Part shown: positions 1 to 48,830 of the stretch, in pieces
How positions within the stretch are numbered: position 1 is the first letter of the stretch
How the letters are laid out: every line of letters starts with the position of its first letter
Source: a virus
Length of the DNA: 48,830 nucleotides
Reading direction: 5' to 3' (one strand)
IMG/VR virus record: IMGVR_UViG_3300034069_000920
Span: 1 to 48,830 of that record
Made by a program: the position numbers and the translations under genes
The notes under the pieces: model-generated
Databases searched by the model: none
What the model was told of the DNA's origin: nothing
The model's input: the letters and a program-made list of their open reading frames with translations, nothing else

Positions 1-141
1 ATCGGCGATGTATTCGACCGCCTTCGCGATGTTGCTGACGAGTCTGTGGACTGCTGCGTCACCTCGCCGCCCTACTGGAACCTGCGCGACTACGACGTTG
101 AAGGTCAGATCGGTATGGAGCCGACGCTCGCGAAGCATCTC
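1..141. repeat. End overlap, copy 1 (identical to 48690-48830)
   Basis: Read base by base: ATCGGCGATGTATTCGACC...GCGAAGCATCTC occurs at both window ends. It lies inside a coding frame, so it looks like the closure of a circular assembly rather than an LTR or att repeat. Confidence 0.95.
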
Positions 142-1200
142 GAGGTGATGGTTCGGGTTTTCGAGGAGGTGCGCCGCGTCCTGAAGCCACATGGTAACTG
201 CTTCATAAACTATGGCGATTGCTATGCGACGACGCCGAATGGGCGATCAGCAGAGGATAGCAAGGCGGCTGGCGGTGATGACCGGACGTTCCGCGATAAG
301 CCCGCCAGCACGATCGGCGGAGGAATAAAGGCGAAGGATCTGTGCATGATCCCGAACCGGCTCGCGATCGCGCTGCAGGACGCAGGATGGTGGGTTCGTT
401 CTGAAATCGTGTGGGGGAAGACCAACCCGATGCCGGATAGCTCCGGCTCGCAACGTCCGGCGACGGCGCACGAGAAGATTTTCTGGCTCGCGAAGTCTGA
501 CGACGCGCCAATCTGGCGCGCGCGAGACACTGGCGAGCTGTCCTTCGCGCCAGACCTCACGCAGCGCTGCGCTTTGATCACCGACCCTACACGCACCGGA
601 CAGCGCTGGCTGAACATCGGCACGTTTTACGATGCTGGAGCTGTGCTGCAAGGCCGCACATCGGATGAGGATGCCGTGACCTATCGCGGCGGCTCTTATG
701 TCGGGGGCGAGCCAGGCCCGCGGGTGGCGGTGGGCAATAAGCGGATCAAGATGCCCGATGGCTGGGACACTGGTGCGGGCGGCCACGGATCGCATCATCG
801 CCTCGGCCGTGAAAAGGGCCAAACACGCACGGTCAGCCCTCGCCACGAGGGCCATATTAATCACACCGGCATCGCCAATACGCCGCGCGACCAAGGCCGC
901 TACCTGCGCAATTACGAGCCAGCAGCTCTCGACGTCTGGGAGATGGCGATCGAGCCGTTCCGCGACGCGCACTTCGCGACATTCCCGACAGAATTGGCGC
1001 GTCGGGCTATCCTCGCCGGGTGTCCGAAGGGCGGTGTCGTGCTCGACCCGTTCTTCGGCGCCGGCACCACTGGAATGGTCGCCGACCGGCTGCAGCGCGA
1101 CTGCATCGGCATTGAGCTCAATCCCAAATACGCCGACATCGCCCACCGTCGCATTGAGCGCGACCGGGGCGGTTTACTTGATGCGATGGAGGCCGCTTGA
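1..1200 (+). CDS. DNA methyltransferase, beta-class (N6A/N4C type); body and 3' end, with the 5' end at 48672-48830 across the circular junction
   Basis: The frame of ORF 46..1200 is open from base 1 and joins in frame to the ATG at 48672 (MTVSILIGDVFDRL...). Motif IV (CVTSPPYW) is near the N-terminus and motif I (VLDPFFGAGTTG) near the C-terminus, which is the beta-class order. HEKIFWLAKS lies between them. Confidence 0.85.
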   Translation: MGDVFDRLRDVADESVDCCVTSPPYWNLRDYDVEGQIGMEPTLAKHLEVMVRVFEEVRRVLKPHGNCFINYGDCYATTPNGRSAEDSKAAGGDDRTFRDKPASTIGGGIKAKDLCMIPNRLAIALQDAGWWVRSEIVWGKTNPMPDSSGSQRPATAHEKIFWLAKSDDAPIWRARDTGELSFAPDLTQRCALITDPTRTGQRWLNIGTFYDAGAVLQGRTSDEDAVTYRGGSYVGGEPGPRVAVGNKRIKMPDGWDTGAGGHGSHHRLGREKGQTRTVSPRHEGHINHTGIANTPRDQGRYLRNYEPAALDVWEMAIEPFRDAHFATFPTELARRAILAGCPKGGVVLDPFFGAGTTGMVADRLQRDCIGIELNPKYADIAHRRIERDRGGLLDAMEAA

Positions 1201-1935
1201 ATGCCCCGCCGCTCCCGCTACACCACGATGCCGAGCGACTTCGCGGAACGAGCCGCGACTGAAAGCTCGACCGCTCTACGCAATCACTACCGCGTCCAAC
1301 TAGAGCGGATCGTCGCTTGGCGCCGGGAATGCGGCATACCTTCGCCGATGATCCGGCCGCCGGTGAATGCCGGCCCGCCCCCAGGCTTCGCGGAAGAGGC
1401 GGCGGTCAAATCCAGCGCGGAACTGGTAAAGCTTTATCGACGCACCGCCGATACCATAGCGAAATGGCGTCGGGACTGCGGCGTCAGGGCGCCGGGCAAC
1501 TCACACGTCACGTCTGGAACGTTCCAGCCTGTGCCGACACCGGAGAACTTCGCTGCGCTCGCGCCCACCATGACGCGGCATGAGGCGGCGGCATTCTTTG
1601 GCCACGGCGCGGCTGTGCTCAAGCGGTGGGCAGCCGAGGCTGGCGTCAGCTTCCGCAAGCAGATCAGCGTCGTATCTGGACGCCGTGCGGCAAAGGTCCG
1701 CAACACTGCACGCGACATGAGCCGCGCCGGCCAAGCGGCCGAGTTCCTTCAGAAGTTCGGGCCGGTGTTCCGCTGTAACGGAACAGGCCAGCCGGACGTC
1801 AAGGGCAATCACTGGCGGCGCGGCACCACCACCCTCACCGCCGACGAGATCATCGCGCGCGCCGAGCGCAACGGTTGGCGACCCGACGCCTGGAAACAGC
1901 TTTCCACCCCACACAACGAAGGAGCACGAGCATGA
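1201..1935 (+). CDS. Hypothetical DNA-binding protein with three tandem HTH-like repeats
   Basis: The ATG follows the MTase stop directly. There are three repeats of about 45 aa: ...LRNHYRVQLERIVAWRRECGIPSP, ...LVKLYRRTADTIAKWRRDCGVRAP and ...AAFFGHGAAVLKRWAAEAGVSF. The stop overlaps the dnaN start (ATGA). Confidence 0.6.
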   Translation: MPRRSRYTTMPSDFAERAATESSTALRNHYRVQLERIVAWRRECGIPSPMIRPPVNAGPPPGFAEEAAVKSSAELVKLYRRTADTIAKWRRDCGVRAPGNSHVTSGTFQPVPTPENFAALAPTMTRHEAAAFFGHGAAVLKRWAAEAGVSFRKQISVVSGRRAAKVRNTARDMSRAGQAAEFLQKFGPVFRCNGTGQPDVKGNHWRRGTTTLTADEIIARAERNGWRPDAWKQLSTPHNEGARA

Positions 1936-3098
1936 ACGTCCAAGCCTCGCGGGCGGATTTCCGCCGCGCCATCACCATAGCGTCGAAGGTCGTCGAACGC
2001 CGCAACGTCATCCCGATCCTTGATAGCCTGCGCTGCCGCGCGAACGGGTCGCTCGAGGTGACCGGCACCGATCTCGACAATCAGTTGACAGTCAATGTGC
2101 CGCGCTTGCCGGGCAAGGACGTGTCTTTCGCGCTGCTGTCACCTGGGCCCATCAATAAAGCGCTGGCGCTGGTCGGCGGTGACGACGTCACGCTATCATA
2201 CCTCGACGGCAAGGTCTCAGTCGCGTCGGGCGCGCTGGGCATGAACGTCGATACCCTGCCGGCCGATGACTTCCCGATCGATTGCGATCGCCCACTCGAC
2301 GCTATGTTCTCGGTGACCTTATCGCCGGCGCATATCCGCGCGCTCGGTCGGATCGCTGCGGCAATCTCAACCGAGGAGACGCGCTACTATCTCAACGGCA
2401 TCAACATCCGGCGGCGCGATAATGGACTTTACCGGGTGTCGGCCACCGATGGCCATCGCCTCTGCTTCATTGACATGGCTTTGCCGGATGCAGTCGGCGA
2501 TGTCGGCACGATCATCATACCAGCAAAGGCGGTCAGCTTGTTGCGCGAGCTCGCCGGCAAGGCGGTTGGTGACGTGAAGTTCGTTGTCGGCACCGTGCCG
2601 CCGGCAAATCGCGAGGAGACAACAGCGCCTGCCCGTGTCGGTGCGCCACGGATAAGCGCAGCGTTCGACATGAAGGGCGCCAAGGTCCGCTTGGTGTCGA
2701 AGCTGATCGACGGCACCTATCCAGACGTCGACCGCGTGATTCCGCAGGCGAACGACAAGCCGATGTCGTTCAACAGCGCGGAGCTCCGCGCCGCCCTACG
2801 TGCGGTCACTGGCCATTCTTCGCATTATCCCGCGCTGAAGCTCACGCTTGATGAGCAAGGCGCAACGGTCTCGTCATACTACTCCGGGTTGTCGATGGAT
2901 GCGGCCGTTCGCGTTGCGTGCGATCATCAGCACCCTGGCTTCGTGATCGGCCTCAACGGCGGATACCTGCTGTCTATGATCGACGCGGCCGGCGGCGACA
3001 CCTTCTACCTTTCGGCGCTCGATCCCTCCGGACCGGTGATGGTGAAGAACCCTGCCGATACGGAATGGACCGGCGTGCTCATGCCGATGCGCGTCTGA
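1932..3098 (+). CDS. dnaN: DNA polymerase III beta subunit (sliding clamp), phage-encoded
   Basis: 388 aa starting MNVQASR. DnaN hallmarks are present: ERRNVIPILDSL, EETRYYLNGINI, SATDGHRLCF, IIIPAKAV, KLIDGTYPDVDRVIP, IGLNGGYLL, and a C-terminal GVLMPMRV. Confidence 0.9.
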   Translation: MNVQASRADFRRAITIASKVVERRNVIPILDSLRCRANGSLEVTGTDLDNQLTVNVPRLPGKDVSFALLSPGPINKALALVGGDDVTLSYLDGKVSVASGALGMNVDTLPADDFPIDCDRPLDAMFSVTLSPAHIRALGRIAAAISTEETRYYLNGINIRRRDNGLYRVSATDGHRLCFIDMALPDAVGDVGTIIIPAKAVSLLRELAGKAVGDVKFVVGTVPPANREETTAPARVGAPRISAAFDMKGAKVRLVSKLIDGTYPDVDRVIPQANDKPMSFNSAELRAALRAVTGHSSHYPALKLTLDEQGATVSSYYSGLSMDAAVRVACDHQHPGFVIGLNGGYLLSMIDAAGGDTFYLSALDPSGPVMVKNPADTEWTGVLMPMRV

Positions 3099-3119
3099 CC
3101 AGAGACTAGGGGAAATCAC

Positions 3120-3359
3120 ATGACAGACACCATAGCCGCCGACCAGTTGCGCCTCCTCATCGAGCGTATCGAGCGTCTTGAAGAAGAAAAGAAGGGCATC
3201 TCCGACGACATCAAGGACGTCTACGGCGAGGCCAAGTCGACTGGTTTCGACGTCAAGACGATCCGCACGATCGTCCGCCTGCGCAAGATGGAGAAACATC
3301 ACCGCGACGAGGCCGATGAGCTGCTGGAGACCTATAAGCAGGCGCTGGGGCTATCATGA
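3120..3359 (+). CDS. GapR-like nucleoid-associated protein (DUF2312/UPF0335 family)
   Basis: The 79-aa sequence [48 protein letters not shown] matches the conserved core of alphaproteobacterial GapR/DUF2312. An AGGGGA RBS lies upstream. Confidence 0.85.
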
Positions 3360-3646
3360 CGGACGGAGCCACCCGTTCCGCTGTTGCGGAACAGCAGCGT
3401 TTGCCGCGTGATGCGTGGCGAATGATGGGGCTGGAGACGGCAAGCGAGCTGCTTGGACACAATGCGCTTGCCGAGGCGCTGTCCATAGACCCGCGCTCGT
3501 TACGCTACAAGATACAGGCCGGTCGAGGTGTCTCTGACGTCGACATCACGCTTGCGGCGGGTGCTCTCGAGGCAAGCGCGGCGCGGATGGCTGACCATGC
3601 CCGCAAGCTGCGCGCCGCCCTGGCGCCGGAGAGCGCGGCCGCGTGA
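3356..3646 (+). CDS. Hypothetical protein (possible small HTH)
   Basis: 96-aa ORF. It has an ATGA overlap with the upstream stop and a GTGA overlap with the downstream start, and high GC3. Confidence 0.5.
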
Positions 3647-4434
3647 GCATCAGGATCATGACGGCGGTGTGGGCGACGAGATTGCCGGACAGCGAGAAGA
3701 TCGTTCTTCTCGCGCTGGCGGACTGTGCCAACGACGAGGGCGGCTGCTGGCCGTCGATGAGGACGCTCGCCGAAAAGTGCAGCAAGACCGATCGGACTGT
3801 TCAGGCTGCCATCAAGGCGCTGTGTGCAGCCGGACATCTCACCCGCAACGAGGTGCCCGGTAGGGGCTGCTCGTACGTCGTTCACCCCCGAACTGATTTC
3901 ACCCCCGCAGCGGCTTCACCCCCGAAGCAACTTCGCCCCGAAGTCGCTTCACCCCCGAAGCGAACGACGGTAACCCCCGAAGCCGCTTCGGACAAACCGT
4001 CAAGAACCACCATACCTCAGAAGGCTGCGCCTTCTTCGGTTGTTCGCGCGTCCAAACGAGCGACGGCATTCCCCGACAACTTCCAGCCGGTGATGACGGG
4101 CAAGACCGCGGAGGTCGTCAACGGCTGGCCGCCTGGTCGCCGCGAGGATGAGCTTGAGCACTTCGCCGACCACCATACCGCCAAGGGCAACACGAGCTGC
4201 GATTGGCAGGCGTCGTGGAGAACCTGGGTCAAGAATTCCACGAAATGGGAACCGCAGCATGGACCACATCAACCCCGTTCTCAGCCGGGTAACGGTCATC
4301 GAGGATCACGACCGCAGCCCGCCCTCGACCTTCTGCGAGCATCCCAGCGCGCGCAGCAAGACGAGCGTGCCGCCGGTGATCGCCGAGATCGTGGCGAAGC
4401 TGGGCCTGCGCTACCTGCCCTCTGGACAGGCTGA
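3643..4434 (+). CDS. Replication initiator-like protein (N-terminal winged-HTH; iterons in the linker-coding region)
   Basis: The N-terminus AVWATRLPDSEKIVLLALADCANDEGGCWPSMRTLAEKCSKTDRTVQAAIKALCAAGHL is typical of phage replication/organiser HTH domains. A proline-rich linker is encoded by repeated DNA. The end motif DWQASWRTWVKN is near 4230. The frame stays open to 4434, but GC3 collapses after about 4259. Confidence 0.6.
   Translation: MSIRIMTAVWATRLPDSEKIVLLALADCANDEGGCWPSMRTLAEKCSKTDRTVQAAIKALCAAGHLTRNEVPGRGCSYVVHPRTDFTPAAASPPKQLRPEVASPPKRTTVTPEAASDKPSRTTIPQKAAPSSVVRASKRATAFPDNFQPVMTGKTAEVVNGWPPGRREDELEHFADHHTAKGNTSCDWQASWRTWVKNSTKWEPQHGPHQPRSQPGNGHRGSRPQPALDLLRASQRAQQDERAAGDRRDRGEAGPALPALWTG
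3881..3991. repeat. Iteron array (candidate phage origin of replication)
   Basis: Six copies of TTCACCCCCGAAG-like 12-13-mers start at 3881, 3898, 3915, 3932, 3948 and 3971, mostly 16-17 bp apart. The array ends in the palindrome CCGAAG-CCG-CTTCGG (3976-3990). Confidence 0.6.
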
Positions 4435-4726
4435 CCGTGAGGCGCATGCTGAATTGCTGCTGCTGCTCGGTGAGGACTTGGCCGACGTGCCGGCGCAGCT
4501 GCTCGACGACGCGGCGCGGCGCTGGGCCAAGGAAGAAAAGTTCATGCCGCGCGCCAGCGAGATCCGCGACATGGCCCGGCGCATCCAAGGCGAGCGAACC
4601 AAGGGCACGGCAGCCGGTGACGATCAGCTTCAGCGCCAGTGCGACACGCTCAACGCCAAGAACGTCGACTGGCACTGGATTGTGGCCGGCACAGCGCCGA
4701 ACCGCAGCGTCGTTCGGGTGCGGTGA
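4259..4726 (+). CDS. Hypothetical replication-module protein (possible helicase-loader/G39P-like)
   Basis: The ATG at 4259 (MDHINPV) lies inside ORF 4148..4726. GC3 is very high in this frame from 4259 onward. The pattern LRYLPSGQADREAHAELLLLLGEDLADVPAQLLDDAARRWAKEEKFMPRASEI resembles loader N-domains. The functional call is weak. Confidence 0.45.
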   Translation: MDHINPVLSRVTVIEDHDRSPPSTFCEHPSARSKTSVPPVIAEIVAKLGLRYLPSGQADREAHAELLLLLGEDLADVPAQLLDDAARRWAKEEKFMPRASEIRDMARRIQGERTKGTAAGDDQLQRQCDTLNAKNVDWHWIVAGTAPNRSVVRVR

Positions 4727-4776
4727 CAGCACATCGCGTTCTGATTATGTTCTAGGGGTAAGGGAGTACGGTTATC

Positions 4777-5343
4777 ATGGCGCGGGGCAAAGATCAGAAC
4801 GGCTGGTGTATCTTGCGCACGGCGGGTCAGCGAACCCTCATTCTGGCGAAGTCGCTCACAGACGCCGGCTTTGATGCTTGGACCCCGGCTGAGACGCGCA
4901 AGCATAAGCTGCGAGGAGGCAAAACAGGTGAGGCTGAGAAGACGATGGCTCTGATGCCAACGTTTGTTTTTGTTCGCTGCCGCCATCTGCCGGAGTTGCA
5001 CTCCATCAGCACATCGCCATCGAGCCCGCATCCTGCATTCTCTCTGTTTCGATATCTTGGTCAGTTCCCGATCCTCGCCGACCGCGAAGTGGAGCGCCTG
5101 CGCGAGATTGAGCACCGCCATCTCCCCAAGGGGCAGCGCATCACGATGCCGATCGGCGCGACAGTCCGGCCCAAGGAAGGGCCATACACAGGCATGTCTG
5201 GAATTGTAGAGGCGAGCAAGAACGGGGCAACAATGGTCTTCTTCGGGGGGTGGATGAAGGTGAAAATAGACACTTTCATTCTTGAGCGAACCGATATAGA
5301 ACAGATGCAGCCCATATCCGGCACAGCTGCTTTGGCAGCATAG
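4777..5343 (+). CDS. NusG/RfaH-like transcription elongation/antitermination factor (NGN + KOW)
   Basis: The NGN-like N-terminus reads WCILRTAGQRTLILAKSLTDAGFDAWTP...MPTFVFVRC. The KOW-like C-terminus reads GATVRPKEGPYTGMSGIVEASKNGATMVFFGGWMKVKI. An AAGGGAG RBS lies upstream. Confidence 0.7.
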   Translation: MARGKDQNGWCILRTAGQRTLILAKSLTDAGFDAWTPAETRKHKLRGGKTGEAEKTMALMPTFVFVRCRHLPELHSISTSPSSPHPAFSLFRYLGQFPILADREVERLREIEHRHLPKGQRITMPIGATVRPKEGPYTGMSGIVEASKNGATMVFFGGWMKVKIDTFILERTDIEQMQPISGTAALAA

Positions 5344-5429
5344 GCGCGTCCGAGCAGTTGCCGGCGCCGAAGCGTGGAGAAGCCCTGCTTCTGCCCGTGT
5401 GCCGAAGGCTTTCGACATAGGTGAGTGCC

Positions 5430-5594
5430 ATGGCAATGAGCCGCGCCGATCGTCTCCGCATTATTGCTGATGAGCTTATGACGCTCGCCGATGCCGACGA
5501 GCAGCCTTCGCGATCAACCGCCCGCGCCGATATGCTGATCGCGGAAGGTGAGCGGATCGCGATTGCGGTGTGGGTCGCCTTCCGCGGCCGATGA
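5430..5594 (+). CDS. Small hypothetical protein (54 aa, below the ORF-track cutoff)
   Basis: Read from sequence: MAMSRADRLRIIADELMTLADADEQPSRSTARADMLIAEGERIAIAVWVAFRGR. The stop overlaps the next ATG (ATGA at 5591-5594). GC3 is moderate. Confidence 0.35.
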   Translation: MAMSRADRLRIIADELMTLADADEQPSRSTARADMLIAEGERIAIAVWVAFRGR

Positions 5595-6205
5595 TCGGGA
5601 TTGACATTCGGGGCAGCCTCAGGCCCCTTCAACGCACGTTCATCGCCCTCGGCGCCAAACAGGTGCCATTCGCAACATCTCTCGCGCTGAACGCCTTGGC
5701 TAAGGGTGTCGCCGCTGACGAGGCGAAGCTGATCGACGAGACATTCAAGTCGCCGACCCCCTTCACTGAGGCGGCATATCGGATCGAGGTCGCGACCAAG
5801 TCGAAGCCGGTTGCACGCGTTGCGGCGAAAGACATCCAGGCACAATACCTCAAGCCTTATGTTGTGGGCGGCGACCGATACCTCGGAACCAAGCGCGGCA
5901 TGCTGGCGCCGCGCGGTGTGAACCTCAACCAGTATGGCAACCTGACCAAGGGCAAGCTTCAGTCCCTCAAGGGTAAAAAGGGCGTGTTCATCGGAACACG
6001 TAAGACGCGTTCTGGTAAGGTGATCAACGGTGTGTGGCAGCGCCCGACCAGCAAGGGGCCACTGAAGCTGCTCATCCAGTTCGAAGACACGACCCCTGCC
6101 CCTAAGCGCCTGCCATTCGCCGAGCGAGCGCAGGCATACATCAGGGCGAACGCCGCCAACGAGTTCGACATTGCGCTGCGCCGCGCGCTCGCGACGGCAC
6201 GATAG
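5591..6205 (+). CDS. Conserved hypothetical phage protein
   Basis: The internal ATG (MIGIDIRG) of ORF 5570..6205 is coupled by ATGA to the upstream small ORF. GTG 5570 is an alternative start. GC3 is high. Confidence 0.6.
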   Translation: MIGIDIRGSLRPLQRTFIALGAKQVPFATSLALNALAKGVAADEAKLIDETFKSPTPFTEAAYRIEVATKSKPVARVAAKDIQAQYLKPYVVGGDRYLGTKRGMLAPRGVNLNQYGNLTKGKLQSLKGKKGVFIGTRKTRSGKVINGVWQRPTSKGPLKLLIQFEDTTPAPKRLPFAERAQAYIRANAANEFDIALRRALATAR

Positions 6206-6214
6206 GAGAGCCTC

Positions 6215-6409
6215 ATGCGGACCATAGCGACCGACGCATCCGACCACATGGCTGCGAGCGCCACCAAGGCGATCGACGGCGCGATGCAGCAGGCGCGCGA
6301 GCAGATGGCTCCAGCCGGTCGGCCTGCCCCCGTCGCAGCCAACGAGGCGGGCGTCGAGGTCGCCGACCCGCACCACGCCGCCCCAATGCCCCCTGAGCTC
6401 ATCGCCTGA
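6215..6409 (+). CDS. Hypothetical protein
   Basis: 64-aa ORF with an AGGAG RBS 7 nt upstream of the ATG. Confidence 0.45.
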   Translation: MRTIATDASDHMAASATKAIDGAMQQAREQMAPAGRPAPVAANEAGVEVADPHHAAPMPPELIA

Positions 6410-6494
6410 TCGGTTTTGGGTCCTTCCCCACCCTTTTTGCATCGAGGGTAATTGCGCGCCCCGAGCCGTCTCTAGCTGAAAGGGGGCAAAAGTT

Positions 6495-6963
6495 GTCCGC
6501 ACCCCGATGTCCGCACGGCTGAGCGTTCGCGAGTTCGCGCGGCAAGCTGGCTGCGATGAAAAGCAGGTCCGCCGCGCGATTGAGAAGGGGCTGATTTCCA
6601 AGGGAAACGACGGTTTGCTTGACGCAAGCCAGGTCGCTGGACATTGGCGCAAGCCGAACCGCCGCGGCGTATCGCGCGCGGCTGCGGACATGGCGGAAGC
6701 GCCGCGGACAACTGGAAATGTCCGCACACCGACGCGCGCGCGCAAAACGTCCGCAACTGTCCGCACCGGTGAGACCCCCGAGCAGGCTGCCGAGCGGATC
6801 GTCACGGAGGCCGGCGACCTACTATCGCTTGCCGATGCGCTTAAGCTGAAAGAGAACTATCTCGCTCGGCACCAGCAGCTTTCATACGACCTCAAGTGCG
6901 GAACGGTCGTGATCGCCGCCGATGTCGCGAAAGCGGTCGGTGCGGAATATGCCACGGTCCGCA
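6495..6963. repeat. GTCCGCA repeat cluster (candidate terminase small-subunit binding sites, cosB/pac-like)
   Basis: The core GTCCGCA occurs at 6495, 6509, 6720, 6749, 6759 and 6957 on the plus strand. It occurs inverted at 6683-6689 (TGCGGAC) and 6703-6709 (CGCGGAC, 1 mismatch). Most copies extend to (A/T)TGTCCGCAC. Confidence 0.5.
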
Positions 6964-7106
6964 CCCGCATGCTGGCGATCCCTTCGGAGATGGCCCCGGC
7001 CATCCACCGCCTGACGTCGGTCGTCGAAGTCGAGGACCTCCTTCGCAGCGTCATCGGCCAGGCGCTGGAGGAACTCACGCGTGACGGGATCCAAACGGTC
7101 GCCTGA
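6507..7106 (+). CDS. Terminase small subunit (Nu1-like, N-terminal HTH)
   Basis: The N-terminal HTH reads LSVREFARQAGCDEKQVRRAIEKGLI. The gene lies immediately upstream of, and overlaps, the gpA-type large terminase. The C-terminal pattern is like lambda-type small terminases. Confidence 0.6.
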   Translation: MSARLSVREFARQAGCDEKQVRRAIEKGLISKGNDGLLDASQVAGHWRKPNRRGVSRAAADMAEAPRTTGNVRTPTRARKTSATVRTGETPEQAAERIVTEAGDLLSLADALKLKENYLARHQQLSYDLKCGTVVIAADVAKAVGAEYATVRTRMLAIPSEMAPAIHRLTSVVEVEDLLRSVIGQALEELTRDGIQTVA

Positions 7107-9108
7107 GGCTGGCATATACGACGCCGGCTTCGCCACGCTTACTGCGGCTCTCTGCAAGGCACGTCGGGAAAATCTGCAACCGCCTCCGTCACTGACGCTA
7201 AGCCAGTGGGCCGGCAACTTCGCTGTATTGTCGCGCGAAACGAGCGCCCAGACCGGCCGGTTTCGCGCCTACGCCTATCAGGTCGGCATGATGGATGCGG
7301 TCACCGACCCGACCGTCACCCAGATTACTGTCATGAAGTCGGCGCGCGTCGGCTATACCAAGATCCTCGATCACATCATCGGGTATTACATCCACCAGGA
7401 TCCTAGTCCGATCCTGCTCGTGCAACCCCGCGTGGAGGACGCTGAGGATTACAGCTCGACCGAGATCGAGCCGATGCTGCGTGACACACCTGTCCTCGCC
7501 GCGATCACCGGTGACTTGAAGGCGAAGGACTCGAAGCAGAAGCTGCTGAAACGGGTTTTCCGCAACGGCGCATCAATCTCCTTCGTCGGCGCGAACAGCC
7601 CGGGCGGTTTTCGCCGTATCACCGCCCGGATCGTGCTTTTCGATGAGACGGACGGCTATCCAGTCGGCGGCGCTGGTAATGAGGGCGATCAGGTCAAGCT
7701 TGGCATTCGGCGCAGCCAGACGTTCTGGAATCGCAAGATCGTCCTTGGCAGCACTCCGACGGTCAAGGGCATGAGCAGGATCGAGAAATCGTTTCTGCAA
7801 AGTGATCAACGTCGGTGCTTCGTCCCCTGCCCTCACTGCGGTGAGCATCAGGTATTAGAATGGGGCGGCCCCGATACGCCGCACGGCATCAAATGGGACC
7901 GGGACGAGCATGGTGCGGGGCGCCCTGAGACGGCGCATTACGTTTGCTCCGCAAACGGCTGCATCATCGAGGAAGCGGACAAGCCCCGTATGCTGGCCGC
8001 CGCCGAATGGCGCGCGACGGCCCCCTTCACCGGGCACGCAGGGTTTCATATTTGGACAGGCTATAGCCTCGATCCGAACGCCTCTTGGCCGAACCTGGTC
8101 GGCGAATGGCTCGAGGTGATGAACGACCCGCTTACGCGGCAGACGTTCATCAACACCGTACTCGGTGAGCCGTACGAGGATCGCGGCGAGCTCGCACTCG
8201 GCGAGGCGAAGCTCCTTGCCAGGTGCGAGGTGTTCGAAGCGGAGGTGCCGAACGGCGTCGCGCTAATCACGGTCGGGATCGACACGCAGAACGATCGTCT
8301 CGAGGCCGAAGTCGTCGGATGGGGCCGCAACGAGGAATCTTGGTCGATCGCCTATGAGGTGTTCGATGGCGATCCAAACGATCCGGGAGTGTGGGACACC
8401 CTCGACGAGTTCTTGAAGCGTATCTGGTACCGAGCTGATGGGCGCGGCTTCAAGGTAGAGGCCGCCTGTATCGACACTGGCGGCAGCCGCACCGAGGCCG
8501 TCTACCAGTTTGCGAAGGCTCGGATCGGCCGCAAGATCTGGGGCATCCGCGGCGAACCGGCGCGGGGTGGTAAGCGGTCGCCGATTTGGCCATCGAAGAA
8601 GCCGACGCAGCGCACGCGCAAAACTTATCAGCCATTCACGATCGGTGTGAACGCAGCGAAAGACGTGATCCGCAACCGGCTCCACGCGGATACCCCAGGC
8701 CCGGGCTACATGCATTTCCCTACCGACCGCGACGTGAACTATTTCGCGCAGCTCACCGCCGAACGCTCGATCGTTAAGCAATCTGGCGGGCAACGATATC
8801 GTGTTTGGGAGTGCCCGCCCGGTCGCGCGAACGAAGCGCTTGACTGCCGAGTCTACGCCTATGCGGCGCTGGCGGGATTGATGCACTTCGGGCTGAAGCT
8901 CAACCGCTTGGTTGACCAGGTCGTGATCCAACACGAAGTGCGCCCGGACAGTCCTGATGCAGCCCCAGCCCCATCCCCTGCGCCGATTGATGCGCCCGGC
9001 GATGGTGGCGGCGGTCCCTCAGGTCCAACGATTCGATCAGGTCCAGAGACCGACCCACCGCGGCGCGTGACTGTAGGTAACAAATTGGCGAGGAGGTCAC
9101 TGTCATGA
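7081..9108 (+). CDS. Terminase large subunit, lambda gpA family
   Basis: 675 aa. It contains LTLSQWAGNFAVLSRETSAQTGRFRAYAYQVGMMDA...VMKSARVGYTKIL, a CxxC zinc motif (CPHCGEHQ), and GIDTQNDRLEAEVVGWG, all typical of GpA terminases. Confidence 0.9.
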   Translation: MTGSKRSPEAGIYDAGFATLTAALCKARRENLQPPPSLTLSQWAGNFAVLSRETSAQTGRFRAYAYQVGMMDAVTDPTVTQITVMKSARVGYTKILDHIIGYYIHQDPSPILLVQPRVEDAEDYSSTEIEPMLRDTPVLAAITGDLKAKDSKQKLLKRVFRNGASISFVGANSPGGFRRITARIVLFDETDGYPVGGAGNEGDQVKLGIRRSQTFWNRKIVLGSTPTVKGMSRIEKSFLQSDQRRCFVPCPHCGEHQVLEWGGPDTPHGIKWDRDEHGAGRPETAHYVCSANGCIIEEADKPRMLAAAEWRATAPFTGHAGFHIWTGYSLDPNASWPNLVGEWLEVMNDPLTRQTFINTVLGEPYEDRGELALGEAKLLARCEVFEAEVPNGVALITVGIDTQNDRLEAEVVGWGRNEESWSIAYEVFDGDPNDPGVWDTLDEFLKRIWYRADGRGFKVEAACIDTGGSRTEAVYQFAKARIGRKIWGIRGEPARGGKRSPIWPSKKPTQRTRKTYQPFTIGVNAAKDVIRNRLHADTPGPGYMHFPTDRDVNYFAQLTAERSIVKQSGGQRYRVWECPPGRANEALDCRVYAYAALAGLMHFGLKLNRLVDQVVIQHEVRPDSPDAAPAPSPAPIDAPGDGGGGPSGPTIRSGPETDPPRRVTVGNKLARRSLS

Positions 9109-9350
9109 GCGCTTTCGCCGGCATGCCCGTAGAGCAGTTGCGCGCCGCGCTTGCCAGTGCTCAGGCTGCGTTGATCGATCTCCAGACGGGCAAGGCGTTC
9201 TCGAGCCTATCCTATACGCAGGGCGACGGTTCCAAGTCGGTGACGAGGCGCGTTTCCAGCGTTGCCGAGGTGACGGCGCTGATCGCGCAGCTGCAGCGCG
9301 CCCTCGGGATCGGCGGTCGGCGCCGGATGATCGGCTTCGTGTTCCGGTGA
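9105..9350 (+). CDS. Head-tail joining protein, lambda gpW-like
   Basis: 81 aa lying between terminase and portal as in lambda. It has an ATGA overlap upstream and contains LIDLQTGKAFSSLSYTQGDGSKSVTRRVSSVAEVTALIAQLQ. Confidence 0.7.
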   Translation: MSAFAGMPVEQLRAALASAQAALIDLQTGKAFSSLSYTQGDGSKSVTRRVSSVAEVTALIAQLQRALGIGGRRRMIGFVFR

Positions 9351-10987
9351 ACGAAGCGGTTCGAATCCTTGATGCCAGCGGACGGCCGATGGAGCGCATA
9401 CGCCCTAAAGCGCTCGTCGGTGGTCAGAACGTCCCCTATGATGCCGCCGATCGTACCGGCGCGCATATGGCGGACTGGCAGCCATATCTGTGGTCGGCCG
9501 ACGGCGAGCTCAACCCATGGCGCGACACGATCGTCGCGCGCATGCGAGACTTGGTGAAAAACGACGGCTGGTCATCCGGCGCGATCACCCGCATTCTCGA
9601 CAATGCAGTCGGCGCGAATTTCCGGCCGATCTTCAAGCCAGATTTCAAAGCCCTCGCCTATTACTCGGGGATCCAGGGCTTCGATGCGCAGTGGGCCTAT
9701 GAGTATTCGAAGGCGCTTGATGCGAGCTATCGCACCTGGGCGCTGAGCGATGGTCGCTGGTGCGACGTCCAGCGCCGGCAGACTGCGCCGCAGATGTACC
9801 GCCTCGGCTTCCGGCACAAGCTGGTCGACGGCGATGCGCTTGCGATGATGCAATGGCGTTCGGATCGCCTCGGCTATGGCCGCGCGCGCTATGCGACCGC
9901 TGTGCAGGTGATCGACCCCGACCGCCTCTCGAACCCGCAGCTGTTTTTCGACCAGACCTACATGCGCGGTGGCGTCGAGGTCGATGACGACAACGTGACG
10001 GTGGCTTATCACATCCGCGCCGCGCACCAAGGTGACTGGTGGTCGGCTGGTAAGAGCCTGCGCTGGGACCGGATCGAGCGCGAGACCGAGTTCGGTCGAC
10101 CGATCATCGTCCACGACTTCGACATCGAGCGTGCGGATCAGCATCGCGGCGGCGCTGGCATCCTTGCCCCGGTCATGCAGCGGGTGAAGATGCTGTTTCG
10201 CGCCGACACCGCCGAGCTTGATGCGACGATCCTGAACTCGATCTTCGGCGCGTGGCTTGAGAGCCCGTTCGACCAGGAGTTCGCTGAAGAGACATTCACC
10301 GGCGGTGAGAACATCGGGAATTATCAGGACGCGCGCATGTCCTACCACGAGGACGCGCGCATCAGGATCCCCGGCGCTGGATCGGGGCTGCCGAAGCTCT
10401 TCCCTGGCGAGGCAGTCAAGCAGCTCAACACGGCGCGGCCGAGCGCGAACTATCCCGTTTTCCAGAAGGCGGCGCTGCGCAACATCGCGCAGGCGGCTGG
10501 CCTTTCGGCGCAGCAGGTCAGCAACGACTGGTCGGACGTCAACTATTCGAGTGCGCGCGGCGCTATGCTCGAGTTCTGGAAGACGATGACGCGCCGGAAA
10601 GATGATTTCGGCAGCGGGTTCGTGATGCCTATCATCACCTGTTTCGTGGAAGAGGCGCACGAGGTCGATGACCTTCCCCTTCCCCGCGGTGCGCCGGACT
10701 TCGCCGAGTTCCGCGAGGCATATTCTCGCGCCAAGCTGATCGGACCTGGACGTGGTTGGATCGATCCGGTGAACGAGGTGAAGGGCGCGATCCTCGGCAT
10801 GGACAGCGCGCTGATGGATTACGATGAGCTCTGCGCCGAGCAGGGAATTGACGGCGACGACATGATCGCCATGCGCGCGCAGACCATCAAGCGTTTCAAG
10901 GATGCCGGTGTGCCGCTGCCTACCTGGGCGGGGATCGCGCCCGGCGAAAGCGCCAGCAAGTCTATCACGGACCCGGAGGCGCAATGA
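9347..10987 (+). CDS. Portal protein, lambda gpB family
   Basis: 546 aa. It has a GTGA overlap with gpW-like, and its position and length match lambda-family portals. Confidence 0.85.
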   Translation: MNEAVRILDASGRPMERIRPKALVGGQNVPYDAADRTGAHMADWQPYLWSADGELNPWRDTIVARMRDLVKNDGWSSGAITRILDNAVGANFRPIFKPDFKALAYYSGIQGFDAQWAYEYSKALDASYRTWALSDGRWCDVQRRQTAPQMYRLGFRHKLVDGDALAMMQWRSDRLGYGRARYATAVQVIDPDRLSNPQLFFDQTYMRGGVEVDDDNVTVAYHIRAAHQGDWWSAGKSLRWDRIERETEFGRPIIVHDFDIERADQHRGGAGILAPVMQRVKMLFRADTAELDATILNSIFGAWLESPFDQEFAEETFTGGENIGNYQDARMSYHEDARIRIPGAGSGLPKLFPGEAVKQLNTARPSANYPVFQKAALRNIAQAAGLSAQQVSNDWSDVNYSSARGAMLEFWKTMTRRKDDFGSGFVMPIITCFVEEAHEVDDLPLPRGAPDFAEFREAYSRAKLIGPGRGWIDPVNEVKGAILGMDSALMDYDELCAEQGIDGDDMIAMRAQTIKRFKDAGVPLPTWAGIAPGESASKSITDPEAQ

Positions 10988-11880
10988 CGCAGCAATTTGC
11001 CCATCTCGCCACGCGGCTGTTCAACACCCCGCTTGCGATCCATCCGCGCAAGGCTGAGATCGCGATGGGCGCGCTCGCCGAGCGTCTTGGCATCGCGAGC
11101 ATGACACGACTTGGCGGTCGCCCTGTTCCGGCTATGGCGTGGGACGACGATGATGACGTCGTGTTCTCCGGCTCGCGTGGGACGCGCACTGCGGATGCTG
11201 GCTACGACGTGCTGAACGGCGTTGCGGTGATCCCCATTACAGGAACGCTCGTCCACAAGCTCGGCTCGCTCCGCCCCTTTTCGGGAATGACCGGATATGA
11301 CGGCATCCGGCAGGCATGGCTGACCGCGCAGGACGACCCCGACGTCAAGGCCATCGCCGAGATTTACGACAGTGGCGGCGGTGAAGTGGCGGGCTGCGCG
11401 GACCTCTACGACACAAAGATGGCGATGCGCGGGAACAAGCCGACATGGGCGATCCTGTCGGAGAGCGCCTATTCGGCGGCATATTGGCTGGCCTCGGCTG
11501 CGGATAAGGTAATCGTACCGCGCACCGGCGGAACCGGTTCGATCGGCATCATCTGCATGCATGTCGACATGTCGGAGGCGCTGACCACAGCTGGGCTGCG
11601 CGTTACCTTCATCACATCCGCGGGGGCCGATCGGAAGACCGATGGTCATTCCGAGATCCCTCTGAGCGTCGATGCTCTGGCCGCATTCAAGGTCGAGATC
11701 GATGCCATGGGTGAGATTTTCTATGACGCCGTCGCCAAGGCGCGCGGTCTCACCACCGAACAGGTGCGCGGGTTCAAGGCCGGCACCTTCATGGGCGCCG
11801 CTGGCGTCACGGCAGGCCTCGCCGATGCCGTGATGGCGCCCGAGCAGGCCTTCGCCGCGCTCCTCGCCGAAGTCGCCTGA
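10984..11880 (+). CDS. Head maturation protease, S49 (SppA/ClpP-like; lambda gpC-type)
   Basis: Contains VAVIPITGTLV..., DPDVKAIAEIYDSGGGEVAG and AYSAAYWLASAADKVIVPRTGGTGSIGI, which are S49 peptidase signatures. It has an ATGA overlap with the portal gene. Confidence 0.85.
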   Translation: MTQQFAHLATRLFNTPLAIHPRKAEIAMGALAERLGIASMTRLGGRPVPAMAWDDDDDVVFSGSRGTRTADAGYDVLNGVAVIPITGTLVHKLGSLRPFSGMTGYDGIRQAWLTAQDDPDVKAIAEIYDSGGGEVAGCADLYDTKMAMRGNKPTWAILSESAYSAAYWLASAADKVIVPRTGGTGSIGIICMHVDMSEALTTAGLRVTFITSAGADRKTDGHSEIPLSVDALAAFKVEIDAMGEIFYDAVAKARGLTTEQVRGFKAGTFMGAAGVTAGLADAVMAPEQAFAALLAEVA

Positions 11881-11899
11881 CACCAACCGGAGAACACCG

Positions 11900-12526
11900 A
11901 TGTCGAAGACCAACCCGTTCGCCGGCCTGATGGCCGGCTTCCGTGGCGCGCGCGCCGAAGACGAAACTCCCGACGACGAATCCGCCGCGCGCGCCGCGCG
12001 CCGCGCCGAGGAAGACGAGCAGCGCGAAAAGGAAGATGCGCGCCGCGCCGAAGAGGACGCCCGCCGGGCGGAGGAGGACGGCCCCGGTGAGTCGGATGAA
12101 ACCGACGGCAAGAAGGGGAAGAAGGGCAAGAAGGCCGAGGACGACGATCAGGACCCCGAAGCCGACGCCAGCGATGATGAGGACAGCGCCGAAGAGGGCA
12201 TGGACGACAAGGAGGCCAAAGCATTCCGTCGCGGCCTCGCGATCGGTCGCGCGCGCGAAAACGCCCGCGGGTCGCGTATCTTCCTCGCCGCTGCTGAAAC
12301 CGGTCGTCCCGATCTCGCCGCCACGCTCGCCTTCACCACGCGCAATACCAGCGCCGAGGCCGGTCGGCTGATGGGCGTTGCCGGCGCAGCGCCCCGCGCG
12401 CGAGGCCGGCTCGACGAGCGCATGAACAATCGACCCGAACCGCGCCCGGGTGCCGGCGGTGGCCAGGCGGCGAAGCCCACGTTCGGCGAACGTGCTGCCG
12501 CAGCGGTCGCGAAGATCCGCGGCTGA
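11900..12526 (+). CDS. Acidic low-complexity protein (scaffold candidate)
   Basis: 208 aa with ARRAEED repeats and a D/E-rich centre. It lies between the protease and the decoration/capsid genes. A GGAG RBS is present. Confidence 0.45.
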   Translation: MSKTNPFAGLMAGFRGARAEDETPDDESAARAARRAEEDEQREKEDARRAEEDARRAEEDGPGESDETDGKKGKKGKKAEDDDQDPEADASDDEDSAEEGMDDKEAKAFRRGLAIGRARENARGSRIFLAAAETGRPDLAATLAFTTRNTSAEAGRLMGVAGAAPRARGRLDERMNNRPEPRPGAGGGQAAKPTFGERAAAAVAKIRG

Positions 12527-12564
12527 TCCCTGCCCCTCCCCTCTTCTGAACAGGAGACGTCATC

Positions 12565-12984
12565 GTGACCCTCACCCCGACCCCATATTACAATTCGCCG
12601 TTCCAGCCCGGTGTTACGCAGGACGCATTCCTGCCCGACCAGCTGATCGGCGGCGACCTCAAGATCGTCACCCATGCCGGGCGGACGCTGCTCGCAGGCC
12701 AGTATTACAAGCGCGGCACCGTGCTCGGCCGCATCACCGCCAGCGGCAAGTACACCACCGCGCTCAGCGCCGCGAGCGATGGGTCGCAAACGCCGGTCGC
12801 TATCCTGGTGGATGACGTCGACGCCACCCTCGCGGACGCGCTGGGCGGCATCTACGCCATGGGCGAGTTCAACGAGAACGCCGTCATCCTCGGCACCGGC
12901 ATCACGCTCGCCGCCGCCAAGGCCGCTCTTGAGGTCCAGAACATCTACCTCAAGGGCGCGCTGACCGCGTCCGACCCGAGCTGA
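12565..12984 (+). CDS. Head decoration protein (lambda gpD-like)
   Basis: 139 aa with a GTG start and a GGAG RBS. Contains DQLIGGDLKIVTHAGRTLLAGQYYKRGTVLGRIT...AILVDDVD...IYAMGEFNENAV, and lies directly upstream of the gpE-type capsid gene. Confidence 0.75.
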   Translation: MTLTPTPYYNSPFQPGVTQDAFLPDQLIGGDLKIVTHAGRTLLAGQYYKRGTVLGRITASGKYTTALSAASDGSQTPVAILVDDVDATLADALGGIYAMGEFNENAVILGTGITLAAAKAALEVQNIYLKGALTASDPS

Positions 12985-13010
12985 TCCCGCAGCGCGACCC
13001 GTAGACTTTC

Positions 13011-13032
13011 GCCCGCCGTTGCGCGGGCTTTT
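13011..13032 (+). terminator. Terminator-like hairpin between the decoration and capsid genes (possible attenuator)
   Basis: A GCCCGC (13011-16) / GCGGGC (13023-28) stem with a 6-nt loop is followed by TTTT (13029-32). Confidence 0.35.
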
Positions 13033-13046
13033 CAGGAGCCCACCCA

Positions 13047-14120
13047 ATGGCCGATAATCTGAGCTATACGACCGCAGAGCTTGTCCAGGTCGTTCCCAAC
13101 CTCAAGACCTCGCAGAACTTCCTGCTCGACCGGTATTTCGGCAACATCATCGAATACGATACCGAGGAGGTCGCGATCGACATCGACGTCGGTCTGCGCC
13201 GCATGTCGCCGTTCGTTTCCCCGCTTGTCGAGGGCAAGTTGGTCGAGCAGCGCAAGTTCATCACCAACAAGTTCAAGCCGCCCTACATCAAGGACAAGCG
13301 GGTACCGGACGTGCGCAAGCCGGTCCGACGCGCGATCGGCGAGCGGATCGGCGGCGGTGAGTTCACCGCCGAAGAGCGGATGATGGCGAACCTTCAGTTC
13401 GAGATGGAAGACCAGGTCGACATGGTCAACCGCCGGCTCGAGTGGATGGCGGCGTCTGCGCTGACCACCGGCACCGTCACCATCGCCGGCGATGGCTTCC
13501 AGACTGCCGTGATCGACTTCGGTCGCTCTTCGACGCTGACGATTGCGCTGACCGGCGCCAACAAATGGGGCGCGACGCTCAACTCCGCCGGCCGCGATAC
13601 CAACATCGTCGGCCAGATTGATGCCTTTGGTTCGCGTATCCTGAAGCTGTCGGGCGCAGTCGCGACCGATATCATCTTCACCAACTCGTCTTGGGCGCGC
13701 TTCCTGCAGGCCGAGGGGGTTCAGGGTGCCATCCAGTATCCGACCCTCGCCGTTGATGGCAACACGCTCAACCCTGGCTCGCAGATCAAGAAGGGCGCGA
13801 TCTACAAGGGCAAGTGGGGCCAGTATGACCTGTGGCTCTACAACGATTGGTACATCGATTCGAACAATGTCGAGCAGCCGATGCTGGCCGACGGTTCGAT
13901 CCTGATAACCGGCCCCGAGCTGCTCGGCACGCGTGCGTTCGGCATGATCATCGACCCGAGCTTCGCGTACAAGGCGATGGCCTATGCGCCGAAGACCTGG
14001 ATCCAGCAGGATCCGGCGCAGCAGATCATGATGATGCAGTCGGCGCCGCTGGTCATCCCGAGCCGCGTAAATGTCAGCCTGTGCGCGGTCGTCTGCGATC
14101 CGATCATCCAGAGCTTCTGA
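13047..14120 (+). CDS. Major capsid protein, lambda gpE family
   Basis: 357 aa. LVQVVPNLKTSQNFLLDRYFGNIIEYDTEEVAIDIDVGLRRMSPFVSPLVEGK is typical of the Phage_cap_E N-terminus. An AGGAG RBS is present. Confidence 0.9.
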   Translation: MADNLSYTTAELVQVVPNLKTSQNFLLDRYFGNIIEYDTEEVAIDIDVGLRRMSPFVSPLVEGKLVEQRKFITNKFKPPYIKDKRVPDVRKPVRRAIGERIGGGEFTAEERMMANLQFEMEDQVDMVNRRLEWMAASALTTGTVTIAGDGFQTAVIDFGRSSTLTIALTGANKWGATLNSAGRDTNIVGQIDAFGSRILKLSGAVATDIIFTNSSWARFLQAEGVQGAIQYPTLAVDGNTLNPGSQIKKGAIYKGKWGQYDLWLYNDWYIDSNNVEQPMLADGSILITGPELLGTRAFGMIIDPSFAYKAMAYAPKTWIQQDPAQQIMMMQSAPLVIPSRVNVSLCAVVCDPIIQSF

Positions 14121-14174
14121 TCCAACGGCGCGGCCTCGCGCCGCGCTGTCCACCCGCATCGAAAGGAGGCCATC

Positions 14175-14453
14175 ATGGCCGATACGACCGACAAGACCGC
14201 CAAGCCGGTGACGAACGCCACCTCGATCGTCGCCAAGACTGACGACGCCGTGACGGCGACCGCTGGCGAGTACACCGTTGCCCCCGGCCGCACCGTCGAC
14301 GGGAAGGGCCCCGGCCAGACCGTGAAGCTCGACGACAACGACGCGCTCCGCATGCTCGAGCTCGGTTTCATCCTTGATACCGATGGTGCGGTGGTGATCC
14401 GCGCTGACGGGCCAGCGGTGAACGTCGAAGACGGCGTGCAGGTCAAGGCCTGA
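14175..14453 (+). CDS. Hypothetical head-associated protein
   Basis: 92-aa ORF with an AAGGAGG RBS and high GC3. Confidence 0.5.
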   Translation: MADTTDKTAKPVTNATSIVAKTDDAVTATAGEYTVAPGRTVDGKGPGQTVKLDDNDALRMLELGFILDTDGAVVIRADGPAVNVEDGVQVKA

Positions 14454-14456
14454 TCC

Positions 14457-14807
14457 ATGTCAATCGACTGGGATGCACTCGTCCTCTCGCCTGTGATGGC
14501 AGTGTTCGGCGAAGGCATCCCAATCGATGACCTAAGCCTCCCGCTTTATACGCCGCGCGGCCTCGCCCCCTTCCGGCTTGCTGATGCGGTGTTCGACCGG
14601 GCCTATGCCGAAGTAGTGCTCGACCCCGACGTCGGTGAGGTTACGAACCGCAAGCCCTGCCTCGGCGTGCGCGTATCGCTCTTTCCTCGCCCGCCAGCGC
14701 AGAATGACACGGTCTACATCCCGAGCGTCGACATCACGTTCGTGGTGAAGGATGTTCAAGCGGACGGCCACGGCCACGCCAAGCTCTTGCTGATGGCGAC
14801 ATCATGA
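14457..14807 (+). CDS. Putative head-tail adaptor/connector protein
   Basis: 116 aa, lying between the head and tail modules. It has an ATGA overlap with the next gene. Confidence 0.45.
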   Translation: MSIDWDALVLSPVMAVFGEGIPIDDLSLPLYTPRGLAPFRLADAVFDRAYAEVVLDPDVGEVTNRKPCLGVRVSLFPRPPAQNDTVYIPSVDITFVVKDVQADGHGHAKLLLMATS

Positions 14808-15355
14808 TCGCCTGCGCCTCCGATATTCTCGACATGGTCGTTGCGGCGATCACGCAGCCCAACGCCACCGATGCGGAAGATCGCATCTTTCGGCCTGGCG
14901 ATTGGCCATCACAGGATGGTCAATATCCGCTCATCAAACTTCGCGTGCCGCGCGAGTTCAAGCAATCGACCGGACGCAGCGGTGCGTTCGAGTTCACGGT
15001 CACCACGACAGTCCGCTTTGAGGGGCAGGTATCCGCCCCTGCGCAGGTCGATGACGGCGGCGCCGCGGCGGTCGAGATGCAACTCTGGCGGCTCGCGCGG
15101 CAGATCGAGATCGCCGTGATCGGCTCCTATCCGCTTGGCGCGGAAATCCAGAACATCGCGACGGTCGATACCCAGCTTGCCTATAGCTCGGATAGCGAAA
15201 CGCATCTCGCCGGCGTCCAAATCGACCTGTCGATCGAGTGGTTCGCCGACGCCGAGATATTCGCACCGGTGCAGGCTGACCCGATCGCCGAAATACACCT
15301 TGAGGCCAGCCGCTTCCCTGACGGCCCCGGCTTCACCGTCGAACTCCCGCAATAG
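14804..15355 (+). CDS. Putative neck/tail-terminator protein
   Basis: 183 aa, lying immediately before the Mu-type tail genes. The call is based on position only. Confidence 0.45.
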   Translation: MIACASDILDMVVAAITQPNATDAEDRIFRPGDWPSQDGQYPLIKLRVPREFKQSTGRSGAFEFTVTTTVRFEGQVSAPAQVDDGGAAAVEMQLWRLARQIEIAVIGSYPLGAEIQNIATVDTQLAYSSDSETHLAGVQIDLSIEWFADAEIFAPVQADPIAEIHLEASRFPDGPGFTVELPQ

Positions 15356-15363
15356 GAGCGTAC

Positions 15364-15543
15364 ATGCGCGTCGTCCCTGCCCCCGATCGCCTCGTCCGCG
15401 ATCCTCAAACCGGCCGCCAGGTCGATGCCGACGGCATCACCATCGAGCCAACCGACCTCTATTGGGCGCGCCTGCTCGCCGACGGTGACGTCGTGGAGGC
15501 ACCTGCCGACCCGGCGCCGAGCGCGCCCAGCAAGGAGCGCTGA
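15364..15543 (+). CDS. DUF2635-like protein (Mu gp38-like; 59 aa, below the ORF-track cutoff)
   Basis: Read from sequence: MRVVPAPDRLVRDPQTGRQVDADGITIEPTDLYWARLLADGDVVEA... An AGGAG RBS is present. The gene directly precedes the sheath gene, as in Mu-like tails. Confidence 0.6.
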   Translation: MRVVPAPDRLVRDPQTGRQVDADGITIEPTDLYWARLLADGDVVEAPADPAPSAPSKER

Positions 15544-15546
15544 TCC

Positions 15547-17055
15547 ATGACGATTCCGTTCAAGAACATCCCGGCGAACGTCCGCACCCCACTGTTCTAT
15601 GCGGAGCTCGACAATAGCCAGGCGAACACCGCCGCGCAGTCGCAGCGCACGCTGATCATCGCGCAGATGACGCAGGTGGGCACCGCCACCCCGAACGTAC
15701 CGGTCAAGGCGTTTGGCCAAGCGCGCGCGCTTGGCGGAGCGGGTTCGGTGCTGGCGCTAATGGCGGCCGTATACGGCGCAAATGATCCGACCGGCGACGT
15801 ATGGCTCCTGCCGCTGGCTGATGATGCATCCGCCACGGCGGCGACTGGAACCCTGACGTTCACCGGCCCCACGACGGCGGCCGGTATCTTATCGCTGTAT
15901 ATCGGTGCCTCGCCGCTCAACCCCTCGGTGGTCGGGCTACCGCAGGCACTCGCAATTCCGCTTGCGACCGCGCAGACCGCAGCGCAGGTGGCGACAACTG
16001 TCGCCGCGCTGATCAACTCCGCAATCGACCTGCCGGTAACCGCTTCGGCAGCCGCATCGGTGGTCACGCTGACAGCCAAGAACAAAGGCCTTTGCGGCAA
16101 CGATATCGGCATCGCGGCGAACTTCCGGGGCGCCATCATGGGCGAGGCTTTGCCAGCAGGCTTGGGCGTCGCGATCGTGCCGATGTCGGGCGGAACCATC
16201 AATCCGACGCTTACCACGGCGCTCGCCAGTCTGACCGACATGCCCTTCGACTTCATCGTCATGGGCGTCAACGATCCTACGTCCGCAACGGCGATCAAGG
16301 CATTCCTCAACGACAGTACTGGCCGGTGGTCTTGGTCGAAGCAGCTGTTCGGCCATGCCTTCTACGGGTTCACCGGCACACAGGGTGCGGCGGCATCCTA
16401 TGCTGCTGCAATGAACGATCAGCATGCGCTGGTTCTCCCGCAACAGGGTAGCCCTACCCCTTCATGGCTCTGGATCGCATGGGCTGTAGGCCTCGCCGCA
16501 CCGAGCTTGCGTGCGGATCCGGGGCTGCCGCTGCAGACGCTCTCTGGCACCGGCGTTCTCGCGCCGCCCATCGCATCGCGCTTCGACATCACGATCCGCA
16601 ACATGCTACTCTATTCGGGCTGCTCGACGTTCACGGTCGACACGACCGGCACCGTGGCGCTCGAGCGCATGATCACCACATACGTGACCAACCCACAGGG
16701 TCAGCCCGACAACAGCTATCTCAAGCTGACCACGATGTTCCTGCTCATGTATGCCATCCGGCGCATGCGCGACATGGTGCAGCGGAAATATGCTCGCAGG
16801 AAGCTGGCTGCATCCGGCACGCGCGCGCTGCCCGGGACGAACGTCGTCACGCCGAACACGATTCGGGCCGATATCATCGCCGAATATCGCGCCATGGAGG
16901 CTGATGGTTTCGTGCAGGGGTCGGACACGTTTGCTGCGAACCTCGTCGTCGAGAAGAATGCCGGCAACCCCGATCGTGTCGATGTTCTGTACCCGGCGAT
17001 CTTCGTCGATGAGCTCGATGTTCTCGCAATGCTCGTCCAGTTCCGCCAGCAATAA
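15547..17055 (+). CDS. Contractile tail sheath protein (Mu gpL-like)
   Basis: 502 aa. The N-terminus IPFKNIPANVRTPLFYAELDNSQA...RTLIIAQM and the overall length match Mu-type sheaths. Confidence 0.85.
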   Translation: MTIPFKNIPANVRTPLFYAELDNSQANTAAQSQRTLIIAQMTQVGTATPNVPVKAFGQARALGGAGSVLALMAAVYGANDPTGDVWLLPLADDASATAATGTLTFTGPTTAAGILSLYIGASPLNPSVVGLPQALAIPLATAQTAAQVATTVAALINSAIDLPVTASAAASVVTLTAKNKGLCGNDIGIAANFRGAIMGEALPAGLGVAIVPMSGGTINPTLTTALASLTDMPFDFIVMGVNDPTSATAIKAFLNDSTGRWSWSKQLFGHAFYGFTGTQGAAASYAAAMNDQHALVLPQQGSPTPSWLWIAWAVGLAAPSLRADPGLPLQTLSGTGVLAPPIASRFDITIRNMLLYSGCSTFTVDTTGTVALERMITTYVTNPQGQPDNSYLKLTTMFLLMYAIRRMRDMVQRKYARRKLAASGTRALPGTNVVTPNTIRADIIAEYRAMEADGFVQGSDTFAANLVVEKNAGNPDRVDVLYPAIFVDELDVLAMLVQFRQQ

Positions 17056-17067
17056 GGGATCGATCCA

Positions 17068-17430
17068 ATGGCAAATCGCATCGCCGGGGTCGCGTTCGTC
17101 GCGATCGACGGCAATTCCTATGCCCTCGCCGGCGCCGGTTCATATCAGGTCAGCGGATCCAGCCGCGAAGTCCTCAACGGGCAGGACGGGTTCCACGGCT
17201 TTTCCGAGGTTCCGCGACCGGGCATGATCAGCTGGTCGTTCCGAGATGGCGCAGAGGTCAGCATCACGGCGCTGAACGAGATGGCAGATGCGACCGTCAC
17301 GCTCGAGCTGGCCAACGGCAAGATCATCATTGCGCGCAACGCAGTGCGCATCGGCGAGCCGCTCAAGGTCAACAGCGAAGATGGCACCGGCGACATCGAG
17401 TTCTATTCGCCCGAAGTGACGGAGAACTGA
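17068..17430 (+). CDS. Tail tube protein (Mu gpM-like)
   Basis: 120 aa. The pattern AIDGNSYALAG...REVLNGQDGFHGFSEVPRPGMISWSF...TVTLELANGK fits phage tail tube proteins. Confidence 0.8.
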   Translation: MANRIAGVAFVAIDGNSYALAGAGSYQVSGSSREVLNGQDGFHGFSEVPRPGMISWSFRDGAEVSITALNEMADATVTLELANGKIIIARNAVRIGEPLKVNSEDGTGDIEFYSPEVTEN

Positions 17431-17431
17431 G

Positions 17432-17683
17432 ATGGACGACCTTCCCGATACCTTGACGATCGAGCTTCGCAAGCCGGTGACGGTAGGCGAGATTACCTGC
17501 GCCGAATTAAGGCTCCGGGAGCCAACGGCCGGCGAGATCGAGCAGTGGGATGGCCTCACCGGGATCAACGCGGACCGCAAGGCAGTTTCGGTGGTCGCTG
17601 GCGTGCCGGAGGCGATTGTCCGGCAATTGCCGGCGCGCGAGTTCTACCAAGCAGCGCGGTACATCGGCCGTTTTTTGGACTGA
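17432..17683 (+). CDS. Tail assembly chaperone, short (in-frame) form
   Basis: 83 aa. ELRLREPTAGEIEQW is typical of gpE/gpG-type chaperones. The gene lies between the tube and tape measure genes. Confidence 0.75.
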   Translation: MDDLPDTLTIELRKPVTVGEITCAELRLREPTAGEIEQWDGLTGINADRKAVSVVAGVPEAIVRQLPAREFYQAARYIGRFLD

Positions 17684-17808
17684 GACCGCCTGACTGGGGT
17701 GAGCGCTTGGATGCGCTCGCCGCACGGTACGGCAAGATGCCAGACGAGATCGCGACCCGGCCTTGGTCGACGCTGATGAAATGGTGCGCCTGGGCGGGCT
17801 TCGACTGA
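17432..17808 (+). CDS. Tail assembly chaperone, long form by -1 programmed frameshift at 17671-17677
   Basis: The -1 frame ORF (17545..17808) continues ...FFGLRPPDWGERLDALAARYGKMPDEIATRPWSTLMKWCAWAGFD and ends just before the tape measure start. Confidence 0.6.
17671..17677 (+). promoter_or_regulatory. -1 ribosomal slippery heptamer T_TTT_TTG
   Basis: The zero-frame codons are CGT TTT TTG GAC TGA. The heptamer fits X_XXY_YYZ and lies 4 nt before the zero-frame stop. Confidence 0.65.
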
Positions 17809-17818
17809 GGATTTCGCG

Positions 17819-19498
17819 ATGCCGCAAGCCAACTCGACCTTCGGCATCGACATCCGGGCGAACGACCGGACAACGCCCGGCGCGCGATCCGCAGAACGAC
17901 GCCTCGGTGCCATCCCGCGGCACGTGTCTGCGGTCAATCGTCGCTACGCCGAGGAAACCGATCGAACGACCGCGCGCACGTCGCGTAGCATCGTTCGAAC
18001 CTTCGCTCGTGTGGAGCAGGCCAGCGCGCGCGCATTTGGCGGGCGCTCGCTTACCAACGGCGTCGCCGGTCGCCTCGGCGCGATTCGAGAGGCGGCAGCG
18101 GCGGCCGGCACCGGCATGGGTGAGGCAGCGACCGCCGGCAGCGCCCTCGAGGGCGCAATGGCTGCGGTCGGCGTTGCCGGCGGCGCGGCCGTCGGGATCA
18201 TGGCGGCGGCGGCCTATGGCGCATACAAGCTGGCAGATGGCTGGGCAAAGGGCGCTGCATCGATCGGTCGAACGGCCGAGATCATCGGCGTTGCATCCAA
18301 GCAGCTTCAGGAGTTCAACGCTGCGGCCGAACGCCAAGGTGTCGACAAGGGCACTGCGACCGGCGCGCTCGGCGGCGTCTCCCAAACCCTAAACGATGCG
18401 CGGTACGGACGAAACAACGAAGCCGTGGCGTTGCTGAGCCGCCTAGGGTTGAAGCTGCAGCTCAACAAGGACGGTACGGTCGACATCGGCGCGATGCTTC
18501 CTGCGATCGCTGACGCGCTCCAGCGCCAGAACTCATCCGGGCGCCGTACGGCCGCGCGAATCCTCGGCATTTCGCAGGCCGCCCTGCCCGCCTTCACCCA
18601 GGGCGGGGCGCGGCTCTCCGCCGACATGAAGGACGCGGACAAGACCGCATACATCGCGACGCCGGGCGAGATCGAAACCGCGAAGCGCATCCAGGGCAAG
18701 CAGGCGATCGTCGGGCAGATGAAGGATCGTGCGCTCGGGACCGCCGGCGCCGCGACGGCCACGGCCGGCGAAGGGGCTCTGGATGCTGCCGTTGCGACAG
18801 GCCGGGGCGTCATCGACGGCACGGCATCGTTCGGCGGCGTCGTCAGGAACACGTTTGCGCCGGCTGCGGAGACGGTGAAACGCGCAGCGGAAGGCATTGG
18901 CCGTGCCGTCGACAGGTTTGCTGGTGCGATAAACTATGCCGGCGGCGGCGGTGGGCGGTTGACGCGAGAGGGCGCGATTTCAGAAGCCCGCAAAGGTGTG
19001 AGGCTTCGAGACAAGCTGATGATGTCCGGCTTCAACGCGACTGACGCCAATGCGCTCGCTGCCAATGCGGTTCGCGAGAGTGGCGCAAACTATCGATCAC
19101 GACAGCCTGGTGGCGGCGGTCGCGGGCTATGGCAGTGGGACGGCGCCCGCAAAGCTATCTTCAAAAGGCAAATGGGTGTTCCCGTTGAGAAATCGTCCGA
19201 AGACCAGCAGATAGCCTTCCTCAAGTGGGAGTTGGGCAATACTGAGCGCCGAGGCTGGGCAAAGGCGCATCAATATGGTCGGGATGCGAGCAACACGGCA
19301 TATGGCTTCACTCGTCATGTCGAACGTCCGAAAGAAGGTGAGCGTGACGGCCAAGAGCGTGCGGCAGTCGCGCGGGCCCTCGAAACGATACCTGTACACG
19401 TCACGGTGGACATGAAAGGCGCGCCTTCCGGTACAAAGACTACGGTCAGAGCTGGGCGCGGTCGTACACCGGCGCTAAGCCATGCCTTGGCGGATTGA
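17819..19498 (+). CDS. Tape measure protein with C-terminal tail-lysozyme-like domain
   Basis: 559 aa with Ala/Gly-rich hydrophobic segments. The C-terminus NAVRESGANYRSRQPGGGGRGLWQWDGARKAIFKRQMG...QQIAFLKWEL resembles the phage tail lysozyme domain. Confidence 0.8.
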   Translation: MPQANSTFGIDIRANDRTTPGARSAERRLGAIPRHVSAVNRRYAEETDRTTARTSRSIVRTFARVEQASARAFGGRSLTNGVAGRLGAIREAAAAAGTGMGEAATAGSALEGAMAAVGVAGGAAVGIMAAAAYGAYKLADGWAKGAASIGRTAEIIGVASKQLQEFNAAAERQGVDKGTATGALGGVSQTLNDARYGRNNEAVALLSRLGLKLQLNKDGTVDIGAMLPAIADALQRQNSSGRRTAARILGISQAALPAFTQGGARLSADMKDADKTAYIATPGEIETAKRIQGKQAIVGQMKDRALGTAGAATATAGEGALDAAVATGRGVIDGTASFGGVVRNTFAPAAETVKRAAEGIGRAVDRFAGAINYAGGGGGRLTREGAISEARKGVRLRDKLMMSGFNATDANALAANAVRESGANYRSRQPGGGGRGLWQWDGARKAIFKRQMGVPVEKSSEDQQIAFLKWELGNTERRGWAKAHQYGRDASNTAYGFTRHVERPKEGERDGQERAAVARALETIPVHVTVDMKGAPSGTKTTVRAGRGRTPALSHALAD

Positions 19499-19518
19499 CG
19501 GCAAGCGCTACCAATGAG

Positions 19519-19911
19519 CTACTTGCCCTGCACCCTGAAATTTGCAGTGACTGATTTGCTTCCCAAGTGGGCGAGGCACGAAATACCCTGAACCACGCCA
19601 TGATCTGCGAATATTCGACATTTACCGCTTGCCGGATCAGCGATCCGCGGGCGCAAATAGACACGAGCGATTGACAGATCAGAGCCCTCAGCATCGCCAG
19701 CAAAGCCTACGGGACTGCCTGATCCGTGTTTTAGAAATTGGACTAGGACGCCTTTCGATCCTGCGCCCATCGTGATGACCGCAGCGTCACAAACGACCTG
19801 TAGATCATTCGAACTCTTTGGCAGTCCCTGATATTCGCAGATTCCGTCCAAGACTTCTGGTTCATTCGGGCTGCCAGCAGCCATCAGTACAAGTGCGATC
19901 GCAAACGACAT
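19519..19911 (-). CDS. Secreted small protein (moron, antisense to the tail operon)
   Basis: 130 aa with a GGAG RBS 6 nt before the ATG. It has an N-terminal signal-like segment (MSFAIALVLMAAGSP) and 4 Cys. GC is about 51-54% by eye, against about 64% for the flanks. Confidence 0.6.
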   Translation of the reverse strand: MSFAIALVLMAAGSPNEPEVLDGICEYQGLPKSSNDLQVVCDAAVITMGAGSKGVLVQFLKHGSGSPVGFAGDAEGSDLSIARVYLRPRIADPASGKCRIFADHGVVQGISCLAHLGSKSVTANFRVQGK

Positions 19912-19996
19912 AGACGTCTCCGTTGAAGATCAGACAGTAGCACAATCGCGGTCAGCGCAAGAGTTCCTTCGCGATCCCCGCACATGATTGGAGGCG

Positions 19997-21322
19997 ATGA
20001 TGGCCCTGCTTGCTAACGACCTGCTGCCCGCTTCGTTCAGGGGCGCGCCGTTCGCGGTCCTGAACGACAGCGTTGGCGGCGGCCGCCGGCAGGCAGTGCA
20101 CACATATCCGGGCCGGGATGAGCCTTGGGCCGAGGATATGGGCCGCGCACCGCGTACCTTCTCCTTCCGTGGGTTCATCGTCACCGGTGACGTCGTACTG
20201 GCGGGTGGCCCGATCCAGTTGCAGCGCGCGCTTCTGCTCGCAGCCTTTGAGAAGAGCGGTCCCGGATTGCTTACGCATCCCACGCTCGGAATCATCAACG
20301 TTTCCGTCACGCGCTTCAATCTGGGGCAAGATCTCGGCGCCGGTCGCATGTCTGTCGTCGACGTCGAATTCGTTGAGAGCGGGAAGAAGAGCTTCCCCTC
20401 GCTCCTCTCGACAAGCTCAGGCCTGCTGTCGGCGGCGAATATCTGCAAGGTGGCACTGGCAATCGATCTGGCGCGCGGCATCTCGCTCGCGCTCGGCGCG
20501 ACCGGCGCTCCAGCAGCGGCGGCGCGTGCCGCTTCTGCATGTACGGCCCGCGTCGTCGATAGTGGCAAGGATGCGACAGCGCTCCGCAATCTGGCGAGCC
20601 AGTTGTCTGGTAATTACGGACGGTACTATCAGGGCGCCAACGGCGGCTTCTCCGCTCCTAGTGCATCCTCTGCCCAGTCTGTCGCAACGGTGGACGATCT
20701 CGTCGCCGTAGCTTCGGCGCAGCGTGCGGCGATCGCTGCCGGCGCGGGTGCAGTCGCGAGTGCCGCTGACAATCTGAATGATGCGCCAACCGTGGAAAAC
20801 CTTGCGGACGCATTGATCGGCCTGCTGGAACTGCTGCTTTCGGCCTGCGCTGATCCGGCTGACGCCGTGCGGCTTCTCTCGGATATGATCGCGAATCCGC
20901 CTTCCCTGCCAGCGTCTATGACCGGTGATGCGATCGTGCGCGCTTTTCAGCGCGCAGCGGCAGCGGCCCTGGCGGAAGCCTGCGCGCGCTACCAACCCAG
21001 TAGCTTCGACGATGCGGCGGCCTTGCTCAATCGCGTTGCGGCGTTGCTCGACGGGGTTGCTACTGCTGCGGCAGATGCTGGCGATGATGCCAGCTTCGGA
21101 GCGCTTGAAGATCTGATTGCGAAGGTTGCGCAAGACCTGCGCGCGCGCGGCGCTGATCTCGCGCCGATCGCCACCTTCACGTTGCCTGGCGCTCTACCCG
21201 ATGTGGTGTTGGCGCAGCGCCTGTATCGCGACCCGTCGCGCGCCGACCAGCTTGTCCGGCAATGCCCAGGCGTTATCAACCCGCTGTTCATGCCGGCCGC
21301 AATCCAAGCCTTGGCCGCATGA
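19997..21322 (+). CDS. DNA circulation protein (Mu gpN-like)
   Basis: LLPASFRGAPFAVLNDSVGGGRRQAVHTYPGRDEPWAEDMGRAPRTFSFRGFI is the Mu gpN N-terminal signature. A GGAGG RBS is present. The start could be ATG 19997 or ATG 20000. Confidence 0.8.
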   Translation: MMALLANDLLPASFRGAPFAVLNDSVGGGRRQAVHTYPGRDEPWAEDMGRAPRTFSFRGFIVTGDVVLAGGPIQLQRALLLAAFEKSGPGLLTHPTLGIINVSVTRFNLGQDLGAGRMSVVDVEFVESGKKSFPSLLSTSSGLLSAANICKVALAIDLARGISLALGATGAPAAAARAASACTARVVDSGKDATALRNLASQLSGNYGRYYQGANGGFSAPSASSAQSVATVDDLVAVASAQRAAIAAGAGAVASAADNLNDAPTVENLADALIGLLELLLSACADPADAVRLLSDMIANPPSLPASMTGDAIVRAFQRAAAAALAEACARYQPSSFDDAAALLNRVAALLDGVATAAADAGDDASFGALEDLIAKVAQDLRARGADLAPIATFTLPGALPDVVLAQRLYRDPSRADQLVRQCPGVINPLFMPAAIQALAA

Positions 21323-22383
21323 CCGACGACTTGACGCTTTCGGCGAATGGCCGCGATATCACTGGGTGGGAGCAAATTTCGGTTTCGCTGTACGCTGAAG
21401 CGTTCCCGCCCATGTTTGCGATCGCACTATCGTCACGCGACCCTGATACCGGGGCTGACCTGGTCGTCCGCCCGGGCGATGCCTGCACCGTGAAGCTCGG
21501 CGAGGACCTCGTCATCACGGGATACGTTGACCGGGTCGGCAACAGCGGGGGGGCAAGTGCACACGCCCTGCGGGTCGTCGGGCGAGGAAAAACGCAGGAT
21601 CTAGTCGACTGCTCGGCCGAATGGGACAGCGGCCAGATTGCAAGTGCTTCTGTGCTTGATATCGCGACGAAGCTGGCGAAACCGTACGGCATCACCGTAG
21701 CGCTCGAGAACGGCGCGAGTGTCGGCGCGATGATCCCGCAGACCAATATCACCTACGGCGAGACAGGTGCCGACATCATCCAGCGCGATGCTCGGAGCGC
21801 TGGGCTGCTCGCCTATGAAGGATCGGATGGTCACCTTCTCCTCGCGGCAGTCGGCAAGCGGCAGGCCGCGAGTGGGATCGTCTACGGCGAAAATGTTGAG
21901 GAATGGGACGTCGAACTATCGATGGACCAGCGCTATTCCGAGATCGTGTGCACGCTGCTGAGTCAGGATGTGCTCGGCGACCTGGGCGAAGGCGGATTCT
22001 TCTTCGACACGGAAACGGACCCGAACGTTCCACGTCATCGCCGCCGATATATCGTGCTGGAGCAGGCGCAAGATGCTCAGGCATTCACGATCCAGAAGGC
22101 GAAGTGGGAGGTAGCGCGCCGCGCCGGGCGCGGGCAAATCGCTACAGCGACGATCGACAGCTGGCGCGACAGTGCCGGAGGGTTGTGGATGCCGAACACC
22201 CTTGTTCCTGTCAGCTTGCCCGGGCTCCCTGCGCAGACGATACTGTGCGTCTCCGAGGTGACATTCCGGAGGGACGATAACGGCACGCACGCCGATCTCA
22301 TCCTGATGCCGCCGGCGGCGTTCGCGCCAGAACCGATCAGCCTCCAGCCTCTCGACCTATCGGACGTGAGCCCAGCCTCGTGA
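21319..22383 (+). CDS. Baseplate hub protein (Mu gpP-like)
   Basis: It has an ATGA overlap with gpN-like. MTDDLTLSANGRDITGWEQISVS...VKLGEDLVITGYVDRV is typical of the gpP/gpD-like hub family. Confidence 0.8.
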   Translation: MTDDLTLSANGRDITGWEQISVSLYAEAFPPMFAIALSSRDPDTGADLVVRPGDACTVKLGEDLVITGYVDRVGNSGGASAHALRVVGRGKTQDLVDCSAEWDSGQIASASVLDIATKLAKPYGITVALENGASVGAMIPQTNITYGETGADIIQRDARSAGLLAYEGSDGHLLLAAVGKRQAASGIVYGENVEEWDVELSMDQRYSEIVCTLLSQDVLGDLGEGGFFFDTETDPNVPRHRRRYIVLEQAQDAQAFTIQKAKWEVARRAGRGQIATATIDSWRDSAGGLWMPNTLVPVSLPGLPAQTILCVSEVTFRRDDNGTHADLILMPPAAFAPEPISLQPLDLSDVSPAS

Positions 22384-22922
22384 AGCATCTGCTCAACGCT
22401 CTGTTGCGGGTCGGGCGCGCGAAACTGGTTGACGATACGGGTCCAGTGCAACGCGTCCAGGTCGATGAAGGCGATCTCGGAAGCTACGGCGGCCGCCGGG
22501 TCATCGATAAGGTGGCGCATGTTATGCAGTTCGGCTTTTCGAGTGCGCCGCCCGAGGACGCGGAGCTCTTGCTGGGCGCGCCGGGCGGAGACCGCGCACA
22601 GACAATCGCGTTCGGGAGCAATCATCAGGCATCGCGGCCTCGCAATCTGAAGCCTGGGGATTCCTGCCAGTATGATGTGCGCGGTCAGGTCGTGAAAATG
22701 ACCGCGGAAGGTCTGATGATCGATTGCGCCGGACTGCCGGCCATCATTCGCAATTTCGCATCGCTGACCGTTCAAGGCGACATTCACGTCACGGGTGACG
22801 TGATCAGCCGATCGTCAGGCAGCCCCGTATCGCTGAACGGCCTGCGCGATGCGTATGTCGAGCACGTCCACCCCGTGACGGCGATCAACTCGCCGACCGG
22901 AAAGACCGATCACCCCGCATAA
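22380..22922 (+). CDS. Baseplate spike/assembly protein (Mu gp45-like)
   Basis: GTG start overlapping the upstream stop. Contains VQRVQVDEGD...VAHVMQFGFSS...NLKPGDSCQYD...LTVQGDIHVTGDV. Confidence 0.8.
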   Translation: MKHLLNALLRVGRAKLVDDTGPVQRVQVDEGDLGSYGGRRVIDKVAHVMQFGFSSAPPEDAELLLGAPGGDRAQTIAFGSNHQASRPRNLKPGDSCQYDVRGQVVKMTAEGLMIDCAGLPAIIRNFASLTVQGDIHVTGDVISRSSGSPVSLNGLRDAYVEHVHPVTAINSPTGKTDHPA

Positions 22923-22931
22923 GGGCAGCGC

Positions 22932-23468
22932 ATGGCCGATATTCAGACGGTCTGGAGCCCATCATTGGGCGTCGGAGACTGGTATTTCGCGGTCGCCAAG
23001 GATGGCGTCATCACCGACGAGAACGGTTTCGATATTCTCGACAGTCTTGACGCTCCGATTAACGATAGCCTGTTCGGGACCGCGAGCGACCTCACTGTCG
23101 GCAATGACCTCGGCACGGCGGTAATGATCAGCCTGTTCACCGACGCGACTGCCGGTGCTGACGATGTCATTCCTGACGGATCAGGCGATCCGCGCGGGTG
23201 GTGGGGCGACGAAGGCGAGGACCGACCCATCGGATCGAAGCTGTGGCTGCTCACACGATCAAAGCAGACGGCGACGGTTCTAGCACTCGCCAAGGCTTAC
23301 ATTGAGCAGGCGCTGCAGTGGCTCATTGATGATGGCGTCGCGACGTCAGTGGGCGTGGCGACCGAATGGAGCCGCCCCGGCTTTCTTGGCGGAATGGTCG
23401 AGATCTCCCGATCAAGCGGGCCGAGGGCTGCCGTACGATTCGATTGGGCGTGGAAGGAGCTGAACTGA
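22932..23468 (+). CDS. Baseplate protein, GP46 family (Mu gp46-like)
   Basis: Contains DIQTVWSP..GVGDW, LGTAVMISLFTD, DPRGWWGDE and GSKLWLLTRSKQT. Confidence 0.8.
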   Translation: MADIQTVWSPSLGVGDWYFAVAKDGVITDENGFDILDSLDAPINDSLFGTASDLTVGNDLGTAVMISLFTDATAGADDVIPDGSGDPRGWWGDEGEDRPIGSKLWLLTRSKQTATVLALAKAYIEQALQWLIDDGVATSVGVATEWSRPGFLGGMVEISRSSGPRAAVRFDWAWKELN

Positions 23469-24640
23469 TGCCATTTCCCCGCCCCACGCTGACCCAGTTG
23501 AAAGACCGTGTTGCAGCAGACATAGCGACGGGCCTGCAAGGCACCTCGGCGCTGTTGCGCTATTCAAACCTCGGCGTGCTCGGGAAGGTGTTCGCGAAGG
23601 CGGTCAACGGCCTATACGGCTATCTCGACTGGATCGCGTTACAGGCGAACCCGACCACCGCGACCGGCGAATATGCGATCGCCTGGGGCGCGTTGAAGGG
23701 GAAGTTCATCGAGCCAGCAGCGGCGGCTGGCGGTATCGTCACCTTCAACGGCAACAACGGCGTCACTATCCCGACCGGGACGCCGCTCGTGCGCAATAGC
23801 GACGGAGCGACCTTCACTACCGTCGCGGATGTGACGATCACAAATGGGAGCGCATCGGCGACAGTTATTGCGGGCACCGCAGGGGCGATTGGCAATAGCA
23901 CGCCAGGGACAAGCTTCTCGCTCGGGATCGGCATCGCTGGCGTCATCTCCAGTGTGGTCGCGATTACCGGATTGGGCGGTGGTGCAGACGTTGAGACAAT
24001 CGACGCGTTCAAGGCTCGATACCTGCAGGCTTATGCCGCTCCTGCGCAAGGCGGCGCCGAGCCAGATTACCTGCAATGGGCGGATGTCGTGCCTGGCGTC
24101 ACGCGTGTGTGGGTTCTCCGCCACGGCATGGGCCCGGGGACGGTCGTCGTCTATTTCATGATGGATATCGTGCGCGCCTCAAGCGGTGGGTTCCCGCAGG
24201 GGGTCGATGGAGTAGCAGCGCTGGAACCGCGCGACATCGCAGCCAGCGGCGATCAATTGCTGGTCGCAGATGCGATCTATCCGGTGCAGCCGGTCACGGC
24301 TCTGGTTTATGCGGCCAGCCCCGGCCGGAACGCGATAACACTGACGATAGCCGGTATTTCCGGCGCTACGTCGGCAACCAAAATGGCGATATCGGCGGCG
24401 GCGGCAGCAGCGATCGCAGCTTCGTCGAGCCCGGGCGGGGTGACCCTGTCGGATGGCTCGCCCGGTGGCGTCACGTATATGTCGGCGATCGAGCGGGCGA
24501 TCTCCGCAATTCCCGCCGCGGCCGGGTTCGTCATCACTGCAGTCGCATCGAGCGATGGGGCAGTGTCACCAGGCGCTGCGGGGAACGTCACCTCTAACAC
24601 CGGGTATCTCGCCACGCTCGACGCGGTCACATACATCTGA
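23468..24640 (+). CDS. Baseplate J-like protein (Mu gp47-like)
   Basis: The internal ATG (MPFPRPTLTQLKDRVAADI) overlaps the upstream stop by 1 nt. The J-like pattern continues with ...ATGEYAIAWGALKG...GIVTFNGNNGVTIPTGTPL. Confidence 0.8.
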   Translation: MPFPRPTLTQLKDRVAADIATGLQGTSALLRYSNLGVLGKVFAKAVNGLYGYLDWIALQANPTTATGEYAIAWGALKGKFIEPAAAAGGIVTFNGNNGVTIPTGTPLVRNSDGATFTTVADVTITNGSASATVIAGTAGAIGNSTPGTSFSLGIGIAGVISSVVAITGLGGGADVETIDAFKARYLQAYAAPAQGGAEPDYLQWADVVPGVTRVWVLRHGMGPGTVVVYFMMDIVRASSGGFPQGVDGVAALEPRDIAASGDQLLVADAIYPVQPVTALVYAASPGRNAITLTIAGISGATSATKMAISAAAAAAIAASSSPGGVTLSDGSPGGVTYMSAIERAISAIPAAAGFVITAVASSDGAVSPGAAGNVTSNTGYLATLDAVTYI

Positions 24641-25248
24641 TGGCTGCCCGCTACCGCGCAGCCGACTATCTCTCGGCATTGCGATCCCTACTGCCGCGTG
24701 GGCGGGTCTGGCCAGCAGATGCCGACAGCATGCAAGCCCAGGTCCTTGCGTGCATGGCACCTACTTTGGAGAGGGTCGACGCCGCCGCGATCGCGCTCAT
24801 CGCCGATACTTTCCCTGCATCGACGACAAACTTCATCGATGAATGGGACGCGGCACTTGGCCTGCCGGATCCCTGCCTCGGCGAGAACCCGACACTTGAG
24901 CAGAAGCGCGCGCAGATCGTTGCTCGGCTCATCGCGCCAGGCGGGCAATCGGCGCAGTTCTATATCGATTATGCCGCGGCCCTCGGTTTCGAAATCGCCA
25001 TCACCGCTTTCGCGCCATTCCGCGCGGGTCGGAGCCGAGCCGGTGATACTCTTGGCGGCGACGCGGCTCCCTTCACATGGTTGGTGACGATCCTGTCGGA
25101 CGCGAGCAGCGCGAAGAATGCCGCCTTTCGCGCCGGACAAGGTCATGCCGGTGACCCGCTTTCCTCGGCCGCAGCATCGCATTCCACCCTGCTTTGCGAG
25201 CTGAACCGCATTGCACCGGCGCACACCGTCCTGCTCTTCACTTACTGA
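24640..25248 (+). CDS. Tail protein, DUF2313 (Mu gp48-like)
   Basis: Contains YLSALRSLLPRGRVWPADADS...FIDEWDAALGLPDPC. Confidence 0.8.
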   Translation: MAARYRAADYLSALRSLLPRGRVWPADADSMQAQVLACMAPTLERVDAAAIALIADTFPASTTNFIDEWDAALGLPDPCLGENPTLEQKRAQIVARLIAPGGQSAQFYIDYAAALGFEIAITAFAPFRAGRSRAGDTLGGDAAPFTWLVTILSDASSAKNAAFRAGQGHAGDPLSSAAASHSTLLCELNRIAPAHTVLLFTY

Positions 25249-25261
25249 TCCGGAGAACTTC

Positions 25262-25825
25262 ATGCAGCGCATCGACGTCGGAACGGCTGTTGCCGTTCTG
25301 CCAACCCCGGCTGCCGCCGGAACGCCTGGGTTTTTCACGGAGGGCGATCCGGTTGGCGGCATCGCACCGACGATCGTGAGCGGCGACTGGCTGAACATGG
25401 TTCAGGAAGAGCTAATCGGCGTGGTCGTGAAGAGCGGACTCACGCCTTCTAAGACGAACCGCACTCAGTTGCTCACCTCAATAATCGCACTGATCGTTGG
25501 CGCCGACGGCAGCAACATTGGGTCGGAAGGTTCGATATCGTTGGCTGGCGGTCTGCTGGTCGCGAAATGGGGAACGGTCACGATCGCTCCTTCGCAAAGT
25601 GCCACTACGTCAGTTGCGCACCCATACCCTGTACCATTCCCGGCGGAGAGCTTCGGTGTACTCGGCACGCCGAAAGCCGCCACAGCAGCGGGCGGATGGA
25701 ACCCGATCACCTCGTTCGTGCCCCTTTCCGACAAAAATGGTTTCACGGTGGTGATCGATAGCACTGATCCTGGCCATTTCGTGCTCCAACCGGTGCCTTA
25801 TTTTTACATCGCGCTCGGCAGGTAA
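25262..25825 (+). CDS. Tail fibre protein (short; gp53-like C-terminal domain)
   Basis: Start at MQRIDVG. The N-terminal motif GTPGFFTEGDPVGGIAPTIVSGDWLNMVQEEL is common to phage tail fibres. The C-terminus reads ...PVPFPAESFGVLG...KNGFTVVI. Confidence 0.7.
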   Translation: MQRIDVGTAVAVLPTPAAAGTPGFFTEGDPVGGIAPTIVSGDWLNMVQEELIGVVVKSGLTPSKTNRTQLLTSIIALIVGADGSNIGSEGSISLAGGLLVAKWGTVTIAPSQSATTSVAHPYPVPFPAESFGVLGTPKAATAAGGWNPITSFVPLSDKNGFTVVIDSTDPGHFVLQPVPYFYIALGR

Positions 25826-25883
25826 CCACCAGCCGCCTTCCTAGCAGCAGCCTGCCCCACGCCGGCTTTCGAGTGAGCGCGCC

Positions 25884-27596
25884 ATGCCCAAGATTACTGA
25901 CTATCCTTTGGCTGACGTTCTCAAGGGGACAGAGGCTTTTCTTGCGGACCAGAATGGGACTGTTTCGGTCAATATCGCTGCACTCGCAGCGTACCTACTG
26001 AATCAATTCGGCGATCCGGCGAGCAACAACGCTCTTGCGGCGCTGACGCAGATTGTTGAGCAGAATGCCTCGAGCAACGTCATAGATTGCGGTCCATGGG
26101 ATCCTGATGCGCCGGTATTCGCGGATGCTCGATGGGGGGCAACGGCGTCGCGGCGCGTTTTGCCAAACGCAAACCGCGCTGACTTTGCTCCCGCGATGGT
26201 CCGCCCCGGAGAGGTTGTCGTCGACGAACGCGGCATCCCGTGGTTTGGCGATGCGAGCGGACGCCCCGGGGGCGTTTCGCACCGGGCGACCGACGACGGC
26301 AATACCTTCGACCGCGCCATGTTCGACCGGCTGCGAGATCAAGCCGTCAGCATCATGGATGCGTATCTGCCGACCGATCCAGACTTCACGGCGGCGGCGC
26401 GCCGCGTGCTGGCGACGGGCAAAAACCTATTCCTCCCGAGCCGCGTCGGCGGCTATCCGATTTCCGACGGGCTGGTCATGTCGTCGGACGGACAGCAGAT
26501 CATCAGCGATGGTGCGTATCACGGGTATTTCCGTGTCACGTCGAACTTCAACCTGAGCGCACCCGGCGTCATCACGATCCTGACGTCGGCCAATGAGCAT
26601 CAGTCCGGCCTCACCAATGTCGGCATCCTGTTCGAACAGCCGAACACCCCGACCAGCATGTCGCAGATCATCAAGTACCCGTGGGCGATCAACGCGCCTG
26701 GCGTAGCGCGTATGTCGTTCAACGGAGTGATCCGGATTGAGGATGCATGGAACGGCCTCAACTTCATCGGCAATGTGGGCGGCCTCGTCGCCGATGACTT
26801 CGAAATCTCCGCCTACAACCGCGCCTATATTTTCGACGGGGCGCTAGATTCGGTCCACATCACCACGCTGAAACTGTGGCCGTTCATCGCGTCGAACACG
26901 TCGCAGGCTTTCGCGCTCTACGCGCAGGCCCTTGGCGGCTACATCGGTCATGTCGATGGTCTCGACATCAAGACGATCGCACATTTCGCGCAACCGCTGG
27001 TCGTAGATACCACGACGAATGGTGGCGGCATTGGCACGATCGGCGCGTTGCAGATGGACGGTGCCGGCTCGAAGCTGACGTGGAACAACCACGGCTATCG
27101 GGTTGGAAACCTCTACACAACGGCCTCGACTGCCACGATTTCGACGATGGAAATCAACGGCGGCTTCCTGTCGGTGGCCGGGCTCTACCTTCAGGGTGCC
27201 TCGGACGTTGCTGGCGCCAGTGCGGCCCCGCTCATCCTCCTCAAAGGCGGCCAGTTCCAGGTTACCAAGCCGTTCATGTCCGGCATCGGGCCGGGACAGA
27301 CGGTGATCCAGCAGTCGGGCGGCATCCTCGATTGGGAAGGCGGCATCTTCAACACCGATCCAAACGCCTCCTACACGGTGCCGCTGATCCACATCACCGG
27401 CGGATTCGCGACGATCAGCAAGCCGCGCTTCCTGCCGACCAACGCCAGCGGAAACGTCGCGATCAAGGTCGAGACGGACAACTACCACGACATCGAGATC
27501 AACGTGCTGTCGGGCTGGGCACGCTCTGTTCCCGCGTCGCCGACGACCAGCACGTTCCGCTTCGGTTCAACACTTATCGGAGGGCCATCGCTTTGA
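25884..27596 (+). CDS. Tailspike-like protein 1 (beta-helix type; depolymerase candidate)
   Basis: 570 aa with an adaptor-like N-terminus (MPKITDYPLADVLKGTEAFLADQNGTVSV). Its central region is paralogous to 27593..29317 and 29943..31673. Confidence 0.6.
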   Translation: MPKITDYPLADVLKGTEAFLADQNGTVSVNIAALAAYLLNQFGDPASNNALAALTQIVEQNASSNVIDCGPWDPDAPVFADARWGATASRRVLPNANRADFAPAMVRPGEVVVDERGIPWFGDASGRPGGVSHRATDDGNTFDRAMFDRLRDQAVSIMDAYLPTDPDFTAAARRVLATGKNLFLPSRVGGYPISDGLVMSSDGQQIISDGAYHGYFRVTSNFNLSAPGVITILTSANEHQSGLTNVGILFEQPNTPTSMSQIIKYPWAINAPGVARMSFNGVIRIEDAWNGLNFIGNVGGLVADDFEISAYNRAYIFDGALDSVHITTLKLWPFIASNTSQAFALYAQALGGYIGHVDGLDIKTIAHFAQPLVVDTTTNGGGIGTIGALQMDGAGSKLTWNNHGYRVGNLYTTASTATISTMEINGGFLSVAGLYLQGASDVAGASAAPLILLKGGQFQVTKPFMSGIGPGQTVIQQSGGILDWEGGIFNTDPNASYTVPLIHITGGFATISKPRFLPTNASGNVAIKVETDNYHDIEINVLSGWARSVPASPTTSTFRFGSTLIGGPSL

Positions 27597-29317
27597 GCTC
27601 TGCCCAGCCCACCCGGCTTTTCGTTCCTCCCGCTCCGGCGGCGCTGATCGCCTCGCGTAAGCCTCAGCCGCGCGAGTTCGTCTTTGATGCAACCAATGAG
27701 GCAATGACCTTCGGCACGACGAAAGGCGCGGTCTGGCTGTCCACCCTGCCGTCAATCAAGAATTACCCAATCGTCCCGCACGATCCCAGCAACCTTGCAG
27801 ACATGGGGCCGGTCATCCAGGCGGCGCTCGATGATGGCGTGCGCGATTTCTCCGACGTCAATCTCTACATCGATTCCGCTGTCACGATCCCAAACAACGC
27901 CATTGTCACATGGTCGCCGCAAGGCGAGATCATTCCGAAGACGGAAGGTTTCATCAATCGACATGGCATCTGGGCGATCGGACCAAACGCCGCAGTCAAT
28001 TGGGGTCGCGACACGACGCTGATTTGCCCGAGCGTCATTCACAAAGATTTCATGATCCCGCCCGCCATTACCGGCGACGCGACAAAGGATGTGCCTGCAG
28101 CAGCGGCGCGGCTGGCCGCGCGTGTCGCGAATGGCACTGGGATGTTGCTCAACCGTCCGGATGTGCTGCTCGTCAACCCGTTCGTCGTCGGCTTCAACAC
28201 TGCGTACGTGATGAACGCCGAGCGCATTCGGCTTTCTTACCCTCGTGCGGACTGCATCAACGGCATTGAAGGATTCGGGATCGGCGACTGCTGTTATGTC
28301 GACCGCCTGCATTTCTGGCCATACTGGTTCTCCCATATCGACTCGATCCCGCCCGCTGGTGTGCTCGGTAGTTACCAAAAGGGGCTGTACTTCCACGACA
28401 AGGCGGACGGTGTTCAGATCGACGGTGGCCTGATCTATGGCATGGCAATCAGCGAGCATTACCGCGACGTGTACGGCCTGAAAGCCAAGGGCGTCTGGCT
28501 GGATGGAGATCCTACCATCGCTGCGGATCGCGGCACCATCGGCGTGCTGACCGAGGGCAACTGCCAGTTCCTCGACCTGTCGCATACGCACACCAACAGC
28601 CATGCCATCAGCCGCAAGTTCTACCACACCGGCGGCACGGTCATCTGGAGCGACAACACCTCGTCTGATGCTCAGGTCGCTGACACGCTGCTTGGCACTG
28701 GCCATTCTACGGGCAGTATCAGCGTCGAAAACGCAAAGGGTTCGGCGCTCATCACCCTGTCGGACGCACCTGGCATCCACGACGTCTATATCCGCAATGA
28801 AGGCGGTGCGCCGGTCACCGCTGGGGTCGTCGTCAATGCGAGCGCGGTCACGACTAAGACGCAGCTCAATCGCGTCAAGTTGCAGTATACCGATATCGGC
28901 TCCGGTTACGCCGACAATACCAGCATCCTGTCGTCCTACGTGTTGGCCGTGTCGAACGCGGATCAACAGGTGGCGGCGAACACCGCCACGCATCCAAACT
29001 TCGTGACGACAACCGACACGCTGGGAGAGTGGAACGGCACGACGTTCACGGCAGCGGAAGCCGGCGATTACTACTTCGATGTGGACCTCGCCTTCACGGC
29101 ATCGGCCAACACATCGGTGCTGCTGCAAGTGATGCGCTCTGGAACAGAATACCGCCGCGTACAGCAACAGGTTCTAGCGGGCGCCGGATCCGTCGCGCTT
29201 GGGCGAATCGTCCGAATGAGCGCCGGAGCTACGCTCACTGTGTTGCTGACAATGGGCGCATCGGGGTCGCTGACCAACGGCGTCTGCAAACTCAAGGTCG
29301 CCCGGCGCGGCGCTTGA
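27593..29317 (+). CDS. Tailspike-like protein 2 (beta-helix type, C1q/TNF-like C-terminal domain candidate)
   Basis: The TTG start at 27593 overlaps the upstream TGA and has a GGAGGG RBS 8 nt upstream; the first ATG is near 27704. Shared motifs include LHFWPYWFS. The C-terminus reads WNGTTFTAAEAGDYYFDVDL...LLQVMRSG...SAGATLTVLL. Confidence 0.55.
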   Translation: MSSAQPTRLFVPPAPAALIASRKPQPREFVFDATNEAMTFGTTKGAVWLSTLPSIKNYPIVPHDPSNLADMGPVIQAALDDGVRDFSDVNLYIDSAVTIPNNAIVTWSPQGEIIPKTEGFINRHGIWAIGPNAAVNWGRDTTLICPSVIHKDFMIPPAITGDATKDVPAAAARLAARVANGTGMLLNRPDVLLVNPFVVGFNTAYVMNAERIRLSYPRADCINGIEGFGIGDCCYVDRLHFWPYWFSHIDSIPPAGVLGSYQKGLYFHDKADGVQIDGGLIYGMAISEHYRDVYGLKAKGVWLDGDPTIAADRGTIGVLTEGNCQFLDLSHTHTNSHAISRKFYHTGGTVIWSDNTSSDAQVADTLLGTGHSTGSISVENAKGSALITLSDAPGIHDVYIRNEGGAPVTAGVVVNASAVTTKTQLNRVKLQYTDIGSGYADNTSILSSYVLAVSNADQQVAANTATHPNFVTTTDTLGEWNGTTFTAAEAGDYYFDVDLAFTASANTSVLLQVMRSGTEYRRVQQQVLAGAGSVALGRIVRMSAGATLTVLLTMGASGSLTNGVCKLKVARRGA

Positions 29318-29382
29318 ATCCGTGCCGCCATAGCCGAGCGGCGCTCCGTCACCCTTTGTAGATAACATCATCGCGAGGTATC

Positions 29383-29946
29383 ATGTCGCCTTTGATCCTG
29401 AGGGCATGCGCCCTTGCAATCTCCCTAATTTCCACGCCACTAGCAGCTCAGGTGGCGCCATCGATCCTGCCACCCTGCCGCAATAACAGCGGGTCGTACG
29501 TACCGTGCGGCGGCGCAGTTCTGGTCGACAAGACTGGTGTCGCGCTTGATGCCAATAATCCCCTACCGACCACGCCCGGCCCGCTCGCGGCGGCATCTTC
29601 GATTCCGCTGATCGGCACAGTCACCAGCACGGCCGTCACGCCCGCCTCAGGCGCGGCGACCTTCGCCGGGGGTACCGCGACGATCGGGCCGCTCACGCCA
29701 ACGCTCGGCCGCGATATTGCGCTGAAACTCTGGACATCGAACAGCGCGCCATTCTCCTGCCAGATGTTCGACAGCATCGACGGCGGCGTGACCAAGCTGC
29801 CGCTGTCGATCTTCGATACGCCGATCGGCGGCCCATACAACGGGCCCGTCAACAGCGTCATCACCTCCGAGAGTGTGAGCGGCACGACCGAGTACCTGGT
29901 GTGCACCGTATCCTCCGGCAATCTCAACTATTGGATGGGCCAATGA
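29383..29946 (+). CDS. Secreted protein with Cys-loop N-terminal module (paralogous N-terminus to 34072..34953)
   Basis: 187 aa with a GAGG RBS and the signal peptide MSPLILRACALAISLISTPLAAQ. This is followed by SILPPCRNNSGSYVPCGGAVLVDKTGVALDANNPLP. Confidence 0.6.
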   Translation: MSPLILRACALAISLISTPLAAQVAPSILPPCRNNSGSYVPCGGAVLVDKTGVALDANNPLPTTPGPLAAASSIPLIGTVTSTAVTPASGAATFAGGTATIGPLTPTLGRDIALKLWTSNSAPFSCQMFDSIDGGVTKLPLSIFDTPIGGPYNGPVNSVITSESVSGTTEYLVCTVSSGNLNYWMGQ

Positions 29947-31673
29947 TGCGCTTTCTTCTGGCGGTCCTGATGCTGCTGTTCGCCGCACCGGCGGCAGCGC
30001 AGACAGACCAGGCTGCACGTGGTCTGGCCTTGCAGGCATCGGCCAAAATCACCAATCTCAACACCGTCAACGTCGTCGACTATCGCCGTTTCTTTGATAG
30101 CGACTGGACTCCAGCATTCACGCGCGCACTCGCGACCGGCAAGAACGTCATCATGCCCGAGCTGGTCGGCGGCTATACGATCACAGACAAAATTACCATT
30201 GTCGGCGCAGGTCAGCGGATCATCGGCGCTGGACCGTACAAGAGCTATTTCCACGTCACCACTGCGTTCAATATGAGCGCGACCTCAGTCGTCTCGATCA
30301 ACACAGCGCGGGATAGTGCTGCTGGGCTCGAAAACGTCGGCATCGCATTTGACCAGCCTGTGTTCACTGCCCGCAGCAATGCGATCCAATACCCCTGGGC
30401 TATTGCCTTCACCGGCCAGTCGCGCGTCTATTTCGGTGGCATCGTTCGTATTACCGGCGCATGGAACGGCATCAACGCGGCTGGCGACAGTGGCGGCATT
30501 AGCGCAGACGAGTTGCAGATCGGTGCCCTCAACACCGGCATGGCGATCGATGGTGCCGCCGACTTCATTACAATCCGGCATTTGGGGTGCTGGCCGTATG
30601 GCTTTTCTGACGGCAACCGCCTCCAAGCATGGGGCGATGGCAGCACTACCTGCTTCACCGGCGGGCGCATCGACGGTCTCTCGATCCATTCCCTGACGAC
30701 GTTTCAGGGGCGCGTGGCCTTTGCCGCCGGTACCGATAGCAATGTCACCTTCGGCTCGATCGATAGCCTCTCACTTGATGGCAATTGGGCACGCCTTGAC
30801 GCCAGCGCAGGCTATGTCGCTATCGGCACCTGGTACAAGTCCAGCTCGGCCGCGGGCGATTACGCCATGAACCTAACGGGCGGCCAATGGCGGCTAGGCC
30901 AGTATCGCGCCTTCTATGGCACGGCTCAGACCCAGCCGGGCGTCCTCGTCGCAGGCGCGGCGGTGACGATCGCCTCCGGATTCACCGACAGTGGTTCGAC
31001 ATCCGCGCCGGCGTTCCGCATCACCAGCGGCAATCTCACGCTTGACCAGCCGGTCTTCAACTACGGCACAAACACCGCCCGCACCGCGCCATTCGTCGAC
31101 GTGGCAGGCGGCACGATCACCCTGCTCAATCCGCGCTTTCAGGCGATGGGCAGCGGCTCTGGCAATGGGATCGTGGTTGCCGCGAACAACGTCAACAGCA
31201 TCACCGCGAACCAGATGAACGGCTGGGGAGTTGCCCTGCCGACCGCGATCTCGAACGGCAGCTATGCTTTCGATACGGTGTTCACCGCGACCCCATCTGT
31301 CAGCTTCAGCACGCCAGGGGACAGCGCGTTCACCTATACGACAGCGCTGACGCAATATCGGATCCAGGGGAAGCTGATCTTCTTCCGAACCGCCCTCGCC
31401 TTTAACACCAACGCGTTCACAACGGCTGCGACCGGTTCTTTCCAAATCAGCACCGGCATCCCCTTTGCACCCACCTTCCCAGCCGCGCCGACGCTGCCGG
31501 ACATCAGCAACATCACGTTTTCGGGTTACCTGGCGCCCTACCTGCCCACCAGCAATCTCGCCGTGATCCGGAACACAGCGTCGGGCGCGGCGGAGGGCAA
31601 TTTGGGTACCGCCAACATCAAGGCATCATCCACCGGCGTGGTGACCAACCTCAACGGCACCTATGCCTTCTAA
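29943..31673 (+). CDS. Secreted beta-helix protein, signal-peptide-bearing paralogue of the tailspikes
   Basis: Start at MMRFLL with an ATGA overlap upstream. The signal peptide is MMRFLLAVLMLLFAAPAAAQ. LATGKNVIMPELVGGYTITD...YPWAIAF...GAWNGINAAGDSGG...LGCWPYGF aligns by eye with 25884..27596. Confidence 0.6.
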   Translation: MMRFLLAVLMLLFAAPAAAQTDQAARGLALQASAKITNLNTVNVVDYRRFFDSDWTPAFTRALATGKNVIMPELVGGYTITDKITIVGAGQRIIGAGPYKSYFHVTTAFNMSATSVVSINTARDSAAGLENVGIAFDQPVFTARSNAIQYPWAIAFTGQSRVYFGGIVRITGAWNGINAAGDSGGISADELQIGALNTGMAIDGAADFITIRHLGCWPYGFSDGNRLQAWGDGSTTCFTGGRIDGLSIHSLTTFQGRVAFAAGTDSNVTFGSIDSLSLDGNWARLDASAGYVAIGTWYKSSSAAGDYAMNLTGGQWRLGQYRAFYGTAQTQPGVLVAGAAVTIASGFTDSGSTSAPAFRITSGNLTLDQPVFNYGTNTARTAPFVDVAGGTITLLNPRFQAMGSGSGNGIVVAANNVNSITANQMNGWGVALPTAISNGSYAFDTVFTATPSVSFSTPGDSAFTYTTALTQYRIQGKLIFFRTALAFNTNAFTTAATGSFQISTGIPFAPTFPAAPTLPDISNITFSGYLAPYLPTSNLAVIRNTASGAAEGNLGTANIKASSTGVVTNLNGTYAF

Positions 31674-31733
31674 CTCTGCTCTTCGCGCACCCATGGGGCT
31701 GCGATCAGCCCCGGAAGGCAAAGGAGCTCGCCC

Positions 31734-32168
31734 ATGATTCTCCTCCGCCTCCGGCGCACCTTCCGCGAGCGTGCGCCGGAATGGGCGCTCGCGTTCATCC
31801 AGACCGGTTGGGGCGGTACGCTGCTCCTGCCTGGCGGATCGTTCGACCGACCGTTCTTCAAGCCGTTGGCGGTGATCGCGACCGCAGAGACATGGGGCTG
31901 GACAATGCTGCTGACCGGGCTCTCCCGCTTCACCGCGCTCTACATTAACGGCTCGATGCGCCAGACGCCGCACGCGCGCCAGGCGTGCAGCCTGATCGGA
32001 ATGGCCTTGTGGGCGCTGCTCACCTTCAGCGCGCTGTCGCTGGAATGGCGGACGCCTGCGGTCTTCAACTACGGTGGCCTCTTCATCCTCGAGGCGATCA
32101 TGTTTTCCTATGCCGGCCGGGATGCCGCGCGCACTGTCGCAAAGGGCGCGGCCAATGGAGTTCAGTAG
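31734..32168 (+). CDS. Polytopic membrane protein (holin/antiholin or exclusion candidate)
   Basis: 144 aa with an AAGGAG RBS and about 4 hydrophobic segments. It is the first gene of the lysis block. Confidence 0.55.
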   Translation: MILLRLRRTFRERAPEWALAFIQTGWGGTLLLPGGSFDRPFFKPLAVIATAETWGWTMLLTGLSRFTALYINGSMRQTPHARQACSLIGMALWALLTFSALSLEWRTPAVFNYGGLFILEAIMFSYAGRDAARTVAKGAANGVQ

Positions 32169-32475
32169 CCTACCCGTTTGGGCGCAGCAGGTCGGCGCAC
32201 TTCTTGTCACTCTCGGCACCGCGATCTCGCTGTATTGGGCCGAGCATCGCAAGCGGAAGGACGAGCCCAAGGTGACCTCTGGCGGCAGCGACCGCGAGGT
32301 GATCGCCGCAAGCTTCGTCGGCACGCGGCAGATGGATGATGCGATCGCCGTCCTGCGCCAGATCCACACCGCAGTCACGGAGATGAACGGTCATCTCGAG
32401 AAGGCAAACGAACGCGCTCACGAGGCCGACATGATCGCCGCGATCGCCGCGAAGATGCGGGAAGAGCGCCACTAA
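32155..32475 (+). CDS. Single-TM membrane protein (holin-like)
   Basis: Internal ATG (MEFSSLPVWAQQVGALLVTLGTAISLYW), followed by a charged coiled tail. It lies immediately upstream of the endolysin gene. Confidence 0.5.
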   Translation: MEFSSLPVWAQQVGALLVTLGTAISLYWAEHRKRKDEPKVTSGGSDREVIAASFVGTRQMDDAIAVLRQIHTAVTEMNGHLEKANERAHEADMIAAIAAKMREERH

Positions 32476-32497
32476 GGCCGCAACGAAAGGTACATAG

Positions 32498-33124
32498 ATG
32501 AAGCCGTTCACCGCGGACCTGCTCGCGCAGGTCTTCGCGCCGACCCCGCGCGCCACCTGCTCCCTGTACGCTGCACCGCTTGAGGCAGCATGCCAGCGCT
32601 ACGGGATCAACACCGTCGCGCGCCGGTCCGCGCTGCTCGGGCAGATGGGGATCGAGTGCTCCCGCCTCACCCGCATGTCGGAAAACATGAACTATCGCGA
32701 CCCACAGCGGCTCGACGATATGTTCTCGGCCGTGCGTGGCTTCGCCGATGCAAGCGCGCTCATCAAGGCCGGGCCGCAGGCGATCGCCAACCGGGTTTAC
32801 GCGTATCGTCTTGGCAACGGTGACGAGGCGAGCGGCGACGGCTGGCGGCATCGCGGCGCGGGCGGGATCGGTTGCACCGGCAAGACCAATCAAGCCGCAT
32901 TCGGCGCCGCGATCGGCATGCCCCTCGCCAAGGTGCCGGCCTACCTGCTCACCCCTGAGGGCGCGATGCTGGTCACGGGCTGGTTCTGGGACACGCATCA
33001 CCTCAACCCGCTGGCGGATGCCGGCGACATCGACGCGATCACCCGCGTGGTCAACGGCCCGGCGATGACGGCTGCCGATGAGCGACGCGCACTGACCATC
33101 AAAGCAGGAAAGGCATACGCATGA
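32498..33124 (+). CDS. Endolysin, glycoside hydrolase family 19
   Basis: GQMGIECSRLTRMSENMNY (two catalytic-type Glu), IANRVYAYRLGNGDEASGDGWRHRGAG, TGWFWD and ITRVVNGP fit GH19 phage endolysins. Confidence 0.85.
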   Translation: MKPFTADLLAQVFAPTPRATCSLYAAPLEAACQRYGINTVARRSALLGQMGIECSRLTRMSENMNYRDPQRLDDMFSAVRGFADASALIKAGPQAIANRVYAYRLGNGDEASGDGWRHRGAGGIGCTGKTNQAAFGAAIGMPLAKVPAYLLTPEGAMLVTGWFWDTHHLNPLADAGDIDAITRVVNGPAMTAADERRALTIKAGKAYA

Positions 33125-33507
33125 CCTTCTGGACCTTTCTCGACCGGACCCTGAACCGCCTGCCCGGCTGGCCGAGCGAGCGCCAATGGGTGACGATCTG
33201 GCTGGGCGCGCTGATCGTGATCCTGTTGCTCATGGCGCGCGCGAATCCTGACTTGTGGAACGTCGAGGTGTTCAAGGTGATCGCGCAGGCGGTCGTGCTG
33301 ACCGGCTTCCTCAACATGGTGCTGGCGTTCCACTTCGCGGCCAACAAGGGCGACGAGGACAAGACGGCCAACACGGGGAAGGCGTTCGAGGCGATCACCG
33401 CAGCCGCCAATGCCGCGGCACCGGGCGAGGTCGCAAGCAAGGCGGCTGACCAAGTGGCCGATGCTGCGGCCGACAAAGCCAGCCAGATCAAGGGCGATGC
33501 GGCATGA
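33121..33507 (+). CDS. Two-TM membrane protein (holin candidate)
   Basis: 128 aa with an ATGA overlap with the endolysin. It has two hydrophobic helices and an Ala/Asp/Lys-rich tail. Confidence 0.55.
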   Translation: MTFWTFLDRTLNRLPGWPSERQWVTIWLGALIVILLLMARANPDLWNVEVFKVIAQAVVLTGFLNMVLAFHFAANKGDEDKTANTGKAFEAITAAANAAAPGEVASKAADQVADAAADKASQIKGDAA

Positions 33508-33863
33508 GCCTCATCCCCACCCCCGTCGCCGCCTTCGTCGAGGCGTACAAGCCGATCCTGATCGGCATAGGCATCGCCCTGCTCATCGCCGTGCTGCTCG
33601 CTCTCGCCTACTGCTCGGGCGGCGCCGGCGTGCAGCACGCGGACGATCAGGAGACGATCCAGCTACAGACCCACGTCATCGCCGCCGACGGCAACGCCGC
33701 AGACGCGCGCGTTGCGGACACGACCCATATCCAGAACCAGCAGCGGGAGATCGAAGATGCTGTCCAGAACACCTCGAGCATTGATGATGCTCGCCGCGCT
33801 CGCGGGTGCGTCATCCTGCGCCAGCAAGGTCGTGGTGCAGCCGCTACTGCCGCCGGTTGCTGA
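33504..33863 (+). CDS. i-spanin (Rz-like)
   Basis: 119 aa with an N-terminal TM (ILIGIGIALLIAVLLALAY) and a periplasmic coiled region. The o-spanin start is embedded in its 3' third. Confidence 0.6.
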   Translation: MSLIPTPVAAFVEAYKPILIGIGIALLIAVLLALAYCSGGAGVQHADDQETIQLQTHVIAADGNAADARVADTTHIQNQQREIEDAVQNTSSIDDARRARGCVILRQQGRGAAATAAGC

Positions 33864-34056
33864 CCTCCGTCAGATCGCCGAGCCGGCGTATCCGATCGAG
33901 GCGCTGCAACCCGGTGATGCCGGCGCGAAAGCCGAGGCGGCATGGCACGACAAGGTACTGACCTGGGGTCGTACGGGCTGGGCGCAGAACCGACGCGTGT
34001 GTCAGTGGGCCATCGACATGAAGCTCGCGGTGCCGGCCGGGTACTGCAACCCGTAG
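33757..34056 (+). CDS. o-spanin (Rz1-like lipoprotein), overlapping the i-spanin in another frame
   Basis: ATG 33757 has a GGGAGA RBS. The lipoprotein-type signal MLSRTPRALMMLAALAGASSC is followed by a Pro-rich mature part. The gene overlaps 33504..33863 by 107 nt. Confidence 0.6.
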   Translation: MLSRTPRALMMLAALAGASSCASKVVVQPLLPPVADLRQIAEPAYPIEALQPGDAGAKAEAAWHDKVLTWGRTGWAQNRRVCQWAIDMKLAVPAGYCNP

Positions 34057-34071
34057 TTCGAGAGGCCAACC

Positions 34072-34953
34072 ATGAAGAACCTGCTCCGCATCGCAGGCGC
34101 GGCCACACTCGCCCTGCTCGCCTCCCCAGCCTCGCCGCAGAGCTTCATTCCGAACTGCCGCAACGCCGGCGGCTCATATATTCCGTGCGATCCGGTGGTG
34201 CTGGTCGATAAGACCGGCACGATCATCGACAGCACGAACCCGTTGCCCGTCTCCGGGGGAGGTGGCGGCGCTACCACGATCGCCAACGGCGCTGACACCG
34301 CACAGGGCAGCACAGGAGATGCAGCCTACAGCGACGCGGCAGGAATTGCCTCGGGCACAGTGATCGCTCTCCTGAAAGGAATGTACGCCAGCCAGCGCGT
34401 TATGGGAATGTCGGCAGTGGGCGCAGCGCCCAGCGGTTATCCGATGTTCGTTGCCGGGACGGATGGAGGCGTCATCCGCGCGCTGCGACTGGACGGTAAC
34501 GGTCGCCTGCAGGGGACCTGGTATACATCCGGCGGGCAGGAGATCAGCTACCGCAACGATAACACGAACAACGTGGCACCGACGAGTGCCAACACGATGC
34601 CGGCATTCATTTCTCGACAGACGGTCTTTGACGGCAGCCGATGGCAGTTCGCAGCCGGCGACATCTACGGCGCCTGGTCTCACGCGCCTCAGTCGACACC
34701 CGCCCCGAGCGGCGGCACAATTGCGGCTAGCGGTGGCACCGCAGCCCTTGTTTTCACCAACATCACAGACGGCGAGGTGATGAACCCTTCGACAGCCGTG
34801 CTGTGGGCGTCATGGGGTACACCGGCGGTCAACGGTGCTGGCAGCTTCGCCATCCAGCCCAACGGATCGTATCGGCCGCCCAGCCGTGTCGCGGGGACCC
34901 TGACTCTGCTCTCGACCGCTACCAACCAGACTTACACCTTCAACAAGTTCTGA
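34072..34953 (+). CDS. Secreted protein with Cys-loop N-terminal module (paralogous N-terminus to 29383..29946)
   Basis: 293 aa with the signal peptide MKNLLRIAGAATLALLASPASPQ. This is followed by SFIPNCRNAGGSYIPCDPVVLVDKTGTIIDSTNPLP, a G5 linker and a beta-rich C-terminal domain. Confidence 0.6.
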   Translation: MKNLLRIAGAATLALLASPASPQSFIPNCRNAGGSYIPCDPVVLVDKTGTIIDSTNPLPVSGGGGGATTIANGADTAQGSTGDAAYSDAAGIASGTVIALLKGMYASQRVMGMSAVGAAPSGYPMFVAGTDGGVIRALRLDGNGRLQGTWYTSGGQEISYRNDNTNNVAPTSANTMPAFISRQTVFDGSRWQFAAGDIYGAWSHAPQSTPAPSGGTIAASGGTAALVFTNITDGEVMNPSTAVLWASWGTPAVNGAGSFAIQPNGSYRPPSRVAGTLTLLSTATNQTYTFNKF

Positions 34954-34967
34954 TCGGGAGAACCTGC

Positions 34968-35528
34968 ATGAAAATGGCGCTTCTGGCGATCGGCTTGGTA
35001 ATCGCCTCCCCTTGTGCCGCGCAGCTCATCAATCCCGGCGCGAACCCGGCAGATGTCGCGCAGGCGCAGGCGCTGGCGCAGGCCGCCCAAGCCGCAGCGG
35101 CGACGGCAGCAGCCAATGCCTGCGCACCAGCATCCAGCGTACCACCGATCGAGCAGCCGGTCGGCACAGCGGGATCAGCCCAGACCTGTCGCCGATCGGA
35201 CGCCGTTCAGACCCGCATCACCCGCGTCACGATGACGACCTCGGTCGCCGGCGGGCTCGTCTCAGGATCGTGGTCAACACCCCTGCCTGCCGCGCCCGCG
35301 GTGATCTTCGAGGCAGTCAACGCGACAGCTGCTCAGCCAATCTTCTGCAACCTGACTGCCACGCCGACGACCACTACCTTCGCCGGCAAGTGCTGGATCC
35401 AGAACCCGCCGGTGGTGACGCTGTCGGGACTTACCAACGCGGGCACCACTGGTCTGACGCTGCCTGTCACGACGACGGTCCCGGTCGGCACGCAGGTCTT
35501 CGCCTTCGCGATTCCGACCACGCAGTAG
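34968..35528 (+). CDS. Secreted Ala/Thr-rich protein
   Basis: Internal ATG (MKMALLAIGLVIASPCAAQ) of ORF 34803..35528. It is the last gene before the late terminator. Confidence 0.55.
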   Translation: MKMALLAIGLVIASPCAAQLINPGANPADVAQAQALAQAAQAAAATAAANACAPASSVPPIEQPVGTAGSAQTCRRSDAVQTRITRVTMTTSVAGGLVSGSWSTPLPAAPAVIFEAVNATAAQPIFCNLTATPTTTTFAGKCWIQNPPVVTLSGLTNAGTTGLTLPVTTTVPVGTQVFAFAIPTTQ

Positions 35529-35558
35529 CGGGTCCGCTGGCCTTCCTTCTCCCCACCT

Positions 35559-35592
35559 AGAGCGCTCGAGCTTCGGCTCGGGCGCTCTTTTT
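35559..35592 (+). terminator. Rho-independent terminator ending the long rightward (late) transcription unit
   Basis: AGAGCGCTCGAGC (35559-71), TTCG loop and GCTCGGGCGCTCT (35576-88) form a 13-bp stem with one G-T wobble, followed by TTTT. Confidence 0.8.
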
Positions 35593-35649
35593 GCGTCCGG
35601 CAACCGAATCGCTTTCCTACAGTTCCGCTTTCGTTCCACAGCGACCCGC

Positions 35650-35934
35650 ATGGACGACATAGACCAACCGCTCGCCAATCTCATCGGCCACAACGTCATG
35701 ATCTCCACGCGCTGCGGCTGCACAAAGGTGGTGGACATGTCACCTGAGCGGCTGATCAGGAAGCTTGGCAAGGGCGCTACGTTGCGGATCGCCGCATCGC
35801 GCTTACGCTGCCGGACCTGTCGGCAGCGTCCTACCGTCTCGCTGGATCGGACGTGGGAGACCAGCGGGAGCCGAGATAGGCGTCAAGATCCGGTGCCGCT
35901 GCCGGAGTGGGCTCGGCAGATGCTGGGCCGGTGA
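35650..35934 (+). CDS. Small Cys-motif protein (zinc-ribbon-like), stand-alone gene after the late terminator
   Basis: 94 aa with high GC3. It has paired Cys motifs RCGC and RCRTCRQRP. No clear SD is present. Confidence 0.55.
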   Translation: MDDIDQPLANLIGHNVMISTRCGCTKVVDMSPERLIRKLGKGATLRIAASRLRCRTCRQRPTVSLDRTWETSGSRDRRQDPVPLPEWARQMLGR

Positions 35935-35979
35935 TTCCCTCCCCACAGACGGCGTGTTCGTGGTCGTTGGGCATGGTCA

Positions 35980-36453
35980 TTATTCCTTGGCTGGGGCGGC
36001 GAGCATGGGCAACATCGGGGGCATGGAACCGATCCGATATGCCTCTGCGATCTGCGGCCGCATCCACTCGCTGACGGTTCGTTTATCGGGCAAGACGATG
36101 TTCGCCATGAACTCGTCTTCGAACACACTAATGCCGCTCTCGACGGCTTCCAACTTCGCCTTGATGACGAGAGCCAGTGCACGCCAGCGCTGCCGCGATG
36201 CCTGCTCCCATTCCTTCTTAGCCGCCTCGGGAGCGCGGATGCCCCGGCTGTGATGGGTGAACTTCCGATCGTTGCGATCAGGCAGCGGAAGGATGAAACG
36301 GATGTGCCGGCCATCCATGCGGAAACCGATCACGGCAGCATCGTCCTGCCAGCCGTAGAGGAACTGGTCGGCGCCATACCGCTCCAGTGTCCGTTCTATC
36401 TCGTCGCGTGACTTTGAGGTGCTGACCTCCGTGCTGGCTGCGTACCGGGTCAT
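35980..36453 (-). CDS. Conserved hypothetical phage protein
   Basis: 157 aa and the last gene of the minus-strand array. Contains the conserved-looking RQRWRALALVIKAKLEAVESGISVFEDEFMANIVLP. Confidence 0.6.
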   Translation of the reverse strand: MTRYAASTEVSTSKSRDEIERTLERYGADQFLYGWQDDAAVIGFRMDGRHIRFILPLPDRNDRKFTHHSRGIRAPEAAKKEWEQASRQRWRALALVIKAKLEAVESGISVFEDEFMANIVLPDKRTVSEWMRPQIAEAYRIGSMPPMLPMLAAPAKE

Positions 36454-37181
36454 GCCCCCTCCCCCGCATCGGTTGCCGGGGCGGCGGGGAGTGGTTCGTC
36501 ATCCATCGCCGTCAGTTCGGCCAACGCTTTGCGGCGAGGCGTGTCAAACAGCTCTTCCCGCGCCCCATGCTGGCGGGCGAGGGCTTCAAGAGCGGACAGC
36601 ATCCGAGCGCTGGCGTCCACCATGCCGTTCGAGTGCGCTTTGTCCTGCTTCCCGACTTCCGAAGCATCACGAACGATTTTGGAAACGGCTTCCCGCAACG
36701 CCTCCACCACCCCCGGTGCGGCCTCTGCCTGCGCGGGCTCGTCGCGCTTCAACAGCATCTGTAGCCGCAGCGCCATTTCGAGCAGCGTGCCGATGTGCCA
36801 GCGCCACACCAGCGCGGTTTGGTCTGGCACATGCGGTTGCTGTTTTACGTAGGCTTCACGCACCGCCAGCCGCGACGCCTCGTAGCGATCGGTCGGCCTT
36901 TCCGTCTTGAGCGGATCAGGGCCAATGTCAGGCCATTCGTGCGGCGCGGCCTCTACCTGCTTGAGCGCGGTTACGATGGCGGGGCGGGTGTTCCAGGCTC
37001 GGATAGCCCAAGCTTCGCTCGCGATATCCCAGCTAGGCGTCTGATTGGCGGGGCATTTCTTGCACTGGACTCCAACGGTATTGCGGCCAGCATCAAGGGA
37101 TATTTCAGCCTCCCCGCCACAGAACGGACAGGGTGCCAGCGCCTCAATCTGCGCCGTGATCGTGGGGGTGGGATCAGTCAT
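36450..37181 (-). CDS. Lar-family (restriction alleviation) zinc-ribbon domain fused to a C-terminal domain of about 175 aa with unknown function
   Basis: The N-terminus LAPCPFCGGEAEISLDAGRNTVGVQCKKCPANQ...AIRAWNTRPA matches the Lar-family pattern CPFCGG...C..C...AWN.R. Total length is 243 aa. Confidence 0.65.
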   Translation of the reverse strand: MTDPTPTITAQIEALAPCPFCGGEAEISLDAGRNTVGVQCKKCPANQTPSWDIASEAWAIRAWNTRPAIVTALKQVEAAPHEWPDIGPDPLKTERPTDRYEASRLAVREAYVKQQPHVPDQTALVWRWHIGTLLEMALRLQMLLKRDEPAQAEAAPGVVEALREAVSKIVRDASEVGKQDKAHSNGMVDASARMLSALEALARQHGAREELFDTPRRKALAELTAMDDEPLPAAPATDAGEGA

Positions 37182-37362
37182 AACCTTGCTTCCTCAACTC
37201 TTTGATGCAGTCATCGTAGGATCGGATCATCTGCCGCTCGGTCACACACAGACGGAATTCAGTGCACTGGCTGCGATTGGTCCAGGTGCGAGGGCCGTAC
37301 TCAAGATGCTCGTGCCACGTGTCGCCGCACTTGCAGATGTCGCCGGCCTTGAATTTAGGCAT
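37174..37362 (-). CDS. Small Cys/His-rich protein
   Basis: The ATG (MPKFKAGDICKCGDTWHEH...) is preferred over TTG 37377. It has 8-nt overlaps on both sides. GC is lower by eye. Confidence 0.45.
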   Translation of the reverse strand: MPKFKAGDICKCGDTWHEHLEYGPRTWTNRSQCTEFRLCVTERQMIRSYDDCIKELRKQGYD

Positions 37363-37612
37363 CACCCTGTCCTTCAAGGTAGACGCGCACGGCGAGGCCA
37401 GCGCTTGTCACGTAACAATTACCGACAACATCAACGCCGATCAGGCCCATGTTGAGCAGTGCATTCGTGCTGGCGATTGATGTACAGGCGCGAATGTCTC
37501 CGAGCGCGCTGGCCCATGAAATGCCTCGCTCACGAAGCTTTTGTACGCCAGCGAGACGCTTGACCTGCGCTCTGCTCAACCCAGCCGCGATGGCCGCGAT
37601 ATCCCCGCTCAC
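37355..37612 (-). CDS. Hypothetical protein
   Basis: The GTG start overlaps the upstream stop (GTGA) inside ORF 37355..37681. Confidence 0.4.
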   Translation of the reverse strand: MSGDIAAIAAGLSRAQVKRLAGVQKLRERGISWASALGDIRACTSIASTNALLNMGLIGVDVVGNCYVTSAGLAVRVYLEGQGDA

Positions 37613-37971
37613 TTGGTGGGCTCCTTTGAGAGGGCGCGGGCGATGTTCGAAGACGCATCTTTCGCGCCAGCGTGCCACCACTCCGCGTCGGTTCTTTTCG
37701 CGTATGATGCTGCCATACGGAGATCATCCGAGGCCGACTGATGCGATCTGGCTATCATTTCAGCGCGGCTTAACCCCTCCCGCACGCCTTCCGCACGGCC
37801 GGCTTCGAACGCGGCGGCACGGTGGCGGGCGAAGGCTTGAACGGTCCCAGTATCATCCTCAAACCCTTCAAGGATGCGGTCTACTGCCGCGCCAGTGAGC
37901 AGGCGCGCAACGAGGGCTGCAACTTCGCGATCGATCTCCTCGACCTGCTGTACTTCCGGTTGGGGGATCAT
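37609..37971 (-). CDS. Hypothetical protein
   Basis: The internal ATG (MIPQPEVQQVEEIDREV...) of ORF 37609..38214 is coupled to the upstream stop by ATGA. Confidence 0.5.
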   Translation of the reverse strand: MIPQPEVQQVEEIDREVAALVARLLTGAAVDRILEGFEDDTGTVQAFARHRAAAFEAGRAEGVREGLSRAEMIARSHQSASDDLRMAASYAKRTDAEWWHAGAKDASSNIARALSKEPTK

Positions 37972-38615
37972 GCGGCAATCCTTTCGATCACAGGGGCGTC
38001 GGCCTCGGGGAACGCACGTTGTCGGAGTTGTCGGCACACGGCTTCGACGATCTCGCGCCCGGTCATGTGCCAAGTCATCTCGCGGATGAGCCAGGGCATG
38101 GTGGCACGAGAAGAAGCGGCAATTCGATGACGCACCGCCTCGGCTAAAAGCTCGGGGCGCCAGCACATTTCGAGCAAGCGTCTGGCGTGTGGCTGTGGCT
38201 GTTCGAACCGACATGGGGACAGATACCAGCGCCCGTAAAGGTAACGATCGGCGACCTCAGGATAAGACCATGTCTCGGCCGATGAACCGTCACAGCCAGA
38301 GGCAAGTTCGGCGCTCGGGACAAATCGCGGATTGCCGTTGCTGTACGGCGTCTTGTCCCACCAACGCTCGTGCGCAATCACGACAACGTCATGCGCCGCT
38401 CGGGCGAACTGCCGCACCTGTTCCGGCAACCGCTTCAACGTGTCGCGCTCGGATTTGATCTCGACCAGCGTCACCCGGTTGGGCTGCACAGCGGCGAGAT
38501 CGGCGCGGCAACCACCTACGACCAGTTCATGGATAATCCGGGCGTCTGGCAGCATTTCGCGCAACCGCCCGGCAGCATAGTCGCGGATCTCCCGCTCGGC
38601 AGCGGATCCGCTCAC
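37968..38615 (-). CDS. PD-(D/E)XK nuclease-fold protein (MmcB-like)
   Basis: 215 aa. GGCRADLAAVQPNRVTLVEIKSERD gives a D...E-x-K arrangement as in MmcB/DUF1052-type and restriction-type nucleases. Confidence 0.55.
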   Translation of the reverse strand: MSGSAAEREIRDYAAGRLREMLPDARIIHELVVGGCRADLAAVQPNRVTLVEIKSERDTLKRLPEQVRQFARAAHDVVVIAHERWWDKTPYSNGNPRFVPSAELASGCDGSSAETWSYPEVADRYLYGRWYLSPCRFEQPQPHARRLLEMCWRPELLAEAVRHRIAASSRATMPWLIREMTWHMTGREIVEAVCRQLRQRAFPEADAPVIERIAA

Positions 38616-38899
38616 TTCACCATTCCTTCCGTATCTGACGACAGGGGATGCAGGGTGCGGATCAGCGCAACTGCCTGCTCAAGGTCAGCCGCAAACGCAT
38701 CGTCCTTCTCAGCGCTGCGCTGGTGGTCAATCTGCATGCGGACAGCATAGACGTTATGCCCTTCGCGCCCTTTGAACGCCTCCCGCTGCGGCTTGAGCAG
38801 GTCGGCCACGATACGGCTGTTGGCGGCTATCTCGCGCTCAAGCTCTGCCCGTTTGGCTAGACGAACCGCCAGCGCCTCTAACTCGTCGGGGTTTGTCAT
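38612..38899 (-). CDS. Hypothetical coiled-coil protein
   Basis: 95 aa with 4-nt overlaps with both neighbours. Confidence 0.5.
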   Translation of the reverse strand: MTNPDELEALAVRLAKRAELEREIAANSRIVADLLKPQREAFKGREGHNVYAVRMQIDHQRSAEKDDAFAADLEQAVALIRTLHPLSSDTEGMVK

Positions 38900-39675
38900 G
38901 CTGCGATCCGATCAAGCATGTCAGCCTGTACAGGCTGGCGAAGTGCGAGCAGCTCGGTGAAATCAGCGGAGACGACTTCAACCCGTGGTTTCACTCCACG
39001 CCACGCGTTTCGGTACACCTCGCAATCGACGCTTTCGCAGGTCAGTTCGATACCGGTTGCTTTTGTAAACCGATCGTATTTCGCGGAAGATCGATTTTTG
39101 TACTCCCGGCATCCGCTGTACTCGAATGGGACCGAGCCACCGGGCAGAATGAACGTGCCGAAGTCCGCAAGGCATGACGCAACGTCAACCACCGCAAGAT
39201 CGTCCTCGCCGGCATAACGGGGGCTGGCAATCTTGGCGGTTTTGCCGAAAGGCGGGTTCGAGATAGCTCGATCAAAATGACCGATGTCTGCCGGTAGGTC
39301 GTTGACACCGGCGCAAATCCATCGAGCCTCTGGCAGCAGCTTTCGCCCCACATCGACATAGGCCGGGTTGATCTCGACGCACACCAGCTCGAGCGGCGAA
39401 TGTCCCCAGCGCCAATAGCTGGAAAGCGCCAGACAGCCGATGCCTGCGCATAGGTCTATTACTCGCCCACCTTCATAGAGGCCGAGGAACAGCGCCGCAT
39501 CAAGGCCGAGGCCCGATGGCGTAAAGAATGCGCCGGCTGCGGAGTTCACATGGTTCGCCGACTCCTGCCAGTTATCCAGAACGAACTCGCGCTCGTCGTC
39601 CGACAGCCGGTCCTTACTCAAGATCGCCACAGCCTCTTGATGCGCTTTGATCTGCGCTTTGCTGAGGCGGCTCAT
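38896..39675 (-). CDS. N6-adenine DNA methyltransferase, gamma-class order (X-I-IV)
   Basis: Motif X is GAFFTP, motif I is VIDLCAGIGCL and motif IV is SNPPFG. The protein is 259 aa. A GGGAG RBS is present. Confidence 0.75.
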   Translation of the reverse strand: MSRLSKAQIKAHQEAVAILSKDRLSDDEREFVLDNWQESANHVNSAAGAFFTPSGLGLDAALFLGLYEGGRVIDLCAGIGCLALSSYWRWGHSPLELVCVEINPAYVDVGRKLLPEARWICAGVNDLPADIGHFDRAISNPPFGKTAKIASPRYAGEDDLAVVDVASCLADFGTFILPGGSVPFEYSGCREYKNRSSAKYDRFTKATGIELTCESVDCEVYRNAWRGVKPRVEVVSADFTELLALRQPVQADMLDRIAA

Positions 39676-39856
39676 ACCGATGCACTCCCATTTGATGGGG
39701 TGGGGAGACGGCAGCCTTCGACTCGAAAGATCAGCTGCTCATGACCTGCCGGAGCTGACTTTCGCCCTTTCCGACAAAATCGGAGTTGCGTCAGGGTATC
39801 GTTACGGTACAGAGCGAGAAAATGACGTAAGATTTGTTGAAAAGATTGATAAATCA

Positions 39857-39906
39857 GCTGACTCTTAATCAGCGGGTCCTTGGTTCGAGCCCAAGTGCGT
39901 CCACCA
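39857..39906 (+). tRNA. Partial tRNA-Lys(CUU), 3' fragment only = attP core (not a functional tRNA gene)
   Basis: Anticodon stem GCTGA/TCAGC, loop CTCTTAA, variable region GGGTC, T arm CTTGG-TTCGAGC-CCAAG, acceptor 3' strand TGCGTCC, then A and CCA. No matching 5' acceptor strand (GGACGCA) or D arm lies upstream. Confidence 0.75.
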
Positions 39907-39925
39907 TTTTCCACGTTGTTTTCCC

Positions 39926-40495
39926 TCACTTTTTCGCTGCGGCGGCGTTGTCGTCCGACATGTTCTCCGACACGCTTTCCGACAAACTTGGTTTGTTCGC
40001 GGTCTGTTTTTTAGGAGAAATGCGGCGCGCGATCGGACGATTCGCGGGTGATCCAGACGCCTGATTTTTAGCCATGGTGCGCGCCATCACTGTAGGATCC
40101 TCGCCGAACCGTTGCTCGCGGACATAAGCGTGTATGTTGGGGTACCGACTGGCGCCCGGCATCGCCCAGAAACGCTCTGGCACGTCGCGACGCAGGTTCG
40201 ACCACTCGAAATCATACCAGCCGGCGTATCGCTCGCGGTCCTCGTATCGGAAGCCTGTGCGCGCCAGGACCAGCGGAAAGCCCGTGCCGTCCCAAGGGAG
40301 TATACTCTCGACCAGCATGGAGATTGAGCACGGCGCGAGCGGCTTATCCCACATGTGCCAGACAATGCTGCTGACAAACTCGCCTTCGACCACGAATGGT
40401 AGGCGGCCTATTGAGAATGCCGGCGCGGCGGCGGCACCGACCAGCGCGGCGATCGATCCGAGAAATGCCCGGCGGGAAAGTGCAACTTCTGTCAT
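39926..40495 (-). CDS. Tat-signal exported protein (cargo gene next to attP)
   Basis: The internal ATG is coupled by ATGA to the DUF4031 stop. MTEVALSRRAFLGSIAALVGAAAAPAFS is a twin-arginine signal (SRRxFLG). The C-terminal tail is Lys/Ser-rich. Confidence 0.55.
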   Translation of the reverse strand: MTEVALSRRAFLGSIAALVGAAAAPAFSIGRLPFVVEGEFVSSIVWHMWDKPLAPCSISMLVESILPWDGTGFPLVLARTGFRYEDRERYAGWYDFEWSNLRRDVPERFWAMPGASRYPNIHAYVREQRFGEDPTVMARTMAKNQASGSPANRPIARRISPKKQTANKPSLSESVSENMSDDNAAAAKK

Positions 40496-40878
40496 GCCGC
40501 CTGATCCGGCTGAGGATAGCCCTGATCGGCCAGCCATTGCGGCACGTGAGCGGCGGGCGCGAATCCTTTTGAAACATCCGCGAGCGGGCGGATAAGGCGC
40601 AAGGGGTCCACCTTCCCCTCAATCACGGCGGCCATCGCGACCATGCAATATTTGTCGCATTCGACTGCCCCGAACGAGACGGCAAGCGCCCGCCTACTCT
40701 TCGCTATGTCGTAATGCGGCCAAGAAACCTTCCGCATCGTGGCCGGGTTCTGAAACCACTTCCGAGCGACTCCGATGCGATCGGCCATCGCGTGCAACTC
40801 GTCGAGGTTCGGCGAAAACATGTGGCACATGATCATGCGGCCATATCCGTGCGTAGCGTTGTCGACATACACGCTCAT
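40492..40878 (-). CDS. DUF4031 family protein
   Basis: MSVYVDNATHGYGRMIMCHMFSPNLDELHAMADRIGVARKWFQ...HYDIAKSRRALAVSFGAVE matches the DUF4031 pattern. Confidence 0.75.
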   Translation of the reverse strand: MSVYVDNATHGYGRMIMCHMFSPNLDELHAMADRIGVARKWFQNPATMRKVSWPHYDIAKSRRALAVSFGAVECDKYCMVAMAAVIEGKVDPLRLIRPLADVSKGFAPAAHVPQWLADQGYPQPDQAA

Positions 40879-42167
40879 TTTTCGCCCCTCGCCTCATCCA
40901 GCGCGCCAATCTGCGCGATATGCTTCCGCCTGGTGGCGGCGATCCGGCGCGCCTTCTCGGCGTTCGCCTTGTTGTAGATCCGGGTTACGGCGAGCGTCTT
41001 GTGACCGGATACCGGCCGCACGTCGTCTTCGCCCGAATCGCCGATCTCAGTGATGCCGCCATGCCGGAAGCCGGTGAACGTCATGTCCTTGGGCAGCCCG
41101 GCGGCTTCGCAGATCTTTCGGTGGACGCTCGACATGCGCCGCTCGGCGTAGCGCTGGCCGTTGCGCTCCTCGACCACGATCGGGCCGGTGACCGCCTTGG
41201 CGGCGGCGAGGGACCGAGCAAGTTCCTCCTCGAGCTCCGGGTACAGCGGCACGCGCTCGACCCCGCCCTCCTCGCCCGGCACCTCCTCGAACAACGGCAG
41301 CGTCACCGGGTTGCCGGTCTTCGACTGCACGAGCGTGATCTCGGCGCCGGGCTGGTAGCCCTCCCACACGATCGAGGCCCGATCTGGCTCGTCCGGATCG
41401 ACGTAGCCGAACGCATCCGACACGCGTTGACATCCCTCGAAGCACAGCGCGGCGGCGGTCGCCATCGACTGGAAGCCCAGCTCGACCGCCTTCGCCCGGT
41501 ACAGGTTGTACTCGGCGCGCGTCGTCGCGCGGTTGCCCTTGGCCGCGGTGCTCTTGAGCCCCATGCCCATGAAGGGGTTCTCCTTCACGCCGGTGACGCG
41601 GTGGTGCCGCGCCGCCCATGACCAGACCAGCCGGCAGACCTGCATGGCGTAGCTCGCCTGGCGTGGGCCGGTGTCGGCGACGAGCTTCTCGTACAGGCGA
41701 TCGGCGGCGGCGGCGTCGACGTCCCCAGCCTTGCGCTTCCCGAACGGCGGTGCCCCCTTCTTCGTCTCGCGCGCGGCGAGCATATCCATCAGCTTGCCAT
41801 AGTCGGCGCGGGTCTTCGCCTTCTTCGACGTGAACCGCGTCTGCTTGCGATACCATTGGAACAGCCACTCGACCGAGCCGGGGACCATCGACGCGCCCTC
41901 TGCGCCCGCTCGCCAGTCCGCGAGCGCCTTGTTGAGCACGTCCGCCTTGCGGCGCATCTCCGCGATGTCGCTGCCGAGCTTCTCCGACGTCAGCAGCATC
42001 GCCTTGCCGTGGCGCATGGCCGGGGTCATCTCACCGGTCTTCTCGTCCTTCACCGGTCGCGCCCAGGCGGGCAGCTCCCAGTAATAGACGGGATCGCCGG
42101 CGGCGTTCTTCACCTTGCGCACGTATGCGGGCAGGCGATCGAAGGCAGGGAGGCGCTTGCCGAGCAT
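40875..42167 (-). CDS. int: Tyrosine integrase
   Basis: Start at MLGKRLP, overlapping the xis-like stop by 1 nt. The catalytic-region motifs are TFTGFRHGGITEIG and SGHKTLAVTRIYNK. The 47-codon upstream extension of ORF 40875..42308 is rejected. Confidence 0.85.
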   Translation of the reverse strand: MLGKRLPAFDRLPAYVRKVKNAAGDPVYYWELPAWARPVKDEKTGEMTPAMRHGKAMLLTSEKLGSDIAEMRRKADVLNKALADWRAGAEGASMVPGSVEWLFQWYRKQTRFTSKKAKTRADYGKLMDMLAARETKKGAPPFGKRKAGDVDAAAADRLYEKLVADTGPRQASYAMQVCRLVWSWAARHHRVTGVKENPFMGMGLKSTAAKGNRATTRAEYNLYRAKAVELGFQSMATAAALCFEGCQRVSDAFGYVDPDEPDRASIVWEGYQPGAEITLVQSKTGNPVTLPLFEEVPGEEGGVERVPLYPELEEELARSLAAAKAVTGPIVVEERNGQRYAERRMSSVHRKICEAAGLPKDMTFTGFRHGGITEIGDSGEDDVRPVSGHKTLAVTRIYNKANAEKARRIAATRRKHIAQIGALDEARGEK

Positions 42168-42406
42168 CAGTCGAACCACTGGCCGGTATCGGTGGCGGCG
42201 CTGCTCTCGAACATCGCGGCCATGGCGGCGTCGAGATCCACGCGCCGCGCGATCGCCGCGCCGTTCCGCCCACGAGGAACGAATCGCACCGCGCCGCGGT
42301 CGCGCCACTCTTTCATCTGCGCCGCGCTCACGCGCGTATAGTCGAGCGCCTCCGCCTCGGTGAGGGCGGCCGGCCAGTCTGGCAGGCTTGCGAGCGCGGT
42401 CATCAC
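42167..42406 (-). CDS. Excisionase/AlpA-like HTH protein
   Basis: 79 aa, directly upstream of int. LTEAEALDYTRVSAAQMKEWRDRGAVRFVP is an MerR/AlpA-type HTH pattern. Confidence 0.55.
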   Translation of the reverse strand: MMTALASLPDWPAALTEAEALDYTRVSAAQMKEWRDRGAVRFVPRGRNGAAIARRVDLDAAMAAMFESSAATDTGQWFD

Positions 42407-42585
42407 CCCTGCCCTTCCGCGAACCCGGCGCGGATCATCCCCGACACCGCGCGCATAGCGACGGCGATCTCCGGCTGATCGGATGCCTTCAGCTTGTCAG
42501 CATGATCGTCGAGGTAGCGGGCGAGGCTCTCGTCCTGCTCCCGGCGAACCTGGGCGAACGTGCGGCGGCGGCAGGTGCGCTTCAT
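42403..42585 (-). CDS. Hypothetical protein
   Basis: 60 aa with 4-nt overlaps on both sides. Confidence 0.4.
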   Translation of the reverse strand: MKRTCRRRTFAQVRREQDESLARYLDDHADKLKASDQPEIAVAMRAVSGMIRAGFAEGQG

Positions 42586-43601
42586 GCTGCGAGCCTCTTC
42601 GCCGCGCGCACATCATCAGCATACTGGCGCGCTGCTTTCTCGACGATCGGGCCGGGATTCGCGTTGAACCGCCCCTTTAACTGGCGAACCCGCCCCTCAT
42701 GAAGTTCGAGCGTAGCGACCCGCTGCTCATCTTGGCGGATAGAGACGATGTGCGTGAGCCCGCTCATAACCGCCATGACGTAACTCGCGACGCAATGGTG
42801 CATCGCCTTGCCTTCCGCATGGATGGCAGTCGGTGTGCGCAGCGCAACGAACTCGAAGTCGTACAGCACGGCATGATCAGGGTGTTTGCCAAGGTCGACG
42901 ACCTGATCAGCCATCACACCGAACTTCGCCTTTGCGTCGCCAGCCGAGAGGCGATCGTGCCAGTCGTCGGCGGCCGCGACCGCACGCGGCCATTCCCAGG
43001 CGGTATTGAGAGGAACGTCGCCGCGCCCCATAAAGTCGGTGATCGTCCCGACCTGCGACTTGCGGACCTTGTGGCGGGCGAGCTGCACGACGGCCCACTC
43101 GTTGAACCGATCGGTCCAGCGGGCGGTGTGGCAAATCCGGATCCATTCACCGACGGCGGAAAGCCATGTGCGCTGCGCGGTGATGCTGTTCGGGATGGCC
43201 TGGCTAACAACTGACGGCGGCAGAGTGGCCAGCAGCCGAACCGTTCCAATATCCTCAGGCGCGAGCGCCTTACCCTTCAGCTTTCTCAGCGGCGTCGACA
43301 GTCCGTAAGAGCGCATTACTTCCTTGAGCCGCGCGCCCTGCCGGCAGTAGTGCGCCAGCCGATGCGCGGCATAGGCGCGATCACCGCCAGCCACCTTCCG
43401 CTTGCGATCCTCCGGCAGCACGAACATCGCGATCACGGGCGCCTGCTCAAGATAGTCTATGGAGCGCTCGTGCACCGTCGCGGCAAACTTTGCAGTTTCG
43501 ATCATGCCTGCCGACTTGAATAGGCGCGCCGACCGCTCGCACGCGGCGGCGAAGGTCATCTGGTCTTCGATTTGTGGGATGCGGTCACTCAGCACGATCA
43601 C
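42582..43601 (-). CDS. PcfJ-like domain protein
   Basis: 339 aa with a GTGA-coupled start. The C-terminus LRTPTAIHAEGKAMHHCVASYVMAVMSGLTHIVSIR...ATLEL...VRQLKGRFNANP fits the PcfJ-like pattern. Confidence 0.6.
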   Translation of the reverse strand: MIVLSDRIPQIEDQMTFAAACERSARLFKSAGMIETAKFAATVHERSIDYLEQAPVIAMFVLPEDRKRKVAGGDRAYAAHRLAHYCRQGARLKEVMRSYGLSTPLRKLKGKALAPEDIGTVRLLATLPPSVVSQAIPNSITAQRTWLSAVGEWIRICHTARWTDRFNEWAVVQLARHKVRKSQVGTITDFMGRGDVPLNTAWEWPRAVAAADDWHDRLSAGDAKAKFGVMADQVVDLGKHPDHAVLYDFEFVALRTPTAIHAEGKAMHHCVASYVMAVMSGLTHIVSIRQDEQRVATLELHEGRVRQLKGRFNANPGPIVEKAARQYADDVRAAKRLAA

Positions 43602-43912
43602 CGGAGCACCTCCGCAGCGTTCCAGCGCGCCTCATCCACCTCAATCGGCGGACGGTGCGAGTTGACAACGAGCAGCACCTTGCCGTTGCGGCATGGCACT
43701 CGTGCGGCGCGGCGGGCGGTGACGTAGTGGCCGGTCGCGATCAGGACGCGCCGCGTTTCGCTGGGCATGGATGCGCTCGCAGGTTGAGGGTTGAGGACGC
43801 GAAATCCGTCATCATGGCGGTTGCGATCGAGGCGGCGGCGCAGCTTCTCCGCCAGCACCCGGCCGATCAGCTCGTGGTCGGCTCGGAAGAATATGACGCC
43901 GGCGCCGGGCAT
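43598..43912 (-). CDS. Hypothetical protein
   Basis: The internal ATG (MPGAGVIFFRADHEL) of ORF 43598..44263 overlaps the upstream stop by 1 nt. Confidence 0.45.
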   Translation of the reverse strand: MPGAGVIFFRADHELIGRVLAEKLRRRLDRNRHDDGFRVLNPQPASASMPSETRRVLIATGHYVTARRAARVPCRNGKVLLVVNSHRPPIEVDEARWNAAEVLR

Positions 43913-44343
43913 CACGCGGCGACCTGCATCGCGTCTGGCAAGGGGATCACAACCATCGGCGGCTGACCGCCAGTGGCCGGCACCACCCTCGCCTTCTCGA
44001 TCACGAACCGATCGAACTCGACCTTGAAGTTTCCATGCGCGGCGGCCCCGGCGGTGATCGTCACCAGATAGTGGCCGGCCTTCTGCCGCTTCGCCTGAAA
44101 TTTGCCCTTTGCGTCGACCACGACGGCCAGCTTGCCGGCGTCGGAGCCGGTGCCGACCCGCACCGCAATCTGTTGCTGGTCGAGGTGGAAGTTGATCGCT
44201 TTTGCGCACATCGGCCCGATCAGCATGGCGATGTAGCGCGTCTTCTTGTCGCCGCGCCCGCACGCGCGCGAGCCGATGACGATGCCACTCGCCGGGACGT
44301 CCGTCTTGGGCGGGGCGGTGTTGTCGAGGTCAGTGAAGGCCAT
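43912..44343 (-). CDS. Hypothetical protein
   Basis: 143-aa ORF whose start lies 1 nt after the upstream stop. Confidence 0.5.
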   Translation of the reverse strand: MAFTDLDNTAPPKTDVPASGIVIGSRACGRGDKKTRYIAMLIGPMCAKAINFHLDQQQIAVRVGTGSDAGKLAVVVDAKGKFQAKRQKAGHYLVTITAGAAAHGNFKVEFDRFVIEKARVVPATGGQPPMVVIPLPDAMQVAA

Positions 44344-44344
44344 G

Positions 44345-44524
44345 TCAGTTGTTCCTCATGTGAGCGCGCAGTCCATGATCGGAGGCGCTTGGATACCGCA
44401 AAACGGCAATGCCGATGGCGGCGGCGGTCGCGAGGATCGCCGCGCCGGTGTGGCCGTAGAGCGCCAGCGTGCAGGCGCTCAGGCCAAGGGCAAAGTTCCG
44501 GGTGTTATCGAGCACAGTGGTCAT
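44345..44524 (-). CDS. Small two-TM membrane protein (59 aa)
   Basis: The ATGA-coupled internal ATG gives MTTVLDNTRNFALGLSACTLALYGHTGAAILATAAAIGIAVL. Confidence 0.4.
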   Translation of the reverse strand: MTTVLDNTRNFALGLSACTLALYGHTGAAILATAAAIGIAVLRYPSASDHGLRAHMRNN

Positions 44525-44895
44525 GCTGCTTGCCTTCCCCATTTGCGTTTCTTCGGTTGCCGGGCCCAGCCATCGGCGAAGACGGTCGTCGTGATCCCGG
44601 CCGGGCCGAGCACCACCAGCCGACCGTCGGCGCGGCGCTGGATGATCGGGCAGTCGTATTCGTGGACAGGCGCTGGCGACGTGAACGGCCACCATGTCTC
44701 CGAGCTAACGGCCTTGCGCTTCACGCGGATCGCCTCGGCGGTCTCCGGGTTCAGGCCGCGCACGACCATCGCGTGCAACTGCTCGTGCGAGTAGCGTGCG
44801 TCGGGTCCCCAATTGCCGATCCACGGATTTGGCTTTGTCGGCGTGTCGACGAAGCCCGCGCGGTGCAGCACCGGTGGTTTCGGTTCGCACGTCAC
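44521..44895 (-). CDS. Hypothetical protein
   Basis: The GTG start overlaps the stop of the 38-aa ORF (GTGA). The upstream part of ORF 44521..45150 overlaps better-supported genes. Confidence 0.4.
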   Translation of the reverse strand: MTCEPKPPVLHRAGFVDTPTKPNPWIGNWGPDARYSHEQLHAMVVRGLNPETAEAIRVKRKAVSSETWWPFTSPAPVHEYDCPIIQRRADGRLVVLGPAGITTTVFADGWARQPKKRKWGRQAA

Positions 44896-45008
44896 AGCAC
44901 GCACCAGCGGACGATCGTCAAAGCGACGAGCAAGCCGACCATGCCGAGATAGGCAACGAACACTCGCCACGCCCACGCATAAAACGGCGTTTTCTTGTTC
45001 GGGCTCAT
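44892..45008 (-). CDS. Micro-ORF, single-TM peptide (38 aa, below the ORF-track cutoff)
   Basis: Read from sequence: MSPNKKTPFYAWAWRVFVAYLGMVGLLVALTIVRWCVL. It is ATGA-coupled to the upstream stop and has high GC3. Confidence 0.4.
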   Translation of the reverse strand: MSPNKKTPFYAWAWRVFVAYLGMVGLLVALTIVRWCVL

Positions 45009-45436
45009 GCCGAATATCCTGTGTAGAGGAGACGCGCGGCCTGAGCAGCAGCGGCTTTTCGCTCGGCGACCTTCGCGGCATCGGCCGCCTTGTCGGACTC
45101 CGCTTTGGCCTCGCGAGCAGCTTTCCGCAGCGCGACGCTCTCGTGCTCAAGAGCAGTGCTCAACTGCACCACAGATGGCCTGCGTTTCAGCTTCGTGCGC
45201 AGCTTCGACTGCGCCGCCAAGATGAGGAGCAAGCCGTCCGGATCCCAGTTGAAGCGGCTCGCCCGACCAGTGATCGTGTTGAGCAGGTCGCTGGCGTGCG
45301 CCTGCGCCGCATGATGGCTCTGGAACTTGAGCACGCGGTCAAGCTTGGCGGCATCGCTCTTCGCCTTGCGATAGGCGGCGTACACCGGCGCCAAGTCGAT
45401 CAGCGTCTGCCGCAAATCTGGATCGTCGCGGATCAT
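45005..45436 (-). CDS. Hypothetical coiled-coil protein
   Basis: The internal ATG (MIRDDPDLRQ) is ATGA-coupled to the upstream stop. Confidence 0.5.
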   Translation of the reverse strand: MIRDDPDLRQTLIDLAPVYAAYRKAKSDAAKLDRVLKFQSHHAAQAHASDLLNTITGRASRFNWDPDGLLLILAAQSKLRTKLKRRPSVVQLSTALEHESVALRKAAREAKAESDKAADAAKVAERKAAAAQAARLLYTGYSA

Positions 45437-45801
45437 CGCGGTGCCCCCACGACGTGCGCCCAGCGCGCCTTGTGCGGCGATGCGCGACCGTAGGCCTTGC
45501 CAGCCTCGAAATGGGATACCCCATATCGCGCTTCCCACGTCGCCAGCCCGATCAAATCCTTTTCCCGGTGCGCACCAGAGCAGAGCGGCACGGCGTGATA
45601 GTCGGGGCTCTTGATCCCCATCCCCTTTAGTCCGTCAGCGTCGGAGTGCGATGCCTCCATGACGCCGGTGCACTCGTGCCCCGCCCTGCCCGCAAGCAGG
45701 CACGGGCGCTTGCGCAGCCAGGCAAGGTGCGTTGGGAAACGGCGCTCGGCATCGGCCTTGCCGCTGTTCCGCTTTCGCGGGCGGGTATCCACGCGCAGCA
45801 T
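45433..45801 (-). CDS. DUF968/Ref-like HNH-type nuclease candidate
   Basis: HLAWLRKRPCLLAG...HECTGVMEASHSD...KGMGIKSPDYHAVPLCSGAHRE resembles the P1 Ref/DUF968 Cys/His arrangement. Confidence 0.5.
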   Translation of the reverse strand: MLRVDTRPRKRNSGKADAERRFPTHLAWLRKRPCLLAGRAGHECTGVMEASHSDADGLKGMGIKSPDYHAVPLCSGAHREKDLIGLATWEARYGVSHFEAGKAYGRASPHKARWAHVVGAPR

Positions 45802-46046
45802 CAGAACGGTACCCTGTCGTCGGCAGCGAAAACATCGGCGCTGAACCGCTCCACCTTCAGACGATCGGCGGTGAACCGGACCGTCGGCGCGAGTACGGCG
45901 AAGCTGTACCCCGGGTACTCTTTCGCCAAACGCTGAGCTTCGGCCTCCGCCGCCTCTTGATCTGAGTGCTTGAAGCGCGGCGCGAAACCCCCTTCACGCC
46001 ATACCAACCAGAACGGCGGCTCTTCGACGGGATCGCCTCGGCTCAT
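45801..46046 (-). CDS. Hypothetical protein
   Basis: The internal ATG (MSRGDPVEEPPFWLVWREGG) is ATGA-coupled. Confidence 0.5.
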   Translation of the reverse strand: MSRGDPVEEPPFWLVWREGGFAPRFKHSDQEAAEAEAQRLAKEYPGYSFAVLAPTVRFTADRLKVERFSADVFAADDRVPF

Positions 46047-46249
46047 GCCGACACCACGCAATAAGCGATGATGTCGAACGTCGGGTCTTTCGGCGTGTGC
46101 GCCCAAACCCACGAGCTGGCGCGGCGCGGCATCTGGCCGCTGTCGAACGACGTCTCGAAGCGCGCTTGCACGCGCACCATCGCGTTCTCGTCGACCGGGC
46201 AATCACCTCCCGACCACGCTACCAGTTCTGTGCTGTCCTGCTGCACCAA
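46043..46249 (-). CDS. Hypothetical protein, first gene of the leftward early operon
   Basis: 68 aa with a GTG start and a GAGGAG RBS 7 nt upstream. Confidence 0.55.
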   Translation of the reverse strand: MVQQDSTELVAWSGGDCPVDENAMVRVQARFETSFDSGQMPRRASSWVWAHTPKDPTFDIIAYCVVSA

Positions 46250-46306
46250 CGTCGCTCCTCAGCACCGTCTTCGCGGCGCGGGTGCGCCGGATCAGGTGAT
46301 GAACGA

Positions 46307-46361
46307 ACAATGCCGCATAACTGCGGCACGGTCAAGCGCATTAATGCGGCATTATGCGGCG
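46307..46361 (-). promoter_or_regulatory. Leftward early promoter/operator region (OL/PL-like)
   Basis: A perfect palindrome TGCCGCA-TAAC-TGCGGCA (46311-46328) lies between a minus-strand TTGACC (-35, complement of 46330-46335) and CATTGT (-10, complement of 46307-46312). Two direct half-sites, ATGCGGCA (46344-51) and ATGCGGCG (46354-61), are also present. Confidence 0.55.
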
Positions 46362-46438
46362 GAACTTGCTCTTTCCCGCGTTAACGATCTTTGGTACAAA
46401 AGAAGAACAAGGAGACGGTATGCTGTCGGGAGAGCTTT

Positions 46439-46885
46439 TCAGGTTTTTTGCATGCGAGCGAATTCGCGCTCGCGTGATCGAATTGAAGCGCGAGCTAGTG
46501 TCTGCGACAGTTTTGGATCAGTCAGCGCTGCTGGCTCGTCTGCGAGATGCAGAAGGGTGTCTCGCATCGCTTCTGCGAGAGCCATCATCGTGCCTTCATC
46601 CGTCGCCGCCTGACCAAGGAACGCCTGATGTAGCGCCCGAAGTATCGACGCAAGCGACACGGCACTAGGCACACCCGCCGCTGCTCCGAACGGCCTTTCG
46701 CCCAATGCATCCGCTAGCTTGGCAATCGTGGTCGTGGTGGTGACATGCTCGTAATCATCGCGCACGGCTCGTGAAACGGTATCCTTGCCGGTTTGCGCCA
46801 TTTCCGCCCAGGCTCGCGCCGAGATGCGATGCTTTTGCATCATCTCGTTCATCCAGTCTGCGATCGGCTTCTGTCTCGGGTTCAT
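46439..46885 (-). CDS. Phage repressor (CI-like, HTH; no S24 autoprotease domain seen)
   Basis: Start at MNPRQKPIADWMNEMMQKHRISARAWAEMAQTGKDTVSRAV...TTIAKLADALG (HTH). It is divergent from the Cro-like gene and flanked by both operator sets. The 32-codon upstream extension would cover the operator region. Confidence 0.65.
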   Translation of the reverse strand: MNPRQKPIADWMNEMMQKHRISARAWAEMAQTGKDTVSRAVRDDYEHVTTTTTIAKLADALGERPFGAAAGVPSAVSLASILRALHQAFLGQAATDEGTMMALAEAMRDTLLHLADEPAALTDPKLSQTLARASIRSREREFARMQKT

Positions 46886-46903
46886 AATCGGGCTGATACC
46901 CCG

Positions 46904-46968
46904 CGCCGCATAATTGCGTCGCGCCTCAAGATTGCGGCTTGCATTGCCGCAGTAATGCGGCATATAAG
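46904..46968. promoter_or_regulatory. Divergent promoter/operator region (OR-like)
   Basis: A perfect palindrome TGCCGCA-GTAA-TGCGGCA (46945-46962) fills the spacer of TTGCAT (46939-44)-N17/18-TATAAG (46963-68). An imperfect copy, CGCCGCA-TAAT-TGCGTCG, lies at 46904-46921, about 41 bp away centre to centre. Confidence 0.6.
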
Positions 46969-46973
46969 GTGGC

Positions 46974-47183
46974 ATGGACACTGCCTATGACCCTCTGTGG
47001 CTTGATCGGGAAATGAAGCGCTGCGGCATTCGTACCGGTCGTCTTGCTGAACTCAGCAAAGTCAGCAGATCGCAAATCCAGCGCATCCGAAACGGCGCGC
47101 CTCCTAGGATGGACACCCTCGCCGCGCTGCAGGCTGGACTTCGCGCAGCTGGCGTTACGACCAGTGAGAAGGTAGCAGCATGA
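46974..47183 (+). CDS. Cro-like HTH regulator
   Basis: 69 aa. MKRCGIRTGRLAELSKVSRSQIQRIRNG is an XRE-type HTH. It is the first gene of the rightward operon and divergent from the repressor. Confidence 0.65.
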   Translation: MDTAYDPLWLDREMKRCGIRTGRLAELSKVSRSQIQRIRNGAPPRMDTLAALQAGLRAAGVTTSEKVAA

Positions 47184-47827
47184 ACACGATCAGCTACGCC
47201 TCACCCGAGGATCTGGCCGAGTGGGCTGCCGAGGTCATGGAACGCGCGCCGGACTTCGTCATTGGCGCGCCAGCGTATCTCCGGCGCTGGTGGATCATCC
47301 CGCGCAACGAACAGCAGAACGTCTACCTGCACGAGATCCTGCGCGACGATGATGATCGCGCCTTGCACGATCACCCCTGGGACAATCAGTCCCTCGTTCT
47401 GCGCGGCAGCTATCGCGAAATCACGCCCGAGGGCACCTTCATCCGCAAGGCCGGCGACCTCATCACCCGCTCGGCGGACACGCTGCACCGGCTCGAGCTG
47501 ATCGACGGCGCGCCGTGCATCTCGCTGTTCTTCACCGGCCCCAAGGTGCGCGAATGGGGTTTTGCCTGTCCGAAGGGCTGGGTTCACTGGCGCGACTTCA
47601 CCGCTGGCACAAACGGCGAGCTGGTCGGCCGCGGCTGCGGTGAGCATGAAGTTCCTCCTCGCACTGCCGGTGTCAGCCGGGATGTGCTTGAGCCCCTGCC
47701 CGGCAACCTCCCCAGTGCCGGGCAGGATGGCGCTGCTACGCACCAATTCGCGAGCTACGGCGATGCGGAGAGCTTTTGGCGCCGTGTGGAGAGTGTCTCT
47801 GTTCATACCAACGCAGGTGCAGCATAA
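47180..47827 (+). CDS. Conserved hypothetical protein with HDHPW motif
   Basis: 215 aa with an ATGA overlap. Contains RRWWIIPRNEQQNVYLHEILRDDDDRALHDHPWDNQSLVLRGSY...HRLEL. Confidence 0.6.
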   Translation: MNTISYASPEDLAEWAAEVMERAPDFVIGAPAYLRRWWIIPRNEQQNVYLHEILRDDDDRALHDHPWDNQSLVLRGSYREITPEGTFIRKAGDLITRSADTLHRLELIDGAPCISLFFTGPKVREWGFACPKGWVHWRDFTAGTNGELVGRGCGEHEVPPRTAGVSRDVLEPLPGNLPSAGQDGAATHQFASYGDAESFWRRVESVSVHTNAGAA

Positions 47828-48297
47828 TGACCGGGCACATCCACTCTCGTTTCCGCACTGTTTCCGCGTCGTTGCTGCTCGACACGCTCGGCAAGAGTTT
47901 GACAGAGATCAAGCGCGAGGATGATGCGACCGACGCTGACCTTGGCGTCGTGCTCGGCAAGAGCGGCGATCGCGCGGAGGCGTACCGTAAAGGCGCCGGC
48001 GACATGGGCGTCGTTTCGTTTCTTCGCGGTTGCGGCAAATGGGATGGCCGCTTCGCCAACAATGCCTTGGCGCTGGTCGGCATGAAGCTCGTGCCGATGG
48101 AAGCCGGGGAAGGCGTCGATCGGCAGAGCATCACCGTGCTTGCAAGCCTGCTGGCGGAGGTCGGCGCGGCGCTCGAGGATGACGGGCGCATCGACGACGA
48201 AGAGCTGTCGAACATGAGCCACGTCCTTGAGCAGGCCGGCAAGCACATTGACCGGCTGCGCGATCGTCGCCGGCTCAAACTCATCGCATCGAACTGA
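47827..48297 (+). CDS. Hypothetical regulator (CII/CP76-like candidate)
   Basis: Start at MTGHIH with a TAATG overlap. Its position after cro, and a C-terminal DDGRIDDEELSNMSHVLEQAGKHIDRL segment, recall CP76-type CII proteins. This is a weak call. Confidence 0.4.
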   Translation: MTGHIHSRFRTVSASLLLDTLGKSLTEIKREDDATDADLGVVLGKSGDRAEAYRKGAGDMGVVSFLRGCGKWDGRFANNALALVGMKLVPMEAGEGVDRQSITVLASLLAEVGAALEDDGRIDDEELSNMSHVLEQAGKHIDRLRDRRRLKLIASN

Positions 48298-48338
48298 GGA
48301 TCTAGCGACCGGCGCGGCCGGTCAACGGGAGTGAGAAC

Positions 48339-48491
48339 ATGGACGTCAGGAAAGACGCGGTTCCGCAGAGCGGTTCCGCGAACGCACAACTGCATCTCGG
48401 CGGCAAGCGTCTCTTGCTGTGCGCGATCCCCACGTCGGTGACGCCGCACTGGAACGCGCGCCTCGCATTCTGGGCGAATGCTCATGGCTGA
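48339..48491 (+). CDS. Small hypothetical ORF (50 aa, below the ORF-track cutoff)
   Basis: Read from sequence: MDVRKDAVPQSGSANAQLHLGGKRLLLCAIPTSVTPHWNARLAFWANAHG. A GGGAGTGAG RBS is present. It overlaps the next gene. Confidence 0.3.
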   Translation: MDVRKDAVPQSGSANAQLHLGGKRLLLCAIPTSVTPHWNARLAFWANAHG

Positions 48492-48675
48492 CGTGGTCGA
48501 CGACGCCCAGGCGGTGACCGACATGCAGCTGCGCCACAGCATCGCCGCCGCGCGCAAGCCGATCCCCGCAGGCGCGCCTGGTGAGTGCGATGTCTGTGGA
48601 CGCGACAGCCCGCGTCTTGTGAAGGGTGCATGCGCGCCTTGCCGCGATCGCCGCGCGAAGGTGTCGGCGCGATGA
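48478..48675 (+). CDS. TraR/DksA-family C4 zinc-finger protein
   Basis: 65 aa. GECDVCGRDSPRLVKGACAPCRDR gives the CxxC...CxxC arrangement. The stop overlaps the MTase ATG (ATGA). Confidence 0.65.
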   Translation: MLMADVVDDAQAVTDMQLRHSIAAARKPIPAGAPGECDVCGRDSPRLVKGACAPCRDRRAKVSAR

Positions 48676-48830
48676 CGGTATCAATTCTTATCGGCGATGT
48701 ATTCGACCGCCTTCGCGATGTTGCTGACGAGTCTGTGGACTGCTGCGTCACCTCGCCGCCCTACTGGAACCTGCGCGACTACGACGTTGAAGGTCAGATC
48801 GGTATGGAGCCGACGCTCGCGAAGCATCTC
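48672..48830 (+). CDS. DNA methyltransferase 5' end (continues at base 142 of the unit, i.e. the same gene as 1..1200)
   Basis: The ATG at 48672 gives MTVSILIGDVFDRLRDVADESVDCCVTSPPYW... From 48690 the sequence is the exact repeat of bases 1-141 and is in frame. Confidence 0.8.
   Translation, partial: MTVSILIGDVFDRLRDVADESVDCCVTSPPYWNLRDYDVEGQIGMEPTLAKHL
48690..48830. repeat. End overlap, copy 2 (identical to 1-141)
   Basis: Same 141 bases as the window start. Confidence 0.95.

Follow-up and report, generated by a model that had tools for sequence, protein, structure and literature searches.

The locus studied here raises the question of how a phage brings transcription through a late region of about 30 kb, and whether a NusG-like gene placed directly ahead of that region takes part in it. 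The window (the whole stretch of DNA analysed, 48,830 nucleotides; IMG/VR record IMGVR_UViG_3300034069_000920) comes from a temperate phage of an alphaproteobacterium. A first-pass annotation of its sequence had proposed that the gene encodes an RfaH-like processivity factor, which occupies the lambda-Q position and licenses late transcription in place of a Q-type antiterminator. The coordinates of the features discussed below are given in Table 1.

Table 1. Features of the window (nucleotide positions in the window, or residues of the 188-aa NusG-like protein).
Feature	Position	Strand	Description
NusG paralogue gene	4777-5343	+	ATG start, 188 aa, two domains (NGN + KOW)
NGN domain	residues ~9-100		
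Linker helix	residues 102-114		
KOW beta-barrel	residues ~124-171		
C-terminal tail	residues 173-187		disordered, ends AALAA
Stop-region hairpin	5326-5339	+	GCTGC-TTTG-GCAGC at the extreme 3' end of the ORF, read from sequence
Conserved cis element	5363-5417	+	match to covariance model R2: 5' tract, hairpin P3, spacer, mini-hairpin, 3' flank
Hairpin P3	5378-5392	+	AGAAGC-CCT-GCTTCT, local fold -6.9 kcal/mol
Mini-hairpin	5402-5408	+	CCGAAGG, general form S-C-NNN-G-S'
First small ORF 3' of the element	5430-5594	+	54 aa, no family
Late region, presumed target	5570-35528	+	packaging, head, tail, baseplate, fibres, lysis, unknowns (PHROG annotation)
Internal terminator-like hairpin	13011-13032	+	GCCCGC-CGTTGC-GCGGGC then TTTT; between decoration and major-capsid genes
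Candidate ORF in low-GC insert	19519-19911	reverse	insert at 19499-19987
Strong intrinsic terminator	35559-35592	+	end of late region; 13-bp stem, 9 GC pairs, T-run

A NusG/Spt5-type protein at the early/late junction

The product of the gene is a NusG/Spt5-type NGN+KOW factor. The open reading frame carries all the peptides quoted in the first-pass annotation (GWCILRTAGQRTLILAKSL..., LMPTFVFVRC and IGATVRPKEGPYTGMSGIVE...TMVFFGGWMKVKI), and the NGN/KOW similarity claimed there was borne out by profile searches and by structure prediction, two of the checks that it had suggested. The protein is a member of PHROG 6386, 'transcription antiterminator' (E 4.8e-24; residues 7-156 on positions 12-159 of the 179 in the profile); this label, like the NusG/RfaH names of phage entries in BFVD, is an annotation by similarity. 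The Pfam domains NusG NGN (PF02357, E 0.0096) and KOW5_SPT5 (E 0.0036) were both found in the window protein below their gathering scores, and PF02357 was matched by 22 out of 55 homologs (E up to 1.5e-6). The KOW motif G-x-V-x-V-x-x-G-P-F-x-G is present as GATVRPKEGPYTGMSGIV. A profile of the 55 homologs matched only chains of Spt5, NusG, RfaH and uL24 in the PDB, with Spt5 KOW chains at E down to 8e-9. The hhalign alignment to RfaH spanned both domains (E 3.8e-4) and placed 'MPTFVFVR' of the window protein opposite 'FPNYLFVE' of RfaH, in the FPGY-type strand of NGN.

The AF2 model (pLDDT 83) consists of an alpha/beta NGN domain, with strands and helices at residues 10-79, and an all-beta KOW domain, with strands at residues 129-171. 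The best ~30 Foldseek matches in the PDB were all NusG, RfaH or Spt5 (E down to 2e-7). Taken alone, the NGN domain aligned to RfaH (8pen_P) with a TM of 0.73 and an rmsd of 3.5 over 103 columns, and the KOW domain to KOW5 of Spt5 (8p4e_Z) with a TM of 0.79 and an rmsd of 1.2. The 188-aa protein is a member of the NusG/Spt5 superfamily by its NGN and by its KOW domain alike.

We found 134 homologs, and the protein family comprised 332 clusters (50% identity, E<=1e-30). It is a discrete phage/prophage family, distinct from RfaH, UpxY and housekeeping NusG; the NCBIfam models of these three all matched the protein far below their cutoffs. The best curated match was UpxY (NF033644), which aligned at full length (model positions 1-144 of 164, E 1.7e-7) with 31.4 bits against a cutoff of 100; RfaH (TIGR01955) reached 15 bits against 144.5, and housekeeping NusG (TIGR00922) 14.6 bits against 135.7. 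The surroundings differ as well: UpxY is the first gene of the Bacteroides capsular polysaccharide operon and housekeeping NusG sits in a secE-nusG-rplKA context, whereas the window gene stands in a phage, at the early/late junction. Family members occur in prophages of culturable Sphingomonas strains, with homologs in Sphingomonas sp. T9W2, PsM26, PvP055 and Y57 and in S. cannabina, and predicted structures from uncultured phages in BFVD, named RfaH and NusG, matched the model (E 8e-10 and 2.5e-6). No relative was recovered from 50,697 deposited phage genomes by tblastn and DNA search, nor was there a match in species-representative genomes with the single protein as query.

As first described, the gene is the last of an early block that also encodes a DNA methylase, a beta-clamp, GapR and an O-like replication initiator. 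Pfam and PHROG searches detected no Q-type gene there. Genes for TerS, TerL, portal, protease, decoration, capsid, sheath and tube follow on its 3' side, all on the + strand, together with those for tape measure, baseplate, fibres and endolysin. The co-directionality claimed for the late region held overall, with the 490-nt low-GC insert as the sole break. The lower GC of the gene, which had been noticed by eye, is real but modest (0.577 vs 0.633; 2.6th percentile of segments of equal size; GC3 0.66). The 54-aa ORF had no Pfam or PHROG match, and tblastn recovered it at the same relative position in 7 related loci. The strong intrinsic terminator reported at the end of the late region was confirmed (-29.3 kcal/mol, z = -4.6, 0/200 shuffles). 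The internal hairpin does have a 6-bp GC stem followed by UUUU, but it is too weak for a terminator consensus scan.

The lambda-Q position, at the early/late junction and ahead of the packaging genes, is kept in 64 out of 69 related loci, where the first long ORF that follows the gene on the same strand encodes TerL; the TerL genes of those loci fall into four Pfam terminase families. The gene order in L001, L002 and L004 was CI-like repressor, cro-like gene, replication genes, NusG-like gene and (HNH) TerS-TerL-portal. No conserved partner gene was found upstream of the NusG-like gene (1 locus only).

A conserved structured element behind the gene

An ops-like recruitment site had been suggested for the gaps on either side of the gene (4727-4776 and 5344-5430). 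The E. coli ops element (GGCGGTAGnnTG) was absent from the + strand of both, and in the window it showed no enrichment, with 63 matches at up to 2 mismatches vs 54 +/- 7 expected. The upstream gap showed no significant structure; terminator- and promoter-like matches at 4705-4780 were also rejected (no significant structure, z = +0.7; no conservation; the gene abuts its neighbour in relatives). The downstream gap does contain a cis element, of a kind different from ops, and no promoter-like site was found in 5344-5570.

The element lies on the sense strand, measures ~55-110 nt and lies 20-95 nt after the stop codon of the gene. Covariance model R2 found it in 30-39 out of 84 loci, always just after the gene and on the + strand; at E<0.01 there were 30 loci, all of them + strand and directly after the gene (2.4 Mb searched). 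The R2 matches in L091 and L098 were discarded as false positives inside a coding ORF. The window copy, which belongs to a diverged subtype, was the best R2 match on either strand in an unfiltered scan of the whole window (19.8 bits, E 0.016). Variants in the loci where R2 detected no element were visible by eye only, and a sequence-only nhmmer iteration halted at 22 loci. The element alignment was hand-registered and N-padded. Identity between the window and L005/L001 is ~91% in the element core, vs 60-62% in the gene and 47-53% in the 150 nt that come next; of gene and element, the element is the better conserved.

The presence of hairpin P3 was significant in a shuffle test (combined p = 8e-5), and compensatory changes were found at all 5 core pairs across 42 distinct sequences. 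The P3 cells were paired in 97.8% of cases vs 28-41% with slid partners, with 10 G.U and 0 A.C pairs. Covariation, counted in the alignment fitted to the covariance model, amounted to 60 double-sided changes vs 5-27 in slid controls (0/500 shuffles). The mini-hairpin motif surfaced by k-mer enrichment (14/71 loci vs 0 controls), and its variants in other loci were CCUACGG, GCUACGC, GCAACGC, GCGAAGC and GCGGCGC; the inner C-G pair is invariant, and the outer pair was C-G in 30 sequences and G-C in 11. The hairpin at the end of the ORF is shared by most relatives, in which its loop holds the stop codon and the codons of a conserved C-terminal Ala-Ala form part of it. Among 72 non-redundant loci it gave 19 perfect 5-bp matches vs 5.0 expected (maximum 11 in 2000 permutations) and 0-4 in shifted registers, with two covarying versions (GCTGC/GCAGC nine times, GCCGC/GCGGC eight times). 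Since the helices of the element covary and tolerate G.U but not A.C pairs, a single-stranded structure of the sense strand is indicated, and not a duplex site.

Rfam gave no gathering-score match in the window apart from a marginal tRNA at another site, and no relevant match at E<=10 within 4600-5700. The region 5340-5440, folded as a whole, was no more stable than shuffles (z = -0.6), and two long-range helices seen by eye, 'Pout' (GCAGCC/GGCUGC) and 'P1' (GGACU/AGUCC), were rejected in shuffles that took account of search freedom (p = 0.83 and p = 0.38, respectively). A loose search by structure (any >=5-bp hairpin, 5-11 nt, any S-C-NNN-G-S') showed no enrichment, at ~1.0 per 320 nt in region and background alike, so structure alone is no evidence in this GC-rich DNA. 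MAFFT with RNAalifold on 96-nt windows gave essentially no consensus structure because of indels.

The association of gene and element holds in both directions. In the reverse search from the element, 13 of the 15 genuine testable copies had the gene 35-74 nt upstream, vs 1 out of 81 chance-match loci. Linkage by common descent could account for part of this association. We found no description of this adjoining element in the literature, and the conserved structured element 3' of this gene family is newly described here.

A proposed late switch and its alternatives

We think it fairly probable that the protein is a specialised NusG paralogue of the phage, recruited at its own adjacent element, that makes late transcription processive. 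RNA polymerase probably takes up the factor at the element, ahead of the 30-kb late operon. The NusG-like gene would be the last to be transcribed in the early/replication operon, and the accumulated protein would be loaded onto RNA polymerase crossing the element that starts at the end of the gene, with the stop-codon hairpin, hairpin P3, the conserved spacer and the mini-hairpin CCGAAGG as the putative loading parts. Recognition may take place on the nascent RNA, as for LoaP, or on the non-template DNA mini-hairpin in the bubble, as for RfaH and ops. The protein would be bound via its NGN domain, replacing host NusG; the polymerase would become resistant to pausing and termination, most likely Rho-dependent, and would then read through the ~30-kb late region to the terminator at its end. 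A further role of the stop-codon hairpin may be to tie loading to translation of the mRNA that encodes the factor. That a NusG paralogue and a dedicated structured loading element starting in the gene's last codons constitute a widespread, uncharacterised phage late-gene switch is a proposal that we make tentatively.

Canonical intrinsic terminators showed no enrichment in the 300 nt that follow the element (2/36 vs 7.7% background); a lambda Q/tR'-type layout is thus not indicated, and no barrier is visible there for an antiterminator to overcome. The lack of a terminator would suit a general anti-Rho/anti-pausing factor, acting on all phage transcription or in host takeover, instead of a site-loaded late switch. 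The element would then have nothing to do with the protein and belong to the 3' side of the early operon, where it might, for instance, mark the end of the mRNA, serve in processing or stability, or give rise to a small RNA. Co-transcription with the replication genes fits this as well, with the gene start abutting the upstream gene in L001 and L004, and so does the one phage (L141/L179) that has the element and no family member within its 12-kb locus. We consider a general factor unlikely, however, given that the element keeps its distance and strand relative to the gene despite unrelated neighbours and terminases, that it is the better conserved of the two, and that the characterised specialised NusG paralogues are all recruited at specific sites (PMC7819879; PMC12691694).

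The protein might also act in the opposite sense and promote pausing or termination at the element, holding late genes off until the block is relieved or helping lysogeny. The KOW domain of the NusG family is able to recruit Rho, as in housekeeping NusG, and stimulation of pausing is known for some NusG proteins, e.g. in Bacillus (PMC7819879; PMC12691694), and the KOW domain of the AF2 model is a NusG-like beta-barrel, not an autoinhibited RfaH-type hairpin. This reading is nevertheless quite improbable: with a negative factor encoded at the end of the early genes and immediately before essential late genes, the phage would obstruct its own lytic programme, the C-rich tract that was considered as a Rho rut-like site is inadequate in length (only ~15-20 nt) and missing in the window copy, and the studied paralogues beside long operons all activate them (PMC7819879). 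Finally, its place upstream of terminase genes at a mosaic junction could make the element a packaging site (cos/pac) or a recombination 'boundary' between early and late genes, unconnected with transcription. We find this barely credible, as the element occurs with both large, mutually unrelated terminase clusters (23/37 and 11/17 loci), it lies at a fixed distance from the NusG-like gene but anywhere between 0.1 and 6 kb from the terminase, and its covarying helices point to a single-stranded structure.

Relation to known systems and significance

The locus resembles those of lambda Q, Q21 and Q82 in having the last early gene ahead of a late operon and in the presumed licensing of one long late transcript. 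The protein has no sequence or fold relation to the lambda Q type and matched NusG/Spt5 only. Q systems use a promoter, a DNA binding element (QBE), a sigma-dependent pause and a nearby terminator, of which neither promoter nor terminator is evident around the phage element. In alphaproteobacterial phage-derived elements, antitermination does control late-type clusters, as with the Q-like BrrG of the Bartonella gene transfer agent (bioRxiv 10.1101/2024.11.20.624540); BrrG itself was rejected as a relative of the window protein, being Q21-like and not NusG-like.

In Enterobacteria, the NusG paralogue RfaH renders the transcription of long, horizontally acquired operons processive, and it is recruited by the short ops element through a mini-hairpin of the non-template strand in the bubble (PMC7819879; PMC12691694). 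By analogy, the mini-hairpin S-C-NNN-G-S' could play an ops-like part. The likeness to RfaH extends over both domains in the hhalign alignment, but the RfaH HTT region is replaced in the phage family by a family-specific PxxPHPxFSxF block, and the C-terminal domain, which in free RfaH is a metamorphic alpha-hairpin on the NGN domain, is predicted here as an all-beta barrel (single AF2 prediction, compatible with fold switching). Moreover, the RfaH gene is stand-alone whereas the window gene adjoins its presumed target.

Specialised NusG paralogues encoded beside long target operons are antiterminators (PMC7819879). Among them, LoaP of Bacillus velezensis and other Gram-positives is a processive antiterminator that acts alone and needs a small leader hairpin of its target; specific association with an RNA element is known for no other NusG-like protein (PMC12691694). 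The phage locus is similar in combining an NGN+KOW gene beside a long operon with an adjacent conserved, covarying hairpin. It differs in sequence family (with no LoaP-named match in a model set without LoaP), in its presumed target, which is phage late genes in Alphaproteobacteria rather than polyketide clusters, and in the hairpin, which for LoaP has a UNCG tetraloop and precedes a NusA-enhanced intrinsic terminator, whereas no terminator follows the phage element.

Specialised NusG paralogues such as RfaH, LoaP, UpxY and TaA are the known way in which bacteria transcribe long, foreign or costly operons to completion, and for the NusG family the central question is how each of them locates its target. 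Phage late control is, to our knowledge, textbook matter for Q, N, put RNA and alternative sigma factors, and not for NusG paralogues; our literature search turned up no work on the function of a phage late regulator of the NusG type. The pair of a 188-aa factor and an adjacent element described here is compact and self-contained, and since it belongs to a family of hundreds of clusters with members in prophages of culturable Sphingomonas, its recruitment is directly testable, with natural covariation pointing to the nucleotides that matter. Should the element act as RNA, the protein would join LoaP as the second NusG-like protein to use a specific RNA element and would be the first from a phage; should the mini-hairpin act in non-template DNA instead, it would be an ops analogue that arose independently. 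The proposed switch, if true, would represent a new recruitment mode for the NusG family and a new type of late switch for phages, and would offer a small orthogonal antitermination part for Alphaproteobacteria.

The NusG-like protein and its family

The plus-strand ORF that the first-pass annotation had read as a NusG/RfaH-like gene (4777–5343) was borne out by translation, with an ATG start, 188 aa and both the NGN-like and KOW-like peptides quoted there. Its GC content is lower than its surroundings, as had been judged by eye, although only modestly so (0.577, the window averaging 0.633; 2.6th percentile among 567-nt windows; GC3 0.66 against 0.70–0.89 in neighbouring genes), and its composition is thus only modestly atypical.

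Single-sequence Pfam searches gave weak matches to NusG NGN (E 0.0096) and KOW5_SPT5 (E 0.0036), both under the gathering scores. The other lines of evidence agreed with these and carried far more weight. NCBIfam gave matches to UpxY (end to end, E 1.7e-7), RfaH and NusG (both ~0.02), all far under the curated cutoffs. Residues 7–156 matched PHROG 6386, "transcription antiterminator", at E 4.8e-24. A search of 5.8 billion proteins recovered 134 homologs (170–260 aa, 33–62% identity) from metagenomes, Sphingomonas isolates and one Methylobacterium MAG, some of them named NusG at source. A profile of 55 homologs (A1) matched only Spt5, NusG, RfaH and uL24 chains in the PDB, and 22 of the 55 matched PF02357 individually. 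AlphaFold2 on A1 gave a confident model (mean pLDDT 83) with an alpha/beta N-domain, a linker helix and an all-beta C-domain, for which the ~30 best Foldseek matches in the PDB were all NusG, RfaH or Spt5 (E down to 2e-7). Full-length TM-scores were low because domain orientations differ; separately, the NGN domain matched RfaH (TM 0.73) and the KOW domain matched Spt5 KOW5 (TM 0.79, rmsd 1.2). The best matches in the viral structure library BFVD were uncultured-phage proteins labelled RfaH and NusG. In hhalign, both domains aligned to E. coli RfaH (E 3.8e-4), pairing "LMPTFVFVRC" with "LFPNYLFVEF". The HTT region of RfaH is replaced by a family-specific PxxPHPxFSxF block. Taken together, these results identify the protein securely as a member of the NusG/Spt5 superfamily. 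An exhaustive HMMER search against 1.84 billion cluster representatives retrieved 550 clusters at E <= 1e-10, of which 332 reached E <= 1e-30; the family is a discrete, sizeable phage/prophage family and not housekeeping NusG, RfaH or UpxY.

The protein call itself is not new, given the PHROGs label, the BFVD names, Wang et al. and an H. pylori prophage paper that infers a NusG-like regulator. Our literature search turned up neither functional work on any NusG-type late regulator from a phage nor a paper describing the element beside the gene; a 2021 NusG review covers LoaP, RfaH, UpxY, TaA and ActX only.

Position at the early/late junction

The gene map agreed with the earlier description, with early/replication genes 5' and packaging and structural genes 3' of the NusG-like gene. 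The strong terminator proposed at the end of the late region (~5570–35528, packaging to lysis) is present, as is the terminator-like hairpin within it; intrinsic terminators are otherwise few there. The late genes had been called co-directional, and they lie on the plus strand throughout except for one break, a candidate ORF without Pfam or PHROG match in a low-GC insert that is probably a moron. Genes past the terminator are on the minus strand; among them are two more methylases, a Lar-like protein and a weak match to tyrosine integrases, identifying the window as temperate phage or prophage DNA.

Features of the window
Feature	Coordinates	Strand	Remarks
N6/N4 DNA methylase	46–1200	+	upstream block
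Beta sliding clamp	1875–3098	+	upstream block
GapR-type nucleoid protein	3120–3359	+	PF10073, E 1e-34
O-like replication initiator	3643–4434	+	upstream block
ORF of unknown type	end at 4726	+	last before NusG-like gene
NusG-like gene	4777–5343	+	188 aa
Stop-codon-type hairpin	5326–5339		GCTGC-TTTG-GCAGC, just inside ORF
Conserved element	5363–5417	+	19.8 bits, E 0.016
phrog_1924 protein	5570–6205	+	"minor tail protein" label, E 1e-44
TerS	6507–7106	+	
TerL, GpA-type	7081–9108	+	
Portal, protease, decoration protein	between TerL and major capsid protein	+	
Hairpin	13011–13032		6-bp GC stem then UUUU, decoration/capsid intergenic
Major capsid protein	13047–14120	+	
Head closure, sheath, tube, tape measure, baseplate, fibre proteins	after capsid, before endolysin	+	
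Low-GC insert	19499–19987		GC 0.53, 490 nt, tape-measure/baseplate-hub intergenic
Candidate ORF	19519–19911	-	130 aa, GC3 0.51, hydrophobic N-terminus; sole reverse-strand gene of late region
Endolysin	32498–33124	+	
Terminator	35559–35592		13-bp stem and T-run, -29.3 kcal/mol, z = -4.6
DNA methyltransferase	36450–37181	-	Lar-like neighbour
DNA methyltransferase	38896–39675	-	
tRNA match	39835–39903	+	Rfam 31.9 bits, gathering score 29
Weak tyrosine-integrase match	40875–42308	-	

The phage carries three DNA methyltransferases in all, as well as its own beta sliding clamp and GapR-type protein, the latter pointing to an alphaproteobacterial host. The marginal tRNA match, for which ARAGORN finds nothing, adjoins the integrase match and may be a fragment remaining at an attachment site. 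The phrog_1924 gene is the first sizeable late gene and lies upstream of the terminase genes, an odd spot for a tail gene, so its PHROG label may be wrong; it again directly follows the element in four related loci (L029, L030, L045, L046). Finally, at the 50-nt gap before the NusG-like gene, a terminator-like hairpin overlaps a sigma-70-like promoter match (GTGACA-17-TATGTT, 4716–4751), with no more structure than shuffles. Nor is the stretch conserved in relatives, whose gene directly adjoins its neighbour.

Three homolog contigs share one gene order: a CI-like repressor (HTH_3 and S24, minus strand), cro-like, DUF1376, helicase/primase, an unknown gene and the NusG-like gene, followed by (HNH) TerS, TerL, portal, protease and capsid. 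In two of the three, the upstream gene's stop directly adjoins the start of the NusG-like gene, which is therefore co-transcribed with the replication genes. An IMG/VR scan added 80 further loci. Where at least 4 kb lay downstream (69 loci), the first plus-strand ORF of at least 400 aa was a terminase large subunit by Pfam in 64 (TerL_ATPase/nuclease 37, GpA 16, Terminase_3 8, Terminase_6N 3), at 144–6061 nt from the gene (median ~1.6 kb). The gene thus stays at the early/late junction while the structural module changes around it, as a late regulator would be expected to do. No upstream neighbour was conserved among the related loci, and the gene therefore has no fixed partner protein.

A conserved structured element 3' of the gene

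Comparing k-mers in the 500 nt after the stop codon with control regions 3 kb downstream, we found GAAGTCCGAAGGCT to be enriched, with TCCGAAGG in 14 of 71 non-redundant loci and in no control. The window reads TGCCGAAGGCT at 5400–5410, and other loci of like architecture carry variant last blocks (GTCCTACGGTATGG, GTGCTACGCAATGG, GTGCAACGCATTGG, AAGCGAAGCTATG, GTGCGGCGCATA). Given the high GC content of the DNA, strict controls were applied, and two long-range helices seen by eye were rejected (shuffle p = 0.83 and 0.38), as was a purely structural definition of the element, which was as frequent elsewhere as behind the gene. A 5-bp hairpin at fixed offset, P3, was retained (combined shuffle p = 8e-5); it is accompanied by a conserved spacer (GGGCG-A/U-rich-GU) and a mini-hairpin (S-C-NNN-G-S').

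We registered 24 clear instances by hand in an N-padded alignment (A5) for a first covariance model, R1, whose matches were realigned (A6) and rebuilt as R2. Over 84 sources (2.4 Mb, both strands counted), R2 found 30 loci at E < 0.01, all on the plus strand directly 3' of the NusG-like gene, with about nine weaker matches at the same place, window included, and one or two clearly spurious ones. In an unfiltered whole-window scan, the window copy was the best on either strand. It is of a diverged subtype found also in L005 and L001; between the three copies, the core is ~91% identical (61 of 67), against 60–62% for the gene and 47–53% for the next 150 nt. Rfam 15 has no family for the element.

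Pairs were counted on 42 distinct sequences of alignment A7, which was fitted to the model and so biased towards structure, a bias that the slid controls carry equally. Paired cells reached 97.8% (slid partners 28–41%), double-sided changes 60 (slid 5–27) and the covariation score 0.589 (slid <= 0.127; reached by 0 of 500 shuffles). All five P3 pairs showed compensatory changes, one of them being GC in 18, AU in 16 and CG in 4, and the outer mini-hairpin pair was C-G in 30 and G-C in 11. The helices held 10 G.U and no A.C pairs, which places the structure on the sense strand, as RNA or non-template DNA.

A reverse search from the element alone, with two 16-mers, returned 100 IMG/VR loci, many of them chance matches as expected in so large a collection. 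R2 called 19 genuine, 17 with room upstream: in 13 a same-strand NusG-like ORF (E 1e-49 to 1e-82) ends 35–74 nt before the element, two were false positives within a coding ORF, and two (L141/L179, one phage) were genuine elements whose 12-kb locus yielded no family member. The element can therefore exist apart from the gene. The gene was present in one of the 81 R2-negative loci. Some phages have two copies ~0.7 kb apart (8573–8622 and 9317–9371 in L056; 2633–2687 and 1963–2017 (-) in L141; L179 likewise). A Terminase_3-type TerL subgroup (L014, L016–L022, L024–L026) gave no R2 match; by eye, a CCCGC-TAATA-GCGGG hairpin, 3 nt and GCGACGC follow the stop by ~10–110 nt, a similar arrangement in which the spacer is short. 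R2 probably detects only part of the element family.

A further hairpin, GCNGC-N-stop-GCNGC, is built from the conserved C-terminal Ala-Ala codons, the stop codon and the five bases after it, so that the element starts inside the gene. A perfect 5-bp match in exact register occurred in 19 of 72 non-redundant loci (permutation mean 5.0, max 11 in 2000), against 0–4 in shifted registers, and the hairpin exists in two covarying versions. In the window it lies inside the ORF, which accordingly ends ...AALAA (5323–5343, residues 183–188); most homologs end ...AA. By sequence, this end resembles a C-terminal ssrA-type ClpXP degron. The conserved end may be a by-product of the hairpin, a degron, or both.

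A proposed role in late transcription

A search of 4727–4776 and 5344–5430 for an ops-like recruitment or pause element had been suggested; the latter stretch does hold the structured element, which is not ops. A rut-like tract was rejected, the C-rich stretch being only ~15–20 nt and absent in the window, and a tie to one terminase family likewise, the element being present with both large TerL clusters (23 of 37 loci for one, 11 of 17 for the second). Ahead of the element no promoter was recognisable, and intrinsic terminators after it were not enriched (2 of 36 vs 7.7% background). With few intrinsic terminators in the late region as well, the more likely barrier, by analogy with RfaH biology, would be Rho-dependent termination and pausing over 30 kb, overcome through exclusion of host NusG.

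The element is plausibly a loading site, at which the paralogue would join RNA polymerase in one of two ways. It might recognise the mini-hairpin in the non-template DNA strand of the transcription bubble, as RfaH does with ops; several variants have GCGAAGC as mini-hairpin, an unusually stable DNA mini-hairpin sequence. Alternatively, it might recognise RNA in the manner of LoaP, which binds a small leader hairpin through both domains and was described in 2025 as the sole NusG-like protein for which specific association with an RNA element is known (PMC12691694). Both modes would fit the anatomy, and the sequence does not separate them. BrrG, the antiterminator of an alphaproteobacterial GTA, is by comparison Q21-like. 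A role in the late switch is probable, and the best-supported reading is that of a phage-encoded, specialised NusG paralogue that would load at the element next to its own gene and stay with RNA polymerase through the late region.

Follow-up and report, generated by a model that had tools for sequence, protein, structure and literature searches.

The window analysed here (the whole stretch of 48,830 nucleotides) comprises the complete, circular genome (~48.7 kb) of a temperate myovirus whose host is probably Sphingomonas. Its late rightward block contains the features collected in Table 1, in which Mu-like baseplate genes and a short tail-fibre gene are followed by four genes, here called A, B, D and C in order of position, and then by the lysis cassette; the D-C pair lies directly upstream of that cassette, with gaps of 60-65 nt. 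Beyond the lysis genes come genes E and F, for which no family match was found in Pfam, PHROGs or NCBIfam, and the terminator that closes the block, which was the only convincing plus-strand terminator in a scan of 25000-36500. Between the tail genes and this terminator the scans showed neither a further terminator nor a sigma-70-like promoter, and likewise there was no such promoter upstream of D, and no terminator isolating the D-C cassette, in the window or in two related loci described below (L001 and L003), given a promoter consensus of the E. coli type that could miss an internal promoter active in lysogens. From the gene order we infer that late, lysis-linked expression of C is favoured. 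The hairpin that follows C was not called in the terminator scan; it could be a regulatory boundary, and as such is counted against the explanation preferred below.

Table 1 Features of the late region around genes A to F (positions are those of the window).
Feature	Positions	Strand	Basis or remarks
Mu-like baseplate genes, upstream of short tail-fibre gene	Baseplate_J 23468-24640; Gp48 24640-25248	
Short tail-fibre gene	25262..25825	+	Pfam Gp53-like_C, E 2.6e-5; PHROG tail-fibre families, E down to 3.5e-15
Gene A, presumed virion tailspike	25884..27596	+	570 aa
Gene B, tail-fibre or tailspike candidate	27593..29317	+	574 aa
Gene D, signal-peptide protein	29383..29946	+	187 aa; sequence read directly
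Gene C, beta-helix protein	29943-31673	+	576 aa; identical to database call P0001
Predicted Sec (signal peptidase I) signal peptide of C	29943..29999	+	sequence read and heuristic
Right-handed beta-helix body of C, ~residues 40-445	30060..31277	+	AlphaFold2, Foldseek against PDB/BFVD, conservation, Cys analysis
C-terminal domain of C, ~residues 454-576	31302..31670	+	phmmer
Hairpin GGGGCTG-cgat-CAGCCCC, no T-run, between C and first lysis-cassette gene	31695..31712	+	sequence reading
Lysis cassette	31734..34056	+	endolysin PHROG match, lipobox-like N-terminus
Lysis-cassette membrane proteins	31734-32168; 33121-33507	+
Endolysin	32498-33124	+	PHROG 181, E 2.5e-57
i-spanin/o-spanin-like overlapping pair	33504-33863; 33757-34056	+	second is a lipoprotein, lipobox-like N-terminus at 33757
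Genes E and F, signal-peptide proteins 3' of lysis cassette	E 34072-34953; F 34968-35528	+
Strong intrinsic terminator, 13-bp stem then T-run	35559..35588	+	terminator scan; closes rightward late transcription unit

The original prediction took A, B and C to encode three paralogous beta-helix spike proteins, the third with a Sec signal peptide in place of a virion-attachment N-terminus. The coordinates and the peptides quoted for all three were correct, and by sequence comparison A and C are indeed true homologues, far beyond chance (BLASTP: 32% identity over 418 aa, E 6e-62, with A155-570 aligned to C42-453). B, on the other hand, is not detectably related to either: BLASTP comparisons with A and with C were non-significant (E 0.14-0.17), as were those with a six-sequence profile (hhalign, probability 0.9%) and with a 150-sequence family HMM (E 0.93), while hhalign against the 150-sequence alignment reached 24% probability over a 23-column motif only (B225-247 to C200-222). 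This 23-residue motif is all that is common, and B is not a demonstrable paralogue of the other two. The proposed fold is confirmed for C by a structural model and follows for A from its homology to C; the AlphaFold2 model of B is of low confidence (mean pLDDT 37). B itself begins with a TTG start codon (with GGAGGG 8 nt upstream), and an independent gene call, P0155, gives the same product; its C-terminus shows a weak BclA_C-like domain (E 0.002, under the Pfam cutoff), and a homologue, P0157, is the last tail gene ahead of the lysis cassette in another phage.

The product of gene A is presumed to be a virion tailspike. Its N-terminal region, of 154 aa, is non-hydrophobic, and in this a single 50-residue segment resembles another member of the family (P0019); residues 155-570 form its beta-helix body. 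It matches the family profile at E 3e-183 and keeps eight of the ten near-invariant polar positions (the changes being R144->M and D232->Q), and it is without the family's C-terminal domain. A falls below the top 25 in the list of matches to C, and the two are old members of the family rather than products of a recent duplication within this genome.

Turning to C, the AlphaFold2 model shows a confident right-handed beta-helix, with residues ~40-440 mostly at pLDDT >85, and its best structural matches in Foldseek are phage tailspikes (for instance the Det7 tailspike at E 8e-6, together with a pectin-lyase-like protein of Bcep22 at E 7e-8). The family to which C belongs is large and of the tailspike type, with a pectate-lyase-3-like fold; a profile search for it gave 4337 matches, 701 of them at E <= 1e-30. 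None of A, B and C matched Pfam (including PF12708) at E <= 0.1, although the relatives P0004, P0005 and P0007 carry precomputed PF12708 matches. The nearest relatives of C are phage-borne, and the closest one that lacks a signal peptide, P0009 at 45% identity, serves a P22-like podovirus as its tailspike, its gene coming after P22-type ejection-protein genes and its product having a faint Head_binding match. The C-terminal domain of C, which is of low confidence in the model, is common to many family members, true tailspikes included (residues C450-576 match 85 representatives at E <= 1e-3 in phmmer).

Residues conserved across the family in the helix body of C comprise Q138, R144, R161, R169, D207, D232, D244 and D279, and nine of the ten near-invariant polar positions of the presumed active site are kept. 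The exception is residue 192, which is Glu in 132/152 family members and Gln in 8/152; it is Gln in C and in its orthologue P0002, and Glu in the orthologue P0003. Given this Gln at a mostly-Glu position, C could be inactive or altered in activity. Signal-bearing members of the family retain the conserved polar residues and, judged on these, are likely to be catalytically active.

The N-terminus of C consists of MMR, an 11-residue hydrophobic core (FLLAVLMLLFA) and APAAA, with cleavage predicted before Q20; there is Pro at -4 and Ala at -3 and -1, with neither a lipobox Cys nor a twin arginine. Signal peptides were scored with a home-made rule set only, which is crude and unvalidated (a positive n-region, an h-region of 7-15 hydrophobic residues, small residues at -3/-1, no lipobox Cys and no twin arginine), and in these terms C has every feature of a Sec/signal peptidase I substrate. 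The same features are kept in the 57%-identical orthologues P0002 (MIRIMLRALIAVLAFSAQPALA, then Q) and P0003 (MIRFLIALAALLFSAPAFS, then Q), and the signal-peptide-like N-terminus originally proposed, with its textbook n-, h- and c-regions, holds up well. Only ~20 residues, modelled with low confidence, separate the predicted cleavage site from the start of the helix at about residue 40, implying that C is without an adaptor domain; no N-terminal particle-binding domain was found in it, the signal (residues 1-19) and this short linker running directly into the helix. As the export signal replaces the end by which a spike attaches to the virion, C is probably sent out of the cytoplasm rather than built into particles.

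The partner gene D also encodes a protein with a signal peptide (heuristic cleavage between STPLAA and QV), together with a CX9C loop. Overlap of the stop codon of D with the start of C (ATGATG) makes translational coupling of the two probable. D and E have a 36-aa N-terminal motif in common (61% identity, E 2e-11), in which respect E is a paralogue of D. Like C, each of the orthologues P0002 and P0003 comes after a small signal-peptide gene, with a 4-bp overlap, and has a lysis cassette as neighbour. In L001, L002 and L003 a small signal-peptide gene overlaps a C-like gene by 4 bp, and in the two of these loci that are long enough (L001 and L003) the cassette occupies the distal end of the late region, behind the spanin genes, adjoining a lysis cassette whose endolysin is of a different family from that of the window. 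Members of the C clade lie next to a lysis cassette in 3/3 loci.

Cys216 and Cys237, the two cysteines of C, are 21 residues and one helix turn apart. Both are present in 16/153 family representatives, all 16 of which have signal-like N-termini, and in 0/118 of the remaining representatives, i.e. those not flagged as signal-bearing by the heuristic (Fisher p = 5e-8, a correlation that is partly phylogenetic). F/V and G stand at the two positions in those nearest relatives of C that lack a signal. The signal-bearing members in L025 and L005 are without the pair, which speaks against the explanation preferred below. Taken with the conservation of the signal in orthologues and of a secreted partner gene upstream, the occurrence of the pair only alongside signal-like N-termini supports the earlier reading of C as an exported protein. 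Roughly one fifth of the family's top representatives have signal-like N-termini by the same heuristic, and signal-bearing members recur in at least seven phage contexts, those in other phages including L015, L016, L017 and L025.

Several known systems resemble C in part. With virion tailspikes (P22 gp9, Det7 gp208, CBA120 TSP1-4 and the Klebsiella K2-2 TSP), among which its best Foldseek matches lie, it shares the right-handed beta-helix body, a wider sequence family (via P0009) and the C-terminal domain of that family's true tailspikes. It differs from them in having a Sec-type signal where they have a head- or baseplate-binding module, on account of which C is not expected in particles, and from its relatives without a signal peptide in having the Cys pair. 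Soluble ('free') phage depolymerases act outside the virion and clear capsule or EPS around plaques, as is proposed for C, which is likewise phage-encoded; those described are, to our knowledge, surplus from the cytoplasm or products of alternative starts that lysis sets free, and we know of none that is Sec-exported, whereas C carries an export signal of that type. The exported proteins Llp of T5 and Cor of phi80 and N15, encoded beside receptor-binding genes, neutralise the receptor, so that the infected cell or lysogen is protected and progeny are not wasted on debris. As small lipoproteins they act stoichiometrically, by blocking a protein receptor, FhuA. By analogy C would follow the same receptor-destroying logic but enzymatically; the likeness is one of genomic logic only (an exported product whose gene neighbours those for receptor binding), since C has 576 aa and no Cys at +1, is a non-lipoprotein beta-helix, and is presumed to act on a glycan as a catalyst.

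In the literature searched there was no phage example of a Sec-exported tailspike-like enzyme, in line with the original remark that no characterised example was known to its author; in bacteria, two counterparts have been characterised. WceF of Pantoea stewartii (PDB 6TGF) is an exported tailspike-like beta-helix trimer that cleaves its producer's own exopolysaccharide; it is a chromosomally encoded protein of 736 aa, bears a Tat signal and has its gene in an EPS biosynthesis cluster (PMC7949094). RbmB of Vibrio cholerae (PDB 9OZL) is a beta-helix polysaccharide-cleaving lyase of ~350 residues, encoded in a chromosomal biofilm cluster, with a Sec signal and a periplasmic location that has been shown (PMC12993940). 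C resembles WceF in its export and tailspike-like fold and differs in being phage-encoded, with a Sec-type signal, beside tail and lysis genes; it resembles RbmB in combining a beta-helix with a Sec signal (in C a predicted one), but RbmB is a weak structural match (E about 5e-3 in Foldseek) and has no tailspike C-terminal domain. In contrast to both, C is encoded outside any host polysaccharide or biofilm cluster, its gene being flanked by those for tail and lysis functions in a circular phage genome.

The explanation we prefer, to which we give about an even chance, is that C is a virion-free, exported, tailspike-derived beta-helix protein, a putative glycan-cleaving enzyme made with the late and lysis genes. 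On this scheme D and C would be transcribed together with the late genes and translocated by Sec into the periplasm of a diderm host, probably Sphingomonas, where C would fold, probably with a Cys216-Cys237 disulfide across two helix turns (folding of a trimeric beta-helix after Sec transport is plausible; WceF instead uses Tat). C would then cut a host surface polysaccharide (capsule, a sphingan-type EPS or similar), either in the periplasm as the polymer passes through or outside the cell after release by lysis. The benefit would be of a receptor-destroying or matrix-clearing kind, in that progeny would not be trapped in the matrix and fewer would be lost on cell debris and on already infected cells.

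Another reading, which we regard as unlikely, is lysogenic conversion or superinfection exclusion, in which D-C would be a moron expressed from the prophage and the exported enzyme would trim a receptor polysaccharide used by this and related phages, so protecting the lysogen. The cassette is mobile between unrelated phages and occupies a classic moron position in L001 and L003, in the latter behind a 230-nt gap; in L019, where a B-like last tail gene directly precedes the lysis cassette, there is no D-C pair between them; and P0010, a close relative, adjoins an integrase gene. Such a role is harder to reconcile with the lack of a promoter or isolating terminator noted above, with the embedding of the window's cassette between tail and lysis genes, and with the cost of constantly degrading the host's own EPS or capsule. 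It is distinctly unlikely that C is cargo of benefit to the host and unrelated to infection, a secreted glycanase remodelling its own biofilm or EPS or feeding on foreign polysaccharide; WceF and RbmB do play such roles, a signal-bearing member occurs in an ordinary chromosomal context in an Acetobacteraceae locus (L004, among ABC-transporter, LysR and TonB-receptor genes), and in L017 the beta-helix genes have an arabinofuranosidase-like, signal-bearing neighbour, but the phage-borne nature of C's nearest relatives, the constant adjacency of its clade to lysis cassettes and its place in a late operon, normally silent in lysogens, all point elsewhere.

Two further readings concern the protein itself. 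E-to-Q changes inactivate some tailspikes, e.g. HK620 E372Q, entries for which are among the Foldseek matches of C, and with Gln in place of the family's Glu192 in both C and P0002 it might be supposed that C is a non-catalytic exported glycan-binding protein, acting as a lectin-like mask; this is very unlikely in our estimation, in view of the Glu kept in P0003, the eight members with Gln and the intact state of the other nine conserved polar positions. That C is instead a virion protein, a third baseplate spike whose hydrophobic N-terminus stays uncleaved and serves structure or assembly, or which is exported inefficiently, we consider highly improbable. It is true that the signal-bearing member in L025 directly follows a tail-fibre gene, where a spike gene would be expected, that those of L015 to L017 lie inside structural modules, and that C retains the kind of C-terminal domain which true tailspikes typically have. 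However, all three regions of a cleavable signal are present and the helix begins almost at once, without an intervening adaptor domain; assembly of tailed phages takes place in the cytoplasm, an oxidising compartment is indicated by the Cys pair peculiar to signal-bearing members, and the upstream partner D is itself signal-bearing.

If the preferred explanation of C as an exported late enzyme were to hold, it would add to the usual view, in which phage depolymerases are either virion spikes or cytoplasmic surplus freed at lysis: phages would attack the glycan coat of the host from inside during infection, which bears on the escape of progeny from capsule and biofilm, on the avoidance of phage loss on cell debris and on surface change in lysogens. 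It would also indicate a pool of naturally soluble, secretion-competent depolymerases, needing no truncation for enzyme or anti-biofilm use. More tentatively, several unrelated phage types (Mu-like-baseplate myoviruses, BPP-1-like podoviruses and Sphingomonas prophages) may carry a recurrent, undescribed class of Sec-exported tailspike paralogues, often with small secreted partners and a disulfide specific to the exported form, which would act from the periplasmic side as receptor-destroying or matrix-clearing enzymes, a bacterial-virus counterpart of influenza neuraminidase and possibly an extra lysis step for heavily encapsulated hosts. Such proteins seem to recur in different phage types, and the class makes directly testable predictions as to where the protein is located, its dependence on a disulfide, the formation of haloes and the adsorption of phage to debris.

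Gene C of the window encodes a tailspike-family beta-helix protein that carries a Sec-type signal in place of the particle-binding end, and the gene lies within the late block, beside the lysis genes. The signal peptide claimed in the original prediction is real, in that its n/h/c layout can be read from the sequence and is kept in orthologues. A positive n-region (MMR) leads into an 11-residue hydrophobic core (FLLAVLMLLFA) and then a segment with a helix-breaking Pro and with Ala at -3 and -1 (APAAA, followed by QTDQ), while the orthologues P0002 and P0003 (57% identity) preserve this arrangement despite differing sequence (MIRIMLRALIAVLAFSAQPALA and MIRFLIALAALLFSAPAFS, each with Q after the cleavage site). 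There being neither a twin arginine nor a lipobox cysteine, Tat and lipoprotein signals were rejected, as was a SAR (signal-arrest-release) anchor, the h-region being rich in Leu and Phe rather than Gly and Ala and running into a canonical AXA site. When signal peptides were scored with a crude, home-made rule set, C outscored every other plausible gene of the window. The orthologue layout, together with the overlapping signal-peptide genes and the cysteine pair (see below), supports a functional signal, and the beta-helix begins only some 20 residues past the predicted cleavage site, too close for an adaptor domain to fit in between.

That C is a right-handed beta-helix is borne out by an AlphaFold2 model, confident over residues 40-440. 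The best structural match to this model in the PDB is the Det7 tailspike (E 8e-6), with Geobacillus virus E2 ORF18 and CBA120 tailspikes also found and the exported bacterial enzymes AlgE4 and RbmB, likewise beta-helices, ranking after the tailspikes; among viral models the best matches are annotated tailspikes and pectate-lyase-like proteins. In sequence searches, the putative spikes A and B, C, and the signal-peptide genes D, E and F had no informative match in Pfam, PHROGs or NCBIfam; the PDB gave nothing for A, B or C; and tblastn against 50,697 phage records returned just two weak partial matches for C (both annotated tail spike) and none for B, D, E or the N-terminal region of A. A profile built from C and its relatives matched 4337 proteins in a set of 1.84 billion cluster representatives (701 at E <= 1e-30), most of them with an N-terminal extension of varying length ahead of the helix, a modular arrangement that is typical of tailspikes. 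The closest signal-less relative of C, P0009 (45% identity), is a genuine podovirus tailspike, as its gene lies directly past P22-type ejection-protein genes and it shows a faint P22 head-binding match.

The original prediction made A, B and C three paralogous spikes. All three ORFs exist as predicted, and every peptide string quoted for them occurs in the window, but the three paralogues reduce to two: A and C are homologous (BLASTP aligns A155-570 to C42-453 with 32% identity over 418 residues, E 6e-62), whereas B has no demonstrable homology to either. BLASTP of B against A and C gave E values of 0.14-0.17, profile-profile comparison with a 6-sequence profile a probability of 0.9%, an HMM from 150 family representatives E 0.93, and hhalign against the alignment of those representatives only a 23-column 'D..I..L.WPY' motif at 24% probability; with four independent comparisons providing no evidence, B was rejected as a remote homologue. 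Its AlphaFold2 model is unusable (pLDDT 37), and its C-terminus has a sub-threshold match to BclA_C (C1q-like). As for A and C themselves, A falls below the top 25 in the hit list of C, some 25 other family representatives being closer, so that they are old members of one family, and the idea that C arose from A by a recent duplication within this genome was rejected. A family C-terminal domain is found in C and 85 representatives and is absent from A. The near-invariant polar residues of the family are kept in its signal-bearing members; C retains all such positions save for E192 → Q (Q is present there in 8 of 152 family members, and orthologue P0003 has E), while A carries R144 → M and D232 → Q (C numbering), changes seen in no other representative at positions that are Arg and Asp in about 95% of the 152 members. 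A, the presumed virion spike, may thus be a glycan binder that does not cut, whereas the predicted exported protein C has lost hardly any of the conserved residues.

Only two cysteines occur in C, at 216 and 237, and their separation of 21 residues corresponds to roughly one turn of the beta-helix. Both columns are cysteine in 16 of the 153 family representatives; the rule-based signal set already included 13 of them, and the three missed by the rule (P0061, P0089 and P0109) also have hydrophobic, signal-like N-termini, whereas the pair occurs in 0 of the 118 remaining representatives not flagged as signal-bearing by the heuristic (Fisher p = 5e-8). Shared descent in a single clade does not by itself account for this association, as the nearest signal-less relatives of C carry F/V and G in the two columns. 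A disulfide confined to signal-bearing forms would be what one expects for periplasmic folding, although the pair is not universal among them, being missing from L025 (a myovirus with a Mu-like baseplate) and L005 (Acetobacteraceae).

Positions of the features discussed, in the window and in other loci carrying family members
Feature	Sequence	Position	Remarks
N6/N4 DNA methylase	window	46-1200	
DNA polymerase III beta-clamp homologue	window	1875-3098	complete
Large terminase	window	7081-9108	
Baseplate_J	window	23468-24640	Mu-like baseplate
Gp48	window	24640-25248	Mu-like baseplate
Short tail fibre	window	25262-25825	
A	window	25884-27596	570 aa
B	window	27593-29317	574 aa; TTG start 8 nt past GGAGGG; same product from independent gene call (P0155)
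D	window	29383-29946	small secreted protein; signal peptide + CX8-9C
C	window	29943-31673	576 aa; identical to database call P0001
Hairpin	window	31695-31712	GGGGCTG cgat CAGCCCC; 7 bp, GC-rich, no T-run; between C and first lysis-cassette gene
Spanin-like overlapping pair	window	33504-33863 and 33757-34056	differing frames; second with lipoprotein-like signal (…LAALAGASSC)
E	window	34072-34953	small secreted protein; signal peptide + CX8-9C
F	window	34968-35528	186 aa; signal peptide; Ala/Gln-rich mature N-terminus; last gene ahead of late-operon terminator
Terminator	window	35559-35588	13-bp stem
Lar-like restriction-alleviation protein	window	36450-37181 (-)	
ORF adjoining integrase	window	39926-40537 (-)	203 aa
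Integrase	window	40875-42308	opposite strand
cI-like repressor	window	46439-46981	opposite strand
Terminase_3/Beta_helix product	L001	1846-7209	1787 aa
Small secreted protein	L001	9549-10004	signal peptide + CX8-9C
Small secreted protein	L003	9534-10004	signal peptide + CX8-9C
Four signal-bearing genes	L017	1084-5847	116 aa; 292-aa arabinofuranosidase-like (RR in N-terminus); 567-aa Beta_helix; 619-aa family member P0122
Signal-bearing family member	L025	7740-9632	strong AGGGGA ribosome-binding site
Second signal-bearing gene	L025	11389-12672	

In the window the order of genes is tail fibre, A, B, a 65-nt gap, D, C, a 60-nt gap, the lysis cassette (membrane proteins, an endolysin matching PHROG 181 with E 2.5e-57, and the spanin-like pair), E, F and terminator. 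The D stop codon overlaps the C start codon, and from this arrangement the two are probably coupled; in L001, L002 and L003, loci with a C-like gene, a small gene likewise precedes it with a 4-bp overlap, and each such small gene encodes an N-terminal signal peptide and, after it, a CX8-9C loop. D and E have in common a 36-residue N-terminal motif (PxCRNxxGSYxPC..VLVDKTG..NPLP; 61% identity, E 2e-11), and no homologues of these small CX8-9C proteins were found in Pfam, PHROGs, NCBIfam or phage records. In L001 and L003 the cassette lies past the spanin genes, adjoining a lysis cassette whose endolysin is of another family (PF00959), and the cassette therefore moves between phages yet stays beside lysis genes (3 of 3 informative loci). 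L019, a phage whose tail genes end with a B homologue, passes straight into its lysis cassette, the D-C pair being absent. Promoter and terminator scans around the cassette, made for the window as well as L001 and L003, showed nothing isolating it, using an E. coli-type consensus that is not decisive here; the hairpin following C could serve in processing, pausing or attenuation.

Among the 153 best family representatives, the crude rule recognised signal-like N-termini in 32. Pattern-based locus scans yielded 2, 3 and 6 relatives from genome, viral and metagenome collections respectively, so that the phage-borne share of signal-bearing members is drawn from a small sample; within it all contexts long enough to read are phage, bar one chromosomal pair from Acetobacteraceae (L004 and L005). 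Signal-bearing genes lie between terminase and portal genes in L015, within the structural module of a BPP-1-like podovirus in L016, and directly past the tail-fibre gene in L025 (MMRTILLVMVLLLVAEPVLA, then Q), with a second one 1.7 kb downstream. L017, a BPP-1-like podovirus contig, has four in succession upstream of its portal gene, judged by sequence to be a whole cluster of predicted exported glycan-active proteins. The predicted exported type of tailspike body appears to recur across phage types.

Taken together, the replacement of virion attachment by export, as originally predicted, is well supported, if indirectly, and C is very probably exported rather than a virion component, whereas its function and the timing of its expression we infer. 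C would be expressed late, pass by Sec into the periplasm and, on folding in that compartment, form a disulfide that bridges two helix turns; it would then cut host surface polysaccharide, either while this polymer crosses the periplasm or outside the cell after lysis, freeing progeny from the matrix and destroying receptors on debris and on already infected cells. For this scenario as a whole the chances seem about even. That C instead belongs to the virion, its hydrophobic N-terminus being structural, is highly improbable. Virion tailspikes share the fold and family of C, but they possess an adaptor domain and lack a signal peptide.

That the lysogen expresses C, as a means of exclusion or lysogenic conversion, is rather unlikely. 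It is improbable that C is a cargo enzyme of benefit to the host; the chromosomal pair speaks for this reading (in L004, its only member with neighbours read, the gene sits among transporter and regulator genes), and the phage-borne nearest relatives of C speak against it. A non-catalytic binding protein, which overlaps these other alternatives, is distinctly doubtful; E192 → Q points towards it, the other near-invariant polar positions, all kept in C, away from it.

Bacteria are known to export beta-helix enzymes that trim their own polysaccharide: WceF has a Tat signal, forms a tailspike-like trimer and is encoded in an EPS cluster (PMC7949094), while RbmB has a Sec signal and is periplasmic, and has been shown to cleave polysaccharide as the polymer crosses the periplasm (PMC12993940). 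Both of these are chromosomal, in contrast to the phage-encoded C, in which the body of a phage tailspike is joined to an export route of the bacterial kind. As the original prediction supposed, no characterised phage example, i.e. no phage-encoded, Sec-exported tailspike homologue, was found in the literature covered, most subscription journals lying outside it. The logic proposed for C resembles that of Llp of T5 and of Cor, except that C would act as an enzyme; ‘free’ phage depolymerases leave the cell through lysis and are not known to be exported.

An exact 141-bp direct repeat at the termini of the window (1-141 and 48690-48830) marks it as a circular, complete phage genome of about 48.7 kb, that of a temperate myovirus. 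It has a GC content of about 63% and also encodes a lambda-type portal, an S49 protease, an E-type major capsid protein, a tail sheath and a tape-measure/lysozyme protein. A sphingomonad host is suggested by the only named relative of C, which comes from Sphingomonas sp. 10B4, and what looks like an overlapped i-spanin/o-spanin pair, one member of it a lipoprotein, indicates a host with two membranes. On the Sphingomonas contig (L001) a single product matches both Terminase_3 and Beta_helix in Pfam, and is either an odd fusion or an artefact of gene calling or assembly. The window also carries a DNA methylase, a beta-clamp homologue and a Lar-like protein. Finally, the ORF adjoining the integrase, for which there was no family match, has an internal start giving MTEVALSRRAFLGSIAALVGAAAAPA, a signal of the twin-arginine (Tat) type, and is a candidate lysogenic-conversion gene.

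Follow-up and report, generated by a model that had tools for sequence, protein, structure and literature searches.

Paired genes for putatively exported fibre and spike relatives around the lysis cassette of a Sphingomonas-type phage

Introduction

The closest described counterparts of the four proteins analysed here, named A1, A2, B1 and B2, come from several systems. Free phage depolymerases and tailspike paralogues (PF12708) resemble A2, which is homologous to the spike of its own phage and to PF12708-matching proteins, and would likewise act off-particle. To our knowledge, the free depolymerases described so far are made in the cytoplasm and set free by lysis. A2, in contrast, carries a predicted Sec signal followed by a conserved peptide, has a translationally coupled small partner, likewise predicted to be exported, and possesses an extra C-terminal domain of ~120 aa; the literature search turned up no paper in which a phage depolymerase carries a Sec signal. 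T5 Llp and Cor are also phage-encoded exported proteins, specified beside receptor-binding genes and thought to guard progeny and the infected cell (superinfection). The llp gene adjoins the receptor-binding protein gene, and the main role of Llp is thought to be to shield progeny against debris that carries the receptor (bioRxiv 10.64898/2026.03.26.714494). A1, A2, B1 and B2 lack a lipobox, are fibre- or spike-like, are paired and lie in a late operon; Llp and Cor, in contrast, are small, early-made lipoproteins, which plug a receptor that is itself a protein (FhuA). Pfam and PHROGs detected no sequence relation between the two groups.

The lambda bor and lom morons encode exported envelope proteins in the distal late region, next to Rz/Rz1. 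Lambda-type morons come with a promoter and a terminator of their own, and their composition is often deviant; none of this applies to the pair genes, and bor and lom show no sequence relation to the four proteins. Mycobacteriophage LysB, whose gene belongs to the lysis cassette or adjoins it, is an esterase that acts on an outer envelope layer. A parallel is offered by the GDSL/SGNH esterases that accompany A1-type proteins at loci L001, L010 and L011; however, LysB has a cutinase-like fold and is not Sec-exported with a partner protein, and A2 is, by transitive assignment, a β-helix and not an esterase.

The B1 family includes gp19 (with gp18) of Sphingomonas phage Scott and an 'X/Y' gene pair of P22-like/SU10-like podophage contigs, with an N-terminal hairpin of the form ...D..G......NPLPT. 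Scott gp19 is the best viral Foldseek match to the B1 model (E 1.4e-8) and its gene lies directly upstream of the endolysin gene. In the podophage pair a B2-type gene comes after the B1-type gene. These relatives, annotated only as hypothetical proteins, lack both signal peptide and Cys. Finally, the Ena subunits of Bacillus endospore appendages (DUF3992) share with B1 a small jellyroll placed after an N-terminal extension with two Cys, and are its top PDB fold matches (9i0y, E 3.6e-4; 7a02, E 5.6e-3). This is a fold-level resemblance alone (TM 0.46, 18-21% identity) between different organisms and cellular contexts; B1 has no DUF3992 match in Pfam and its jellyroll lacks the acceptor Cys.

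Gene organization

The window is the whole stretch of viral DNA analysed, 48,830 nucleotides long. Its relevant features are:

25884..27596, + strand: virion-type spike, 570 aa, cytoplasmic A2 paralogue (virion role suggested by position)
29383..29946, + strand: A1, 187 aa, with signal (residues 1-23), module and all-β C-terminal domain
29461-29574, + strand: A1 hairpin module, residues 27-64, with Cys33 and Cys42
29943..31673, + strand: A2, 576 aa, with signal, conserved mature N-terminus QTDQAARGLALQA, β-helix and ~120-aa C-terminal extension
31734..32168, + strand: holin-like multi-pass membrane protein, 144 aa, phrog_8980 (function unknown) E 5e-6, putative role from position
32074..32475, + strand: second small membrane ORF, overlapping the preceding one, no family match, putative role
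32498..33124, + strand: GH19/chitinase-like endolysin, 208 aa, phrog_181 E 2.5e-57
33121..33507, + strand: two-TM protein in the lysis block, 128 aa, no candidate function assigned
33504..33863, + strand: i-spanin, 119 aa, Rz-like phrog_5151 E 0.004 (weak), Pfam DUF7537 sub-threshold
33757..34056, + strand: o-spanin lipoprotein MLSRTPRALMMLAALAGASSC..., overlapping the i-spanin out of frame, Rz-like phrog_456 E 0.003 (weak), lipobox by inspection
34072..34953, + strand: B1, 293 aa, with signal, module, Gly5 linker, variable middle and C-terminal jellyroll of ~85 aa
34141-34254, + strand: B1 hairpin module, with two Cys
34968..35528, + strand: B2, 186 aa, with signal, AQLINP motif, Ala/Gln-rich stretch and β domain with Cys pairs
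35559..35588, + strand: intrinsic terminator, 13-bp stem with 9 GC pairs and T-run, closing the late operon

The four ORFs reported in an earlier note on this DNA are present on the + strand, pair 1 (A1, A2) and pair 2 (B1, B2) flanking the holin/endolysin/spanin block. Neither holin-like membrane ORF has an annotated match, and the second probably starts at the internal Met of MEFSSLPVW. Because the terminator directly follows B2, the pairs occupy the distal end of the late operon, as had been proposed. Around them neither a promoter nor a terminator of their own was detected, the only terminator being that after B2; the pair genes are co-oriented and tightly packed (15-65 nt gaps), and in codon GC3 they do not differ from the other phage genes. 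Nine of the ten exported phage loci adjoin a lysis cassette, and exported pairs stand directly beside it in the window, L002, L003, L010-L013, L025, L026 and L028. L003 repeats the arrangement of the two-TM gene after a GH19 endolysin and has an extra GDSL gene between pair and holin. An integrase-like gene in the window (weak match) suggests that the phage is probably temperate.

Predicted export

A home-made strict rule was applied to every ORF and every start codon of the six reading frames, requiring (i) K/R in the n-region, (ii) an 11-residue hydrophobic core with mean Kyte-Doolittle >= 2.0, (iii) absence of acidic residues and (iv) a small-x-small-Q motif. Only A1, A2 and B2 passed. B1 fails the c-region rule alone, its signal ending ...ASPASPQ, while P0012 and P0013 have canonical signals (MKNLLRWAGAIALALPSVALAQ) homologous to the B1 N-terminus (MKNLLRIAGA...), so that the claim of Sec-type signals on all four proteins holds by the strict rule for three and by homology for B1. 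The signal is kept in all ten A1 homologues, and signals are conserved in P0012, P0013, P0125 and P0126. Export of the four proteins is predicted on these grounds, and it is from the signal peptides only that the label 'envelope-directed' would derive.

The shared module

A1 and B1 have a common 38-aa module with, on recount, 22 of 38 residues identical; BLASTP aligns 22/36 identities (E 8e-13), limited to residues 27-62 of A1 and 24-59 of B1. At the DNA level the modules agree at 63 of 114 positions (55%) and use different codons at 15 of the 22 identical residues, which indicates old divergence under protein-level selection and bears out the view that neither a recent duplication nor an assembly artefact is involved. 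Outside the module BLASTP finds no similarity and hhalign profile-profile comparison aligns the module region alone, in keeping with the proposal that the C-terminal parts are unrelated. In a search of the six-frame translation of the window, the module HMM finds A1 (E 1e-15) and B1 (E 4e-18), with the next hit already at E 0.8, and thus no virion protein carrying the hairpin.

The profile search with the module proposed in the earlier note did find homologues, in 94 protein clusters (18 at E <= 1e-10). In ~57 of them, small proteins, the module directly follows a signal peptide, and the payloads behind it fall into at least 19 sequence clusters, with no Pfam or PHROGs match among them; it is therefore a real, recurrent exported N-terminal element. 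Pfam, PHROGs, PDB sequences and GenBank phages returned no match and no paper on the module was found, which agrees with its having been called undescribed.

Exactly two Cys occur in the module of 50 of the 51 signal-bearing members, whereas the scored non-signal versions have none in the hairpin, with the sole exception of P0110 (1 Cys), and the same link between Cys and signal is found in the B2 family. The two Cys thus behave like a periplasmic adaptation; the suggested Cys loop tracks the signal but is not obligatory, being missing in three exported relatives (L011, L012 and L013). A1-type proteins and the largest payload cluster have two further Cys in the C-terminal domain, conserved Cys126 and Cys174 in A1. 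A hairpin of the form LVD..G......NPLPV is also found at the N-terminus of non-exported phage proteins, among them the Cys-free Scott gp19 and products of structural gene modules, and as tandem repeats within large phage proteins. Judged from sequence, the A1/B1 module is a Cys-stapled version of this hairpin, and its occurrence in non-exported proteins and repeats suggests that it may serve as part of a fibre or in oligomerisation, and not as an address tag.

Pair 1 and its spike paralogue

The A1 start codon is preceded by a GAGG Shine-Dalgarno sequence and the A2 start overlaps the A1 stop (ATGA); the A1 structure prediction reaches only pLDDT 39 and gives no usable model. A2 itself reaches no Pfam model, but its homologues P0127 and P0128 match PF12708 (pectate-lyase-like), and its assignment as a pectate-lyase-like β-helix is hence transitive. 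That one partner is a spike paralogue was substantiated: A2 is 32% identical to the 25884..27596 product over 418 aa (E 1e-58), whose gene comes after baseplate wedge genes and a tail-fibre N-terminal gene. The alignment begins at spike residue 155, and the preceding 154 residues, presumably the particle-binding part, have no counterpart in A2, which would consequently have to act off the particle.

A small module protein directly upstream of a large exported enzyme recurs in L001, L003, L005/6, L010, L011, L012, L025 and L028, mostly with the genes overlapping by 1-4 nt, as in the window. The downstream enzymes are either β-helix proteins or GDSL/SGNH esterases (L010, Pfam E 2e-11; L001, phrog_8480 E 6e-18; L011, phrog_6102 E 3e-24), and tailspikes typically act as glycanases or esterases. 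Seven partners of A1-type proteins have the mature N-terminus Q[TQV]D[QRP]AARG.A.QA in common despite unrelated catalytic parts; the Q.D.AARG peptide is missing from P0125 and P0126, so docking through it would not be general. An A1-type gene with an esterase gene also occupies a conserved chromosomal site devoid of phage genes in at least two named Sphingomonas strains and two metagenome contigs (L001, L005 and L006 among the loci), and a cell-autonomous role therefore fits A1-type pairs at least as well as a phage role; in L005 and L006 the esterase gene is split, which suggests decay.

Pair 2 and its podophage relatives

The B1 jellyroll is modelled with pLDDT about 90 (residues 206-293) and contains no Cys; no enzyme-like domain was found in B1 or B2 (Pfam; fold search for B1). 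B2 is 37% identical to L022_172 over 133 aa (E 5.5e-11) and is connected via L002_153 to the non-exported L009_147 and L023_137. B1-type and B2-type genes recur together in L002, L026 and L022, and the combination exists in exported and cytoplasmic forms. Both pair 1 and pair 2 are conserved gene pairs. The non-signal B1 homologues P0023, P0009 and P0002 lie between a head-tail adaptor and a P22 gp10-like gene in podophage contigs, P0009 and P0002 each followed by a non-signal B2 relative, and L022 has three signal-peptide ORFs embedded within a structural module of P22-like type.

Functional interpretation

We tentatively favour, at somewhat less than even confidence, the reading that the pairs encode copies of host-recognition proteins which leave the cytoplasm by the Sec route, fold oxidatively and, without being part of the virion, act on surface polysaccharide. 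The late operon would yield them together with the particles. Pair 1 would be a two-part free enzyme, in which A2 has the particle-binding N-terminus of the spike swapped for a signal and the short peptide QTDQAARGLALQA, and A1 serves as a small fibre-like partner, hairpin module plus β domain, translationally coupled to it. Pair 2 would represent, in exported form, a conserved fibre-like unit of two genes whose cytoplasmic form resides among podophage head-tail genes, and the module one unit of a fibre hairpin repeat (LVD..G......NPLP) that gained its disulfide staple in exported versions. What the sequences establish is the anatomy, homology, pairing, modularity and the association of Cys with the signal; export itself, complex formation, substrate, timing and benefit are inferred.

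The pairs could instead remodel the surface of a lysogen, trimming, deacetylating or covering the receptor to the benefit of the host cell, as in lysogenic conversion or superinfection exclusion. The weak integrase-like match, a position beside the lysis cassette like that of lambda bor, and the chromosomal persistence of an A1-type gene with an esterase gene all suit such a role. Prophage proteins that alter the cell surface to stop adsorption are common (PMC12952977, PMC10883804). We nevertheless consider it unlikely, since the pair genes are co-oriented and packed in the late operon without promoter or terminator of their own and with the composition of the phage, relatives occur in lytic-looking contigs, with a non-exported form in the lytic Autographiviridae phage Scott, and the chromosomal esterase gene is split in two loci. 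Accessory lysis or release factors that follow on from holin, endolysin and spanin and, on the model of mycobacteriophage LysB, open a further envelope layer from within (a sphingan EPS/capsule or the outer leaflet of glycosphingolipid) would explain the contiguity with the lysis cassette in the window and elsewhere, the predicted late expression, and the frequency of GDSL 'lipase'-type esterases as partners, including the extra gene in L003. This appears rather improbable: a spanin pair is already present to deal with the outer membrane, B1 and B2 lack an enzyme-like domain, tail-fibre and accessory genes are usually found at the same position, and the β-helix/SGNH alternation and spike paralogy point to a polysaccharide receptor, not a lipid.

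We regard as very unlikely that the proteins are periplasmically matured, disulfide-folded parts that attach to virions by the hairpin after lysis or polymerise as Ena-like fibres. The hairpin does head non-exported relatives in structural modules, the signal-peptide ORFs of L022 lie within one, the best PDB folds for the B1 jellyroll are Ena2A and Ena1B (E 3.6e-4), and A1-type proteins and the largest payload cluster have both Cys pairs. We know of no precedent for post-lysis assembly of tailed-phage parts, however, and the Ena match is weak, with generic cupin jellyrolls scoring alongside; moreover, the B1 jellyroll is Cys-free, the hairpin is in no virion protein of this phage and chromosomal copies exist without any phage. 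A reading in which over-extended ORFs create the signals and the module is a coincidence of low complexity could appeal to the JGI call of A1 from a GTG just after the signal (P0024, 164 aa) and to a Met directly after the signal in P0018; this reading is effectively refuted by the A1/B1 E-value, the 94 clusters, signals conserved across families with good ribosome-binding sites upstream, and Cys content that follows signal presence.

Under the favoured reading of exported host-recognition copies, a Sec signal leads only to the periplasm and no outer-membrane route is evident, so action at the surface before lysis is uncertain; and as a cytoplasmic depolymerase is also freed at lysis, export needs its own rationale, such as folding under oxidising conditions or an effect in cis. 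We propose that the proteins work in the periplasm or envelope and, once the cell has lysed, in the medium: they would attach to the polysaccharide that forms the receptor or barrier at the surface of the infected cell, its debris and neighbouring cells, and would cleave or deacetylate it, leaving progeny untrapped and able to spread; their net role may be receptor-destroying or receptor-masking. Of the undescribed envelope-directed accessory system proposed earlier, its recurrence, novelty and pairing stand, whereas the module is not export-specific, being a stapled copy of a hairpin from non-exported phage proteins, and its Cys are not obligatory. The window would thus present a recurring, previously undescribed cassette of putatively exported, disulfide-stapled fibre and spike relatives around the lysis genes of Sphingomonas-type phage.

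Genomic context and export signals

The first and last 141 bp of the window are identical (1-141 vs 48690-48830), thus indicating a circular assembly and a complete phage genome of ~48.7 kb. Megablast of 25000-36000 against GenBank phages disclosed no similar phage, the sole match being 84 nt in the endolysin. Among its genes, those for the baseplate wedge and one for a tail-fibre N-terminus fall into PHROG tail families, and all named relatives of the proteins studied here come from Sphingomonas. The four ORFs under study, A1/A2 (pair 1) and B1/B2 (pair 2), bracket the lysis block on the plus strand with the coordinates described in the earlier note, an observation confirmed in full.

Features of the late region
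25884-27596, plus strand: spike, A2 paralogue
about 27644-29317: second fibre-like gene, between spike and A1
29383-29946, plus strand: A1
29943-31673, plus strand: A2, start overlapping the A1 stop (ATGA)
between A2 and endolysin: two small membrane ORFs, holins assigned by topology only
32498-33124: endolysin (phrog_181, E 2.5e-57)
between endolysin and spanin genes: 128-aa membrane ORF
3' of the 128-aa ORF: overlapping i-/o-spanin genes, weak Rz-like matches (E 0.003-0.004), lipobox present
34072-34953, plus strand: B1
34968-35528, plus strand: B2
35559-35588: strong terminator, after B2

The lysis block displays the organization of a holin-endolysin-spanin cassette, comprising an endolysin flanked by small membrane proteins and an overlapping spanin pair. 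The second fibre-like gene (27644-29317) resembles the BclA C-terminal (C1q-like) domain weakly, below the threshold (E 0.0018). Within 46-1200, 1875-3098, 36450-37181 (-), 42582-43601 (-) and 40875-42308 (-), the phage also encodes an N6/N4 DNA methylase, a DNA polymerase III beta clamp, a Lar-like restriction-alleviation protein, a PcfJ-like protein and a 477-aa protein with a weak integrase match.

By inspection, the four proteins belong to the Sec (signal peptidase I) secretory class, which is characterized by (i) a basic n-region, (ii) a hydrophobic core of 10-15 residues and (iii) small residues at positions -3/-1 of the cleavage site, and are predicted to be exported. A strict home-made signal rule, applied to all ORFs and all start codons in six frames, is passed only by A1, A2 and B2; the B1 signal is slightly atypical, with n- and h-regions present, and is homologous to the canonical signals of the related proteins P0012 and P0013. 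The lipobox L-[AS]-[GA]-C is absent from all four signals, which end LAAQ, AAAQ, ASPQ and CAAQ, placing these proteins outside the bacterial lipoproteins of the Llp/Cor/Bor type; it is found in the o-spanin only. B2 (...ASPCAAQ) has the sole Cys near a cleavage site among the four, with a Pro before that Cys. The JGI gene call for A1 (P0024, 164 aa) begins at a GTG just past the signal peptide (window 29383-29451), so that automated annotation hides an export signal kept by 10/10 homologues.

No promoter or terminator was found flanking the pairs except the operon terminator after B2, the promoter consensus being of the E. coli type only, and the GC3 of the pair genes (0.75-0.78) is like that of neighbouring genes. 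The pairs thus form part of the late operon, with neither control signals of their own nor deviant composition, and do not resemble morons, which are defined by a dedicated promoter and terminator and by deviant composition. Exported phage loci adjoin lysis genes in nine cases out of 10.

The shared hairpin module

A1 and B1 share a Cys-containing N-terminal hairpin of 38 aa directly after the signal peptide, referred to as the module. The similarity originally noticed is significant, with 22/36 residues identical by BLASTP (E 8e-13) and 22/38 by our own count, and the DNA of the two copies is diverged, as had been stated (55% identity, different codons at 15 of the 22 identical residues). The C-terminal parts, described as unrelated, show no similarity outside the module even by profile versus profile comparison (hhalign), and thus no hidden homology. 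An HMM of the module matches only the A1 and B1 ORFs in the six-frame translation of the window.

A module profile of 43 positions, searched against 1.84 billion representative proteins, matches 94 clusters at E ≤ 1e-3, with 18 at E ≤ 1e-10. About 57 clusters comprise proteins of 66-506 aa in which a signal peptide leads straight into the module (residues ~25-70), whereas the remaining matches have no signal peptide and are either short proteins starting with the hairpin or repeat proteins of 500-1400 aa with LVD..G......NPLPV in 4-14 copies. The commonest form of the module is SSVQFPAGWAPGQ.PCVKQ.DGTCVPVSA.NPLPVTGG and that of the window LPPCRN..GSY.PC..VLVDKTG...D..NPLP; the two forms place their Cys differently, yet are alignable throughout, and both are found on A1-type and on B1-type payloads. 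Single-linkage clustering of whole payloads was dropped because mosaic linkers merged most proteins; clustering restricted to the C-terminal 85 residues separates 59 signal-bearing module proteins into at least 19 sequence clusters.

Exactly two module Cys are present in 50/51 signal-bearing proteins, while the hairpins of the scored non-signal proteins have none, save P0110 (1 Cys). The Cys thus track the signal, and the module is accordingly read as a fibre-type hairpin that has acquired a disulfide staple rather than as an export-specific invention. The staple is optional, since three exported relatives in IMG/VR contigs (L011, L012 and L013) are without Cys. Among the repeat proteins, P0048, P0053, P0054, P0072, P0074, P0076 and P0086 represent an unannotated family of 4-14 tandem Cys-free hairpins (..D..G......NPLPV), many of whose members start LQKLI.D...K.FRDGEAKGL.

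Pfam and PHROGs returned no match for the four proteins, the module-bearing proteins or the repeat proteins, none was returned either when A1 and B1 were compared by tblastn with 50,697 phage records, and no description of the module was found in the literature. A module profile built from 7 sequences and run over genome contigs returned a single locus, and the taxonomic range consequently rests on few named genomes, all Sphingomonas. An artefact is excluded by the E value of 8e-13, the signals in 10/10 A1 relatives, the 94 clusters and the association of Cys with signals.

Pair 1 and its relatives

All 10 close relatives of A1 carry signals, and each of those examined precedes a large protein that likewise bears a signal, the two genes usually overlapping by 1-4 nt. 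The catalytic parts of these partners are mutually unrelated, including the predicted beta-helix of A2 and the GDSL/SGNH esterases of loci L001 (phrog_8480, E 6e-18), L010 (Lipase_GDSL_2, 45 bits vs a cut-off of 33) and L011 (phrog_6102, E 3e-24); GDSL/SGNH membership applies to A1-type partners elsewhere and not to A2. The partner in L003 is a 495-aa protein with no family assigned. Seven partners have a common mature N-terminus, Q[TQV]D[QRP]AARG[LIM]A[LA]QA, which points to Q.D.AARG.A.QA (QTDQAARGLALQA) as a putative docking peptide for the A1-type partner. P0133 (700 aa) was rejected as a fusion of small partner and enzyme, its extension being an out-of-frame over-call.

The proposal that one of the secreted proteins is a spike paralogue holds for A2, which shares 32% identity with the spike over 418 residues (E 1e-58). 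The alignment begins at spike residue 155 and A2 residue 42, with A2 residues 1-20 forming the signal peptide, and A2 does not fit the virion tailspikes, a class defined by an N-terminal particle-binding domain and cytoplasmic assembly. At E ≤ 0.1, Pfam gives no match for A2 or the virion spike, so PF12708 is not reached directly; A2 is placed in the pectate-lyase-like beta-helix family only transitively, as predicted from its more distant, non-signal relatives P0127 (E 6e-61, 34% identity, 81% coverage) and P0128 (E 2e-54), which match PF12708 at 65 and 59 bits (cut-off 27). The closest homologues of A2, P0125 and P0126 (57% identity), both carry signals and are without the Q.D.AARG peptide, and their genes (loci L025 and L028) come after small module proteins of other kinds, the arrangement lying immediately 3' of the spanins. 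A C-terminal extension of ~120 aa in A2 (residues 454-576; 31302-31673), also observed in P0125-P0128 and absent from the virion spike, may be an extra binding domain.

Searches of PDB by sequence and by profile, run with A2 and with the B1, A1 and B2 families, gave nothing significant, and for A1 AlphaFold yielded an unusable model (11 sequences, pLDDT 39). The A1 C-terminal domain alone occurs as non-signal proteins of 108-138 aa in diverse phages, including a low-GC one (L017-L020, about 6000-6360); in two of these contigs a very large ORF (647-1078 aa) closely follows the lone domain.

An A1-type protein and an esterase also occupy a conserved non-phage site in several Sphingomonas genomes, between a pyridoxal decarboxylase gene and OprB/UvrA. 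These chromosomal loci (L001 10001-12514; L005 10001-12498; L006 5543-8040) also encode a two-TM protein of 73-74 aa, which may be a former holin. The esterase gene of L005 and L006 is broken into two parts (446+142 aa), and the locus may be a decaying remnant.

Pair 2 and its relatives

B1 has 22 relatives with a common C-terminal domain of ~85 aa, and the 23-member alignment discloses the architecture of a Scott gp19-like family: a hairpin (...[VL].D..G......NPLP), a variable middle and the conserved C-terminal ~85 aa. AlphaFold predicts the C-terminal domain as a small jellyroll (23-sequence alignment, pLDDT about 90), whose best viral fold match is gp19 of Sphingomonas phage Scott (E 1.4e-8), with further matches to many unannotated phage proteins of ~90 aa (TM 0.6-0.76). 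Scott gp19 has the N-terminus MSVAFIDADGKARTVSASNPLPTTGG and is encoded just upstream of the endolysin. In the PDB, the top Foldseek matches of the jellyroll are Ena spore-appendage (DUF3992) subunits (9i0y, E 3.6e-4, TM 0.46; 7a02, E 5.6e-3) and generic cupins, which score alike, and the likeness to either (E ≥ 3.6e-4, TM about 0.46) is at the fold level only. In Ena pili an N-terminal connector Cys pairs with a Cys of the neighbouring jellyroll, whereas the two module Cys are the only ones of B1, its jellyroll being Cys-free; Pfam gives no DUF3992 match for B1.

The non-signal B1 relatives P0023, P0009 and P0002 are encoded between a head-tail adaptor and a P22 gp10-like gene in podophage contigs. 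Directly following P0009 and P0002 are the non-signal proteins L009_147 and L023_137, to which B2 is connected through L002_153 (E 3e-5 and 5e-5, respectively); B2 also matches L022_172 (E 5.5e-11), and a pattern search of IMG/VR returned no B2 relatives. Exported B1-type and B2-type proteins form pairs that sit between tail genes and holins in two Sphingomonas prophages, L002 and L026, and within the structural module in L022. The pairing in both cytoplasmic and exported forms argues that B1 and B2 constitute an old two-gene unit. Paralleling the module, Cys pairs are present in the exported B2-type proteins and absent from the cytoplasmic ones. That the spike and the non-exported B1- and B2-type relatives serve in the virion is suggested by gene position only.

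The L022 contig, of a P22-like podophage, encodes three consecutive signal-peptide ORFs (8001-10329; 286, 316 and 172 aa) in the middle of its structural module. The first product, P0018, has a Met directly after the signal, which might allow synthesis of both a long exported and a short cytoplasmic product.

Proposed function

The signals, the Cys gained with them, the spike/fibre paralogy without the particle-binding part, the pairing, the embedding in the late operon and the adjacency to lysis genes lead us to infer exported off-particle copies. We tentatively favour, at somewhat less than even odds, that these exported, oxidatively folded copies of host-recognition proteins act on receptor or barrier polysaccharide. 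A free glycan-active enzyme with its adaptor would come from pair 1 and a free binding unit from pair 2; their common target would be the polysaccharide that serves as receptor or barrier on the infected cell, its debris and its neighbours. The functional precedent for such a role is T5 Llp, an exported protein whose gene adjoins that of the receptor-binding protein and whose main role is considered to be the shielding of progeny from debris (bioRxiv 10.64898/2026.03.26.714494). A literature search on exported tailspikes/depolymerases and Sphingomonas prophage depolymerases found nothing relevant.

The chromosomal copies favour instead a remodelling of the cell surface by proteins expressed from the prophage, which we consider rather unlikely, and the position of the pairs together with the GDSL partners favours an accessory lysis step, which appears less likely still. 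Least probable is a periplasmic maturation of particle parts or Ena-like fibres, whereby fibre-like proteins and a spike-type enzyme would be exported, stapled and assembled in the periplasm, and would attach to the virion after lysis through the hairpin or form extracellular fibres; the enzyme may dock to the A1 adaptor through the Q.D.AARG.A.QA peptide. To our knowledge, no post-lysis, extracytoplasmic assembly step is known for tailed phages. The pairs are classed as phage accessory proteins directed at the host surface, with an undescribed architecture that combines a modular hairpin and a disulfide staple with the pairing of adaptor and enzyme.

Biological significance

Phage receptor-binding proteins and depolymerases are usually viewed as parts of the particle or as cytoplasmic surplus freed at lysis. 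The Sec-exported versions predicted here from their signals form a recurrent modular set (about 57 clusters, at least 19 payload types), in which the module proteins are partnered by beta-helix or esterase enzymes, and which is spread over Sphingomonas phages of the myo-, sipho-, podo- and T4-like-baseplate kinds as well as Sphingomonas chromosomes. Conversion between Cys-free cytoplasmic and Cys-stapled exported forms has recurred within the same families and provides a clean natural example of compartment switching. From the post-signal peptide, conserved although the enzymes that carry it are unrelated, a plug-in docking rule is suggested, which might be reused for enzyme display. If receptors are indeed stripped or masked from inside the infected cell, the pairs would be a polysaccharide-directed counterpart of T5 Llp, with a bearing on superinfection, on the loss of progeny on debris and on spread through EPS.
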